Assembly (NCBI GenBank): GCA_002269645.1
Contig: NIVC01000406.1
Location: 563,481-627,480 of the forward strand
Direction of reading: 5' to 3'
Length of the DNA: 64,000 bases
Origin: Macrostomum lignano
Taxonomy: Eukaryota
Shown: piece after piece, positions 1-64,000 of the stretch
Layout: each line of letters starts with the position of its first letter
How positions within the stretch are numbered: the first letter of the stretch is position 1
Notes under the pieces: generated by a model
What the model was told of the DNA's origin: nothing
Seen by the model: the letters and a program-made list of their open reading frames with translations, nothing else
Databases searched by the model: none
Made by a program: the position numbers and the translations under genes

Positions 1-789
1 GATATCAGATCGGAGGTAATGCATTCTGCACCCACCCCCACCCAACGGGGGCTAAGATTAACTATAGTTTTCAACACTAAATTATTAACATAACTACACG
101 TAGATTCTACTATTCAACTATTCTGCGTGAAAGTAGGAGCTCGTATATTTGCGCTACAGCTAATAGCTAGGCTGGTCACTTACCACTTCACAGTGTCCAT
201 ACTCCCAATGCTCGTTCATTCCGTTAAAGATCGTTTAAGCATAAATTCACACTACTGATTGCACAAAGCGATAAAAAATGCTGTACATGCTGCTTGGTCA
301 CACAAGATGGTCTGTCTCACTTAGAGAGACTTTCAATTGGGGCTAATGAAAGCACCGTGGGAGGTGGAGACAAAACTCCTGTTAATGTTACACAACATGC
401 GCCGTGTTACTTGGATAGTCAGTAGATTTTTGAGATTTTGTTTATTGTTTATGATGTCCAAGGAATTCTTCTGTCATGTCAATTTCGTATTCCTGGAGTC
501 TTGGACTACCCCTAACGTGTTCCGAGAGAATATGTAGTTATACTTAGTTCACTGCACTTGAATCGAAGAATTGAAACTCCTGAACCCATTAAAGGATAAA
601 TTTAAGTATAAAAATCGATCTTATAAAACAAAATCGTATTTTCTTTTTTGGAGCAATTTTGAACGCTGTTAGTCGAGAATGTTTTCTGTTAGGTATTAAA
701 TAAGCAAGCAAAATTACACCTATGTAGCCGCTTCGACCCATTGCTGCTTAATGAGAGGCGCAGAGACCATCGGTCGAGTACGAAATCCG

Positions 790-2225
790 TCAGACGCGCT
801 CCGGATCAAAAAACTGTCGAGGCCGCCTACCGCCGGCTCCGCCGAGCTGTTCAACCCGCTCGAAATGGTTGGCCATGGCCTCCAAAGCGATGTAGGCGGC
901 CGCCATGCCCAGCCGGTCTTGGATGAGCCGCAGCAGGAACACCCGGTCCGTGTCGGCCAGCGTTCTGACCAGCTGCGCCTCCTTCTGCCGCCGGTGCCAC
1001 TGGTCCTCCGCTGCGCCAGTTCCACCGCTCGTGCCGCTCGGCTGCGCCCATCGCCCCAACGTCTTCCACCAGCGGCGACGCCGCCGTTGCCGCTTCTCCA
1101 GATGGTCCAGCATCACCCGGGCGAACGTCTTGACGTAACTCCGCCGCCGGGAGCGCAGCGCCACCCGGACGAGCCAAAGCAGCGTGGAGCAGACGAGAAG
1201 CAAGCCGCAGGCGACAAGCCAGAACCAGAGGAACAGGGCGGTCTTGTTCACCAGCAGGTTGATGGGCAGGATGCACTGCAACGTGCGCTTGTTCCACCCG
1301 CCCAGCTGCCGCAGCGGCACGTCGCAAAAGGTCAACGTTGGAAAGGCGGGCGTTTCGACAACGCCATCGGCTTGCTTGGACTGCCGGGTCAGGCCTGCGA
1401 TGCCGAACATCGGGTTGGACAGTTCGAAGCTGTACTGCAGGTAGAACAGGCAGCCCAGAATGGCCAGCAGTCGCAATCCTTTAATCATCAGGTAGGTGAG
1501 GAACAGGCGAGAGCCGCTCAGGCTCACCGGCTGAACCGCGCTGCTTTTCCCTTTGCTCATCAGGTGAGCGCCCAGATGGCGTTTCAAACGGCCGGCTTCA
1601 TCCTGGTGCTCATTTTCGTCTTCTGAGGACGACTCGTCCGACTCGGACTCGGAAGCGTCGCCGTGCTCGCCAGCATTGGCGGCGGGTTCCGCCAGCGCCG
1701 CGGCCGCCTGCAGAGTCTGGTGCGGCTGGGTGGCGACCTGCTCGCAGATGAAGGACCACAACAGGTCGGGCAGCTTGAGCAGGAAGGCTAGCACCATTAG
1801 GATCATAGGCAGCCAGTAGTAGTATGCTGCGGGTTGAATGGAAATTTATGAATGGAACTCAGAATTAACTGCAGCAAGGTAAGAGACCGAAGCGACTCAC
1901 TCTGCGGCACCTTGACCTCCCAGGCGGCCGGCCCGGTCTTGTTGATGTTGGCGCCCGGCACTGCGTAGGCGCCCTCCATGTAGCAGTAGGCCTCGGCCGC
2001 CTGCTCCCACGGGTCCGGCCACTCGGCCGGCACGACGCAGTCGATGCTGTTGAAGAAGTACATCCTGGCTACCAGCACGGCGAACAGGGCCAGCACCACG
2101 GCCGAGGACACGTGACCGGAAAGCGAGTCGAAAAAATCCTGCGGCAACAGGCGGAAACCGAAGAACGCCTCGGCCAGCTGGTTGGCCACAATCAGCAGCA
2201 CAGCCTTCTGAGCGATGTGGCCCAT
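790..2225 (-). CDS. Innexin (gap-junction protein); exons 2225-1901 and 1826-790, about 453 aa
   Basis: ORFs 1803..2225 and 790..1806 join across a 74-nt GT..AG intron (1900-1827) to give ...VKVPQ-T-YYYWLPMIL, the innexin YYQW-type motif. Extracellular Cys pairs are present: SIDCVVP...AYCY and FPTLTFCDV...QCILPIN. Four hydrophobic segments. Confidence 0.93.
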
Positions 2226-3729
2226 TGCTGCCTCCCGATGTAGCCTTGCCTGCGGCCTGCCGACTCAAAACGCTTGGCTTGTATCGCTACTCGATTTCTA
2301 TACGGGTAATGCCGAACTAGGAAAGCGGAGAGTCTGAGTTTCTCTGAGCCAATTTAAGGGCGAGAGCCAAGGAGAGAAAAAGAAGGGCAGCTATTGTTCG
2401 CGCAATGCAGTCTGAGCACAGTCGGGGGTCTCTTTAGCCACACACTGCTCAGCCGCTCGGGCCCCGCTATGTGGCTTTCGCGAGCTCAGCCTGGCAGTGA
2501 AGAAGAACTGCAAACAGAATGATGCGAAGGGAACTGCAGACATCTTCATCTCTTTAGTAAATTCTTAGAGCAGAAAGGAACAGAGAAAAAGAAAGGGTTA
2601 CACAGTGGATGCATGCCGAGCTGCAGTGATGCGACTTGAAACTCAGCCAATCTTGCCTTCAATTTCGTGCTACTCAATACTACTGCCACTTTGTAAGTAG
2701 TATGATGAAACAGGCGAAGACATGGCTGCGAGTTTTTTTTGGCCGATACTTGGCCAGAAACTGATGAGGCTCTGCATAATTGAATGCGCGCTGGGCGTCT
2801 CGGGCCGCTCCGAGCAAGGAGATCTGGAAACAGAATATCTGGAGAGCGGGACCTCTCTCGGGATTTTCATACACGACGAGGCGTCTGCGTCACTCAGGCC
2901 GCTGAATTCTCGATATCCTGCATAAAAATCTTTGGATCCCAAGGGATGCTGAGCTGGTTTCGATAAAATAAAATTATCAGAAATAACAGCTGAAACATTG
3001 TTCGGCTCTAAAAAAACTACTACTCGTAGTTGATAAATTTCTTTGACGCCACAGATACTAGAATAACTCAGTCAACACATTTGCGTGCAAGCTACTTTCA
3101 GTTCAGTAGTAAGTTAAACTGAAGCATGTTAATGATTTTTAAAGACAAGGCTTTTTTTATTGGCTCTTTCCTTCCCGTAAGCCTAAGCCTTCAAACTCTA
3201 ACGCAGAACCTCTACCCCTGCCCCGCCACCCAATTTTTATTGCCTCCCTCGGTTGTTCCAGCCTAAATCTGCAATGTACATTTCAGTGGCTAATGTACAT
3301 TATGGCTGAACCAATTAGCAAGTTGTTTACGCCTGCAAGCTTGGCTTTTAAACTTATCAACGTCATCTCAGCTGCCTTTATTTTTATAGAATAGCTTATG
3401 TATTCTTCTTTGCTACTGTACTGAAAGTAGAAAGCTGTTTTGCTAATACTTATACCTGAGTGGCCCATCTAGTTATTTTAGTATCAAGCAGAATCCAAGC
3501 AGAAACTCGTGAAAGTGAAGGCTAAGGGGAAGTTTTGCCCTCCAGATGCTGGTTTTCAGATCTCTCTGCCGCGACACCGGAGCGTGGGAATTCAGGACGC
3601 GCGACCAGTTGAATAATTAATGAGCTAGCGGCCGCATAAACTCAGCCACCCGCAGGATTCCGTTGGCTGCAATGACTCCGGAGCTGCCGCCTGACTTGCG
3701 CGCCGAAAAAAATAATTTCTCTCCTCCCA

Positions 3730-4488
3730 ATGCTGAGAATTGACGGCGCCGGCGGCGGCTGCCCGCAGGTGCTCTGCGTCAGCGTCGTCTGCGACGGCCG
3801 GCGCCTGCCAGACCCCGGCGGCGGCCAGGACGTCAGAGATAGACATCCAGCAGCGGACGGCAGCAGCAGGACCTGGCGGGACTGGCTGCTCAAGCTGCTT
3901 AGCCGGCGGCGGGTTGGCTGGACTCTCCTGACTGCCCAGCTGGTCCTGACTGCGCTGAACGCCGCGCTGCACGCCGCCCTGGCTCCGGCGCTGGTCTCTG
4001 CGTTTCACGGAGGTGCCGTCGGGGTCGCCTTCGCAGCTCTAGCCGGCCTCGCCTGCGCTGCCGCCGTCGTGGAAGCCGCCACCGCCGCCGCCTTTGGCTG
4101 GCGCTCCGGCGCCAGTCGGCCCGTGGCCGAGCAGCTCCTGCTGGACGTCGCAACCCCGACCTGCGCGCTGCTCGAGACGCCTCTGGTTGCACTGAAGTTG
4201 GCGACGCTGTCGGCTGCGACCGCGGCTTCGGCGATGGCCTCCGCCATGCCGACTTTGAAGGCCTCAGCTGTGGCGGCCGCAGCGCTGGCGGCCGCCCGCC
4301 TATCCGGCCGCCTCCTGCATCTGGCCGGACGGTTTGGCGTTTTCCACGACTGCGTGGACACCGGCCGGGCCGGCCAGCCGGCCTCTGCGTTCAGCGGCCT
4401 GCGACTTCTCTGCGACGGGCTGGCGGCCGCTGGACGGCTGTTCCTACCTGGCCTGCTCATTGTGCTCAACCTGGCCCTGCTGGTCTGA
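3730..4488 (+). CDS. Hypothetical Ala/Leu-rich multi-pass membrane protein, 252 aa
   Basis: GC-rich island with GC3-rich codons in this frame, several hydrophobic stretches and a hydrophobic C-terminus. AATAAA lies about 140 nt downstream. No family recognised and the start codon is uncertain. Confidence 0.5.
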   Translation: MLRIDGAGGGCPQVLCVSVVCDGRRLPDPGGGQDVRDRHPAADGSSRTWRDWLLKLLSRRRVGWTLLTAQLVLTALNAALHAALAPALVSAFHGGAVGVAFAALAGLACAAAVVEAATAAAFGWRSGASRPVAEQLLLDVATPTCALLETPLVALKLATLSAATAASAMASAMPTLKASAVAAAALAAARLSGRLLHLAGRFGVFHDCVDTGRAGQPASAFSGLRLLCDGLAAAGRLFLPGLLIVLNLALLV

Positions 4489-4989
4489 TCGTGTTCTTAG
4501 CGCCTCAAACTGTACAAAATTTCCCCTCAGAAACTCATATAATACTACTCGTACTGAATACAATGCGTAAGTAGCATCGTTTGCATATTTTCAAGCTGAT
4601 GCCATTTTAAAAAACCAGAAATTGAATGGAATAAAACTTTGCTATATCAAGTGCTCAGCTTAGTAAGCCTGATAAATTTGCGCTTTAATTTGTCAGTACA
4701 AGCGAATTGACTAAGTGGACAATGCGAAGGGATAAATACATTCGGTCGGTGCAGTCTGCTACTGTAATAAATTAGAGAGACGCAAATTGTGCCATTATTA
4801 ATGGGCCAGGTTAATCTGAATGCCAACAAGGATGAAAAGTTCAAGCCGATTTTTTATGTCTCTTTTCGTCTTTTTCGTCTATGGCACAAGTTGTGGCTGG
4901 ATTGCAGGCTATGCTATTTTTAGGAATCTGTAGCAGCAGCAGTCCTTCTACTTTAGGTCCTTCTAAATTCCAATTCCAATTCCAGAGAT

Positions 4990-7900
4990 TCATAAGATGG
5001 TGGCCCCGGACCGAGGCCTCAGGCCGCCCGTCCAGGCCGGGTCCTCGTCCTCCGGCCCCCCGCCGCCTCCCCAGCTCCGGCCGTCGACCAGGCGATCCCG
5101 GATAGCCGCCAGCTGCCTGCGGAATCGGCGCACTTTCTCGATGACCTCCTCCTGCATCAGCTTGAAGCACATGGCGAACACGGACAGCCCGATGGCCACG
5201 TAACAGACCGTGGCGACCAGCTTCTCCTTCGGGTTCTCGCTGTCCACTTTGGTGCCTGGATTGGAAGGGGTGTCAGGGGTGCAGACGGCACGGCACGGGG
5301 CTTTTGCGGAGCTGAAGAGTCTGAATCTTATCCAAGGAGTCTGAAGCTCATCTGAGGAGTCTGAAGCTTATCTGAGGAGTCTGAAGCTTATCTGAGGAGT
5401 CTGAAGCTCATCTGAGGAGTCTGAAGCTTATCTGAGGAGTCTGAAGCTTATCTAAGGAGTCTGAAGCTCATCTGAGGAGTCTGAAGCTTATCTGAGGAGT
5501 CTGAAGCTTATCTAAGGAGTCTGAAGCTCATCTGAGGAGTCTGAAGCTTATCTGAGGAGTCTGAAGCTTATCTAAGGAGTCTGAAGCTTATCTGAGGAGT
5601 GTGAAGCTCAACTTTGAAACCTGAGGCTTTCGAGCGCATCTGAAATATCTGAAATTCATACATGTACGAGGAACCCGAGGCATGTCTAAAATAAATGTCA
5701 CTTGAAACTTTTCTGCAAAATTTTCTGCTTATTAAAGAATTCCTTAGCTTTCAGAAAACCCGAAGCACCTGAGGCTCGGCTCACCTGGCACAATATCGCC
5801 GAACCCAATCGTACTCAGTGTCACAAAGCAGAAGTAAGACCATTTCACGTAGTCTTTGTCCTCCCAGATCGTGAAGATGAGCGCCCCGAATATGATGTAC
5901 AGCACCATCACCGACAGGGAAAGGAACAGTGGCACGGTGATCTGCCGCAGTGCCAGGCCCTGCATCGAGTCTTTGTCGTCGTCGTCTTCATCTGGCCGCG
6001 GCGGCGGAGTCGCCAGGTAGCTGGAGAGGCCGCCAGAGGTGCTCTCGTGCACGCTGATGTAACTGCAGCGGCGCAGCATGGGGTTCGAATCCCGCTTGAA
6101 CTCGTCCGCGGACAGCAGCGACGTGTCCGACTCACCCGACGATGCTGACGACGACGACGTCGACCAATCATCGGAGAGTCGGCGGCGAATTCTGCGACGG
6201 CGGCGAGACGGCGGCTGCAGGCTGCGCCAGGACGGCGGATCGGAGCGGCGCGGCGATGCGGACTCAGGTGCGGCGTCGGGGGCGGCGCCGGCAGCGGTTG
6301 GCGGCACCTTCAGCCGGGCTGTCGGCAGAGTCGGCTGTTCGGATCGGACTCGCCGGAGCTGCCGTCGCCGGTTGCCCGCGACGGCGCTAGCGCAAGCAGC
6401 GGTGGTTGCTGAGATGGCCGGCTGCAACTCCCGGTCGATGTCTGCCCAGTCAACCACGGGCACCGCGCGCAGCTCCTCGCTAGTCCACTCTCGAATCGGC
6501 CGCTGTGAGATAGGCGTCAGCACTTCGGCGTTCCAGCTTTCTTCGTCGGCTGCCGCTGACGCGGTGGTGGCGGCAGCGGCAGCAGAAGCTGCCCTGTCGG
6601 CAGCGAGCAGGGAATCAACGCCCGGCAGCTGCAGCGGGGCGGGCCGGGCCGGCAGGATACGAGCCACCACGTAGGCAACGCGGATGGAGGCGCCGCTGCC
6701 CGGGGACGGCAGCTGCTGGAGCAAAGGTGGAGGAGGGGGCGGAGACGACTGGGGCGGCAGCGGCCCCTGCAGCACCGACCAGCCGAGCAGCGGGCGCATC
6801 TCGGGCGAGGTTGTCTCCAAGGTCGGCGACGAAGCAGCCGCCGCTGCTGATGCCGTCAACCCAACTGCCGCTTCGTCGTCTTCATCGTCTTCCTCATCCT
6901 CGACGCTTGCGGCGGATCGACAGGCGGTCGTGAGTGTGGCACTGATCGCCGTCCAGGCCAGTCGGAACGGCGCCGTTGCCCAGCGCCGGCCAGAGACGAG
7001 GCAGGCGTGGACCCTGCGCCGGGTTCGCCGGCGGAATACGCGGCGCCAGGCGGGGCGCAGCAGGTCCCGGTAGAGCAGCCGGAAGCCGTCGGCCAGGTAG
7101 TCGCCAACGCTGTTGAGGTAAAGGAACACCATGGGGATGCCGAAGAAAGCGTATAGCATGGTGAGCAGGTAGCCGGTTGATGTCTTGGGCACGACCTGGC
7201 CGTAGCCTGCGGGATTGCGAGGATGAGAGAGATGAGCACGTGATGTGTCTTCTAATGTGCTGGAAAGAATGTACCAGTATGTGCCAATTATGTGATTGGC
7301 AAGCAGTCTACACTCTATGCAGTCAAAACCATCCGACGCACCAATAGTGGTGATGACAGTCACCACGTACAGCAGCGCGCCGGAGAAGCTCCAGTTCCAC
7401 TCGTCATCCAGGCGGCCGTTCCAGCCATGCACGTTGACGTAGACCACCAGGTCGCGGCTGAACTCCATCAGCCGGGCGGCCAGCGCTGCCCGCAGGCCGG
7501 CCGAGGCCGTCGCGTTCGCCAGCAGACGCCGGCAGGTCTCGTTCAGGCAGACCCGATCGGCGATCGCCTCCGCCATCTCGGCGCTGACGTTGTCGACGGC
7601 CTGTTCGAATCGGAGGCGGACATCTTGGCGGATGGCCTCCTCCTGCGGCAGCTCCAGCCGGCGGAAGACCATCCCGCCCAGCACGGTGTACGCCACGATG
7701 GCGCCGAAGAGGCCCAGATTGGAGAAGGCGAATGCCAGGAAGCGCTTGCAGCAGCTCAGAGCCTCTCGCGCTCGGCGCTTCCTGCGGAGCCGCTGCAGCT
7801 GCTGGCGCCGCTGCGACTTGGTCTGGCGGGCCAGCCGGTTGGCACCGCCGACGCCGCCTCCGCGGTACACTGGCAGGATGCTATGTCCACCGTCATGCGG

Positions 7901-8077
7901 CTGCCATCGCTGCCGGCGGCTCCAGAGCGTAAGACGCCGATGCTGCCGCTGGTAGTTCCGCGCCTGCTGCGGCTGCGGCTGTGGCGGGGTGCCGTCAGAG
8001 TCGATGGGCAGCGAGTTGATGACTCCCCGACTGGCCGCCGCCCTGGAGTTGGACGAGTTGGCGGCGGCGGTGTACAT
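4990..8077 (-). CDS. Two-pore-domain potassium channel (K2P/TWK family); exons 8077-7342, 7206-5785, 5255-4990, about 807 aa
   Basis: Pore loop 1 TTIG|YG is restored by removing a 135-nt GT..AG intron (7341-7207). Pore loop 2 is TLSTIGFGDIVPG|. The last exon gives LVATVCYVAIGLSVFAMCFKLMQEEV (M4). Splice phases sum to a multiple of 3. Confidence 0.93.
5317..5610. repeat. 20-bp minisatellite (GAGTCTGAAGCTTATCTGAG)n in intron 2 of the K2P gene
   Basis: About 14 tandem copies. Variants CTCA/CTTA and CTGA/CTAA recur with a 60-bp higher-order period. Confidence 0.95.
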
Positions 8078-8898
8078 CAGGTTGGGACTGTTACCGGCCT
8101 AGAATTTCTTAGTTTCGAATATTCAAAAAGTCCAAGGAATCATGCAGACTTTGAGGCCGGAGGTTAAAATAGGAGGCAGCGATGGGCCGGAGGTGAGGAG
8201 CCGCTGGGACAGGGAGAAAGTGAAAGACTTTTTTGGGCAAACTGCAACGATAAGGAACTTTGAGGCGAGTGCTTCTTCTAGGAGACCGGGGCCTGTAGAA
8301 TAGTTTAAGAAAAATGGAAGCAGCGGAGGGAGGGGCGACTTCTAAACGAGCGTCCTGAGCGGTCCGCAGCCGGCAATCCATTATCGTCATTGGGGTCGGC
8401 CAAGATAAAAACTTGCCGGCGCTCCTGGGGTCGAGTCTGCGAGCGATGCCCGCCCGGCCTCCTCAATTCAATCAGAGCCGCCCGGCCCCTCCCCGCAAGG
8501 CCGGCAATTTTGTCAGGCGCGAGATTTGGCGCATCTAGTTAGGGCTCGGAGACTGGGGAGGTGCCGCCGCCGCGCCTGATTCCCTGACATTCGGCCCGAC
8601 TAGCCATGAGTGCTCGTAGGCCAGCGATTTGCTAGCTAAGTGGGAGCAATACTTCTGCGGGGACACAAATTTCTCCCAAATTGGTGCAGCAGCGGTGCCA
8701 TTGGGCATCGATTTTTATTGATCCTCAATATGATCCACCGCTTGCTCTCTGATGAGAAGCTGGATTTCTGATGACGGGGAGACCTGCAGAGACAGCTGAT
8801 GGTAAAGGCTTCTGCCAATGGCATGCCATTCATCCATGTATAATGAATGCCATTTTTATGGGCCAAGGGCAAAAAGAGCGACGAATTTACGTCGAAAG

Positions 8899-9180
8899 GT
8901 TATGAGCGCCGAGGGAGAGGCAAGGAGGAGAGGAGTCAGAGGAGTGGCTGGTAGAGTACACTCAATGTACATCGCAGGGTTATGAGCGCCGAGGAGAGAC
9001 AAGGGGGAGAGAAGTGACTTGCAGAGTACACTCAATTGTACATCGCGGGGTTATGAGCGCCGCCGAAATAGGACCAAGGAGGAGAGGAGTCAGAGGAGTG
9101 GCTGGTAGAGTACTCAATGTACATTGCAGGGGTATTAGCGCTGAGGGAGGGGCAAGGGGAGGGAAGTGAGTGACTTGACT
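8899..9180. repeat. Degenerate tandem repeat of 70-80 bp units in A-B-A-B order
   Basis: Four units begin GGTTATGAGCGCC or GGTATTAGCGC. Units 1 and 3 share GGAGAGGAGTCAGAGGAGTGGCTGGTAGAG. Confidence 0.8.
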
Positions 9181-9466
9181 AGCAAAATGCGCCAGATGTA
9201 CAGACGATGAGGACCAAACGGGAAACTACTCGTACAATAGTTTTTTCATTCTCTTGACCCAGGGACAGCCGAATACTAAATAAAAATATTTACATGCCCC
9301 TGTTTCGAGGTTTTGCAAAAAGTTTTGCAGGAGTTGCAGAAGGATACTCGGAAAGATCGGTTCATTTTCGATTCAACTGTCGCCAACGTAGAATGGCAGA
9401 ATGAAACAACCAATGAGGAGAGTTTGATGAGAACGGTTGCACACGTTGGACGTTTGCAGGTGGGGA

Positions 9467-9472
9467 TATAAA
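9467..9472 (+). promoter_or_regulatory. TATA box of the fibrinogen-related gene, copy A (TATATAG at 20100-20106 in copy B)
   Basis: TATAAA about 50 nt upstream of the ATG, at the same position in both copies. Confidence 0.5.
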
Positions 9473-9519
9473 GGAGCTAAGGCTAGAAAGATGTGAGGCA
9501 AACTTATCAGATTAATGCA

Positions 9520-10196
9520 ATGCCCCAGTCCATTAACTGCATCAGCATGATTTCTTATTGCAAATTGCTTTTAGGAGTTCAGTTCATCTTGGCAAATCCG
9601 CTGAGCATCGAAGCTGCCGCATCATTCGAGTTGTGTGAGTTGTGCGAGTTGTGTGAGCTGTGTGAGCTGTGTGAGTTGTGTGAGCTGTGTGAGCTGTGTG
9701 AGTTGTGTGACCTAATGCAACCTGTGCGAGTTTTGTAACCGAGTGCAGTGTAGCACCAGCTGCGCTCACCAGTAGTACCCACTCTGCGCGTGGAGTCCTG
9801 GAACTGGGCCGACCAGCTATTCACAACCGAGTACGAGTCGTTCCAGGTGAACGGCCCGGCAACCAACTACTCTATGGACTACAGCATCAGAGTGACCTCG
9901 GGAACGAACTCCAGCAACGCGTCCGGCTTCGAGCCGTTCTTCGACAGCTCCAGCCGGCCCTTCTCCACCCTGGACGTGGACAACGACCTTGAAGAGACAC
10001 AGTCGGTGTACCAGGCCGCTGCCGGAGGGGCTGGCTGGTGGTTCACTTTTCTCATCAGCGTATACCTAAACCCCAACGGTCTCTACCCGCCTCCTGACAA
10101 GCGGATCTGCATCGAAGCCGCTGACCAACGGCACCTGCTGCGGCCGGGTCGCCGTGAAGGCCATCCGAATGATGGTGACAGTGTGAACTCCCAGCT
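9520..10196 (+). pseudogene. Fibrinogen-related (FReD) pseudogene, a deleted paralog of the gene at 20153-22198
   Basis: The signal-peptide exon is kept. Intron-1 sequence is joined almost directly to the interior of the last exon (ACCCACTCTGCGCGTGGAG), so exons 2-3 and the exon-4 acceptor are lost. A further frameshifting deletion follows RICIEAA. Confidence 0.85.
9625..9710. repeat. 9-bp tandem repeat (GAGYTGTGT)n expanded at the exon-1 splice donor
   Basis: About 9-10 copies, absent from copy B. Confidence 0.9.
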
Positions 10197-10297
10197 GATG
10201 GCAGCAAACTGGCTGGATAGATACTCAGAGTAGCCATCTTGGTGATTTTTTTGTCATTTTTGCTGAACTTTTCTTAACAATTTCTGTTCATCTGCAA

Positions 10298-10620
10298 TCG
10301 TCTCTGTTTACTCCGTTTTCTCTCCCTCTGACCAGTTCAGTCTTGTCATTCTTATCTCTTCCTCGCTGCCTTCTGATTGGCTGCTCAACCTCGCCTCTTT
10401 CCCCAGTCCTGCACTCCACCCCTCACCCCTCCTTTTCTTATCTGCACTTAACCTCCTTTAATTTAAGGTCTAATTTAATTTAAAGTAGGATTGAAGTGCG
10501 CAACTGAGAAAAGAGGCGAGATTGAAGAGCCAATCAGAAGGCAGTGAGGGAGAGAGATAAGAATATAACAAGACTGAACTGGATAGGTACGGAGAGAAAA
10601 CACAGTAAACAGAGAGACGA
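10298..10620. repeat. Fold-back (imperfect inverted repeat, arms about 125 bp) 3' of the FReD gene; second copy at 22310-22671
   Basis: The reverse complement of 10490-10620 aligns with 10298-10425 (e.g. CCAGTTCAGTCTTGT, CTGCCTTCTGATTGGCT, CTCGCCTCTTT). Confidence 0.8.
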
Positions 10621-11060
10621 GTGAGTGCAGATGAACGTTTGTTCTAAAAATAGCATGCCTATCCGCCTTTAACCCACCTCTAGGCTGTTGCGTGTACATT
10701 TGCATTATGTACATTTTTCTATTTTTACAGATTCGATAAAATTTTTATTTCTAGCTCGAAATTCTTTAAGCAATGGTAACGACATATTGAAAAATGCACG
10801 TAAAAGCTGGATTTAAAACTAGTTTTCTGAAAATAAACTATACTTATGAGCTCTTCTTAGCGTGCGACACTAATTAATTTTTCTCGATCTTCACGCACTC
10901 TGCTTTGGGTCTGAAGCCCAGAAGTTCCTGAAGCAAAAAGCGTCGCCTAGCCTCTTTGAAGACACTGATTCAATATTCTTCAAGCCCGCGTATTTGTTGA
11001 GCCCCGTTTAAGGCATCCATACAGACTTGAGACTTGGATAGTAAACAAGATTTATTGATT

Positions 11061-12520
11061 TAGTGCCCCAAAGCAAAACACGAATACGCGATGTTGGCGA
11101 AAACGAAAGCAGTAACGAGGCCTTTTTATTTATATTTTAATTATTTAATGAAATGAAAAAAAAAACTTTAATGAAAAAAATAAGGATAAAAGAAGAAAAA
11201 AAATAACTGCGCGAAAACACTGCCGGCTCAACAGCGCGGCTGAAATAAAATAACCCCCCCTCGCCGGCGGAGGGTAGGGCGCCCACCTAAACAACACAGA
11301 ACGTACACACGCGGCGGGGGGTGCACAGACGCAGCGCGCTTGGGCACTAAAGCCGGTTTGCTCAAGGCAAGCCTAGCGCAAACCGCAGCCTTAGTGCCCC
11401 AAAGCAAAACACGAACACGCGATGTTGGCGAAAGCGGAAACAGTAACGAGGCCTCCAAAGCCGAAGCAACAACGGGAAAGCGCGCGAAAGAAATAAAATC
11501 AAAGGAAACGGAACATAGAAAAGCTGATGCCAACGTCAAACGAGAGATCCCACACCTCTAGCAAACACGACGGAAGCTGCCAATACCTGCTGCGACTGCG
11601 GGAGATATCGCTGCACTGAGTCGCTCTTCCAGTCACCGATCCGCATGATGTCGGGCACCGGCACACCCAACACCGAGGCCCAGGTCGCGCCGCCACGGCG
11701 GAGGCTGTGGGCTGAGAAGTGCTCACGCCTGAAGCCCGCAGCCCCTAGCTTGTCCGCTAGGAAGCAATCGAGTTGCCTGTCCGTCAGCAGCCGCTGGTTG
11801 CCTCCGGCGTCGTGATGAGTGAACAGAGGCGCATCAGCCGATTGCAGATTATTGAATCTTGCGTGCTGCTCGATTGCTAACACCGGGCACAGCAACTTCC
11901 GCCTCACTAGCCTTCGTAGAAGCACCTGGTGCACCCGCTCTTTGAACTGGAGAGTCTTCCCTTGCTCCAGGCCCAAGATCAGACCTCGCGGGTGTCGAAA
12001 GATGTCAGCGCAGCGCACACGTGCCGGACCTTTTCCCGAAGTCGGCAGCACGCTGGATTTTCGAAGCATGCCCCACCAACAGCAGATGTGACTGCCCAGC
12101 ATGCCAGCCTCTTGATGCCGGCCACTGTATCGAACTCGACACCAAGGAACGTCATGCGCTGAGTTGGTGTCTGACACTTTGCCCAGTTTACAGTGAAGCC
12201 CAGCCGCGTCAACAGGCCTGTCAGCTCGTCATAAAACAGCTGGCATTCGTCCCGCGAGCCCGCGAAGGCAAAATCGTCCAGGTAGGACTCGGTGCCCACA
12301 AAGCCTCTGCGCACCATCATTAAACGCACAGCATTGCTAAGATGGTGAAAACAGGTAACAGAAGCTGCAGCGCCGAACGGCAAACGGGTGTCATACATGT
12401 AGGTGGCTGCCTTGGACTCGCCGAAGCGGAACTTGATCCCTGTCCGGCTGAAATCATCGGGGTGAACACCACAGGCGCGCTACGCTTCGCTGAGATCCAC
12501 CTTGGTCATAAGGCAGCCTA
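11061..12520 (-). mobile_element. Internally deleted tyrosine-recombinase retrotransposon (DIRS/Ngaro group)
   Basis: RT motifs LPFG, YLDD, LGFTVNWAK and FLG in ORF 11979..12398. Recombinase C-terminus CPVLAI...HSLRRGGAT...IGDWKSDSVQRY in ORF 11536..12177. A 60-bp direct repeat occurs at 11063-11122 and 11394-11455. The element is absent at the paralogous site in copy B (about 24560-24625). Confidence 0.88.
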
Positions 12521-12619
12521 CAGGTCTATTGTTGACTGGTTCTTGGGTTGCATTGTGCTTCTTTAAGTAGCTAGTCAACATTGCGACTGTTTAATCTCGG
12601 CTTCTTAAATCTCTGTTTT

Positions 12620-12696
12620 AAGAACTGTAAGAACTAAGAACTAAGAACTAAGAACTAAGAACTAAGAACTAAGAACTAAGAACTTTTAAGAACTAA
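12620..12696. repeat. 7-bp microsatellite (AGAACTA)n
   Basis: About 10 copies, absent from copy B. Confidence 0.9.
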
Positions 12697-13166
12697 GGTT
12701 GTAAATCCCTGAATATCGGGTTTCCAGCTGCTGCTGCATGCTGGCTGTGGGGATGCATGCTATTTTACTAGACTTGGTCAAAATATGCAGCCAAAATATG
12801 CAGCTCAGCTGTCACATAATCGTACTACACAGGCTACCATTATTCCACTTCGCCACATACGAAGCAAATTTAAAATGTAATTTAGAATTAATTGACCGAC
12901 CGCACCAAACGAGTGGTCTAATAAGTATTTTGGTTTTCTGCAATTCAGCACGTTGAATCAAAAAGCCATTGCATATCCGATTTTCTCGATATTGCAGCTT
13001 GCAGAAACGGGCAGGCTGGCAAAGGCGGCAGAAATCCAGGAAATAAAAATACAAAAACAATGCAAAGTTAGGTGAAGATCAAACAATATAGTTTATTTCA
13101 AACACCCATTAAAGAAGGAACACAAAACCGAATCGTATTGATGTTTTAGAAGGTGAAACAATCCAT

Positions 13167-16100
13167 TTAACCACGTCTGGCGGCACGTCTAAGGTTGCGT
13201 CTGGCGCGTCTGACACGACGACCACCTCTTCTCACATCGCGGCTTCTGCGGGCACGTCTGGCTGCGCGTCTAAGGTTGCGTCTGGCGCGTCTGGCACGAC
13301 GACCACCTCTTCTCACATCGCGGCTTCTGCGGGCACGTCTGGCGGCGCGTCTAAGGTTGCGTCTGGCGCGTCTGACACGACGACCACCTCTTCTCACATC
13401 GCGGCTTCTGCGGGCACGTCTGGCTGCGCGTCTAAGGTTGCGTCTAGCGCGTCTGGCACGACGACCACCTCTTCTCACATCGCGGCTTCTGCGGGCACGT
13501 CTGGCGGCGCGTCTAAGGTTGCGTCTGGCGCGTCTGACACGACGACCACCTCTTCTCACATCGCGGCTTCTGCGGGCACGTCTGGCTGCGCGTCTAAGGT
13601 TGCGTCTGGCGCGTCTGGCACGACGACCACCTCTTCTCACATCGCGGCTTCTGCGGGCACGTCTTGCAGCGCGTCTACGGATGCGTCTGGCGCGTCTAGC
13701 AATGCGTCTACGGATGCGTCTGGCGCGTCTGGCACGACGACCACCTCTTCTCACATCGCGGCTTCTGCGGGCACGTCTGGCTGCGCGTCTAAGGTTGCGT
13801 CTGGCGCGTCTGGCACGACGACCACCTCTTCTCACATCGCGGCTTCTGCGGGCACGTCTGGCGGCGCGTCTAAGGTTGCGTCTGGCGCGTCTGACACGAC
13901 GACCACCTCTTCTCACATCGCGGCTTCTGCGGGCACGTCTGGCTGCGCGTCTAAGGTTGCGTCTAGCGCGTCTGGCACGACGACCACCTCTTCTCACATC
14001 GCGGCTTCTGCGGGCACGTCTGGCGGCGCGTCTAAGGTTGCGTCTGGCGCGTCTGACACGACGACCACCTCTTCTCACATCGCGGCTTCTGCGGGCACGT
14101 CTGGCTGCGCGTCTAAGGTTGCGTCTGGCGCGTCTGACACGACGACCACCTCTTCTCACATCGCGGCTTCTGCGGGCACGTCTTGCAGCGCGTCTACGGA
14201 TGCGTCTGGCGCGTCTAGCAATGCGTCTACGGATGCGTCTGGCGCGTCTGGCACGACGACCACCTCTTCTCACATCGCGGCTTCTGCGGGCACGTCTGGC
14301 TGCGCGTCTAAGGTTGCGTCTGGCGCGTCTGACACGACGACCACCTCTTCTCACATCGCGGCTTCTGCGGGCACGTCTTGCGGCGCGTCTAAGGTTGCGT
14401 CTGGCGCGTCTGACACGACGACCACCTCTTCTCACATCGCGGCTTCTGCGGGCACGTCTTGCGGCGCGTCTAAGGTTGCGTCTGGCGCGTCTGGCACGAC
14501 GACCACCTCTTCTCACATCGCGGCTTCTGCGGGCGCGTCTAGCAATGCGTCTACGGATGCGTCTGGCGCGTCTGACACGACGACCACCTCTTCTTACATC
14601 GCGGCTTCGGCGGGCACGTCTTGCAGCGCGTCTACGGATGCGTCTGGCGCGTCTAGCAATGCGTCTACGGATGCGTCTAGCGCGTCTGACACGACGACCA
14701 CCTCTTCTCACATCGCGGCTTCTGCGGGCACGTCTGGCTGCGCGTCTAAGGTTGCGTCTCGCGCGTCTGGCACGACGACCACCTCTTCTCACATCGCGGC
14801 TTCTGCGGGCGCGTCTAGCAATGCGTCTACGGATGCGTCTGGCGCGTCTGACACGACGACCACCTCTTCTTACATCGCGGCTTCTGCGAGCACGTCTTGC
14901 AGCGCGTCTACGGATGCGTCTGGCGCGTCTAGCAATGCGTCTACGGATGCGTCTGGCGCGTCTGGCACGACGACCACCTCTTCTCACATCGCGGCTTCTG
15001 CGGGCACGTCTGGCTGCGCGTCTAAGGTTGCGTCTGGCGCGTCTGGCACGACGACCACCTCTTCTCACATCGCGGCTTCTGCGGGCACGTCTGGCGGCGC
15101 GTCTAAGGTTGCGTCTGGCGCGTCTGACACGACGACCACCTCTTCTCACATCGCGGCTTCTGCGGGCACGTCTGGCTGCGCGTCTAAGGTTGCGTCTAGC
15201 GCGTCTGGCACGACGACCACCTCTTCTCACATCGCGGCTTCTGCGGGCACGTCTGGCGGCGCGTCTAAGGTTGCGTCTGGCGCGTCTGACACGACGACCA
15301 CCTCTTCTCACATCGCGGCTTCTGCGGGCACGTCTTGCAGCGCGTCTACGGATGCGTCTGGCGCGTCTAGCAATGCGTCTACGGATGCGTCTGGCGCGTC
15401 TGACACGACGACCACCTCTTCTCACATCGCGGCTTCTGCGGGCACGTCTGGCTGCGCGTCTAAGGTTGCGTCTGGCGCGTCTGGCACGACGACCACCTCT
15501 TCTCACATCGCGGCTTCTGCGGGCACGTCTTGCGGCGCGTCTAAGGTTGCGTCTGGCGCGTCTGGCACGACGACCACCTCTTCTCACATCGCGGCTTCTG
15601 CGGGAACGTCTTGCAGCGCGTCTAAGGTTGCGTCTCGCGCGTCTGGCACGACGACCACCTCTTCTCACATCGCGGCTTCTGCGGGCACGTCTGGCTGCGC
15701 GTCTAAGGTTGCGTCTGGCGCGTCTGGCACGACGACCACCTCTTCTCACATCGCGGCTTCTGCGGGCACGTCTAGCTGCGCGTCTAAGGTTGCGTCTCGC
15801 GCGTCTGGCACGACGACCACCTCTTCTCACATCGCGGCTTCTGCGGGCGCGTCTAGCAATGCGTCTACGGATGCGTCTGGCGCGTCTGACACGACGACCA
15901 CCTCTTCTTACATCGCGGCTTCTGCGGGCACGTCTGGCGGCGCGTCTAAGGTTGCGTCTGGCGCGTCTGACACGGCGACCACCTCTTCTCACATCGCGGC
16001 TTCTGCGGGCACGTCTGGCGGCGCGTCTAAGGTTGCGTCTGGCGCGTCTGACACGGCGACCACCTCTTCTCACATCGCGGCTTCTGCGGGCTCGTCTGGC

Positions 16101-16454
16101 GGCTCGTCGGTTCTGCCGCCTTGATTGGCGGCGACTCCGCCTCTCGCTTCTTCTGTCCCTTCTTTCCTCTGCGCTTTTCCTTGGCGGTCTTCTGCAAGGC
16201 TTCTGAGCCATAGCGGGCTTCTTAGCCGATCCAGCAATGGCCGCAGCTTTAGCGGCTGCTGGCTTCTTCAGCTTATTCTTCGCATTCGGTGGTGGCGCTG
16301 AGAGCTGAAAATTGCAAATGATTTTCGTAATTATTCAAAATTGAAGCTGCCATTAGTGCTACATACGTACGAGCGTAGTTATGTGCAACAGAGTTCAACT
16401 TACCACTAGCGTGCAAAGCAGCGCGGCGCAAGCTGCCAACAGAATGAGTCTCAT
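13167..16454 (-). CDS. Secreted Arg-rich repeat protein, copy A; exons 16454-16404 and 16304-13167, about 1062 aa
   Basis: CAAAC-ATG at 16454. The 17-codon exon MRLILLAACAALLCTLV is followed by a 99-nt GTAAGT..TTTTCAG phase-0 intron. It splices in frame to LSAPPPNAKNKLKKPAAAK...AMAQKPCRR and the 81-nt (27-aa) Arg repeat. CATAAAAG lies upstream (16519-16512) and AATAAA about 70 nt after the stop (13097-13092). Repeat variants are mostly synonymous in this frame. Confidence 0.85.
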
Positions 16455-17269
16455 GTTTGAGCTGCTTGGGAGCTGACTGGATTGAATTTCGGAAGCCCCA
16501 AAACGGACCTACTTTTATGCTGTTGTTGAGTTTGACCCCCCCTCGGGTGGCCGTTTCTTCACCTGCCGGATGGCAACTGCTGAGCTGACAGACTGTCAAA
16601 TTTTTTACATTTGTTTGCACGCTGCTTCGCACTGGAAGTTCGTGCGGCTTGAATGCCGTTCATTTTTGGACAATTTTGTTTGTTTTGTTCGACTCTGCTG
16701 ACTAGTGCAAAAGAATTCTCAAGAACGAAATAATCCTCCCTACTCTCAAGACATTACGGCCTTGTCGTTTTGGTGACTTTTGCTGTGCTGAGCAAGCACG
16801 GGACTGAAGTGGCGCTTGTTTGACAGCAGAATCTGCAGGTGCGACTCCTCAAACATGCGAAAAGTTGCTAAGGCGATCGATTTTGACTAAGAGTTTTTTG
16901 CGACTCAAACGTTCATGCTCACACTGAAGAGTAAATTGCAAGAAACCACTTTTGCAATTCGATGATTAAGAATTTTGGTTGACGTCAGCACTGCATTCAA
17001 AATATCTTTGTATCCTTGATGCGAGAGCTCTCATAATGCCGTTGCGGGTAGGGATTTTTCAGGCCAGTGACTGACTGATGCCGTGGGGGTCACGAAAACT
17101 GTAAAAGGTTTATCAAGTAGCTCACACCAGTGTGGCAGATTATTAAATTCCCCAGATTATGATTCCTGATAGTAATGTATGCCTGTGTTCCTTTAGCACT
17201 GCGGTTCTTGCCGCCTCTCAACCTCTTCGTCAGGGGTGAGGCGGCTAGAACGACCCGGCGTCTACTAGT

Positions 17270-18125
17270 GTCCGGCGTCAAATTCCGCTACATTAGGGCA
17301 CCTGCTAAGCGAAACCTCGTCACGTCATAGCGACCTGTGCCTCAACATTCTCAATGAGTGCCAGGCCAATTGCGTCTTCACCGATGGCATTGCCTCAACG
17401 CTCAATCTGAGACAACGCAATCAGTAGCTATCAATTAGTAGCTATCGACCCGCACGATACCATCAATTACCACTGAAACCCTGGTGAGCTCCACTGCTAC
17501 CACTGACGGTTCTAAGCAGTCAGTCAGCACCGGCTTTGGTGTTGGAATCTTCCTGAACGGGCGGGTCATACTGGGGTAAAAATCAATGGGTTTTTCAAAA
17601 AAGTTGTCGCCCTCAGCTCTTGCACTACAGAGCTTCTCGCCACTGGCGTAACTAGTAAGAAAATCGTTTTCCATTCGGACAGCCAAGCTGCCTTGCACGC
17701 CATCAGTGGTTGCAGCGTCAACTCTGTTACAGTCCTCGACTGTATCAACTCCTTAACATGTTGGATTCTACGAGTACCAGCAAAATTACCCTTAAGTGGG
17801 TTTCGGGGCATGATGGGATCCAAGGGAATGAGCTGGCTGACGCCCTTGCAAAAGTTGGCGCCTCCGGCTCCTCTCTCGGGCCCGAATCCATTGTACCGAA
17901 TACCGATCCCCAGCTGCGTCATCGACTCGCGCATCAAAGACTAGATCAGGACCCAGCACCGCTCAACTTGGCGAACTGCACTACCTGTAGGCATTCCAGA
18001 GGCGCTGTCGCTCAGCCGTCTCACCAGCTCCGGAAGCTCCTCTTGCGCATCTCGCGAAGATATATCTGGCCTGCCACTGCCACCATGACTATCTCAGGTC
18101 ACGGCTGTTTTTTCAGGCACCAGTA
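17270..18125 (+). mobile_element. Non-LTR retrotransposon (LINE) RNase H / 3' fragment, degenerate
   Basis: TDGSK...GFGVG (about 17500-17545), IVFHSDSQAAL (about 17660-17695), LKWVSGHDGIQGNELADALAK and ISGHGCFF. Frameshifted. Confidence 0.8.
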
Positions 18126-19795
18126 CACACCAGTAACCCAGCACTTCGCGTTCACACTGCACTACCGCAAAGGCGACGACAACCCGGCAGACCCGCTGAG
18201 CCGCAATCCGCTGCCAAGCGCATCGTTGCACAAAGACGAGGCTGAGGACACCAGACTGTGCAACGCCGTTGTCCAAGCGGCCACCCCGAAGGGCCTGACC
18301 ATCGACAGGATCCGGGCTGCGACCGAGAGAGACCCAGCTCTGGTGGTCGTGCGCGTCATGCGCGCCTTGGCAACAGAAAACTGGAGCTGCGGCGCGGCGA
18401 GTCCTGCGTACAGTTTTCGGTCCCTCAAAGCCGAACTGAGCGTTCACGCAGGCCTTCTGCTCCGGGGAAACAGAATCGTGATCCCGGCGGAACTTCAGCA
18501 GCTGACGATCGGTTTAGCGCACCAGGGCCACCTCGGACAGAAAAAGACGTGCGACCGACTGCAGCGTAAGGTCTGGTGGCCTGGCATGACCAAGCAGGTC
18601 GAGGCGGTCGTCACTAACTTCTCCGGTGCCAAGCGGCCCGGACTGACGGCGCCGTTAAATAACCGCCGATGCAGCCGACTCCGCTTCCGTCGGGGCCTGG
18701 CAATCGCTCAGCGTCGATGTGTGCGGACCATTCCTACGGGCGAGAACGTAGTGGTCTTGGTGGACTACTTCAGCCGCTACCCGGACCTCTACGTGGTGCG
18801 AAGCCTCACCAGCGCCAGCGTCATCAACTGCGTCATGGCCTCATTCAGCCGCTTCGGGGTGCCGCAGCAGATCACTACGGACAACGCCACCTACTTTACG
18901 AGCGAGGAATTCAGTGTGTTTCTGGACGGCCTCGGGGTTCGACAGCGCAGGGTCACCCCGCTCTACCCGGCGGCGAACGGCGAGGTGGAGCGCTTTAACC
19001 GCAGCCTCAACAAGGCCATCAACGCGGCCACAGCCGACGGCAAGGACTGGCGGCGTGGCGGCGGGCGATTCACGACTGGTTGCTCGGATACCGTAACTCC
19101 GTGCACCGAGGCACCGACCGCACGCCCAACGATCTCATGTTTAACCGAGAGACCGGCGGCATCCTGCCATCCGGCCTGACAAAGCAAACCGGCAGCTCCG
19201 GACGGCAGCTCCAGCGCCACGAGTGCGGCTACAAGCAGGCGATGCGCAAGGCGGCCGACACGCGGCGATCGGCTGCGCCACACGGCATCCTGGCAGGCGC
19301 TCGCGTGCTGCTCAGAAACCGCGGCAAGGCCAAGCTGCGCTGTCCGTTCGACCCGCGGCCTTGGCTTGTCAGGGCAGTCAGTGGCGACGCCCTGACTCTG
19401 CAACGCGGCACGGCAGTCATCCGGCGGCATGTGACCGAGACGAAGCCGCTGCGTGAGTGCCCCTGGGACCTTGACGAGCTGGACGGCGATCAGCGGCCGG
19501 GGGCGCCGGTGACGGAGGTAAATCCGGCCAACGACGGCCCGATTGCACAGAGGCCTCATCCCAGGACAGCAAAGCGGCCCGTCTGCTACAAGCAGTGATT
19601 TGATTCGAACTGAGCCGGAACGCTGTCTAAGATCGGCATGCTTTGATTGCTTAAGTATTTAATCGTTCAAAATCAAAATTTTTGCTACTGCTTTACTAAT
19701 TAATTTTTTTAATCCTTCACATCGTTTCTCGTCAATTTTCGCAATGAAATTTTAAAACCTCTCGTATTGGACTTTTCTTTTGCTTTGGGGAGAGA
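18126..19795 (+). mobile_element. Gypsy-type LTR retrotransposon integrase region, degenerate
   Basis: HYRKGDDNPADPLSR linker; AHQGHLG...WWPGM zinc-finger region; VDYFSRYP, TDNATYFTS and ANGEVERFNR (DDE core). Several frameshifts. Polypurine tract GGGGAGAGA at 19787-19795. Confidence 0.9.
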
Positions 19796-19975
19796 TGTGG
19801 TGCGCAGCCTATGCGAGTACAATGCCCTTTCTCTTGCTCTCTAGCCAACGTGCTCAGCACCCCAATGTATTACGTAACTCATAGCTGCACGTCGGCAGCT
19901 GCGTGAATATATATCGCAAATATACGGCTCTTAGAGGCCAAGATTCTTACCCGCCAAGCGGACTACGAGCACTAC
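19796..19975 (+). mobile_element. Probable truncated 3' LTR of the Gypsy element
   Basis: TGTGG begins immediately after the polypurine tract. The right boundary is inferred only from the start of duplication copy B. Confidence 0.5.
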
Positions 19976-20152
19976 AGTTGCAGAAGGATGCTTGGAAAGA
20001 TCGCTTCATTTTCGATTCAACTGTCGCCAGCGTGGAATGGCAGAATGAAACAACCAATGAGGAGAGTTTGATGACGATTTTTGTACCCTCAGGTAGGGAT
20101 ATATAGGAGCTAAGGCTAGAAAGATGTGAGGCAAATTTATCAGATTAATGCA

Positions 20153-22198
20153 ATGCCCCAGTCCATTAACTGCATCAGCATGATTTCTTATTGCAAACTG
20201 CTTTTAGGAGTTCAGTTCATCTTGGCAAATCTGCTGAGCATCGAAGCTGCCGCATCATTCGATTTGTGTAAGTTTTTAGAGTTGTGCGAGTTTTGTCACC
20301 GAGTGCAGTGTAGCACCAGCTTCCAGAGCAGAACTAGTGATTCTCTTTGATTTCAGACAGCCGAGCGGCTGCGCCAGGGTCGCCGGCCATTGAGGTGAGC
20401 CGAGCGCCGTCGCAGAGCGCCATCGAGTGCTCGGCCCAGTGCAGCTGCGCTGGGCTGACCTGCAGGTCGGCGCTGTTCCTGCCGGCCAACGGAGTCTGCC
20501 TGATGTCGGAGCAGCCTGCGACGGATTTTTCCGGCGTTGTTGGAGGCGCGGCCGGCAGGCCATTCGTGAAGTCCAGCACAGGTTCTTCTGCTTCGGGTAA
20601 GTGCGAGTGTTTGACCTTGACTGCCAGCTGAGCAGTGCATTGAAATGCCAAAGCGGAAAACTCCCCAACGAACTCAACAGTCCCTGGTAACATCACGGTC
20701 AGCGTCGGTGGCCGGAAGTTCCGCGTGATTCAACAGCGAGTTGATGACAGCGTGAGCTTCGCCCGGACCTGGGCCGAGTACGAGGCCGGCTTCGGGGACA
20801 GCAACAACTTCTGGATCGGTGAGCGCTCGCCGAACCATCTTGTAGGCAAGCGCGAGCTTTACCTACGGACTGATAGCTGAGTGATGGTGTGCAAAGCTGA
20901 TTGAGGGTATGCAAAGCTGAGTGAGAGAATGCGCAGCGAAGCGGAAGGCCTAGCTACTGTTGTACCCCCCGGGATGGCCTCGGGAGTTGCAAATCCGGCT
21001 AGGGTAGCCGGGGCTGCCTAGCTGGGGGACAACAGGTCCCGCATACGCCTGTCCCTAACGCTGCGAAAGTTCACAGTAGCCTCCGGCTGGCGAAACTTCA
21101 CTTGCCGGCCCCTAAACACTGCGAGACTTCACAGTCGTCCCGATCCACGCGGCACCCCAGAAGAGGAAAACACTCACACCGGTAGTTCGGGCGGACTCCA
21201 ATAACGCGTCGAGTAAAACGCGTACCGAACGTCACGTGTTTATTATTACTCTACTACATTGCCGCCAGCAGGCCAAGGGAGGGGGGCGTAGGGACGGGAC
21301 GGGGCGGGGCGCGCGCATTAAAAAAATAGCAAGGAAAGTAGGGGACGAGGGTAAACTGATAGACAATAATCAAGCATACCACCCTGCTGGCCACGCCGAT
21401 CACAAGCCGCCAGCCGGGGAGGGGTGGAGCAAACTTGAGCCGGCCTGCGCACGAGACCAGGGGCCCGGGCAGGCCGTAGGCCAGACTAGGGTGAGGCTTA
21501 AGTCCCCAAACCCCAGCCCAACTGGCCGGCCCAACCCAGATCAAGGGGGGGGGGAGAAAAAAGAATGAAGAGAAAAAAGGCCGGGGGGTGGAGCCCTCGC
21601 TGACGCAACACGGCACAACACTACACAAGTGTCCGAATACCGTACACCTGGCCGGTTCCAATGGAACAGTGCAAATAAATTCAAGGCTCCGATCCTCACT
21701 GAACTGCAATCAATGAAATCCCCAGGCCTGGCCGCCATCCACAACCTGACTAAGGCGATACCCACCCTGCGCGTGGAGTCCTGGAACTGGGCCGACCAGC
21801 TATTCACCACCGAGTATGAGTCGTTCCAGGTGAACGGGCCGACAACAAACTACTCTATGGACTACAGCATCAGAATGGCCTCGGGAACGAACTCCAGCAA
21901 CGTGTCCAGCTTCGAGCCGTTCTTCGACAGCTCCGGCCGGCCCTTCTCCACCCTGGACGTGGACAACGACCTTGAAGAGACACAGTCGGTGTCCCAGGCC
22001 GCTGCCGGAGGGGCTGGCTGGTGGTTCACTTTTCTCATCAGCGTATACCTGAACCCGAACGGTCTCTACCCGCCTCCTGACAAGCGGATCTGCATCGAAG
22101 CAGCCTCCGACTTTAAGTTTATGCACTGGTACCTGAACAACGGCACCGGCTGCGGCCGGGTCGCCGTGAAGGCCATCCGAATGATGTTGACAGTGTGA
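20153..22198 (+). CDS. Secreted PAN/apple + fibrinogen-C domain protein (FReD); exons 20153-20267, 20357-20596, 20681-20818, 21726-22198, about 321 aa
   Basis: All introns are GT..AG phase 1. Signal peptide MPQSINCISMISYCKLLLGVQFILANLLSIEA; PAN-like C-x3-C-x6-C-x11-C (SAIECSAQCSCAGLTCRSALFLPANGVCL); FBG motifs VIQQRVDDSVSFARTWAEYEAGFG...FWIG, FSTLDVDND and GAGWW. Confidence 0.88.
20958..21646 (-). mobile_element. Possible solo-LTR-like insertion in intron 3 of the FReD gene
   Basis: On the minus strand it starts TGTACGG, ends TACAACA and contains AATAATAAA. No target-site duplication was found. Confidence 0.35.
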
Positions 22199-22888
22199 AC
22201 TTCCAGCTGATGGCAGCAAACTGGCTGGATAGATACTCAGAGTAGCCATCTTGGTGATTTTTTTGTCATTTTTGCTGAACTTTTCTTAACAATTTCTGTT
22301 CATCTGCAATCGTCTCTGTTTGCTCCGTTTCTCTCCCTCTGACCAGTTCAGTCTTGTCATTCTTATCTCTTCCTCGCTGCCTTCTGATTGGCTGCTCAAC
22401 CTCGCCTCTTTCCCCAGTCCTGCACTCCACCCCTCACCCCTCCTTTTCTTATCTGCACTTAACCTCCTTTAATTTAAGGTCTTTATCTTATTTTTTATTA
22501 CATTAAACTAGAGGGGGGCTAAGTGCCAGAGAAAAGTAGGATTGAAGTGCGCAACTGAGAAAAGAGGCGAGATTGAAGAGCCAATCAGAAGGCAGTGAGG
22601 GAGAGAGATAAGAATATAACAAGACTGAACTGGATAGGTACGGAGAGAAAACACAGTAAACAGAGAGACGAGTGAGTGCAGATGAACGTTTGTTCTAAAA
22701 ATAGCATGCCTATCCGCCTTTAACCCACCTCTAGGCTGTTGCGTGTACATTTGCATTATGTACATTTTTCTATTTTTACAGATTCTATAAAAATTTTACT
22801 TCTAGCTCGTAATTCTTTAAGCAACGGTAACGACATATTGAAAAATGCACGCTGGATTTAAAACTACTTTTCTGCAAATTAAACTATG

Positions 22889-24121
22889 CTCAGCAACAGT
22901 CAAAAGTTCCACCCCTATCACGCCTAGTCAGAGATAACTTCTCGCTCACAATTCAACCCGCGAGTTTCGCAACTACGCCGCGAGGAGGGTGATTGAATCA
23001 ATAATAAACGCCAGTCGCACAAAATCACAAGTTTATTTTTATGCAATATGCAGTTAGAATCGCAATGCTTAATACCGCGTGTGGGAACCACTCGCACGCA
23101 GAAGAGCGGCGACTCTGCGGGGCATCCCCAAGATGAGGCGGCGCAGAAAGTCCCGGGGAAGTTGCTGCCAAGCGTTTGCAATGGCGTGACGTAGCAGTTG
23201 CAGTTGCCAACTCCTCCGAAAGCAGCGTCGGCAAACGGTAGGAACCGAGTCTGCAGAAGATCTGCGTAGCTATTAGCGTTCACGTTGGCATCCAGGAAGA
23301 CGATATTCGTCCTGGCTCTCAGCGCACTGTACATTCTGCTGCAGCATCTCCTGCCGCGGTTCTCGCCAAACGCGGGTGCGACCATCTGCTTGGAAAAGTC
23401 GGAACCGGCTCTCATCAGTGAAAACAACGCGTCGCCACTGCTGCTGCCTCCAGTGGACGCGCTGCATCGCCGACTGCTCTCGGCTGGCGATGTGGGCAGG
23501 ACTGAGTCGAGGCCGCTTGCGCATCTTGCGAGAGCGGAGGCTGCCTCCCGAATTCGAAGTCGAACTGTCTGGGCGCTCAGGATATTTCCTGCTCTGGGAA
23601 ACCCCACATCAGACGGAGCAGGGTGGCTGGCAGGGTGGGAGTTCGCCTTAATATTCGCAGCAGACGGCGATTTGCTCTGGCTGTTGAGCCACGGAGATCA
23701 AGGCGCTGTTGTGTTCTAATTGACACAGAGAGTTTCGTTTGATTGAAGCTTTTGAGCTCAGAGATACACATCTCGCTCACAATAAATTTATAGAGATCAA
23801 ACTCCTACTTGCACGTTGCAATCTCCTACTCATTCATGTCTGAGTACAGTACGAGCGTATACGCCCACGCATTCAATAAGGCCAATAGTTCATTGTCAGT
23901 AGTCAATTCATTGCGCGAGCATTGTCAATCACAACAGGCGCTGACTGCCTTTCGCAGCGTGCTCCACGCTGCCAGTCTCACGGGACTTTGTCAGCAGTTT
24001 TAGAATTGCCGCTCGCGATCTTCCAAATCTGCGAGCAACTTCTCTGATGGACACACCGACTTCCAGCATTCCAACAGCACGCCATCGTTCAGCATTAATC
24101 ATTTGCCGGACTATTTTTGAA

Positions 24122-24156
<35 letters not shown>

Positions 24157-24330
24157 ATTAAACTGAACATTTGTCCTTTTAAAGTTACGCAGTCTTGTAC
24201 CATTACACAGACCCAAGCCCCCCCCCCCAAGTGACAATAAGCTTCGCTGTGTGCCGCAACTTGAGTCAGTCACAATAGGTGAGAAAAATTCCATCTCGCT
24301 TGGAGGGTGGAAATTTTGACTGTTGCTGAG
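22889..24330 (-). mobile_element. Tc1/mariner transposon, degenerate and internally deleted
   Basis: TIRs CTCAGCAACAGTCAAAAGTTCCACCC (left) and AGGGTGGAAATTTTGACTGTTGCTGAG (right), inserted in a TA run that is empty in copy A (about 10849). Pieces: HTH (VGVSIREVARRFG), WRRVVFTDESRF and C-terminal IANAWQQLPGDFLRRLILGMPRRV. The D34E region appears deleted. Contains (TG)n at 24124-24155. Confidence 0.9.
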
Positions 24331-25183
24331 TATATACTTATAAGCTCTTCTTAGCGTGCGACACTAATTAATTTGTCTGGATCTTCACGCACTCTGCTTT
24401 GGGCCTGAAGCCCAGAAGTTCCTGAGGCAAAAAGCGTCGCCTAGCCTCTTTGAAGACACTGATTCAATATTCTTCAAGCCCGCGTATTTGTTGAGCCCCG
24501 TTGAAGGAATCCATACTACTCAGACTTGAGACTTCGATAGTAAACAAGATTTATTGATTCTGCACTAGCCAGTATTTGGCGAGATGTTGGGAATTTGCTG
24601 ACTGCAAACTGAAATGCTTGCTCAGGTCTATTGTTGACTGGTTCTTCGGTTGCATTGTGCTTCTTTGAGTAGCTAGTCAACATTGTCACTGTTTAATCTC
24701 GGCTTCTTAAATCTCTGTTTTATTCCTGAATATCGGGTTTCCAGCTGCTGCTGCATGCTGGCGGTGGGGTTGTATGCTATTTTACTAGACTTGGTCAAAA
24801 TATGCGGCCAAAATATGCAGCTCAGCTGTCATATAATCGTACTACACAGGCTACCATTATTCCACTTCGCCACATACGAAGAAAATTTAAAATGTAATTT
24901 AGAATTAATTGACCGACCGCACCAAACGAGTGGTCTAATAAGTAGTTTGGTTTTCTGCAATTCTGCACGTTGAATCAAAAAGGCATTGCATATCCGATTT
25001 TCTCGATATTGCAGCTTGCAGAAACGGGCAGGCTGGCAAAGGCGGCAGAAATCCAGGAAATAAAAATACGAAAACAATGCAAAGTTAGGTGAAGATCAAA
25101 CAATATAGTTTATTTCAAACACCCATTAAAGAAGGGTCACAAAACCGAATCTTATTAATGTTTTAGAAGATGAAACAATCCAT

Positions 25184-28100
25184 TTAACCACGTCTGGCGG
25201 CACGTCTAAGGTTGCGTCTGGCGCGTCTGGCACGACGACCACCTCTTCTCACATCGCGGCTTCTGCGGGCACGTCTGGCGGCGCGTCTACGGATGCGTCT
25301 GGCGCGTCTGGCAATGCGTCTACGGATGCGTCTGGCGCGTCTGGCACGACGACCACCTCTTCTCACATCGCGGCTTCTGCGGGCACGTCTTGCGGCGCGT
25401 CTAAGGTTGCGTCTGGCGCGTCTGGCACGACGACCACCTCTTCTCACATCGCGGCTTCTGCGGGAACGTCTTGCAGCGCGTCTAAGGTTGCGTCTCGCGC
25501 GTCTGGCACGACGACCACCTCTTCTCACATCGCGGCTTCTGCGGGCACGTCTTGCAGCGCGTCTACGGATGCGTCTGGCGCGTCTAACACGACGACCACC
25601 TCTTCTCACATCGCGGCTTCTGCGGGCACGTCTTGCAGCGCGTCTAAGGTTGCGTCTGGCGCGTCTGGCACGACGACCACCTCTTCTTACATCGCGGCTT
25701 CTGCGGGCACGTCTTGCAGCGCGTCTAAGGTTGCGTCTGGCGCGTCTGGCACGACGACCACCTCTTCTCACATCGCGGCTTCTGCGGGCACGTCTGGCGA
25801 CGCGTCTACGGATGCGTCTGGCGCGTCTGGCAATGCGTCTACGGATGCGTCTGGCGCGTCTGGCACGACGACCACCTCTTCTCACATCGCGGCTTCTGCG
25901 GGCACGTCTTGCGGCGCGTCTACGGATGCGTCTGGCGCGTCTGGCAATGCGTCTACGGATGCGTCTGGCGCGTCTGGCACGACGACCACCTCTTCTCACA
26001 TCGCGGCTTCTGCGGGCACGTCTTGCAGCGCGTCTAAGGTTGCGTCTGGCGCGTCTGGCACGACGACCACCTCTTCTTACATCGCGGCTTCTGCGGGCAC
26101 GTCCGGCGGCGCGTCTAAGGTTGCGTCTGGCGCGTCTGACACGACGACCACCTCTTCTTACATCGCGGCTTCTGCGGGAACGTCTAGCAATGCGTCTACG
26201 GATGCGTCTGGCGCGTCTGGCAATGCGTCTACGGATGCGTCTGGCGCGTCTGGCACGACGACCACCTCTTCTCACATCGCGGCTTCTGCGGGCACGTCTT
26301 GCGGCGCGTCTAAGGTTGCGTCTGGCGCGTCTGACACGACGACCACCTCTTCTTACATCGCGGCTTCTGCGGGAACGTCTAGCAATGCGTCTACGGATGC
26401 GTCTGGCGCGTCTGGCACGACGACCACCTCTTCTCACATCGCGGCTTCTGCGGGCACGTCTTGCAGCGCGTCTAAGGTTGCGTCTGGCGCGTCTGGCACG
26501 ACGACCACCTCTTCTTACATCGCGGCTTCTGCGGGCACGTCCGGCTGCGCGTCTAAGGTTGCGTCTGGCGCGTCTGACACGACGACCACCTCTTTTCACA
26601 TCGCGGCTTCTGCGGGCACGTCTTGCAGCGCGTCTAAGGTTGCGTCTGGCGCGTCTGGCACGACGACCACCTCTTCTTACATCGCGGCTTCTGCGGGCAC
26701 GTCTTGCAGCGCGTCTAAGGTTGCGTCTGGCGCGTCTGGCACGACGACCACCTCTTCTCACATCGCGGCTTCTGCGGGCACGTCTGGCGACGCGTCTACG
26801 GATGCGTCTGGCGCGTCTGGCAATGCGTCTACGGATGCGTCTGGCGCGTCTGGCACGATGACCACCTCTTCTCACATCGCGGCTTCTGCGGGCACGTCTT
26901 GCGGCGCGTCTACGGATGCGTCTGGCGCGTCTGGCAATGCGTCTACGGATGCGTCTGGCGCGTCTGGCACGACGACCACCTCTTCTCACATCGCGGCTTC
27001 TGCGGGCACGTCTTGCAGCGCGTCTAAGGTTGCGTCTGGCGCGTCTGGCACGACGACCACCTCTTCTTACATCGCGGCTTCTGCGGGCACGTCCGGCGGC
27101 GCGTCTAAGGTTGCGTCTGGCGCGTCTGACACGACGACCACCTCTTCTTACATCGCGGCTTCTGCGGGAACGTCTAGCAATGCGTCTACGGATGCGTCTG
27201 GCGCGTCTGGCAATGCGTCTACGGATGCGTCTGGCGCGTCTGGCACGACGACCACCTCTTCTCACATCGCGGCATCTGCGGGCACGTCTTGCAGCGCGTC
27301 TACGGATGCGTCTGGCGCGTCTAACACGACGACCACCTCTTCTCACATCGCGGCTTCTGCGGGCACGTCTTGCAGCGCGTCTAAGGTTGCGTCTGGCGCG
27401 TCTGGCACGACGACCACCTCTTCTTACATCGCGGCTTCTGCGGGCACGTCCGGCTGCGCGTCTAAGTTTGCGTCTGGCGCGTCTGACACGACGACCACCT
27501 CTTTTCACATCGCGGCTTCTGCGGGAACGTCTTGCAGCGCGTCTACGGATGCGTCTGGCGCGTCTGGCACGACGACCACCTCTTCTCACATCGCGGCTTC
27601 TGCGGGCACGTCTTGCAGCGCGTCTAAGGTTGCGTCTGGCGCGTCTGACACGACGACCACCTCTTCTTACATCGCGGCTTCTGCGGGCACATCTTGCAGC
27701 GCGTCTACGGATGCGTCTGGCGCGTCTAGCAATGCGTCTACGGATGCGTCTGGCGCGTCTAACACGACGACCACCTCTTCTCACATCGCGGCTTCTGCGG
27801 GCACGTCTTGCAGCGCGTCTTAGGTTGCGTCTCGCGCGTCTGACACGACGACCACCTCTTCTCACATCGCGGCTTCTGCGGGAACGTCTTGCAGCGCGTC
27901 TAAGGTTGCGTCTGGCGCGTCTGGCACGACGACCACCTCTTCTCACATCGCGGCTTCTGCGGGCACGTCTGGCGACGCGTCTACGGATGCGTCTGGCGCG
28001 TCTGGCAATGCGTCTACGGATGCGTCTGGCGCGTCTAACACGACGACCACCTCTTCTCACATCGCGGCTTCTGCGGGCACGTCTTGCAGCGCGTCTAAGG

Positions 28101-30939
28101 TTGCGTCTGGCGCGTCTGGCACGACGACCACCTCTTCTCACATCGCGGCTTCTGCGGGCGCGTCTGGCAATGCGTCTACGGATGCGTCTGGCGCGTCTAA
28201 CACGACGACCACCTCTTCTCACATCGCGGCTTCTGCGGGCACGTCTTGCGGCGCGTCTAAGGTTGCGTCTGGCGCGTCTGACACGACGACCACCTCTTCT
28301 TACATCGCGGCTTCTGCGGGAACGTCTAGCAATGCGTCTACGGATGCGTCTGGCGCGTCTAGCAATGCGTCTACGGATGCGTCTTGCGCGTCTGACACGA
28401 CGACCACCTCTTCTCACATCGCGGCTTCTGCGGGCACGTCTTGCAGCGCGTCTAAGGTTGCGTCTCGCGCGTCTGGCACGACGACCACCTCTTCTCACAT
28501 CGCGGCTTCTGCGGGAACGTCTTGCAGCGCGTCTAAGGTTGCGTCTGGCGCGTCTGGCACGACGACCACCTCTTCTCACATCGCGGCTTCTGCGGGCGCG
28601 TCTAGCAATGCGTCTACGGATGCGTCTGGCGCGTCTGGCACGACGACCACCTCTTCTTACATCGCGGCTTCTGCGGGCACGTCTGGCGGCGCGTCTACGG
28701 ATGCGTCTGACGCGTCTGGCAATGCGTCTACGGATGCGTCTGGCGCGTCTGGCACGACGACCACCTCTTCTCACATCGCGGCTTCTGCGGGCACGTCTGG
28801 CGGCGCGTCTACGGATGCGTCTTGCGCGTCTAGCAATGCGTCTACGGATGCGTCTGGCGCGTCTGGCACGACGACCACCTCTTCTCACATCGCGGCTTCT
28901 GCGGGCACGTCTGGCGGCGCGTCTAAGGTTGCGTCTGGCGCGTCTAACACGACGACCACCTCTTCTCACATCGCGGCTTCTGCGGGCACGTCTTGCAGCG
29001 CGTCTTAGGTTGCGTCTCGCGCGTCTGACACGACGACCACCTCTTCTCACATCGCGGCTTCTGCGGGAACGTCTTGCAGCGCGTCTAAGGTTGCGTCTGG
29101 CGCGTCTGGCACGACGACCACCTCTTCTCACATCGCGGCTTCTGCGGGCACGTCTGGCGACGCGTCTACGGATGCGTCTGGCGCGTCTGGCAATGCGTCT
29201 ACGGATGCGTCTGGCGCGTCTAACACGACGACCACCTCTTCTCACATCGCGGCTTCTGCGGGCACGTCTTGCAGCGCGTCTAAGGTTGCGTCTGGCGCGT
29301 CTGGCACGACGACCACCTCTTCTCACATCGCGGCTTCTGCGGGCGCGTCTGGCAATGCGTCTACGGATGCGTCTGGCGCGTCTAACACGACGACCACCTC
29401 TTCTCACATCGCGGCTTCTGCGGGCACGTCTTGCGGCGCGTCTAAGGTTGCGTCTGGCGCGTCTGACACGACGACCACCTCTTCTTACATCGCGGCTTCT
29501 GCGGAACGTCTAGCAATGCGTCTACGGATGCGTCTGGCGCGTCTAGCAATGCGTCTACGGATGCGTCTTGCGCGTCTGACACGACGACCACCTCTTCTCA
29601 CATCGCGGCTTCTGCGGGCACGTCTTGCAGCGCGTCTAAGGTTGCGTCTCGCGCGTCTGGCACGACGACCACCTCTTCTCACATCGCGGCTTCTGCGGGA
29701 ACGTCTTGCAGCGCGTCTAAGGTTGCGTCTGGCGCGTCTGGCACGACGACCACCTCTTCTCACATCGCGGCTTCTGCGGGCGCGTCTAGCAATGCGTCTA
29801 CGGATGCGTCTGGCGCGTCTGGCACGACGACCACCTCTTCTTACATCGCGGCTTCTGCGGGCACGTCTGGCGGCGCGTCTACGGATGCGTCTGACGCGTC
29901 TGGCAATGCGTCTACGGATGCGTCTGGCGCGTCTGGCACGACGACCACCTCTTCTCACATCGCGGCTTCTGCGGGCACGTCTGGCGGCGCGTCTACGGAT
30001 GCGTCTTGCGCGTCTAGCAATGCGTCTACGGATGCGTCTGGCGCGTCTGGCACGACGACCACCTCTTCTCACATCGCGGCTTCTGCGGGCACGTCTGGCG
30101 GCGCGTCTAAGGTTGCGTCTGGCGCGTCTAACACGACGACCACCTCTTCTCACATCGCGGCTTCTGCGGGAACGTCTAGCAATGCGTCTACGGATGCGTC
30201 TGGCGCGTCTGGCACGACGACCACCTCTTCTCACATCGCGGCTTCTGCGGGCACGTCTTGCAGCGCGTCTAAGGTTGCGTCTGGCGCGTCTGACACGACG
30301 ACCACCTCTTCTCACATCGCGGCTTCTGCGGGCACGTCTTGCAGCGCGTCTAAGGTTGCGTCTCGCGCGTCTGGCACGACGACCACCTCTTCTCGCATCG
30401 CGGCTTCTTCGGGCGCGTCTAGCAATGCGTCTACGGATGCGTCTGGCGCGTCTGACACGACGAACACCTCTTCTCACATCGCGGCTTCTGCGAGCACGTC
30501 TTGCAGCGCGTCTACGGATGCGTCTGGCGCGTCTGGCACGACGACCACCTCTTCTTACATCGCGGCTTCTGCGGGCGCGTCTGGCGGCGCGTCGGTTCTG
30601 CCGCCTGGATTGGCGGCGACTCTGCCTCTCGCTTCTTCTGTCCCTTCTTTCCTCTGCGCTCCTCCTTGGCGGTCTTCTGCAAGGCTTCTGAGCCATAGCG
30701 GGCTTCTTAGCGGATCCAGCAATGGCCGCAGCTTTAGCGGCTGCTTGCTTCTTCAGCTTATTCTTCGCATTCGGTGGTGGCGCTGAGAGCTGAAAATTGC
30801 AAATGATTTTCGTAATTATTCAAAATTGAAGCTGCCATTAGTGCTACATACGTACGAGCGTAGTTATGTGCAACAGAGTTCAACTTACCACTAGCGTGCA
30901 AAGCAGCGCGGCGCAAGCTGCCAACAGAATAAGTCTCAT
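25184..30939 (-). CDS. Secreted Arg-rich repeat protein, copy B; exons 30939-30889 and 30789-25184; about 1885 aa if a 1-bp deletion at about 29503 is corrected, otherwise about 451 aa
   Basis: Same signal-peptide exon, 99-nt intron and AATAAA (25114-25109) as copy A. ORFs 29485..30696 and 25184..29407 are separated by one missing G (GCGGAAC versus GCGGGAAC). Confidence 0.8.
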
Positions 30940-32375
30940 GTTTGAGCTGCTTGGGAGCTGACTGGATTGAATTTCGGAAGCCCCAAAACGGACTTACTTT
31001 TATGCTGTTGTTGAGTTTGACACCCCCGCCGGTGGCCGTTTCTTCACCTGCCGGATGGCAACTGCTGAGCTGACAGACTGTCGAATTTTTTACATTTGTT
31101 TGCACGCTGCTTCGCACTGGAAGTTCGGGCAGCTTGAATGCCGTTCATTTTTCGACAATTTCGTTTGTTTTGTTCGACTCTGCTGACTAGTGCAAAAGAA
31201 TTCTCAAGAACCAAATAATCCTCCCTACTCTCAAGACATTACGGCCTTGTCGTTTTGGTGACTTTTGCTGTGCTGAGCAAACACGGGACTGAAGTGGCGC
31301 TTGTTTGACAGCAGAATCTGCAGGTGCGACTCCTCAAACATGCGAAAAGTTGCTAAGGCGATCGATTTTGACTAAGAGTTTTTTGCGACTCAAACGTTCA
31401 TGCTCACACTGAAGAGTAAATTGCAAGAAACCACTTTTGCAATTCGATGATTAAGAATTTTGGTTGACGTCAGCACTGCATTCAAAATATCTTTGTATCC
31501 TTGATGCGAGAGCTCTCATAATGCCGTTGCGGGTAGGGATTTTTCAGGCCAGTGACTGACTGATGCCGTGGGGGTCACGAAAACTGTAAAAGGTTTATCA
31601 AGTAGCTCACACCAGTGTGGCAGATTATTAAATTCCCCAGATTATGATTCCTGATAGTAATGTATGCCTGTGTTCCTTTAGCACTGCGGTTCTTGCCGCC
31701 TCTCAACCTCTTCGTCAGGGGTGAGGCGGCTAGAACGATCCGGCGTCTACTAGAACTCTCCTAATCAGAGAGCAACATAGCTGCTGTCGACACCGAGGGA
31801 CCTCCCGGGGCGGCGCAAACCCTTCGTCCATAGCGACGAATCGGCCGTTCAGGGATTAGCGGAGTGGGCGTTCGTGCCTTCCCGCTGTGTCCCCTCCGGG
31901 ACAGCCCTGCAGCTAAGTAAGTCAAGATGTATGCCTGGCTTCTTTGAGCACTGTGGATCTTGCCATAAGTAGATGTCCAGCTGAATTGCTGTGGAGGTCT
32001 GTTTTCAGACTGTCAAAAAATGATTTAAAAAGCTTTAATCCGCTAAAAGTTGAGTATCTGGTATCAGTGAAATCGCTTTTGGGTTCACAAAACATTTTAC
32101 CAATATTTCACCCTGTCACATACTACACAAATTACAATAGCGTTTGCGACGCAAGTTGCAGGAAGGAGCATCTGAGAAACATTGAAAAACTAGGATCAGT
32201 TCGTGTGGAAGAGCATAGTAGGTATTTCTCTGAATTCTGAATCCCGATATCGGTAAATCCTGAATGTAAACTCGGCTGTTCGGGACGAATCGAAACAATT
32301 TTTGTCTGTCAGAAGTCGCCTAAATGATGAGTCTCCAGGTAGCCTGCAATCTTCTAAAATTGTCCAGAATGTAGC

Positions 32376-32650
32376 CGAATCCCGTAACTACTTGTCTCAA
32401 GATCCCGTACCTAATTGTCCCGAGACCCCGTTACCTACTTGTCCCGAGATCCCGTACCTACTTGTTCCGATATCCCGTTACCTACTTGTCCCGAGATCTC
32501 GTTCCATACTTGTCCTGAGATCCCGTGACATAGTTGTCCTGAGATCCCATCCCATCTTTTTTCTGAAATCCCGTTCCATCCTTGTCCTGAGGTCCCGTTC
32601 CATACTTGTCCTGAGGTCCCGTTACATACTTGTCCCAAGATCCTTTCTCA
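32376..32650. repeat. Degenerate minisatellite of about 24 bp (GATCCCGT...TACTTGTCC)
   Basis: About 10 imperfect tandem units. Confidence 0.8.
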
Positions 32651-33068
32651 AAAAATATTATCACATCCAGACCCAAAAAGCTTGTCCCGTTCTAGAGCAA
32701 GTCCTCTCAGTGTAAAATTTGTCATCACCCGTTTCCTAGGCAACTAATTGACTTGTGTCTTGTCAATCACCGGACAGAATGGGTTCTACTTATTACAGTT
32801 GCTGTGCAGAGTGCTGCTTTCGGAGTGTCCCTCATGCAACAGCTTCTTTCATCCATCCAAAGGAAATGAATAGAATAGAAAAACTCAACACGCGGTGAAA
32901 GCCGAACTCGACTAAGCAGCATGGAAATGGAAAAAACATCACTTGTAAAACCGGTGTCCATTAGCCGATCTCAATGCATTAAGGCCTGACAGCTTTAGTA
33001 TAAATGTTTACCAGAAACCTTTCCGAAACACAACCGATTCACTTTGTCACTTCTGCTTCTGGAAGAGA

Positions 33069-35443
33069 ATGATGCCTCAAATTTGTCGATTTGCTACCGG
33101 ACTGAGCCTCCTGGCTCTGCTGGCCGCGTCAAACCGCCTTGGCGACTCGGCGACGGCTGAGCTGTGTGAGTTCAACTGGGCAGGGATTAGGGGTTATTGT
33201 GCGAATAGGCTTAGGGGTGCAGTGTAATTAAGGTCTTGGGTTGTGTTAGACATCAAAGGCTAAAACATGCGAAAGCAAACAGTGCATAATAATCTTTTCT
33301 GCCTTGTGCACTAACTGGAAGCATTCCAACAGTAAGCTGCCGAATCCTTCAGACAGCCGAGCGGCCGCGCCGGGGTCGCCGGCCGGTGCGGTGAGCCGAG
33401 CGCCGTCGCAGAGCGCCATCGAGTGCTCGGCCCAGTGCAGCAGCGCTGGGCTGACCTGCAGGTCGGCGCTGTTTCTGCCAGCCGACGGAGTCTGCCTGAT
33501 GTCGGAGCAGCCTGCGGCGAATTTTTCTAGCGTCGTTGGAGGCGCGGTTGGCAGGCCGTTCGTGAAGTCGAGTTCAAAGGATGCGGCGGTCTTTACCTCC
33601 GCGATCCCGCCTGTCCCTGTGACGCATCAAGGTCAGTATTTGACTCCATACTCAATTCGTTTTCTTATTCGAGAACGTATTTTCAAATAAGAAAGCCGCT
33701 AGCATCTGCAAGTTAAGCAGAGTTTGCCGCGGTTAGCACGCAGCAGAATATGCTGTTTGTGTCGTCCCTATGATCTTTTATGAGATGCAGGGGGCTGTGT
33801 GCACCCTGGCGCACTTTAAGCGAAATATATTGTCACACAACCGGAGAGAGGCATTACTGCTCTGAGCTCCTCTGAGCAGGCACACTAGCGCGGGGATACG
33901 TACGCTGTCATGCGCACAGGCACACACTCACACAGGAATGTACAGATCTGATTTTATTTATCGTTAGGCATGTACACTTCACTGTGCCTTAGGCGTTGAC
34001 TCTCAAAGGGCGTTACCCCTAAAGACAGCCTTAGTTTTTATGCGCATTAAATATATAAAAGCGCATCCTTAATCACATCGTCAAGGAAGCCCTTCGTTGC
34101 GCTGAAATTGTAGACACGTCTGCTGCCGGCCCCGCTCCCACCACGGCTGCTCCGATTCTACTTGGCTACAAAACCCAGAGAGGCAGTCGCGAGTTTCGAG
34201 TTTTCCAGCAGCGACTCAACGGCAGCATCAGCTTTGCCAGAACGTGGGCCGAGTACGAATCGGGATTCGGCGATCAAAGCAACTTCTTCATCGGTGAGTT
34301 AGAAATGACTCAGGACCGTAAACTACTTTTGATTTACAGATAGTAGCTGATGCGCACATTGCAAGAATATTATGACATGTAATTCAAAGAAAATTATTTT
34401 TCATGTTTCGCATTTTTCACATTTGTGGAGTTTGGGATTGTGGAGTCTGGGGATTGTGGAGTTTGGGGATTGTGGAGTTTGGGGATTGTGGAGTTTGAGG
34501 ATTGTGGAGTCTGGGGATTGTTGAGTTTGGGGATTGTGGCGTTTGTGAGGATTGTGGAGTTTGGGATTGTGGAGTTTGGGGGATTGTGGAGTTTGGGGGA
34601 TTGTGGAGTTTGGGGGATTGTAAAGTTTAGGGATTGTAGAGTTTGGGGATTGTGGAGTTTGGGATTGCGGAGTTTGGGGATTGTGGAGTTTGGGGTTGTG
34701 GAGTTTGGGGATCGTGGCGTTTGTGATGATTGTGGAGTTTGGGATTGTGGAGTTTGGGGATTGTGGAGTTTGGGATTGTGGAGTTTGGGATTGCGGAGTT
34801 TGGGGATTGTGGCGTTTGTGAGGATTGTGGACTTTGGGATTGTGGAGTTTAGGGATTGTGGAGTTTGGGGATTGCGGAGTTTGGGGATTGTGGAGTTTGA
34901 GCATTTTGGAATCAGGTCGCTTAGGGAAAATGAGATTTGTGGCGGTAAAAGCAGCCCAGTTTAAAATGAACTCCCTCCGCAGGCCTGTCGGTGCTGCATG
35001 CGCACACTGGCTACGCGCCCAGAACGGCCCGAGTGGAAGCCAACCTCTGGAACGGCACCCTGCTGGTAGCTGAGTTCCCCAGCTTTCGACTCAGCAACCG
35101 GTCCACCAACTACGCTTTGGAAGTCGGCAACGCGGTGAGCAGCGGCTGGACGAACTCCTCCTGCTGCAGCTTCGCCAGCTCGGGCGCGCAGTTCTCCACC
35201 TTGGACTCGGACAATGACGCAGTTTCGGGGAATTTTTTGTCCAGAGATTTCGCGGGCAGAGCCGGCTGGTGGTTCGATTATAAGAATTTTATCAAGTGCG
35301 CCAACCTGAATGGAGAGTACACCAGTGCTGGGGACACCAGCAGCGCAAGCGAGGCTTCGTTTCACTGGAGTGCCAAGGCAGCGAGCGACGGGTGCAACGC
35401 CGTCAGCTTGAAGAGCTCCCTGATCATGCTGGAAATTCTCTGA
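33069..35443 (+). CDS. Secreted PAN/apple + fibrinogen-C domain protein (third FReD paralog); exons 33069-33165, 33353-33631, 34114-34293, 34983-35443, about 338 aa
   Basis: All introns are GT..AG phase 1. Signal peptide MMPQICRFATGLSLLALLAAS; PAN-like Cys pattern; VFQQRLNGSISFARTWAEYESGFGDQSNFFIG; FSTLDSDND, AGWWF and CANLNGEY. Confidence 0.88.
34420..34902. repeat. 16-18 bp minisatellite (GGGATTGTGGAGTTTG)n in FReD intron 3; the same family occurs inverted at 40365-40760
   Basis: Tandem array visible directly. The reverse complement matches the CCAAACTCCACAATCCC array. Confidence 0.92.
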
Positions 35444-36128
35444 ATCGAATCTTAAGCAGCTGATGCTCATGATCAAGTGGAGCATCTTAAGGACCAAACC
35501 AAAATTTGTAATTCTTTCTAATCCTTCGCTAATGCACTTTGACGCAATAGTTCATGTAGCCCTTCTTGTGGAGTGAAGTGAATTGAAAAATACAAAAATA
35601 TTTGCAAATTTAATATTGGCAAAGATTTCTGACACAAGCATGCATCCCACTTTTGTGTTCGACACTTTACAGGTACAAGGGAAACCCGTCCCTCCTGCGC
35701 CATGCGTCCTGACGCTTAGCTGCAGGTGGCTAGAGTCACGGCGTTCTGACGCCCCAGATTCCGGGAGCATGGCAAGCAGTGCCCGTTTACTAGTACAATA
35801 GCCTGTACACCCGACCGTACCCCGTGAGCCAGGAATTCAGGGTTACAACGCCATGTTATCAATCATTTATTTTGGCCATAGACATCCGCAGCATGCCGAT
35901 GGGAGCCGAAAGGAAGCTCAGCTCCGGACAAAAACAACTGTCTGCAATCAACTAGAAACACTCCCACCCAGGTGTACTGTGATTAACTAATGCTTTGTGC
36001 TAACTTAAAGGCTAGAAGAGACCCTTTCTGCAAAAGCTAGGTCTCTAACTAATCAATTTGCTTCGAAAAAAGAAGAAAATCAGGCAAAACAGTGACGCTT
36101 CCGGAATTAATTAAAGTTTCGGCCTTAA

Positions 36129-38208
36129 GTGGTTCCTGATCAGGACTGACTTCAGTTCAAGCTTCTGCTGCAGTGGTTCCTGATCAGGACTGACTTCAGT
36201 TCAAGCTTCTGTTGCAGTGGTTCCTGATCAGGACTGACTTCAGTTCAAGCTTCTGCTGCAGTGGTTCCTGATCAGGACTGACTTCAGTTCAAGCTTCTGC
36301 TGCAGTGGTTCCTGATCAGGACTGACTTCAGTTCAAGCTTCTGCTGGTGGTTCCTGATCAGGACTGACTTCAGTTCAAGCTTCTACTGCAGTGGTTCCTG
36401 ATCAGGACTGACTTCAGTTCAAGCTTTTGCTGGTGTGGTTCCTGATCAGGACTGACTTCAGCTCAAGCTTCTGCTGCAGTGGTTCCTGATCAGGACTGAC
36501 TTCAGTTCAAGCTTCTACTGCAGTGGTTGCTGATCAGGACTGACTTCAGTTCAAGCTTTTGCTGGTGGTTCCTGATCAGGACTGACTTCAGTTCAAGCTT
36601 TTGCTGGTGGTTCCTGATCAGGACTGACTTCAGTTCAAGCTTCTACTGCAGTGGTTGCTGATCAGGACTGACTTCAGTTCAAGCTTTTGCTGGTGTGGTT
36701 CCTGATCAGGACTGACTTCAGCTCAAGCTTCTGCTGCAGTGGTTCCTGATCAGGACTGACTTCAGTTCAAGCTTCTGCTGCAGTGGTTCCTGATCAGGAT
36801 TGACTTCAGTTCAAGCTTCTGCTGGTGGTTCCTGATCAGGACTGACTTCAGTTCAAGCTTCTACTGCAGTGGTTGCTGATCAGGACTGACTTCAGTTCAA
36901 GCTTTTGCTGGTGTGGTTCCTGATCAGGACTGACTTCAGCTCAAGCTTCTGCTGCAGTGGTTCCTGATCAGGACTGACTTCAGTTCAAGCTTCTACTGCA
37001 GTGGTTGCTGATCAGGACTGACTTCAGTTCAAGCTTTTGCTGGTGGTTCCTGATCAGGACTGACTTCAGTTCAAGCTTTTGCTGGTGGTTCCTGATCAGG
37101 ACTGACTACAGTTCAAGCTTCTGCTGCAGTGGTTGCTGATCAGGACTGACTTCAGTTCAAGCTTCTGCTGCAGTGGTTCCTGATCAGGACTGACTTCAGT
37201 TCAAGCTTCTGCTGCAGTGGTTCCTGATCAGGACTGACTTCAGCTCAAGCTTCTGCTGCAGTGGTTCCTGATCAGGACTGACTTCAGTTCAAGCTTCTGC
37301 TGGTGGTTCCTGATCAGGACTGACTTCAGTTCAAGCTTCTGCTGCAGTGGTTCCTGATCAGGACTGACTTCAGTTCAAGCTTTTGCTGCAGTGGTTCCTG
37401 ATCAGGACTGACTTCAGTTCAAGCTTCTGCTGCAGTGGTTCCTGATCAGGACTGACTTCAGTTCAAGCTTCTGCTGCAGTGGTTCCTGATCAGGACTGAC
37501 TTCAGTTCAAGCTTTTGCTGGTGTGGTTCCTGATCAGGACTGACTTCAGCTCAAGCTTCTGCTGCAGTGGTTCCTGATCAGGACTGACTTCAGTTCAAGC
37601 TTCTACTGCAGTGGTTGCTGATCAGGACTGACTTCAGTTCAAGCTTCTACTGCAGTGGTTCCTGATCAGGACTGACTTCAGTTCAAGCTTTTGCTGGTGG
37701 TACCTGATCAGGACTGACTTCAGTTCAAGCTTCTGCTGCAGTGGTTCCTGATCAGGACTGACTTCAGTTCAAGCTTCTGCTGCAGTGGTTCCTGATCAGG
37801 ACTGACTTCAGTTCAAGCTTCTGCTGCAGTGGTTCCTGATCAGGACTGACTTCAGTTCAAGCTTCTGCTGCAGTGGTTCCTGATCAGGACTGACTTCAGT
37901 TCAAGCTTCTGCTGCAGTGGTTCCTGATCAGGACTGACTTCAGTTCAAGCTTCTGCTGCAGTGGTTCCTGATCAGGACTGACTTCAGTTCAAGCTTCTGC
38001 TGCAGTGGTTCCTGATCAGGACTGACTTCAGTTCAAGCTTCTGCTGCAGTGGTTCCTGATCAGGACTGACTTCAGTTCAAGCTTCTGCTGCAGTGGTTCC
38101 TGATCAGGACTGACTTCAGTTCAAGCTTCTGCTGCAGTGGTTCCTGATCAGGACTGACTTCAGTTCAAGCTTCTGCTGCAGTGGTTCCTGATCAGGACTG
38201 ACTTCAGT
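36129..38208. repeat. 44-bp satellite, about 47 copies (GTGGTTCCTGATCAGGACTGACTTCAGTTCAAGCTTCTGCTGCA)
   Basis: Near-identical tandem units with 41- and 43-bp variants. No unique spacers. Confidence 0.97.
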
Positions 38209-38709
38209 CTTCAGTTCGTATTTTCTTATTATGTATTTCTCCAGCGCGCCAGTCGCGAGTCACAACAATAAAAGTCGAATGAAAGACGGACAAAAAGCGA
38301 TTAAAAGAAGGCAGCTGACACCAGCGGAGTGAACGGGCAGCGGGGTGAAGACCCCTAGGAAAGGACGAACACAAAAGTAGAAAAAATGCAGTCACATAGG
38401 GAAAAACGGGACATGATACAGCTGATGAGTGGCACAGGAGTTCTACACTGCAGTGACTGACAAAAAATTCAACTATGACATTACTGACATTAAAATGAAA
38501 ACAGAAAAACCGTAGCTAATGAACAAAAAAAGCAAAACTTGCAATTAGAAGAGGAAATCATTATAAAAGCTATTTAGATAGCGAACAACACAGGCAAAAC
38601 GCACACAATTAATACGACTGTCGCTGATGAACTCAAATACCGGATCCGCCTGTTTCCGCATGTACACTGAAATTCTCTTTTAAATTCTAAGTCCTTTGTC
38701 ACTAATGGA

Positions 38710-39047
38710 AAGTTTCCATTGGCACTGATTCCCACTGTCACTGATTGATATTGTCACTGATCCCCATAGTCACTGATTCTTAAAATCATTCATTTCTATT
38801 GTCACGGATTCCAATTGTCACTCATTTCCATTGTCACTGATTCTTATAATCATTGATTCCCATTGTCACTGATTCCCACTGTCATTCATTTCCACTGTCA
38901 CTGATTCCCATTGTCACTGATTCCCTATTGTCACTGATTCCCATTGTCACTGACTCCTATTGTCACTGATTCCCATTGTCACTGACTCCCATTGTCACTG
39001 ACTCCCATTGTCACTGACTCCCATTGTCACTGATTCCCATTGTCACT
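38710..39047. repeat. 16-bp minisatellite (TTCCCATTGTCACTGA)n overlapping the stop codon of the CULT gene
   Basis: About 20 copies, degenerating leftwards. Confidence 0.92.
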
Positions 39048-39579
39048 GATTCTCCACCCAGGCCACGCCGCCACCGAGATCGCCAGAGTCCAGCAGGCGG
39101 TCCAGGATGAGGCCGTAGAAGGCCATCGCCGAGTCACTGACGGATCTGAACAGCCAGCCCAGGTGACCGCCACATTTCGGGCAGCCGCACACCTGCCAGG
39201 TGAAGCCGGGGAAGAACGTGCCATCCTCCACCTGCTGGCCGCTGGTGACAGTTAAGATGCCTTCAGTTGCCATGGTAACCACTTCAAACTCGTAGCCGGA
39301 CGGATTGACAAATCGCTGTAGGAGGGCGGACCGGCCGGCCACCGACCAGTTGCGGCTGCCGAGCGCCTGCGGGCTGGCCAGGGACAGCGGCAGGCTGGCG
39401 TTGGGGCTCGCCACGGTGGCGCCGCACTGCCGGCACAGCAGCGAGCGGGTCAGACCGGACGGCGAAGGCGAGGGCGACTGGGCGGCGAGAGACACGAGGC
39501 AACCGGCTGACAGGGCGGCCAGGAGGGCGATGAGGCGAGGAATTCTTGGCTGCGCTTGAGACCGACTGAGCCGCGACAT
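39043..39579 (-). CDS. Secreted CULT-domain (cereblon thalidomide-binding domain) protein, 178 aa
   Basis: Hydrophobic N-terminus (RLIALLAALSAGCLVSLAA). Zn-binding LLCRQC and CPKCGGHLGW, plus FVNPSGYEFEVVT and TFFPGFTW, match the cereblon C-terminal domain. Confidence 0.85.
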   Translation of the reverse strand: MSRLSRSQAQPRIPRLIALLAALSAGCLVSLAAQSPSPSPSGLTRSLLCRQCGATVASPNASLPLSLASPQALGSRNWSVAGRSALLQRFVNPSGYEFEVVTMATEGILTVTSGQQVEDGTFFPGFTWQVCGCPKCGGHLGWLFRSVSDSAMAFYGLILDRLLDSGDLGGGVAWVENQ

Positions 39580-39585
39580 CTGGAT

Positions 39586-40115
39586 GGGTGCAGGTTTGGG
39601 TGTGGGAAGAGTGCAGGTTTGGATGTGGGAAGAGTGCAGGTTTGGGTGTGGCAAGAGTGCAGGTTTGGGTGCGGGAAGAGTGCAGGTTTGGGTGCGGGAA
39701 GAGTGCAGGTTTGGATGTGGGAAGAGTGCAGGTTTGGGTGTGGCAAGAGTGCAGGTTTGGGTGCGGGAAGAGTGCAGGTTTGGGTGTGGGAAGAGTGCAG
39801 GTTTGGGTGTGGGAAGAGTGCAGGTTTGGGTGTGGGAAGAGTGCAGGTTTGGGTGCGGGAAGAGTGCAGGTTTGGGTGCGGGAAGAGTGAAGGTTTGGGG
39901 GTGGGAAGAGTGAAGGTTTGGGTGCGGGAAGAGTGCAGGTTTGGGTGTGGGAAGAGTGAAGGTTTGGGTGCGGGAAGAGTGCAGGTTTGGGTGTGGGAAG
40001 AGTGAAGGTTTGGGTGCGGGAAGAGTGCAGGTTTGGGTGTGGGAAGAGTGCAGGTTTGGGTGTGGGAAGAGTGCAGGTTTGGGTGTGGGAAGAGTGCAGG
40101 TTTGGGTGTGGGAAG
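39586..40115. repeat. 23-bp G-rich minisatellite (GTGCAGGTTTGGGTGTGGGAAGA)n
   Basis: About 23 copies, beginning a few nt upstream of the CULT ATG. Confidence 0.95.
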
Positions 40116-40364
40116 ATTTGCTAGTAGGAAAATTAAGACAAAAAAGTGACTTCAGAAAAATCTTTCAAGCTGATATTTCATCAAATTGAAAATTTTATTT
40201 TAAACTAGGATTACAGCTATAAAATTTATTATAACAGGCTGTACAATAATAGGTTAACAACTCGATGTCAGATTCTACACAAAATTGAAATGCCTAAATT
40301 AAAAAGCTGAGAAAAATAGGTGGTGTGGGTGCAAACGCAGCGGTTCCTAAACTCGCCAAACCTA

Positions 40365-40760
40365 CATGCTCAAACTCCACAATCCACCAAACTCCACAAT
40401 CCCCAAACTCCACAATCCCCAAACTCCACAATCCCCCAAACTCCACAATCCCCAAACTCCACAATCCCCCAAACTCCACAATCCCCAAACTCCACAACCC
40501 CCAAACTCCACAACCCCCCAAACTCCACAACCCCCCAAACTCCACAACCCCCCAAACTCCACAATCCCCAAACTCCACAATCCCAAACTCCACAAACCCA
40601 AAACTCCACAATCCCCAAACTCCACAACCCCCCAAACTCCACAACCCCCCAAACTCCACAACCCCCCAAACTCCACAATCCCCAAACCCCACAACCCCCA
40701 AACTTAACAATCCCCAAACTCAACAATCCTCAAACTCCACAATCCCCAAACTCCATAATC
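40365..40760. repeat. 16-18 bp minisatellite (CCAAACTCCACAATCCC)n
   Basis: Tandem array of the same family as 34420-34902. Confidence 0.92.
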
Positions 40761-40850
40761 CCAGATGCTCCACAATCTGGATTAGATATTTATCTGACAG
40801 CTGTCAAAACGGCGGCTGAAAAAGCGCGGGAGACGCAGCCGCCCGCAGCC

Positions 40851-41287
40851 TCACTTCCGCTTGCGCAGAGCCACATCATAAACCACGTCCTCGACCTTGG
40901 CGAGCTCCCTGGCCAGGCGGGCGTCAGCCGAGCCGCAGAGCTCGCCGCCGTCCCGCGCCAGCAGCCGGAATCCCCGGCGCAGGTCGGTCAGGCAGTCGAG
41001 GGCACGGCCCGGCAGCCTGGCGGAGGCGCCTTCGGCGATGACGGAGCCGACGCTGAGGCGGGCGAGCTCAGTGGCCAGGCCGAGGAGGCCCTGCAGGTGG
41101 TCGGCCAGCGGCAGCCGGGCGTCCCAGGCGTTGCTGGCGTCGGTCAGGCCGAGCTCCGCCGCCAGCTGGGCGCGGGTGGGTGGCCGGCCGGCTTCCAGAA
41201 AGTGCAGCAGCGAAACGGCAAGGGCCAGGCGCTGGCTGGCGCGGCGCCACTGTGGCTGGTGCCTGGCGGAGGAGCGACGTGTGGGAT
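40851..41287 (-). CDS. TSN: Translin-like protein, 3' exon (5' exons not found)
   Basis: [45 protein letters not shown] and [12 protein letters not shown] align by eye with translin (WRFVLQRL, DYLSGVLILASELSRLSVNSV, GFRLL, KVEEVVYDLSIR). Candidate acceptor TAG at 41290-41288. Confidence 0.75.
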
Positions 41288-41291
41288 CTAG

Positions 41292-41945
41292 GTGGGGATT
41301 GATGTGTGGGATCAGGGTGTGGTAATTGATGTGTGGGATCAGGGTGTGGTGATTGATGTGTGGGATCAGGGTGTGGTGATTGATGTGTGTGATCAGGGTG
41401 TGGTGATTGATGTGTGGGATCAGGGTGTGGTGATTGATGTGTGGGATCAGGGTGTGGGGATTGATGTGTGGGATCAGGGTGTGGTGATTGATGTGTGTGA
41501 TCAGGGTGTGGTGATTGATGTGTGGGATCAGGGTGTGGTGATTGATGTGTGTGATCAGGGTGTGGTGATTGATGTGTGTGATCAGGGTGTGGTGATTGAT
41601 GTGTGTGATCAGGGTGTGGTGATTGATGTGTGTGATCAGGGTGTGGTGATTGATGTGTGGGATCAGGGTGTGGTGATTGATGTGTGGGATAAGGGTGTGG
41701 TGATTGATGTGTGTGATCAGGGTGTGGTGATTGATGTGTGGGATCAGGGTGTGGTGATTGATGTGTGTGATCAGGGTGTGGTGATTGATGTGTGGGATCA
41801 GGGTGTGGTGATTGATGTGTGTGATCAGGGTGTGGTGATTGATGTGTGTGATCAGGGTGTGGTGATTGATGTGTGGGATCAGGGTGTGGTGATTGATGTG
41901 TGGGATAAGGGTGTGGGGATTGATGTGTGGGATCAGGGTGTGGTT
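41292..41945. repeat. 27-bp minisatellite (GTGTGGTGATTGATGTGTGGGATCAGG)n
   Basis: About 24 copies. Reads as HTLIPHINH repeats on the minus strand. Confidence 0.95.
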
Positions 41946-43081
41946 TTTGAAATTGAAATTCACTCTTAAAAATTCCAAAATTTGGAAAATTGAAATCAAA
42001 ATCAAAATTTTTTAATATCTCTACCCAAAGTGACCTGTCTTTATTTTGTTTTTGCTTTCATTTTTAAAAGCTATGCCAGCACTGGCACAATTTTAAATTT
42101 GCAAAATAATTACCCAAAACAAAATAAAATGCCAGACTTCAGAAGGTTACATATATGCTGGAAAATTCTAGCGTACAAATGACCCCTTTCAAAGTTAGCG
42201 TACAAATTTTGGCACACAATTGATGCCAATTTTTGGCATACCAATTTTGGTAAATGAATTCATACCATGCATGAAAATTGTAATGTAAATAACATTTTTT
42301 TATAAAATAAAGGACAAATTATATAGTCTAAAAAGTCAGTGATAAACTTTTTGCTTCTTTAAAATTAAAATTAAAATTAAACTAAATTAGTATAAATTAT
42401 TGCTAAAAATGTAATTTTTGCATAATTGTTTCTGCAGGTTTGATTTAACATTTTAAGTTTGTTTAAAATTATAGTATTTATAATAATCTTTAAAAAGACT
42501 TTTTATCCTTTCTTAGAAAACTCTATTTATGAAAACAAAATGAACTTTTTAGGAGGACTTTTTGGCATACATTTTAGAGAAACTATTTGTTTTTGGCATA
42601 CAGTGGCATACATGTAGGATGTAGCTAAGATAGGATTCTTGTTTCAGCATACACGACTACACAATCTGGACCCTGGGTAAAATGTTGCCTTATCTAGAAA
42701 TAAACTCATAAAAATCATAAACCATAAGTGGCATAAGTTAAAAATTGCAAACTTAAAACTTTTTGATGGTTATTAATATTTGCTAATTCAACTCCTACCT
42801 AGGCTAAAACATGAGATATAGGCCTATACTGAATGAATAATTTGACTTATTCTATAATAATACAAAATGAAAAATAACACGATGTACATCAGCAAAGGCA
42901 AAAAACTGGGGAAGGAAAAGATACAATACAATATCTCCAAAACTGATAGTGATATGACATTATACGTGGAGAGTGAGTGAATGATTATTAAAGCAATTAA
43001 AAGTAAGACTGGATACAGTACGATATCTGTCTTACATTTAATCTTACGCATAAAATATTATGATAGGGGTAGATAGATATG

Positions 43082-43343
43082 GGGCCTTTTCATATTGCTT
43101 GTTCTGAGTTCCAGAACCAGAACCAATTTGTGAAGTATAACTTTTGTCTCCATAACTAGAGGGAGATACGTGCTATAAAGTTTTTATTATTGAATGACAA
43201 TCGCCAAGAAGAAAGTGAAAAATCGAGCAAAGTGAGGCTGTTAAGGCAGTCAAACATTCAACAGAATTAAATAGTTATACTGCTGTTTTTCTTGGAAGAT
43301 CCGAACCGATTCTGATTCTGGAATTGGTAATATGAAAAGCCTC
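43082..43343. mobile_element. MITE (about 260 bp), copy 1
   Basis: Left TIR GGGCCTTTTCATATT and right end AATATGAAAAGCCTC. Internal sequence is nearly identical to copy 2. Confidence 0.75.
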
Positions 43344-43382
43344 ATGGTTAAAACAGAATCCAGAACAGTTAAAGTATCGATG

Positions 43383-43642
43383 GGGCCTTTTCATATTGCT
43401 TGTTCTGGTTCCAGAACCAGAACCAATTTGTAAAGTATAACTTTTTGTCTCCATAACTAGAGGGAGATACGTGCTATAAAGTTTTTATTATTGAATGACA
43501 ATCGCCAAGAAGAAAGTGAAAAATTGTGCTAAGTTAGGTTGTTTAGGCAGTCAAATATTAACAGAGTTTAATAGTTATACTGCTGTTTTTCTTGGAATTC
43601 CGAACCGATTCAGGTTCTGGAATTGGTAATATGAAAAGGCCC
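43383..43642. mobile_element. MITE (about 260 bp), copy 2
   Basis: Perfect 15-bp TIR GGGCCTTTTCATATT / AATATGAAAAGGCCC. GG-initiated ends resemble PIF/Harbinger-derived MITEs. Confidence 0.8.
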
Positions 43643-43953
43643 GTGCTGAGGTGAGGCAAACACGTTCAACGAAAAACTCAATGCAACGCTTCTACGAAAA
43701 AATCCACTTTAATATTTTATCATATTATAACACTGTTACCGTAAAAGATGTCCAATTAAGCTGAAAAAGCTGTGTTTTTAGACCCTTAGCAGTTTTTTTG
43801 GAAAAAAAATTTAAGTTTATTTTTTAATTTGCAAAAATCTTTTTGTCAGTTTTGGTTGCTCATCGAATTTTGCAAAACTTTGAAGTAGATTCTATCGTAC
43901 CTTTTTATCACAATTAAGATTTTTGTAACTCAGCCCCAAATATATCGGTTGGA

Positions 43954-44769
43954 ATGCAGTCATCAATTGCTGAGGATGATTCCGTTATTGACGGAATACA
44001 AAAGTCACTCTTCCATATTGTGGAAGACAAAAATAAAGCTGCTGGGAAGCGAGACAGTGTTCATCGGGTCGTGTTTGCGATGAGGCTAAATACTTCATCC
44101 CAGCCTTTGCAATCGCTATTTCCAGGACTAAGCGTGGAATACAGCAAGCATACTCTCAAATCGCTTCTCGGACTTCATTATGATCCTGATGCAAATGGAT
44201 TCCTGAAGCATGCCACGGCCGGACCAGAAGAAGTCACTGGGCTACTTCTCATGTACCCATCCAGCGCTTTGCACATCATCGAGGGGACAACACATGTAAT
44301 TCGAAAAGTGGTCGAGGAGCTGAACGACTTCACCACAAGAGAAGTTTCACCGATTTTGAGAGCCGTTATCCTCAACATTTCCCACAATATCAACCATCGG
44401 CTCTTTTCGTTCTGGTCGCACGCCATCCTAGAAGTGGAGCCAGTGAACATTGACCTGTTCGAGACTACCGAAAGCGACGAAAACCTGATCTCTTCCATCA
44501 TGACCCAGCTGATTAAGCTGGGTGTGCATTTGAAGAAGGATCCAACCAAAGGAAAAATGAGTGAGATCATGAAAAAAGTGCGCGAGGATCGACAGGAGCT
44601 GGTCCCCGCCCAGGCTGCCGTCGGCTACTTGGCCCAGAACTGCGACAACTCGTGCCTAATTCACTGCTCCGAGTTCCTGGAGATCTACAAGCGACCTTTC
44701 GACGTCAAGCTTGCATCGGATTACGTTTGGCCGCTATTCAGCAACATGTTCTCTTATACAGAGTCTTGA
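43954..44769 (+). CDS. TEX47: TEX47 / DYBLUF-like (BLUF-domain-related, dynein-associated) protein, 271 aa, single exon
   Basis: VTGLLLMYPSSALHIIE, SHNINHRLFSFW and YKRPFDVKLASDYVWP match my recollection of TEX47/C7orf62 motifs (VTGLLLIYPTSILHILE, SHNIPMRLFMQW, LDSEVVWP). Confidence 0.82.
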   Translation: MQSSIAEDDSVIDGIQKSLFHIVEDKNKAAGKRDSVHRVVFAMRLNTSSQPLQSLFPGLSVEYSKHTLKSLLGLHYDPDANGFLKHATAGPEEVTGLLLMYPSSALHIIEGTTHVIRKVVEELNDFTTREVSPILRAVILNISHNINHRLFSFWSHAILEVEPVNIDLFETTESDENLISSIMTQLIKLGVHLKKDPTKGKMSEIMKKVREDRQELVPAQAAVGYLAQNCDNSCLIHCSEFLEIYKRPFDVKLASDYVWPLFSNMFSYTES

Positions 44770-45277
44770 CTTGCTTGATTTTCTTTTTGCTGCTTAGAGC
44801 AAAGCTTAAGAAGTGCTTCAGAAGTTTACTAATCTGAGCAAAATTTAAGATAAAAATTCAATTAAGGCAGATGAGGTTTTGTGAACTTTTTTTGTAAATA
44901 GGGGTATGTATAGTGAGTTATTGATTATTTTACTATACATAAATTATATGGATGAAGATGCGAGTAGTTTTATTTAGGAATTAAGAATTTCTCAATAATC
45001 CAACCTAGTAGTTTTGATGTCACAATTTGATTTGACTGAGAAAAGCTAAATGTACCACTAAACCATTGTAACTGTGCCCACTAACTTTTTATGCTTTTTG
45101 ATAAATTGGAAAGTGACATTTTTCATTTGATTCTCGTTTTTATTTCATTTCAATTACATTAGTTTTATAGTCTTTGTGTTCAAATAGTACTTTGTTTATC
45201 AGCTAGTCTGAGGCTGGAAACTTCACACTCCATCACGAACCTTTGAGCATTGATTTTCTGGCTTATTGCATGCACTA

Positions 45278-48200
45278 ATGTCGGACCAGGAGGCTGCGGA
45301 GACGCCCAAGCAGGCGGAGCCGGCTGAAGCTTCAACTCCCGCACCGGCCACCCCCGCACCCGTCACGACGCTGCAGACTCCGAAATCCGCCAGAGACGAC
45401 GCCAAATCCGTGGCCAGCGCCCGCTCGGGCAAGTCGCAGCCCCGCAGCGGCCGCTCGGTCGGCTCCGGCGGCAACAAAAGCCAGCGCAGCGACAAATCAC
45501 CAAAGAAGTCGCCATCAAAGAAGAAGGCGGCCGCGGTGCACACGCCAGCTACGCCGGCGTCGCAGGCGGAACCTTCGCCAGAGGGCTGCGTGCCAATCTT
45601 CCTGCCGGAGCCGACGCAAAAAATTGTCGGCCTGGCCGTGCCAGAGGGCGAGGAGCCGCCACAGTCGCCGATGCATTTTGTGCCAAAGCAGGTGCGTGAA
45701 TCAAGCCAGAGGTTTGATGTCCGACAGGAATTTGCGGCTTGTTTTAATTTGCATACAAACGAATTGATTTTTGCCTTCAGGTGATCATGGACGACATTCA
45801 AAACCGAGCGGCCGTGAGCGAGTTCAAAGAGCACCTGAAGACTCTCAACGAGATCGAGACTGAAGACATCCTGCTGGTTGCCGATCCCGATTGGAAGTAC
45901 GGCGCAAACTTTCTAATGGTTGTCACCGAGGAGGCTCGCGCAGAGATGCTTGCTGAGCACACAGGAGAAGAGGAGAAAGAGGAAGAGCATGTGGTTCTCG
46001 GTGAGTCTGTCTCCAATTTGCTGTTGCACTCATTGCCCCATAACTTAACTTGGATGCATTTCACAATGTGATGAAAAACCGCATTAATCCAATTCAGGCT
46101 ACGTGCCGCCCCAGCCTCGGGACTGGATTCCCCAGGGCAGCGACCGTGAGATTCGCGAGGCCTCGGTCTCCAACAGCCGGCCGCAGTTCCGCCTGACCTA
46201 CCAGCGCCGAAGGCGCGACTTCGGCGCCCCTGTCAGCCTCGCCGATCGCAACGTGGTAGATGCGGCGCCCTCCAAGTTGGTGAAGAACCAGTTCATCGAT
46301 GTCCAGGCGCTGGAGGATGCCAACAGGTCGACAACGGACATTCCGATCACGGAGAAGGACCAGGATGTTCAAGTGGCCCCATCAAGCGACTCTGCAGCCG
46401 TGCAAACTTTCTGGGGCAACCCGAAGAACGCCTTTACGCAGTACGAGGCTCGCCAGCTCAGCCAGGCAGAGCGGGAGGCGCAGCTGGAGCTGCCGGAGCT
46501 CATCGAAGCTGGACGAAGAACGGCGCCGCTGTTCGAGCAGTCGCTGCAGCAGAACGAAATCATGAACTGCTTCTATGACGACTACACAAATCTCGGTGGC
46601 GACGGCATCCTCTTCTCTAAGACCGACAACACATTCAAGGAGTTCCAGACCTTCACCGATCTGGAGCACTCGCGCGAGAAGGCTGTTAGCCACATCGCCT
46701 GGCACCCGACACTCAAAGGCATCGTGGCGGTCAGCACGCGCGAGCGATACGACTTTGACGGCATGGTGGACCACTCGGCTAAAATCGTGCTTAAGACGTC
46801 CGTCATCGTTGTCTGGAGCTTTGCTGATCCAATTCAACCGCAGCTGTTCCTGGAGGCTCCAGAGGATGTTCTTTGCTTTGAGTTCTGCCCATCGGATCCG
46901 AATATTATTGTCGGTGAGTGACGCTTTGCAGTTTTGAGACCAACGTTAAAGCTCAAACACTCTCTTAAGCATCCTCTGTATTATTGATACGAATACCTAT
47001 ACAGGTGGCTGCATCAACGGCCAGATTGTCCTGTGGGATCTGTCCCAGCATATGGACAGATTGAAAAGTACCAAAGCCAAAGGCCGTAGCAAGAAGGTGA
47101 GCAACATGCTCACCGAGTTCGTGAAGACCGACTCGATTCCGACGATCCGGTACGCAGCGGCCAGCAGCATCGAGCTGGGCCACCAGGCCCCCGTCACCGA
47201 CATCATGTGGGTGCCGGACCACTTCGAGATCCAGAAGGTTACAGGCTACGCTCTGGAAGCCAAGGAGTTAAAAAATGTGCAGATAATCTCCTGCGCCACG
47301 GACGAGACCATCTACATCTGGGATCTGCGCTCCGCTAAGAGCAACAATCCGGTGTTCAAGCGTGAGGAGGACCGCTGCCCAATGGGAGTGCCCGACACTT
47401 TCTGGCATCTGCACCTCAAATGGAAGCCCTTCCTCAGCGTCAACCTGTTTAAGTCGGAGCCCGGTGGCAATCACAATCCCGTCAAGGTGTCCATGAAGGA
47501 GATGCAGGGCGACAGGTCGGTGCTGACCAAGGAGGATCCGGAGGGCAAGGACCCAACCAGCACCAACCGCGGCGACTTCACCATGCCGGGAGGCCCGAAG
47601 CCGACCAAGCAGAGGATGTTGCAAAAGGTCAGCACCTTCCTCTATGTCGGCACGGAGGACGGCGAGCTGGTCTACGTGGACTGGATGCCGCAGAAGGATC
47701 AGGACACGGGCAAGTCGCAGACACCCAAACCCGTGTTCTATTCGACAATGCACGACAGCTCCATCAAGCACTTGTCAAGGTAATTTCAATGAGAATAATT
47801 GTTAAACTTCTAAGCCAACTCATTATTGCGTGTAATTAATTGTGTCGTAGATGTAATCCTGGGCTCAAATACTCGAATCACAAAACCACCTGCTAGACAG
47901 CCGTTGGATTAAATATGACCAAAAACCTTAGTACCAAATTTATTTAAAAAAACGTCGGAACCCTGCAGATCGTCATTCGACCGCAGCCTAGTGCTGTGCG
48001 TTGGCGGTTGGCTGTGGACTCTGTGGAAGGAGGGAGTGAACTCCGGACCCATCCTCTACTCGCAAAAGTCGCCAAAGCCGCTAACGGGCGGCTGCTGGAG
48101 TCCCACGAGGCCATCCGTGTTCTTCATCACTAGGGCAGACGGATCGGTTGAAGTCTGGGACTTGCTGGGTGAGTTACCGCGAATGGCTGTTGCCTGTTTT

Positions 48201-49086
48201 CGGTAGAAGAGTAGGTTGCAGTTAGGCTTTATAGGACAGTCGACTCGCAGTCAGCAAGGAGGCGAGCAGTCTTGCCCATTCCGCTCACCCTTGAGAACAC
48301 ACGCACACGGATTCGTACGCATTTGCGAATTTTGCTTTTAAATTTTTAAATCCAACTAAATGCATGTTTTTTTAAATACAATCAGCAACCGTTGTTAACT
48401 GCTGTCCAGTTTAAGTTTACTAAAGAAGGTCAATTTTTTAACCTACTGGTCACAGGTTAGTAAGGGCACTCCACTGAAACTGATAGAGCAGTCGAATTTT
48501 GCATATAGAAGCCAATAATAGCTAGAACACACCTATTTTTCCGTTCATTAGGCGGCATATATTACATTTTAGCAAGCTCGTTTAATTTTGCTTTCGCATG
48601 ATTCATAGCCTCTTCATGTCGCTCCCGTCTGAAACCTGCTCCGCAGACAAAACCCACGAGCCGGTGCTGGTGCAGAACATCTCCGCTAACGCGCTCACCT
48701 ACTGTACCGTGTGGAACATCAGCCACAAGAGGCAGCTACTCATTGTTGGCGACACGCAGGGCACGGCGCACGCACACAAGGTGCCGTTCACCCTGCACAC
48801 CCCCATGGCCGGCGAGGCGCCCAGCATCGAGGCCTACTACAAGCGCGAGATTCAACGACGCGCCTTCGTCATGGGCCGCTGGGACTACCGCGAGCACGAG
48901 AAGATCGAGCTGGAGGCCAAGGCCAAGCGCGAGGCGGGCATCGCCCCGGCGGTCGAGCTGACGCCGGAGGAACGCCTGCTGAAGATGCAGAAGAAGTACG
49001 AGGCCTACCTGGCCGAGGAGATGACCTTCTTGCGCGAGCTCGGACTCAAGGATGACGATGACGAGCCTCTGCCGGCGGTTGAGTAG
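45278..49086 (+). CDS. DNAI3: Axonemal dynein intermediate chain WDR63/DNAI3 (IC140-like); exons 45278-45691, 45781-46000, 46098-46913, 47005-47779, 47969-48168, 48647-49086, about 954 aa
   Basis: All introns are GT..AG with consistent phases. Motifs NRAAVSEF, KYGANF, FEFCPSDPNIIVGGCINGQIVLWD, GTEDGELVYVDW and CWSPTRPSVFFITRADGSVEVWDLLDKTHEP. Confidence 0.92.
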
Positions 49087-49458
49087 CTGCTTTGGTCCTG
49101 TTGACCCAATTATTGATTTTTCTATGTTTATTAGTGAACACTTTTCGATTAATTTTACAGATTCCGACTGAATTCTTCATGCCCTGTTTGCACCCAAATG
49201 TTTTTGACTAAGTTAAAAAGTTACTGAAGTAAAATACACCAATCTTTGCTAATTGTCTGCACTGTTTTTTATTTTATGCGAGAATGGATATTTAGCGTGA
49301 GACGCCAATGAATTTATTCTTTAATTTAATTTTTTTCTGAATGATTTTATTTCAACTTTGTCTACCCAGTAGGATGCAAAACCCACGTTTTCGACCACAA
49401 ATAAGAATGCTTTGCTGAAGCTCATGTGTTGATAACAAAGCGTAGTGAGGGTCCCTCT

Positions 49459-49770
49459 CATGGAGGAAAGAATAGAATGGAGTGCTAATCTGAGCCAGTT
49501 ATTTTTATCTCGCTCGATTTTCGCTTTTAACATCCCTTTCCCCCCGTTCCTTCCTATTAACTGAAAGCATATTTTGATGCGAGCTCATACTATGCTGGGA
49601 CAGACCTTTCAGAGGGGAACGAAAACGAAAACGAGACGAAAGATACTTTGTCTATGGCAGTCACGAGCCAATAGGAAAGAACGGGGGGGGAAAGGGATGT
49701 TAAAAGTTAAGATCGAGCGAGATAAAAATAACTGGCTCAGATTAGCAATCCATTCTATTCTTTCCTCCAT
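49459..49770. repeat. Inverted repeat of about 90 bp (49459-49550 versus 49680-49770); a third, direct copy at 50760-50850; probable ends of a non-autonomous DNA transposon
   Basis: CATGGAGGAAAGAATAG...CTGAGCCAGTTATTTT...CATCCCTTTCCCCCC and its reverse complement. Confidence 0.75.
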
Positions 49771-51185
49771 GGTCCCTCTTACTTTCCAACTGGAACCAGT
49801 GACAACCATTTCCAAAAACTTTTTACAATTACCATAGACAGCGACAGTTTAAGTACAGTTTGATTGGTTCAAGAATAAAATAGTCTATGGTCGCAAGTGG
49901 GAGCCTCAATGAATTTCTCAGTGGTAGTGTGCTTCGGTATAAATGTCTATAGTACAATACCAATAAAACAAGCATGCATCCATTAACAAGTCTATGGGCC
50001 AGAGCCTCGAGCTTGGCTCCCGCGTGCAGGCCGGTGGGTCGAGACGCAAGGAAAATAATGCCTGAACTGAAGGAAGCAACGGCCAGAATGCATAGTTTTC
50101 GTTTAGCAAAGCAAAAGGCTAACGGCTGCTTCATTCGCCACTGGTAAGTTTAAAGCAATGTTGCTAGTATTAGCAATGAAATGTGAAAGTTTGTAAGCTA
50201 AGCTAAGCTAAACAAGGTGCTTCAACAAGTCAAGTGTAGGTTAGGTTCAAAAGTTAGGTTATTTGAAAAAATATTTTTTTCGAAAATCTTTTCGAAAGAT
50301 TTCGAGAGTAACACGATTTTTCATGTTTTGTTATTCTGTTTTTATGGCAAACCGTAGATAAAAAGTTATGCCATTTTAAATCCTCATTTTTCAATCAATG
50401 TTTATTTGCACGGAAGGAAAATGAAAACTTTGAACAAAAATGTGGGCCTGGATAAAACTGGTTGATAGTGGCATGGTACGTTGCATTTGTGTATTTTTTA
50501 TGCACAGGGTCGAATCAACTGTCATATACTCAGAAGGTTTCGCACAGTTGTCGCCAGACGATCTCCGCGTGCACGTAGCTCGAGGGGAAGGTCACATTTG
50601 CGTTTCGGAACGTCTCAATATTAGGCCGTATGAATAAAGTGAGCATTTGCATAAACTCGACCGAATTCTCGATTCAGTATGAATAAAATGAGCACTTACT
50701 CACGAATAAATGCTCCAAGGTTTTTTCTATTAAGTTAATGGTCGACTGTTGAGTATCTACCATGGAGGAAAGAATAGGATGGAGTGCTAATCTGAGCCAG
50801 TTATTTTCTCGCTCGATCTTCACTTTTAGCATCCCTTCCCCCCCCCCGTTCTTCATGATGTCAGTCTTTGCTTTGAGTTGACCCTTGATACACTCGTATT
50901 TTCCAGCTTCTTAAAGATATTCTTGGCGTAGGACTGCTTCCCTGCCTTGCTTAAATCATCTTGGATTGCCACTACGGCTTTGTTCTTCTCTTCTACTACG
51001 CAAAGGGTCTTCCCCTTATCCAGCAAACAGGGATGCTTTACGACAAAACTTACAAAGCACTTGCTTGGACTCAGAGTAATTGCTCAGCTTTGAGCTGTTA
51101 CTCCTGAGTTTTTGCTCATTTTATTCATACGGGCTCATAAGGATAGCCTTCAAAAATGGCAGAATTCATGCCCGGAAGGGCCCAG

Positions 51186-51978
51186 GGGGTGTTTCATAGA
51201 CCGCTTGTCAGAGTTACAAGTGCGACAAGTGAGCAGTAAGTAGCGGTTTCCGTTTCATAGAATTACAAGTGACAAGTGACAAGTTCTGACAAGTGACAAG
51301 TGAGTAGTGACAATTGCTAGTTACAAGCGGTTTGTTTCATAGACATTGCTTCTTAAAGAGTGAGCAGCGTTTGATTTTCGACAAGCTTAAGTAGTCCCGC
51401 GAGATTTGTCAAACTTGTAGCTATCAGATTTCGCTTCGCATGGCAACATGTTCGATTCTGATTCGGACTCTTTGGACGAAGCTATTGGCCACATTGCATT
51501 GGCAAAGAGACCAGAATGTTTAAACCACGAATAAACTTTCAATTTGAGGATCGAATTGATTCAATTCCTTCGTAATTATAGAGGAAAACTCTCCAAACAC
51601 GCCTTTCTCTCGTTAAGCAGACGGAGTATGGCGTTTTTGTTTTCAACCGTGAGAGGCATTCTTACGCTTGCTATAAGTGGGCCAAACGTGTAAGATAGAC
51701 TCTATGCCAAAGATTAAATATAATAAATATTGATAAATATCGTCTTTCCTCTATACAGAACTAGATCATATCCAGGGTCCAACGGGAGTCGGCTGTGGCT
51801 GCGCCTGGGACGGACTTGATGTTTGGCCCATAGATATTTAGTTCACTACTCAGTCAGCTTGTAACTTGTCACTGGATTTACTCATACTCGTACAAATCAG
51901 TCTATGACACAAAAATCTGTAGCACTTGTAATTTTTTAACTTGTCACTTGTGGCTTGTCAAATCAATGAAACACCCCC
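51186..51978. mobile_element. Non-autonomous PIF/Harbinger-type element, abutting the left end of a second one at 51982
   Basis: TIR GGGGTGTTTCAT / ATGAAACACCCCC, flanked by CAG and CTG. The next element starts GGGAGTGTTTCAT. Confidence 0.65.
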
Positions 51979-52307
51979 CTGGGGAGTGTTTCATATAATT
52001 TACAAGTTACAAGCTACAAGCTACAAGTTTAATAGCTACAAGCTACAAGTTTAATAGCTACAAGTTTAATAGCTACAAGTTTAATAGCTACAAGCTACAA
52101 GTTTAATAGCTACAAGTTTAATAGCTACAAGCTACAAGTTTAATAGCTACAAGTTTAATAGCTACAAGCTACAAGTTTAATAGCTACAAGTTTAATAGCT
52201 ACAAGCTACAAGTTTAATAGCTACAAGTTTAATAGCTACAAGCTACAAGTTTAATAGCTACAAGTTTAATAGCTACAAGCTACGAGCTACAAGCAAAAGT
52301 GTTACAC
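51758..52307. repeat. Direct duplication (other copy 55588-56066), including the (GCTACAAGTTTAATA)n microsatellite
   Basis: Essentially identical from GAACTAGATCATATCC to GTGTTACACAA, differing only in microsatellite copy number. Confidence 0.92.
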
Positions 52308-55300
52308 AAAGTCTTTTCGCCCAGTGAGCTTTGGGGTTGGAATTTTATAATACCTAGTGTTGTATCGATTATTTAAAGACTTTCAAGGCATTATTAACGC
52401 TGATGCTCCTAATATTTTGCGTCGTGTCATACATAAAGTTAGCCTAATAGATAAAGTAGGGCGAGAGTTGTAAAATGTCTCTAACGTCAAATGATTTATA
52501 GGAAGGGAATTAGGGATGTCGATTCCCCAGGGAATTATCTTATCGGGGACCCCGGTGAAAAGAAAAAATAAGTTAAAACAGCGGATCACTTAGATTGTAA
52601 GTGGAATTTTTTAAACTTTGATTTTAGCTTTGTACTACATGTTCAAGGCGCAGGGGTAAAAATTTTAAACAATGTTTTTTTAAACTGTATTTGACAATGT
52701 GGCATCACGAAATCGTGCGCGCACCTTTATCGGAAAAGTGCATTTGTTGGAATGCATGCTAAACAGCTACGCTCGTGAGAGGATAATTAATGAATGAGAC
52801 TGTTTTTATAATCGGAATTTTATTTCTTGCATATATATGTAAATCACCATTTTGTCCTTGTCTAATAGGGAGTATATGTATGACACCCCCCTATGCGTCA
52901 GTGCCTGACGCATGACGCAGCGCTGCGCCTGCGTCAAGCCGTCAACGCAGACCAACACAGCAGTCACTAGTCAGTAAGGCTTCTTTTTCCTGACGGGTTT
53001 CTTTTCTACGTGCAATTTGCTTGATTGAATGACTTATTAGTGAAAAAACAATCAAACGTGTATTGTGTTTCAAATACATGTAATGCATTGAAATAAGCAA
53101 TTATGCGGTAAAAGAGCATAGACAGAGTTTCAATCAGCTTTCTGTGAATCAGTTTCTTATTTTAATGGCAAAAATTAAGTTACAAATGCATTTTTTCATA
53201 TTTTTTCTCCCCAGGGTCCCCGGTTAAATTCCCCGGAGAGTATTCCCCGACAAGCTCCCCGGGGAGCACTCCCGGGGTCAACATCCCTAGAAGGGAAACT
53301 ACGAGCATAAGTTCTGCAACACATATACAAGTAGCTAAGCATTAATAGACGCACTGCACCGATAAAATGTAATGGAATTGCTCGAATCACCGACACCAAG
53401 ACCCATAAAACTGGAGAAACTGGCAGGATATAGTAGATACATGTAGGTCAGAATCAGAAGTGATCATGGGTGGGTGGGTCAAGTGATCATGGGTTCGACC
53501 TCGATTGTATTATTCCTTCTTAATCTTATGCAATTAATTGTAAATTAGGTATGATATGAAGTAACAGTAATTATCCTTGACCATGCTAGAGTAAAGACAA
53601 GTCAAAGTCAAGTTAATAAAAATAGACACACAGTGTAACAATAACAATGGTTTTTAGAGCCATTTTTCTTGTCTGTGTTTGTCTTTGTACATACATGTAC
53701 ATTTGGGAAGACTTATCTGGACCCAATCCCTTCTTATTCTACATGTACGCTGTTTTGGGTATGGGGGTTAGAGTTGGGCCGTCTGACACCCCCCTCCCCC
53801 CCCCCTACCATAGTGGACTGGAGAGAAAGAAGCACATGCTATCGCTATTGGCTAGCCTGTCGTTCTCTTTCTCTTTACCTTCTGTCTTGTGTAGCGTACA
53901 CTATCCAATGCACAAGGCCCAACTTTCCACTAAAGGAAGGTTCATATAGTCCGCCCATGGGCTTCCTCTTGCTTTCGCGTACACTCAAGGCCACTCACTC
54001 TCAACACCAGCCACTAGAGGCTTGTTTTAAATAATCGATCGATAATATTAAATGTACACTTGAAAGCTTGCTTTGGATCCTAGCAGAAGGGGGAGAAAGT
54101 GGCCAAGGCCACCACACCCCACAAGGCAGGCAGGCCGGCCCGAGTGCGATAACGAATGACAAAAAAATAGAAAAGTACAATTTACACATCAACTTTCAAT
54201 ACAATAAATACAATAATAGGTGCGGTATTAATGACAGTGTATTTTCGCACAAAGTAGCTACGTTCAAACCACCAGCACGTAAACAGCTAAAATTTCACTG
54301 TTTATGAAATTTTATAAAATTTAACACATCATTTTAGATATTGAAAACTTTTAAAGGAGGGTATTACTGTTGCATGTGACTATAAAATCGTGGTAGGTAT
54401 AGCTGATGATGAAACTGGTGATTGGTATCTAGCTTTTTTGATAACTTAGCCGGTTAGACCCCGAAATAGCTATTGTAATTTGTAACGCTGGAGCCAAATA
54501 CAAATACAATGGAGCAATTAGTTTCTCTCAAATCTGTCTCTGCCAGTGCCAGTTTAGTCCATAGTAAGTAACCAAAGTAAAATACCCATTAGTGGTCCCG
54601 TTTCTAATGTTTATAAATATTAAGCTTCAGTTTACTTTTGGCACAGTATGCAATTTTGAAAATTCACCCTAATAACGGTTTGCACCAGCAGGAAAGCAAC
54701 TATTTTGTTGTTGGAAATCGGATTAAGCAGTCAAAAGAGTGTATTTCTATGAAAAAAGGTACTTTTTTTCCATTTTTTCAAATATTTAAACAGGTTTCGC
54801 TCTTTCAATAAAAAAATCATCGCAGTACCTTAAAGTACAGTTAGTTTGGAATTAGATGACGGCGTTGAATTGTTTCTTCCATATTCCAAAAATTATAATG
54901 AGCACTTTTCCTCAAATCAGTTTGAGATCATGATTTTTAGTCTTTCGTCGATAACTTTCTGATTTCAAATGTTTAAGAATTGAAAACTTCCACACTTGTG
55001 TATCTTTGAATTGCGCATCAATTGGTGCATAGTATGTATGCTTAACTATTAGCAGTATAGAAAAAAATGCAAAAAACTGTAAAAGTACATTTTCAATTTT
55101 TGCATTTTTTGCAACCAAAGTGCCAACTTTTTGATACAATTGAAAAAAACAACCCAATAATGTTATGCATCTTAGTAAGGCGCACCTATAACCCTCGAAC
55201 ATTTTTAGCTCGAGTTTTAATGTGCATGAGGAAATGCACTTTTGTAAAGACATAATCTTAAGACAAACATTTCAACTGAAGCCTGTTCCTTTTCTCCGCA

Positions 55301-56386
55301 GTGAATCCATACAAAACTATACTCGTTAAATAGATCAGATTCTTCTCTTTAAAATGACACCTCACTTGTGAAATTCGCACTTGTAGTTTTGAAGTTACAG
55401 CAGTTTTTGTGAGATTTTTCTTGTCATTTTTTCGATGCACACGTCTCATATTATTATATTCGTCACAAGCCAGACCACCCAATGCGCTTCGCGCATTGGC
55501 TGGCTGTTTGTTCCTCATGCTCGGCACTTTGTGCCTCGCGCGTTCGCTCCGCTCACCCCACAAACCCAAGGGAACTAGAGCTCACTGGGAACTAGATCAT
55601 ATCCAGGGTCCAACGGGAGTCGGCTGTGGCTGCGCCTGGGACGGACTTGATGTTTGGCCCATAGATATTTAGTTCACTACTCAGTCAGCTTGTAACTTGT
55701 CACTGGATTTACTCATACTCGTACAAATCAGTCTATGACACAAAAATCTGTAGCACTTGTAATTTTTTAACTTGTCACTTGTGGCTTGTCAAATCAATGA
55801 AACACCCCCCTGGGGAGTGTTTCATATAATTTACAAGTTACAAGCTACAAGCTACAAGTTTAATAGCTACAAGCTACAAGTTTAATAGCTACAAGTTTAA
55901 TAGCTACAAGTTTAATAGCTACAAGCTACAAGTTTAATAGCTACAAGTTTAATAGCTACAAGCTACAAGTTTAATAGCTACAAGTTTAATAGCTACAAGC
56001 TACAAGTTTAATAGCTACAAGTTTAATAGCTACAAGCTACGAGCTACAAGCAAAAGTGTTACACAACACTGCTTGTAGATTTCAGCCAAGAATCGTACAA
56101 GTTTGACAAGCTTGTAACTATTCACTTCATCGTCTATGGTAAAAAACTTACCTCTTTGGGGTGGTAGAGAGAACGACTCGAAGCTAAAAACAAAACTCAT
56201 TATCATATAGACTATCGTTTTTTAATGCATTTTTTAATGAAGCTGTTAAGTCACGATAAATTGCCATAGATTATGAGCGAGAAATTCACTGTTTTTATTC
56301 ATGTAAGCAACAAGAACTTTAACAGGAAACAGATCGAGGATATAGCAAAGCAAACGAATACCAAAGTACGAGCTATATATTCTTTG

Positions 56387-57216
56387 TTAGAAGTTGAACG
56401 TGCACCCATCGAAGAGGCAGTTGGCAAACATCGGCTGTTGCACACTTCGCATGTCAACTTGAGCTTGCTGCATGACTGTTGCACTAGTGGTTGCACTCGT
56501 AGTCGCCTCGGTTGGTGGGGCCAAATTGTCACTAACAGCGGTAGCAACCTTCCTGAGGGTTCTGTCACGCTTGCGTGCGAGATAATGTCGAACAGTGGAC
56601 TCCGATCGTTGTCCCGTTACCGCCATTATCTCACCCATAGGCATTCCTTTGTCGAAAAGATCCGCAATACGCGTGACGCGTATGCAGTGATTCGTGTACT
56701 GCTTGGAGGGTTGCACACACTACTAACGTGCTTCATGAATGCCGCCAACCAATTGACACCGCGCACTTGCGTAGCAGAGAAGCGAATTTGTCCTCCCGAA
56801 TTGTTAGTCAGAGGGCGCGGAAAGAACGAGGACGAATTCTGCGGTAACAAACTCTGATAATGCAGGATCAACTCCCGCTGAGCGCCGTAGATCCGACTCT
56901 GTTTGCGCTGAGTTCCCTTGCATTTTGTTGGATCGCTACTCTGGTTTTTTGTCTTTATCGGCGGCAAAGCAAGATATGGATTCCCATCAGCGTCGACTTC
57001 TTCTTGGAGCGTGCCAACTTGCTTTAGACTTGACAGGTGTTCTTGACCTCTCTCGCCCAGGACATACAGCAGCGTAAATAGTACTTCATCTTGCAACCGT
57101 TCAACCGAACGGTCAAAATAAGCACGCATTTTCTGTAAATCACCTTCTTCTATTGGCTCGTGCTGATTGACAGTGCCTCCATCAGCATGAAAATGCCGCA
57201 CCTTTACTCGCAGCAT
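56387..57216 (-). mobile_element. Crypton-like tyrosine recombinase (DUF3504/KCTD1-type), 5'-truncated and frameshifted
   Basis: LGERGQE, TKNQ and FFPRP, then after a frameshift YTNHCIRVT...MAVTGQRSESTVRHY. This is the R...HxxR...H/Y catalytic layout with H changed to Q. Confidence 0.78.
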
Positions 57217-57378
57217 CTTACTGCTGTCTTACGCTCAGACCAGTCCACTGACTAACTTCTTCACCAGGATCACGATGTCCAAGTTGCTGCAGAAACGCAA
57301 TCTCATTCATTTCTAAACCGCTAATATCTTTCTCTAGTATTGATTCCCAGTGAAACATGGCTAATTCCGAACCTTTAA

Positions 57379-60019
57379 CCACGAGAAGACTGATGGTAAG
57401 CAGTGCTTACCATGGCCCAACTCAACTTTCTGCCGACCAGAGTAAATTAAATTCTATGGCTAAATTGGTAGTATCCGTTCTTGCCGGATATGGTAAGCAC
57501 TGCTTACCATGAGTATTCTAGGTTTTCTTGTTTTCTGACAATTATAGGCTTTGCATTCTACATTCTTAATTGTTTCGTCAGTAACGTTCCTTTGTGCATT
57601 GGTTCAAAAACACACATTTTGTTCGAAGAGGCTTCAATAAAGTTTGAAATCGAATTAACTAATAACAGAGTTAAACAACAAAAACGAGAATGAAAAACCT
57701 GATAATATTCTGGCTGATCGAACTTACTGCGCATACAGAGCGTACGGCTCGTGCACTACAGAAACTATAACTAGTGAAACTAATATAAATTATCAAGAGT
57801 TGTGAACTAATTTGAGCTAAAGACAAGAGCCAAAAACAGTAAACAGAAAGGATGAAAACTTTAGTTTTAGCAGAAAGTGAGTCCATTCTGCCGATGCTCG
57901 TACTTTAACGCTGCGAATGCCAGCGTTGGAAGCAATCTAACAAACAAAGTCCCGGGCATCCTGGACATCGGCTGCAGAAATAAACTGTGCGCCGGGAACT
58001 GGCAGAACTGTAGCACATTCTGCACCTTTTCGTAGGTCTGGGCTGGGTAGGACGACCTGGGATTTTCTCCGGAAAATGCTGCTCAGAGACTGCAACTGTT
58101 TGCAGCATGGAAGCCGGTCGCTTCCTGCCATTTCCAGTTCGCTCTATCAAATCACGGAAGCTGGCTTCGAGATATCTGATAAAAGTATTCTGGCCACCAC
58201 ACTTGCAGTACAGAACCCAAGCGTTGCGCACCATTTGAAGGCACATATGCAAACCCAGCTTGTGGAACCATTTTGTTGTCTTTCTGCCGGCATCATAGGG
58301 CTGCAGGGTGCCGTCCAGCGTGTCCACTCCACCCATGCAGCGATTGTAAGTTAGCACACTGCGGCTCTTCTGCACTGCCACATGCTGACCAGCTCGATTG
58401 ATCTTGACTTTCTCTGCCTTTGACGCAACGTCCTTCGTGTCCAGCAAATACAAGGTCTTGACTCCACTCTGCTTTCTCTCGACAGCCTTCACAATCAGAA
58501 CACGTCCCTTCCTCGCGAAAGCTACATTATTCGGAACCACTAAAGCCTGCCGAAGCTGAGCCGGAACTCCTCGGTCTGGCCTCACGGTGCCCGTCAAGAA
58601 CGTTGAATGGTCGATAAGGAACTGGGACAACCTGTATGATGTAAACCAGGTGTCGGTAAATATTCTGTACCCCTGGTCCAGAATGTCCTTGGCCAGCTCA
58701 GCTACGATTCGCTCACTGAGAGAAAGATGTTCCCAGTCGTGTGTGGAGCCAAACTTCCGATTTTCTTCTGGAGTTGAGTGCACAAGGAAACTGAAGAGAT
58801 AAGCAGACTTCGACTCACACAGACAGTACATTTTCATGCCGGACTTCGCCCGCTTTGTTGGAATGTACTGCTTAAAACGAAGTCGGCCCTTAAACAGTAT
58901 CAATGACTCATCAATGCTCACTTCACATTCAGGCCGGTAGTTGTTCTTGCAATAAGTTTGGAGCAGATTCATGAATGGACGAATCTTGTGTAGTGGGTTG
59001 GCGCTTGCTTCTTCCCTGCTGTCGTAGAAGCGCAGAAATGTCAGCAGCTGTTTGAATCTATCGCGAGCTAACGCCTCGGGCTTCTGAAAGTAAGGTATGC
59101 AGTGAAAATCGTCTGTGCTCCAGTAGTCATGTAGCTCGGACTTTTTTCAGGCCCATGTACAAGTGCATGCCGACTAGCTTTTTCATCTCGCTTGCGGTGC
59201 AGTCCCGCCAGCTAGATACAATGGACGGAAGGACGTCCGTCTCAGGATCCAGTTCCATCAGCATGGTGGCCACCTTGGCGTTTGTCCATTCAGCGAGGCG
59301 TTGGAAAAGCTCTTCAGAAAGAAACATTTGTAAAAATAAAGACTTATCCTTCTCAACATCCTCAGGAATTAAAAAGTTCGGATTGAGGCCAGCAGTTCCG
59401 GTAAATTCAAAACATTCTGTCCCTTCATCGGACCCAGGCTCGACAAGTCGCCAAAAATTCTCAACTTCAGCAGTATCGCCATCTGCAAACTCCTGTTCTT
59501 CCTCGCCGTCAGGCCCTTCTATGGTTGGAGGATTGCCATCCAGTGCTTCTTCGCCAACCTCCTCGCCAGGCTCCTCGTCTATTGTTAAGTAGGAGTCGAG
59601 GCTTGCTTCACTGTCAGAGGTCATGTAGTCGATCTCAGAGGCAGAAGCCATGTACTTTAGGATATCAGTGAGTAAATACTGTGTCAAATTTAGCGAGAAA
59701 AGGCTAACAAACAAGATGGTAAGAGTGTTACTGTAAGAAAGCTAGTTTTATAGCAAAGGGGACTTGCTGTCTGAGCACAGATTTCTATGGTAAGCAGCGC
59801 ATACCAAGCAGGCAGCAAGTGAAACTGTTTTATTGGCTAAAGCAGTAGTGCTGTTCATTTCCTTCCCGTCTAGCGTGTCAGTTTGAGCCAAGCTGGATCA
59901 GTAAGCCTAGCCAGCAGGAATGGAAGTGACATGCTATGCCAGAAAATATCTATGGTAAGCACTGCTTACCAAGCAGTCGGGAACAGACAAATTATGGATT
60001 CTGGTTAGGCAGGAAGAGG
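57379..60019 (-). mobile_element. piggyBac transposon, about 2.64 kb, between TTAA sites (57375-57378 and 60020-60023)
   Basis: A palindrome TGGTAAGCAGTGCTTACCA occurs twice near each end (about 57395, 57491, 59787, 59951), asymmetrically spaced. The outermost bases match only as CC/GG, so the TIRs are imperfect. Confidence 0.8.
57905..59651 (-). CDS. piggyBac transposase (PGBD4-like), about 581 aa, with a single +1 frameshift in the T6 run at 59142-59147
   Basis: Catalytic DES, FTDTWFTS and MGGVD are present, as is the C-terminal Cys-rich domain CRMC...CSRCPGCPGLC. Removing one base joins the two ORFs via KKSELHDYWSTD...RDRFKQLLTFLRF. Confidence 0.88.
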
Positions 60020-60059
60020 TTAAAGCTGTTTAAATCTTATTTTTCTCTCCCACCCACAG

Positions 60060-61806
60060 GGGCCGATTTCACGAAACACTGCTAACAGCTATTTAGCCAC
60101 TGCTAACTGCCAAAAGCAGTGGCTGGGTTACTCAAAGTGACTGCTAAGTAGCAGCGTCTAGCTGTCTATGACTAGCAGGTCAGATCGGGTGCCGAGGGTG
60201 AGAGAGTTGATTTCACGAAGCTCATTGAACGTGATGCTCGTGTCAGGTCCCCAACACCAATTCCTGGCATGTAACGCGTCCTGGCCGGGAAGTGTGAACG
60301 ACGTTCGCGTGCTGCGTAATAGCAGCGTGTATGATGCGTTCGAGAACGCAGGATTTCGACCATTTCACGATGCAGTCTTATTGGGAGACTCAATCTACCC
60401 ATGCCTTGAATGGCTGGTCCCACCTGTCCACGGTGACAATCTCCCGGTTGCATCTCGGCGGTTCAACCGGGCACATCGAGTGACGCGCTCCTCGGTCGAG
60501 CGGAGCATTGGCCTACTGAAGCTAAGGTTTCCGTGTCTGCGGATGCTGCGCGTGGCGACCCCGAGTTGGCTGGTGAGATTGTGAAGACCTGCGTCACACT
60601 ACACAATCTCTGCAAAAGCATCGAGGGAGAAGTTGACGACAACATCGTTCAGAAATACAACATCACGGAGGAAGAAGACGCTGGAGGACATCATGCCGTG
60701 GCAGCTCACGTTGCTCCTCACGGAGCTCGCCGACGGGACAGGCTTGTGGCCGGTTTCGCGGCACAATGAGTGGCGCTATTGTGGTCTACACTGTGGTTGT
60801 CGTTTGTCAGTGGTAACAAACCATTGCTACTTTACATGCGATAGTTGTGTCCAAATTTGTGTCGAAAGTTTGTTTTGGGTGTTCATGTTTTTGGAAGGAA
60901 GTGGTCACTGTATTACTACATGTACCTTCGGCATATGAAAGCAAAATGGATAAGGCCAAACAGCCCCCTGTCAATTGTCAACGCTTCAATAAACCCATAT
61001 TATCCATTGTGTATTTCCAGCACGATACTATGATGTATTTTTCGTGAAAAACGATTGTAACATCGACATACATGTACTGAAATGTAACAACAGTAGCAGT
61101 AACAACAAACACTGGCACTCTTCCTTCCGATGATCTGCAGCACGAGATCGTCCAGTTCGGTGATTTTGCGCTCAACGCCCCCATCGCTTCCCGTCTTTCT
61201 TCTTTCATCGTTCTTCTTATTGCTCCCAGCCTCAGATTTTTTCAGAGCGTGTCTCTCAGCTGCGTCACCGATTTGTCTACACCGTGAGCCACCATGATGC
61301 TTTGCACTTCGTTCCATGCTTGCAGCTTTCTCTTCTTACCGTCCGCATAGTCGTCGAATTTTTCCATAAGGACATCCTTCCGTCGTAGCATCTCAAGCAG
61401 AAACAGCTTCTTGTTCTCGTTCGACACCATGGCAGAATAGTCACAGACGGATCCGATCCAGCGACAACCAGAGAATGATGTACGCGTCTCCTTTGGTATG
61501 TTTATTACAAAAAGAACTTTTTTGTTCTTTTAGAGTTTAGAACTTCTGCTTCAATAAAGAGGGCGCGAGACACGATAAAGTAAGATGTAGGGCTTTCCTA
61601 TCGCAGAAAAGGCACAAATCAATAATCGTCTTATTGACGCCTCATGTCTATGGCGGAGACCCACGCTAGCATGCTTTTAGCCACGGCTTACTAGCCGTTG
61701 CTTTTTAGCATGGTGTTGTGAAACCACTTTTTCAGACGCGTCTAAATAGCACGGCTAAACTAGCTGCTGCTAACTGCTAACTGCTAGCTGTTTCGTAAAT
61801 CGGCCC
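60060..61806. mobile_element. PIF/Harbinger element, deletion derivative with a transposase fragment (+, about 60215-60770) and a Myb/SANT-like gene (-, 61430-61000)
   Basis: TIR GGGCCGATTTCACGAAAC / GTTTCGTAAATCGGCCC with CAG target duplication on both sides. Motifs WPGSVND, LLGDSIYP, FNRAHRVTRSSVERSIGLLKLRF and CVTLHN. Confidence 0.9.
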
Positions 61807-62104
61807 CAGGAGAAGAATGCTTCACACTCTATTTGGGTTTCAACCATAGACAGTCTCTGTGGACTGCGAAACCGCCACTAAGCATAAGCTAAAGCTTTTT
61901 TAACCATAGACAGTTTCTGTGGACGTGAAACCGCGTTGTGCGTCCGCGCTTCAGCCTACCCATAACACTAATATGGACTGGCTGTTCGGACTGAAATGAA
62001 CTGAAACGCCTCGGCATTTCAGTCCTCAACAGCCAGTCTATATTAATATATTTCATCCACGCTAGCTTCTTACATTCGTCTATTCGCTTTCGCTTTCGCT
62101 TACG

Positions 62105-64000
62105 ATGCCTCTCTCTGCAAGTGAGAAGACGCTTCTGTTAGAGAAGATACGCGACGTCAAGGGAACTTTATTTGGCGAGTTCACCTCGGTGCTAACCAGA
62201 GAAAAACGAACGAACGCATGCAAGTCGTCCGGACTTGCCGTGAGGAATATGGTTTCGATCCGTGTCCCAGCAAAGATTTTACCTACTTGCGTGACACCGT
62301 TTGGCCAAATATTAAGCGCAGAACAATTGAGAAGGTGGATGCCAATAAGAAGACAGGAGCAGATGGTGGAAAGGACAAGCAACTAACCGAAGTTTCTAGA
62401 CATCATCGACAAGAGGTCCGCCATCGTTGTTGGTCTGGATGTCCCGGAGACGTACGAAAGCACGGAGAACAACGCTGGGGACCACCACGCCAATGATGAT
62501 CATCTACTGGAAAGTACAATTCATCATGACGTACAAACGTCCGCTGCTAGCACATCGCCCGGGGCGAGAACGAGCACATTTTCTGGATCGACGCAATCGA
62601 CGCCTAAGCGATCTACTTCGACGGCTTCTAGTGGCAAAGCTACTGTGGACGAAGTTGCACTCAAGAGAAGAAAGATGGAGTTGCAAATCACTGAGCTAGA
62701 AATGCGATCAGAAAACTGGAGACTGCGAAACGAAAAGCTACGGATCGAGATTGAAACTCTCCAAGCACAGCGCAACTGGACAGGTAATTGTGCACCTGCT
62801 ACGCTTTTTAATCAGCTGTAGTCGGTGTTCGGAGTAATGAGTTGCTTCACTGTGCTTCCAGTCTATTTCAGCAGCATTGACATATCGTGACTTTTAGGAA
62901 CGCGGTTGAACAATTTTGTTAATTAGAAGGGTTGAAGTTTAGTTCAATGATGGACAGGTTACTTACAAATACATTAAACGCAACTTGTAACTAGTAGCTA
63001 CCTTTAAAAACTTTAACACTTGCGATCTCATGCCTGTCACTGAATTGAGTTTACGCTTACTGTATAGTTTCCCACTCAACCGGTTAATTTAGAAGTTTCT
63101 GCTTAACATGCGTTTAGCAATTGCTGTTGCAAAGAAATATCGTTGGAAAATAGAACCGCTAACGTTTATCCAAATGTACGTTTGCTAAATACCCTCGTCT
63201 CTAATACCGTTCGTCCGCATCTCTGTTGTCGACTAATATCGTTATACATAATAACAATGCGAGCAATGCGAAGCAGTTTTTTGTTAAGAGCAGGCAATTT
63301 TTAATTCAAATACATTGAATTGAGTAAACATTCGTACAATTATCAGTTGTTCAATGCATCAATTGCACAATTTGTTGTCTTCTTCCCTCCTCGGCGGCAT
63401 CGTCCACTTCTTCCGTGTAGTCCTCTTCTGCAGCGACGTAGTCTTCTAGTCCATCCACATCTGTGTTGGGCAACAGCAGGTTATGAAGAGCAACGCAGCA
63501 GCGAATAACATTGCATCCAAAAACGGGATCGAATGGTAAACTCGACTGTAGACAGCGAAAACGTTGCTTGAGTATCCCGAATGCACACTCGACACGCGAA
63601 CGCGTCCGTTTGTGCGCCCTATTATATGCGCGCTCCTGAAACGTGACGGCCTGCTGCAATGGGACTAGAAGATAGTTTCGATTGGGGTAGCCACTATCTC
63701 CAAGCAGATAACCATTGGGGTATGGACGCCAACCAGCATCCAGAAGATCTCAGAGCGTACTTTGACGAAAAACCCGCGCATCGTTAACTGCACCAGGCCA
63801 CTTAGCGACACGTATAAAAAGCGATAGCTTGCATCGCATACGAGCATTGCGTTGATTGACGGGTAGCCGTGGCGATTGATATACTGTTCAGGAATTGTCG
63901 TGTGGCTTTCGAATCCTGACGTGTGTTCCGTCGATGCAGCCAATGACACACGGCAATTGAGCGATATCCCGAAAATCGTGTAAGAGCCGTTGCATTTCGC
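62105..64000. mobile_element. Second PIF/Harbinger element, degenerate: Myb-like gene (+, 62105-62790) and transposase (-, 63351 to the window end)
   Basis: YINRHGYPSINAMLVCD, YNRAHKRTRSRVECAFGILKQRFRCL and CVALHN. The partner ORF has LRDTVWPNIK...KTGADGG, similar to the first element. Frameshifted, and runs off the window. Confidence 0.85.

Follow-up and report, generated by a model that had tools for sequence, protein, structure and literature searches.

The stretch of Macrostomum lignano DNA analysed here (64,000 nucleotides; the window) contains a long minus-strand reading frame that consists almost entirely of arginine-rich tandem repeats. The locus raises the question of whether such an array is a protein-coding gene and, if it is, whether its product is a secreted polycation, as an earlier note on this DNA had proposed. 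We address this question by considering the gene model and its putative signal peptide, the evidence for coding in the array and in its second copy, the likeness of the predicted chain to known polycationic proteins, and the functions that such a chain might have.

A two-exon model for the Arg-repeat gene

The earlier note placed a 51-nt ATG exon and a 99-nt GT–AG intron upstream of the array, spliced in frame to the Arg ORF, and both are present. On the minus strand, the start codon of the first copy (copy A) lies at 16454 in the context CAAAC-ATG-A, and the coding part of exon 1 (16454–16404, 51 nt) encodes MRLILLAACAALLCTLV, which corresponds to the n- and h-regions of a predicted signal peptide. 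A phase 0 intron follows (16403–16305, 99 nt, GTAAGT...TTTTCAG) and then exon 2 (16304–13167, 3,138 nt), which ends with a TAA stop codon at 13169–13167. Splicing would join the two exons at 16404/16304, with the junction TTGCACGCTAGTG|CTCTCAGCGCCACC, and would give a predicted product of 1,062 aa that begins MRLILLAACAALLCTLV|LSAPPPNAKNKLKKPAAAKAAAIAGSAKKPAMAQKPCRRPPRK and continues into the repeats. The unspliced intron of copy A carries in-frame stops (VS*...), which reduce the frame opened by the first ATG to a 19-aa dead end, and splicing is therefore needed to connect the signal peptide with the Arg ORF. An alternative acceptor at 16297, 7 nt downstream, was rejected because it is out of frame and leads to a stop after 9 codons.

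The start of exon 2 (16109–16304, minus strand) encodes the LS that ends the signal peptide, the predicted cleavage site VLS|A and an APPP segment, followed by a Lys/Ala-rich linker, the sole Cys of the mature chain and an Arg/Ser/Gln/Glu-rich lead-in to the array. The Arg-repeat array itself (13167–16108, minus strand) comprises 34 units anchored by SRD and ends ...RRAARRG-TAA. The flanking elements named in the earlier note were also found by direct reading of the minus strand: a TATA-like box, CATAAAAG, at 16519–16512, 58–65 nt upstream of the copy A ATG, is a putative promoter element, and an AATAAA poly(A) signal is located at 13097–13092, 70 nt past the stop codon.

Our signal-peptide call combines hydropathy with the –3/–1 rule and is heuristic. 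The n-region is M-R, the h-region LILLAACAALLCTLVL consists of 16 uncharged residues with a mean Kyte–Doolittle value of 2.92, and small residues occupy the –3 and –1 positions (V-L-S|A-P-P-P). At this heuristic level, the segment has the attributes of a cleavable eukaryotic signal peptide: a positive n-region, an uncharged h-region of 7–16 residues and small residues at –3/–1. A scan of both window strands (128 kb) for ATG-initiated uncharged hydrophobic stretches returned six, and a direct GTRAGT donor is present at only two of them, 16454 and 30939. Both are followed 150 nt downstream by an Arg array in the same frame. Because only the two stretches at the Arg arrays have a consensus donor, the signal-like exon at the arrays is more than chance.

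Coding evidence, strand and the second copy

A bias toward synonymous change is seen both between copies and among units. In the 105 codons that can be aligned between copies A and B, there are 8 synonymous and 4 non-synonymous differences (Sd 8, Nd 4), giving a pN/pS of 0.17 (P = 0.003). Among 71 units of 81 nt, the variant types are 13 synonymous versus 11 non-synonymous (28% expected; P = 0.006). Neither of the remaining sense frames shows a synonymous bias, and each has stops in every unit. The antisense frame that shares the wobble positions shows the bias to an equal degree, so that it is the gene features that assign the strand.

The opposite strand of the array is also open, for 1,003 aa (13195–16206, plus strand). 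We rejected this antisense Leu/Arg ORF as a gene: it lacks an ATG, a signal and a nearby poly(A) signal, and it closes inside the linker region. The unit lengths, 81 and 114 nt, are every one a multiple of 3, which counts in favour of a coding frame; repeats with such a period, on the other hand, readily stay open on both strands. Given the open opposite strand, and since tandem repeats constitute 15% of the M. lignano genome, the long ORF alone is no evidence of a gene. The Arg codons of the array are AGA in 45% of cases, unlike those of four reference ORFs in the window. About a dozen other tandem arrays are present in the window, one of which, with a 27-nt period, has long ORFs on both strands. 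The neighbours in the window include the testis-type genes TEX47 and a DNAI3-like gene, as well as a K2P channel ORF and a Tc3-HTH ORF.

Copy B (25184–30939, minus strand) has its exon 1 at 30939–30889, its intron at 30888–30790 and its exon 2 at 30789–25184, with a TATA-like box identical to that of copy A at 30997–31004 and the AATAAA kept at 25109–25114. On contig NIVC01000301.1 of assembly Mlig_3_7, copies A and B correspond to about 170,586–173,873 and 182,603–188,358 (window position + 157,419); NIVC01000406.1 matches the window without a difference over at least 20.8 kb and may instead be its source, with an offset of +563,480. Copies A and B are tandem segmental duplicates that are 96–98% identical; the duplication unit that contains copy A (9776–17268) matches 21759–31753, with 93–96% blastn identity in the flanks, and the two introns have 0 differences in 99 positions. 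The earlier note described the layout as conserved in copy B. The exons, intron, TATA-like box and AATAAA are indeed present there, but the frame is broken by a 1-nt deletion and, because of the 96–98% identity and the identical intron, the shared layout is not independent evidence. Conservation in copy B was therefore dropped as an argument for the gene, the copies being recent duplicates that have possibly been homogenised.

The frameshift maps to 29501–29506 (minus strand), where TTCCGC replaces the TTCCCGC found in 12 other units and one C has been lost from a C-run. A homopolymer deletion is the kind of change typical of long-read errors; the missing C reflects either such an error in the assembly or a genuine mutation that disables the gene. 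With the C restored, copy B would encode 1,885 aa with 55.6% Arg in about 59 units. The duplication unit of copy A also holds a Fibrinogen_C-like ORF that is convergent to the Arg gene, and Pfam Fibrinogen_C matches are found at 9790–10233 and 21629–22198.

Judged from these sequence features, it is likely that the locus is a real gene encoding a signal-peptide-bearing Arg-repeat protein. The gene is probably best described as a well-supported prediction, with the protein itself a predicted one.

The predicted chain and its likeness to known polycationic proteins

The copy A protein contains 53.8% Arg, 16.8% Ala, 6.6% Gly and 0.8% Lys, and its predicted mature chain has 1,043 aa, 570 of them Arg, with a net charge of about +541 and a mass of 130 kDa. 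The repeat unit is 27 aa (81 nt), with a 38-aa variant (114 nt) that carries an 11-aa insert; Tandem Repeats Finder reports the 81-nt unit, the 114-nt variant and higher-order periods over 13172–16108. The 27-mer quoted in the earlier note contains 15 Arg and one acidic residue (Asp), as it had counted, and the repeats have no Lys or Pro. S-R-D-V-R-R-G-G is invariant in nearly all of the 91 units, and the invariance includes synonymous sites. On a helix, the non-Arg residues of the repeat would fall on a single face (hydrophobic moment P = 0.024), and the AlphaFold2 model of the repeats is an uninterrupted helix with pLDDT above 90; this one-sided face and the modeled helix suggest an ordered repeat design. 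For the Lys/Ala linker, the AlphaFold2 single-sequence prediction has pLDDT below 55, corresponding to disorder. The mature copy A chain also contains 274 RR pairs, separated by non-basic stretches of 1–2 residues (A, S, DV, GG, V/A, NL, AA), and 122 R-X-K/R-R furin-type motifs. With so many of these motifs, the polymer may not pass through the secretory pathway uncut.

Searches for the product and its relatives returned no matches. Neither the unspliced ORFs, the spliced products nor the antisense ORF has an exact match in the gene-position index or in a 15-billion-protein collection, and exact look-up did not find the product in the transcriptome-guided GenBank annotation of the assembly. 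The GenBank gene calls, read outward from TEX47, were covered as far as window position 33954, short of the arrays. The K2P channel and fibrinogen-like genes nearby are likewise missing from the annotation, and the absence of the Arg product from it is therefore weak evidence. A phmmer search with the N-terminus and two repeats found no match among 5.8 billion clusters. An exhaustive phmmer search with 85 aa of exon 2 found no homologue among 1.84 billion representative proteins; in a local control, phmmer searches were able to detect 60–70-aa fragments, with 70 aa scoring E of about 1e-21. Pfam gave no family for the product at E<=10, including no protamine or linker-histone match, and Rfam gave no match over the whole window. 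Metagenome scans with the repeat core and with the spliced exon1–exon2 junction gave no match, as expected for an animal gene. The repeat peptide is absent from the literature by full-text search, the supplements of a prostate in situ screen contain no matching sequences, and nothing relevant was found in the literature on protamine in Macrostomum or arginine in rhabdites.

The earlier note regarded the product as a domain-free, extremely basic secreted polymer of an unrecognised kind. The secreted polycation reading stands insofar as the gene model passes the sequence-level tests and has a signal-like N-terminus, but the novelty was overstated because flatworm adhesion protein 3 (ap3) is such a molecule. 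Tmed-ap3 of Theama mediterranea is a 3,700-aa protein with a signal peptide, GRKHS low complexity and a pI of 13.24, and it contains 1,051 Lys (28%), 880 Arg and 581 Gly (PMC9229212). Mile-ap3a/b is the corresponding protein in Minona ileanae, where RNAi abolishes the electron-dense core of the vesicles (PMC6745481). Expression of ap3 in adhesive glands has been demonstrated, and ap3 is hard to assemble from short reads (PMC9229212, PMC6745481).

We compared ap3 (accessions MK854813/4 and ON323671) with the Arg protein by described layout and composition. Like ap3, the Arg protein has a predicted signal peptide followed by stand-alone basic low-complexity repeats, with no globular domain; ap3 has thousands of residues and the Arg protein 1,062–1,885. 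The abundant Lys of the ap3 composition, Gly-Arg-Lys(-His-Ser) with Lys exceeding Arg, is not found in the Arg protein, which is 54% Arg, 17% Ala and 0.8% Lys and is built from a defined 27-aa unit. Since it has almost no Lys or Gly-Lys motifs, it would be unable to use the cross-linking through Lys or the Kringle binding that have been suggested for ap3. On the basis of layout, the Arg protein appears to be an Arg-rich variant of the known polycationic flatworm ‘glue’ proteins.

A second comparison is available within M. lignano. Mlig-ap1, the cohesive protein of its adhesive, is secreted and has over 3,600 aa of Lys/Arg-rich repeats; heparin blocks attachment, and the KR (GRK) regions are suggested to attach to anionic glycans, with a small anionic molecule bringing about their release (PMC6410801). 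Because Mlig-ap1 is secreted, M. lignano is able to translocate and secrete very long polycationic chains. The Lys/Arg/Gly/Pro-type repeats of Mlig-ap1 (e.g. SRKPRRKNRKSRKP) surround a core of C-type lectin, vWD, C8, TIL and EGF domains. The Arg protein, unlike Mlig-ap1, has no such domains and is the product of a separate gene that ends at its own stop codon.

Protamines are nuclear proteins of 30–100 aa without a signal peptide, in which Arg makes up 50–65% of residues and RR/RRR clusters alternate with small residues. Salmine is known to undergo liquid–liquid phase separation with multivalent anions (PMC6523547). The Arg protein is protamine-like in its content of clustered Arg (53.8–55.6%), and a single unit has roughly the size of a fish protamine. 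It is unlike protamines in its length, its predicted signal peptide and its lack of a match to the protamine or linker-histone profiles. In the sandcastle worm, Pc1, Pc2, Pc4 and Pc5 are basic cement proteins that form complex coacervates with the polyphospho-Ser protein Pc3. The Arg protein as proposed below would resemble this cement, in which strongly basic repetitive secreted proteins are stored in granules with a polyanion and undergo charge complexation in sea water. The sandcastle worm proteins differ in being Gly/Lys/His/Tyr-based, far shorter and DOPA-containing, and come from an annelid; no homology is implied.

Proposed secretion and possible functions

We propose that the small first exon would supply a cleavable ER signal peptide, and that the second would encode a short disordered Lys/Ala linker and 34 (copy A) or about 59 (copy B) Arg-rich units of 27/38 aa. 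The cleaved chain would have a mass of about 130 kDa (A) or about 230 kDa (B), with a net charge of about +540 for A and roughly double for B. It could be stored in the secretory granules of gland cells, with its charge neutralised by a polyanionic partner, for instance an acidic protein or a glycan bearing sulfate or carboxyl groups, and on exocytosis into sea water it may act as an electrostatic condensing or cohesive agent. The parallel is with the Lys/Arg-rich regions of Mlig-ap1 and with ap3, which constitute the dense core of adhesive vesicles and presumably form bridges with anionic partners. Taken whole, from real gene to secreted, granule-stored Arg polymer with a cohesive or condensing function, we put this explanation just short of an even chance. 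An ap3-like cohesive or condensing role, taken by itself and argued from analogy, is a tentative assignment that we hold to be somewhat less probable than its negation.

The chain could also be secreted for other purposes, which we consider unlikely: it might be a polycation with a defensive, antimicrobial or cell-penetrating role, or a polyprotein that is processed to protamine-sized Arg peptides of 27/38 aa, or to smaller pieces by furin-type convertases. Protamines and oligo-Arg peptides are antimicrobial and membrane-translocating, and the unit (27 aa, 15 Arg) matches a fish protamine in size and composition. The 122 R-X-K/R-R motifs and the amphipathic helix pattern of the units are consistent with such products, and the invariant SRDVRRGG could mark a processing site or hinge. 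Its constancy at synonymous sites, however, may mean repeat homogenisation rather than selection, and the hydrophobic face is narrow and formed by Ala, Val and Leu only, unlike that of lytic peptides. In addition, with 1–2 residues between dibasic sites, prohormone processing and carboxypeptidase trimming would leave nothing peptide-like. A neuropeptide-type precursor was rejected for the same spacing: the useful-length peptides flanked by basic sites that characterize multi-copy neuropeptide and antimicrobial precursors are not found here, and only a non-classical cut (e.g. SRD|V) would give 27-aa peptides.

It is quite improbable that the array is non-functional, with its open frame and gene-like flanks not serving to make a protein, whether it is a minisatellite of 81-nt period or a young gene in decay. 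The combination of a signal-like ATG exon, GTAAGT donor, in-frame acceptor, TATA-like box and AATAAA is very unlikely to arise by chance, the synonymous excess is present both between copies and among units, and the frame has been kept over 3.1 kb in copy A and 5.6 kb in copy B save for one homopolymer deletion. Such a reading would nevertheless account for the frameshift in copy B, the atypical AGA codon use and the missing matches in annotation, protein collections and homologue searches, and it would fit a genome that is 15% tandem repeats and a window in which the array with the 27-nt period, like this one, is open on both strands.

An intracellular product would be either a giant sperm chromatin protein resembling protamines or H1 tails, made from an internal ATG at 16211 or by post-targeting processing, or a membrane-anchored protein with a cytosolic Arg domain. 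Protamine-like proteins evolved from histone H1 tails, which the linker KKPAAAKAAA...SAKKPA resembles; Arg is as abundant as in protamines, the neighbours TEX47 and the DNAI3-like gene are of testis type, and the residues following the hydrophobic segment carry more positive charge than the N-terminus, so that the charge-difference rule would favour a cytosolic C-terminus. We regard this as very improbable. The signal-peptide ATG comes first in the predicted mRNA and has a favourable context (A at –3), the frame ends after 19 codons if the intron is retained, and further ATGs in the intron precede 16211. With 16 residues and small –3/–1 residues, the h-region resembles that of a cleaved signal and would be short to span a membrane. 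The 1,062–1,885-aa chain is 10–50 times the length of any protamine and matches no Pfam protamine or linker-histone family at E<=10, and Arg-rich polymers of the poly-GR/PR type are toxic in the cytosol and nucleus, which fits co-translational sequestration.

Returning to the secreted Arg polymer, a more specific version is that it acts as an ‘extracellular protamine’, a giant Arg-only polymer secreted by glands that would condense polyanionic glycans, foreign nucleic acids or surfaces much as protamine condenses DNA. It might, for example, pack sulfated mucus or rhabdite material, or form a salt-resistant, guanidinium-based coacervate in sea water. We think this version doubtful; if true, it would represent a biomaterial class mechanistically distinct from the Lys-based ap3 and Mlig-ap1, and a missing component of a flatworm secretion, hidden from trypsin-based proteomics.

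If expressed, the Arg protein would be among the most arginine-rich large secretory-pathway proteins described. It would also be an Arg-only counterpart of Mlig-ap1 and ap3 and offer a naturally occurring system in which to test salt-tolerant complex coacervation based on guanidinium groups. Genes of this type fall in a blind spot: they would be missed by transcript assembly from short reads, by annotation guided by transcripts and by proteomics with trypsin. M. lignano has the best-characterised adhesive system among flatworms, and transgenesis and RNAi are available in this species.

Gene model and evidence for coding

The predicted arginine-repeat gene designated copy A lies on the minus strand and is read as two coding exons. 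The coding part of exon 1 (51 nt, 16454–16404) opens with an ATG at 16454 in the context CAAAC-ATG-A and encodes MRLILLAACAALLCTLV; GTAAGT follows directly, opening a 99-nt intron that closes with TTTTCAG at 16305. Exon 2 (16304–13167) continues in phase 0, starts with LSAPPPNAKNKLKKPAAAKAAAIAGSAKKPAMAQKPCRRPPRK before entering the repeats and closes with a TAA stop at 13169–13167. A TATA-like box (CATAAAAG) 58–65 nt 5′ of the ATG and an AATAAA 70 nt 3′ of the stop can be read directly on the same strand. Both the sites for an in-frame splice of a signal-peptide-like exon onto the Arg ORF and the flanking TATA-like box and poly(A) signal are present as the earlier note had described them. Splicing would yield a protein of 1,062 aa (Arg 53.8%, Ala 16.8%, Lys 0.8%) with 34 SRD-anchored units, most of them SRDVRRGGRR(A/V)RRARRNLRRAARRARR; a minority carry IR in place of NL, or an 11-aa insert, RRIRRRIARRA. 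Tandem Repeats Finder resolves 13172–16108 into a unit of 81 nt and a variant of 114 nt, with higher-order periods of 162, 357 and 438 nt. Arginine codons in the array (13170–16304, minus) are AGA (45%), CGC (34%) and CGT (19%), with CGG, CGA and AGG almost absent, and RR pairs are nearly always the fixed codon pairs AGA-CGC, AGA-AGA or CGT-CGT; four other ORFs in the window favour CGG and CGC, AGA being rare (5 of 69).

A long Arg ORF alone means little, because the strand opposite the array is open for 1,003 codons, tandem repeats make up 15% of the M. lignano genome and another array in the window, with a 27-nt period, likewise gives long ORFs on both strands. Both window strands (128 kb) were scanned for signal-like exons, defined as ORF starts at an ATG in which 14 consecutive uncharged residues average a hydropathy of ≥2.4. 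Of the six such starts found, only two (16454 and 30939) have a GTRAGT donor directly after them; each is located exactly 150 nt 5′ of an Arg array, whose frame it would enter on splicing. Unspliced, the reading frame from the first ATG stops at 19 codons; the intron holds stops in the Arg frame. As predicted here, the signal exon, the intron and the Arg exon make sense only together.

Substitution patterns were compared using a second minus-strand Arg-repeat gene (copy B, 30939–25184). The 105 position-alignable codons differ by eight synonymous and four non-synonymous changes (pS 0.099, pN 0.017, pN/pS 0.17; binomial P = 0.003), and the 71 81-nt units of both copies show 13 synonymous versus 11 non-synonymous variant types (P = 0.006 against an expected 28%). 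Neither of the remaining sense frames has a synonymous bias, and both meet a stop in every unit. The antisense frame with coinciding wobble positions has the same bias as the sense frame, so these tests favour coding constraint but not the strand. The minus strand is taken as sense because it carries every one of the gene features: ATG, signal exon, splice sites, TATA-like box and AATAAA. The antisense ORF was rejected as the gene: it has no ATG and is closed within the linker region, the Lys/Ala-rich start of exon 2. Taken together, these features leave the Arg-repeat gene model well supported at the level of sequence.

Copy B and the segmental duplication

Copy B has the same exon (30939–30889), intron (30888–30790) and flanks as copy A, followed by an exon 2 at 30789–25184. 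One C is missing from a CCC run at 29506–29501, so that the frame stops after 451 codons; with this base restored, the product would have 1,885 aa, 55.6% Arg and 59 units. Deletions in homopolymers are typical errors of long-read assembly inside a repeat that cannot be polished, and the missing C may be such an error or else a real disabling mutation. The copies belong to a segmental duplication (9776–17268 versus 21759–31753), each unit of which carries one Arg gene; an LTR-retrotransposon piece with RNase H and integrase (17710–19179) occupies part of the interval between them (17268–21759).

The copies are 96–98% identical, with no differences in the 99-nt intron versus ~4% in the flanks. 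Across the 5′ UTR, exon 1 and intron (16305–16514 versus 30790–30999) there is one difference in 210 nt, whereas divergence is 4–10% upstream, downstream and at exon-2 synonymous sites, a pattern that suggests a gene-conversion tract or constraint on this segment. Given the overall identity and the identical intron, gene conversion is likely and copy B is not an independent confirmation. The layout said to be conserved there does recur, but in a near-identical duplicate with a frame-closing loss.

Plus-strand Fibrinogen_C-like ORFs lie 3 kb downstream of each Arg gene, convergent with it and duplicated along with it (9790–10233, Pfam E 3e-6, for unit A; 21629–22198, E 1e-10, for unit B). They have no match in the protein collection searched, and therefore this gene appears unannotated too. 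At the same relative position the two units hold different mobile-element remnants: a DIRS-like tyrosine recombinase and RT fragment (11536–12398) within 10841–12705 of unit A, and a Tc3-type HTH fragment (23929–24294) within 22887–24722 of unit B.

Predicted protein, precedents and candidate roles

The N-terminus consists of an M-R n-region and a 16-residue uncharged h-region (mean hydropathy 2.92), with V-L-S|A at −3/−1 of the predicted cut and prolines just after; by heuristic rather than SignalP, it is predicted to be built like a cleavable signal peptide. The mature copy A chain would have 1,043 aa, a mass of 130 kDa and a net charge of ~+541 (570 Arg, 9 Lys, 38 acidic residues, one Cys). 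It has 122 R-X-K/R-R motifs, an S-R-D that recurs without variation once in each unit, and no N-glycosylation sequon. On a helical wheel, the non-Arg residues of the unit (V, A, N, L, A, A, A, S) all lie inside an arc of 140 degrees, and the unit's hydrophobic moment is 1.24 versus 0.59 ± 0.30 in shuffles (P = 0.024). AlphaFold2 run without an alignment gives a disordered linker and then a single continuous helix (pLDDT >90, pTM 0.34), a single-sequence call that on an Arg/Ala-rich chain would indicate helical propensity only. An all-Arg helix without counter-ions would be strongly destabilised.

Exact look-ups of the spliced and unspliced products in protein records and a word-indexed phmmer search of 5.8 billion clusters gave no match. 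A homology search of the kind suggested in the earlier note, an exhaustive phmmer run with 85 aa of exon 2 against 1.84 billion representative proteins, likewise brought up no match; in a local phmmer control, identical 60–70-aa fragments would be detected at E 1e-8 to 1e-32. The predicted protein matches no Pfam family even at E ≤ 10, Rfam gives no family match and the repeat peptide does not occur in a full-text literature search. Within the collections searched, the protein is neither known nor annotated. GenBank annotation is sparse near the locus, omitting the adjacent K2P channel and fibrinogen-like genes too, so the Arg gene's absence from it says little about expression. Short-read transcript assemblers fail on such sequence, according to the ap1 and ap3 authors writing about their own proteins (ap3: PMC6745481).

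The earlier note set the protein beside protamines and Mlig-ap1 and did not recognise it; the literature offers a closer match, flatworm adhesion protein 3 (ap3), a stand-alone polycation with a signal peptide. Minona ileanae, a proseriate, and Theama mediterranea, a polyclad, have the Lys/Arg-rich flanks of ap1 as an independent protein, ap3 (PMC9229212, PMC6745481). Tmed-ap3 has 3,700 aa, a signal peptide, 88% Lys+Arg+Gly+His+Ser and a pI of 13.24 (PMC9229212), and knock-down of Mile-ap3a/b leaves adhesive vesicles without an electron-dense core (PMC6745481). Mlig-ap1 of M. lignano contains >3,600 aa of KR regions; in this species heparin prevents the worm from attaching, and free Lys, free Arg or a cationic peptide prevents it from detaching (PMC6410801). 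Giant domain-free polycations with a signal peptide are thus a type already established among flatworm secretory proteins, and M. lignano demonstrably secretes very long polycations. The predicted Arg protein, likewise domain-free, has a predicted signal peptide and a giant basic chain like those of Tmed-ap3, but is almost only Arg (Lys 0.8%), with Ala second and a crisp 27-aa unit. Because this composition falls outside that of ap3 and the protein is a predicted one, we do not place it among the ap3 proteins; nor does it resemble the Mlig-ap1 peptide SRKPRRKNRKSRKP. By analogy it may work like ap3, a precedent that lowers its novelty from an unrecognised class to an Arg-only variant of a known polycation type.

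With clear precedent in ap3 and Mlig-ap1, a secreted polycation is a plausible reading. In the mechanism judged likeliest, co-translational ER entry would keep the Arg polymer apart from RNA and DNA; poly-GR/PR, cytosolic analogues of such polymers, are toxic. Granule storage would require neutralisation by a polyanion, and after release into sea water the polymer would bind anionic glycans or surfaces. Guanidinium makes bidentate contacts with sulfate, phosphate and carboxylate that are more salt-tolerant than those of Lys, which would fit a condensing, cohesive or dense-core role. Candidate source glands are adhesive, rhabdite or mucus, cement and prostate.

That the polycation serves in defence or against microbes, or is a polyprotein yielding protamine-sized peptides, could draw on the R-X-K/R-R motifs; we consider this unlikely. 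A classical multi-peptide precursor was rejected, only 1–2 residues separating the dibasic sites. Somewhat less probable again is a non-functional array or decaying gene, which could draw on the open opposite strand and the closed frame of copy B and is opposed by the exon–intron architecture and the synonymous bias. An intracellular, sperm-chromatin or membrane-anchored protein would share its Arg richness with protamines, but the predicted protein differs from these in size, predicted signal peptide and profile matches, and we regard this reading as improbable.

The surrounding locus

The assembly NIVC00000000/GCA_002269645 is Mlig_3_7, from the free-living flatworm Macrostomum lignano (PMC5730564). 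Outside the Arg genes, the window resembles any ordinary animal locus, with innexin, two-pore K+ channel, Translin, TEX47 and a DNAI3-like WD protein, together with mobile-element remnants (LTR-retrotransposon, DIRS-like, Tc3-like, piggyBac-like) and about a dozen tandem arrays. The innexin ORF spans 790–1806 (minus, E 9e-34), a single-exon TEX47-family ORF 43954–44769 and a piggyBac-type transposase ORF with its zinc finger 57905–58972 (minus; DDE_Tnp_1_7, E 1e-40). An exact match to the TEX47-family product was found only in GCA_002269645.1, where contigs NIVC01000301.1 and NIVC01000406.1 both carry it. The two-pore-domain K+ channel gene (5744–8077, minus; Ion_trans_2, E 8e-23) lies in a 67% GC stretch; its 777-aa ORF reads through an apparent in-frame intron splitting the pore motif TTIG/YG, and a look-up found no annotated protein for it.

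The 27-nt array (24.7 copies, 41279–41944, within the minus-strand segment 40851–42005) can be read through on either strand (HTLIPHINH... and VWDQGVVID...) and on the minus strand continues in frame into the Translin domain ORF, which could reflect intron read-through or a repeat-expanded Translin N-terminus. Short-period arrays cluster densely in and around the Translin range (34401–34964, 36128–38208, 38716–39052, 39588–40116 and 40371–40777), with periods of 16, 23, 33 and 44 nt (47.7 copies for the last of these periods); some of the arrays yield Pro/Gln/Thr-rich ORFs (PQTPQSPNSTI...). NIVC01000301.1:191373-212188 and NIVC01000406.1:597434-618249 (window 33954–54769; contig 301 coordinate = window position + 157,419) are 100% identical to each other and to the window over 20.8 kb, so this stretch by itself fits either contig as the window's source. 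Their gene calls differ, at 337 versus 129 aa for Translin and 588 versus 947 aa for the DNAI3-like protein; the pair is an assembly redundancy with inconsistent annotation.
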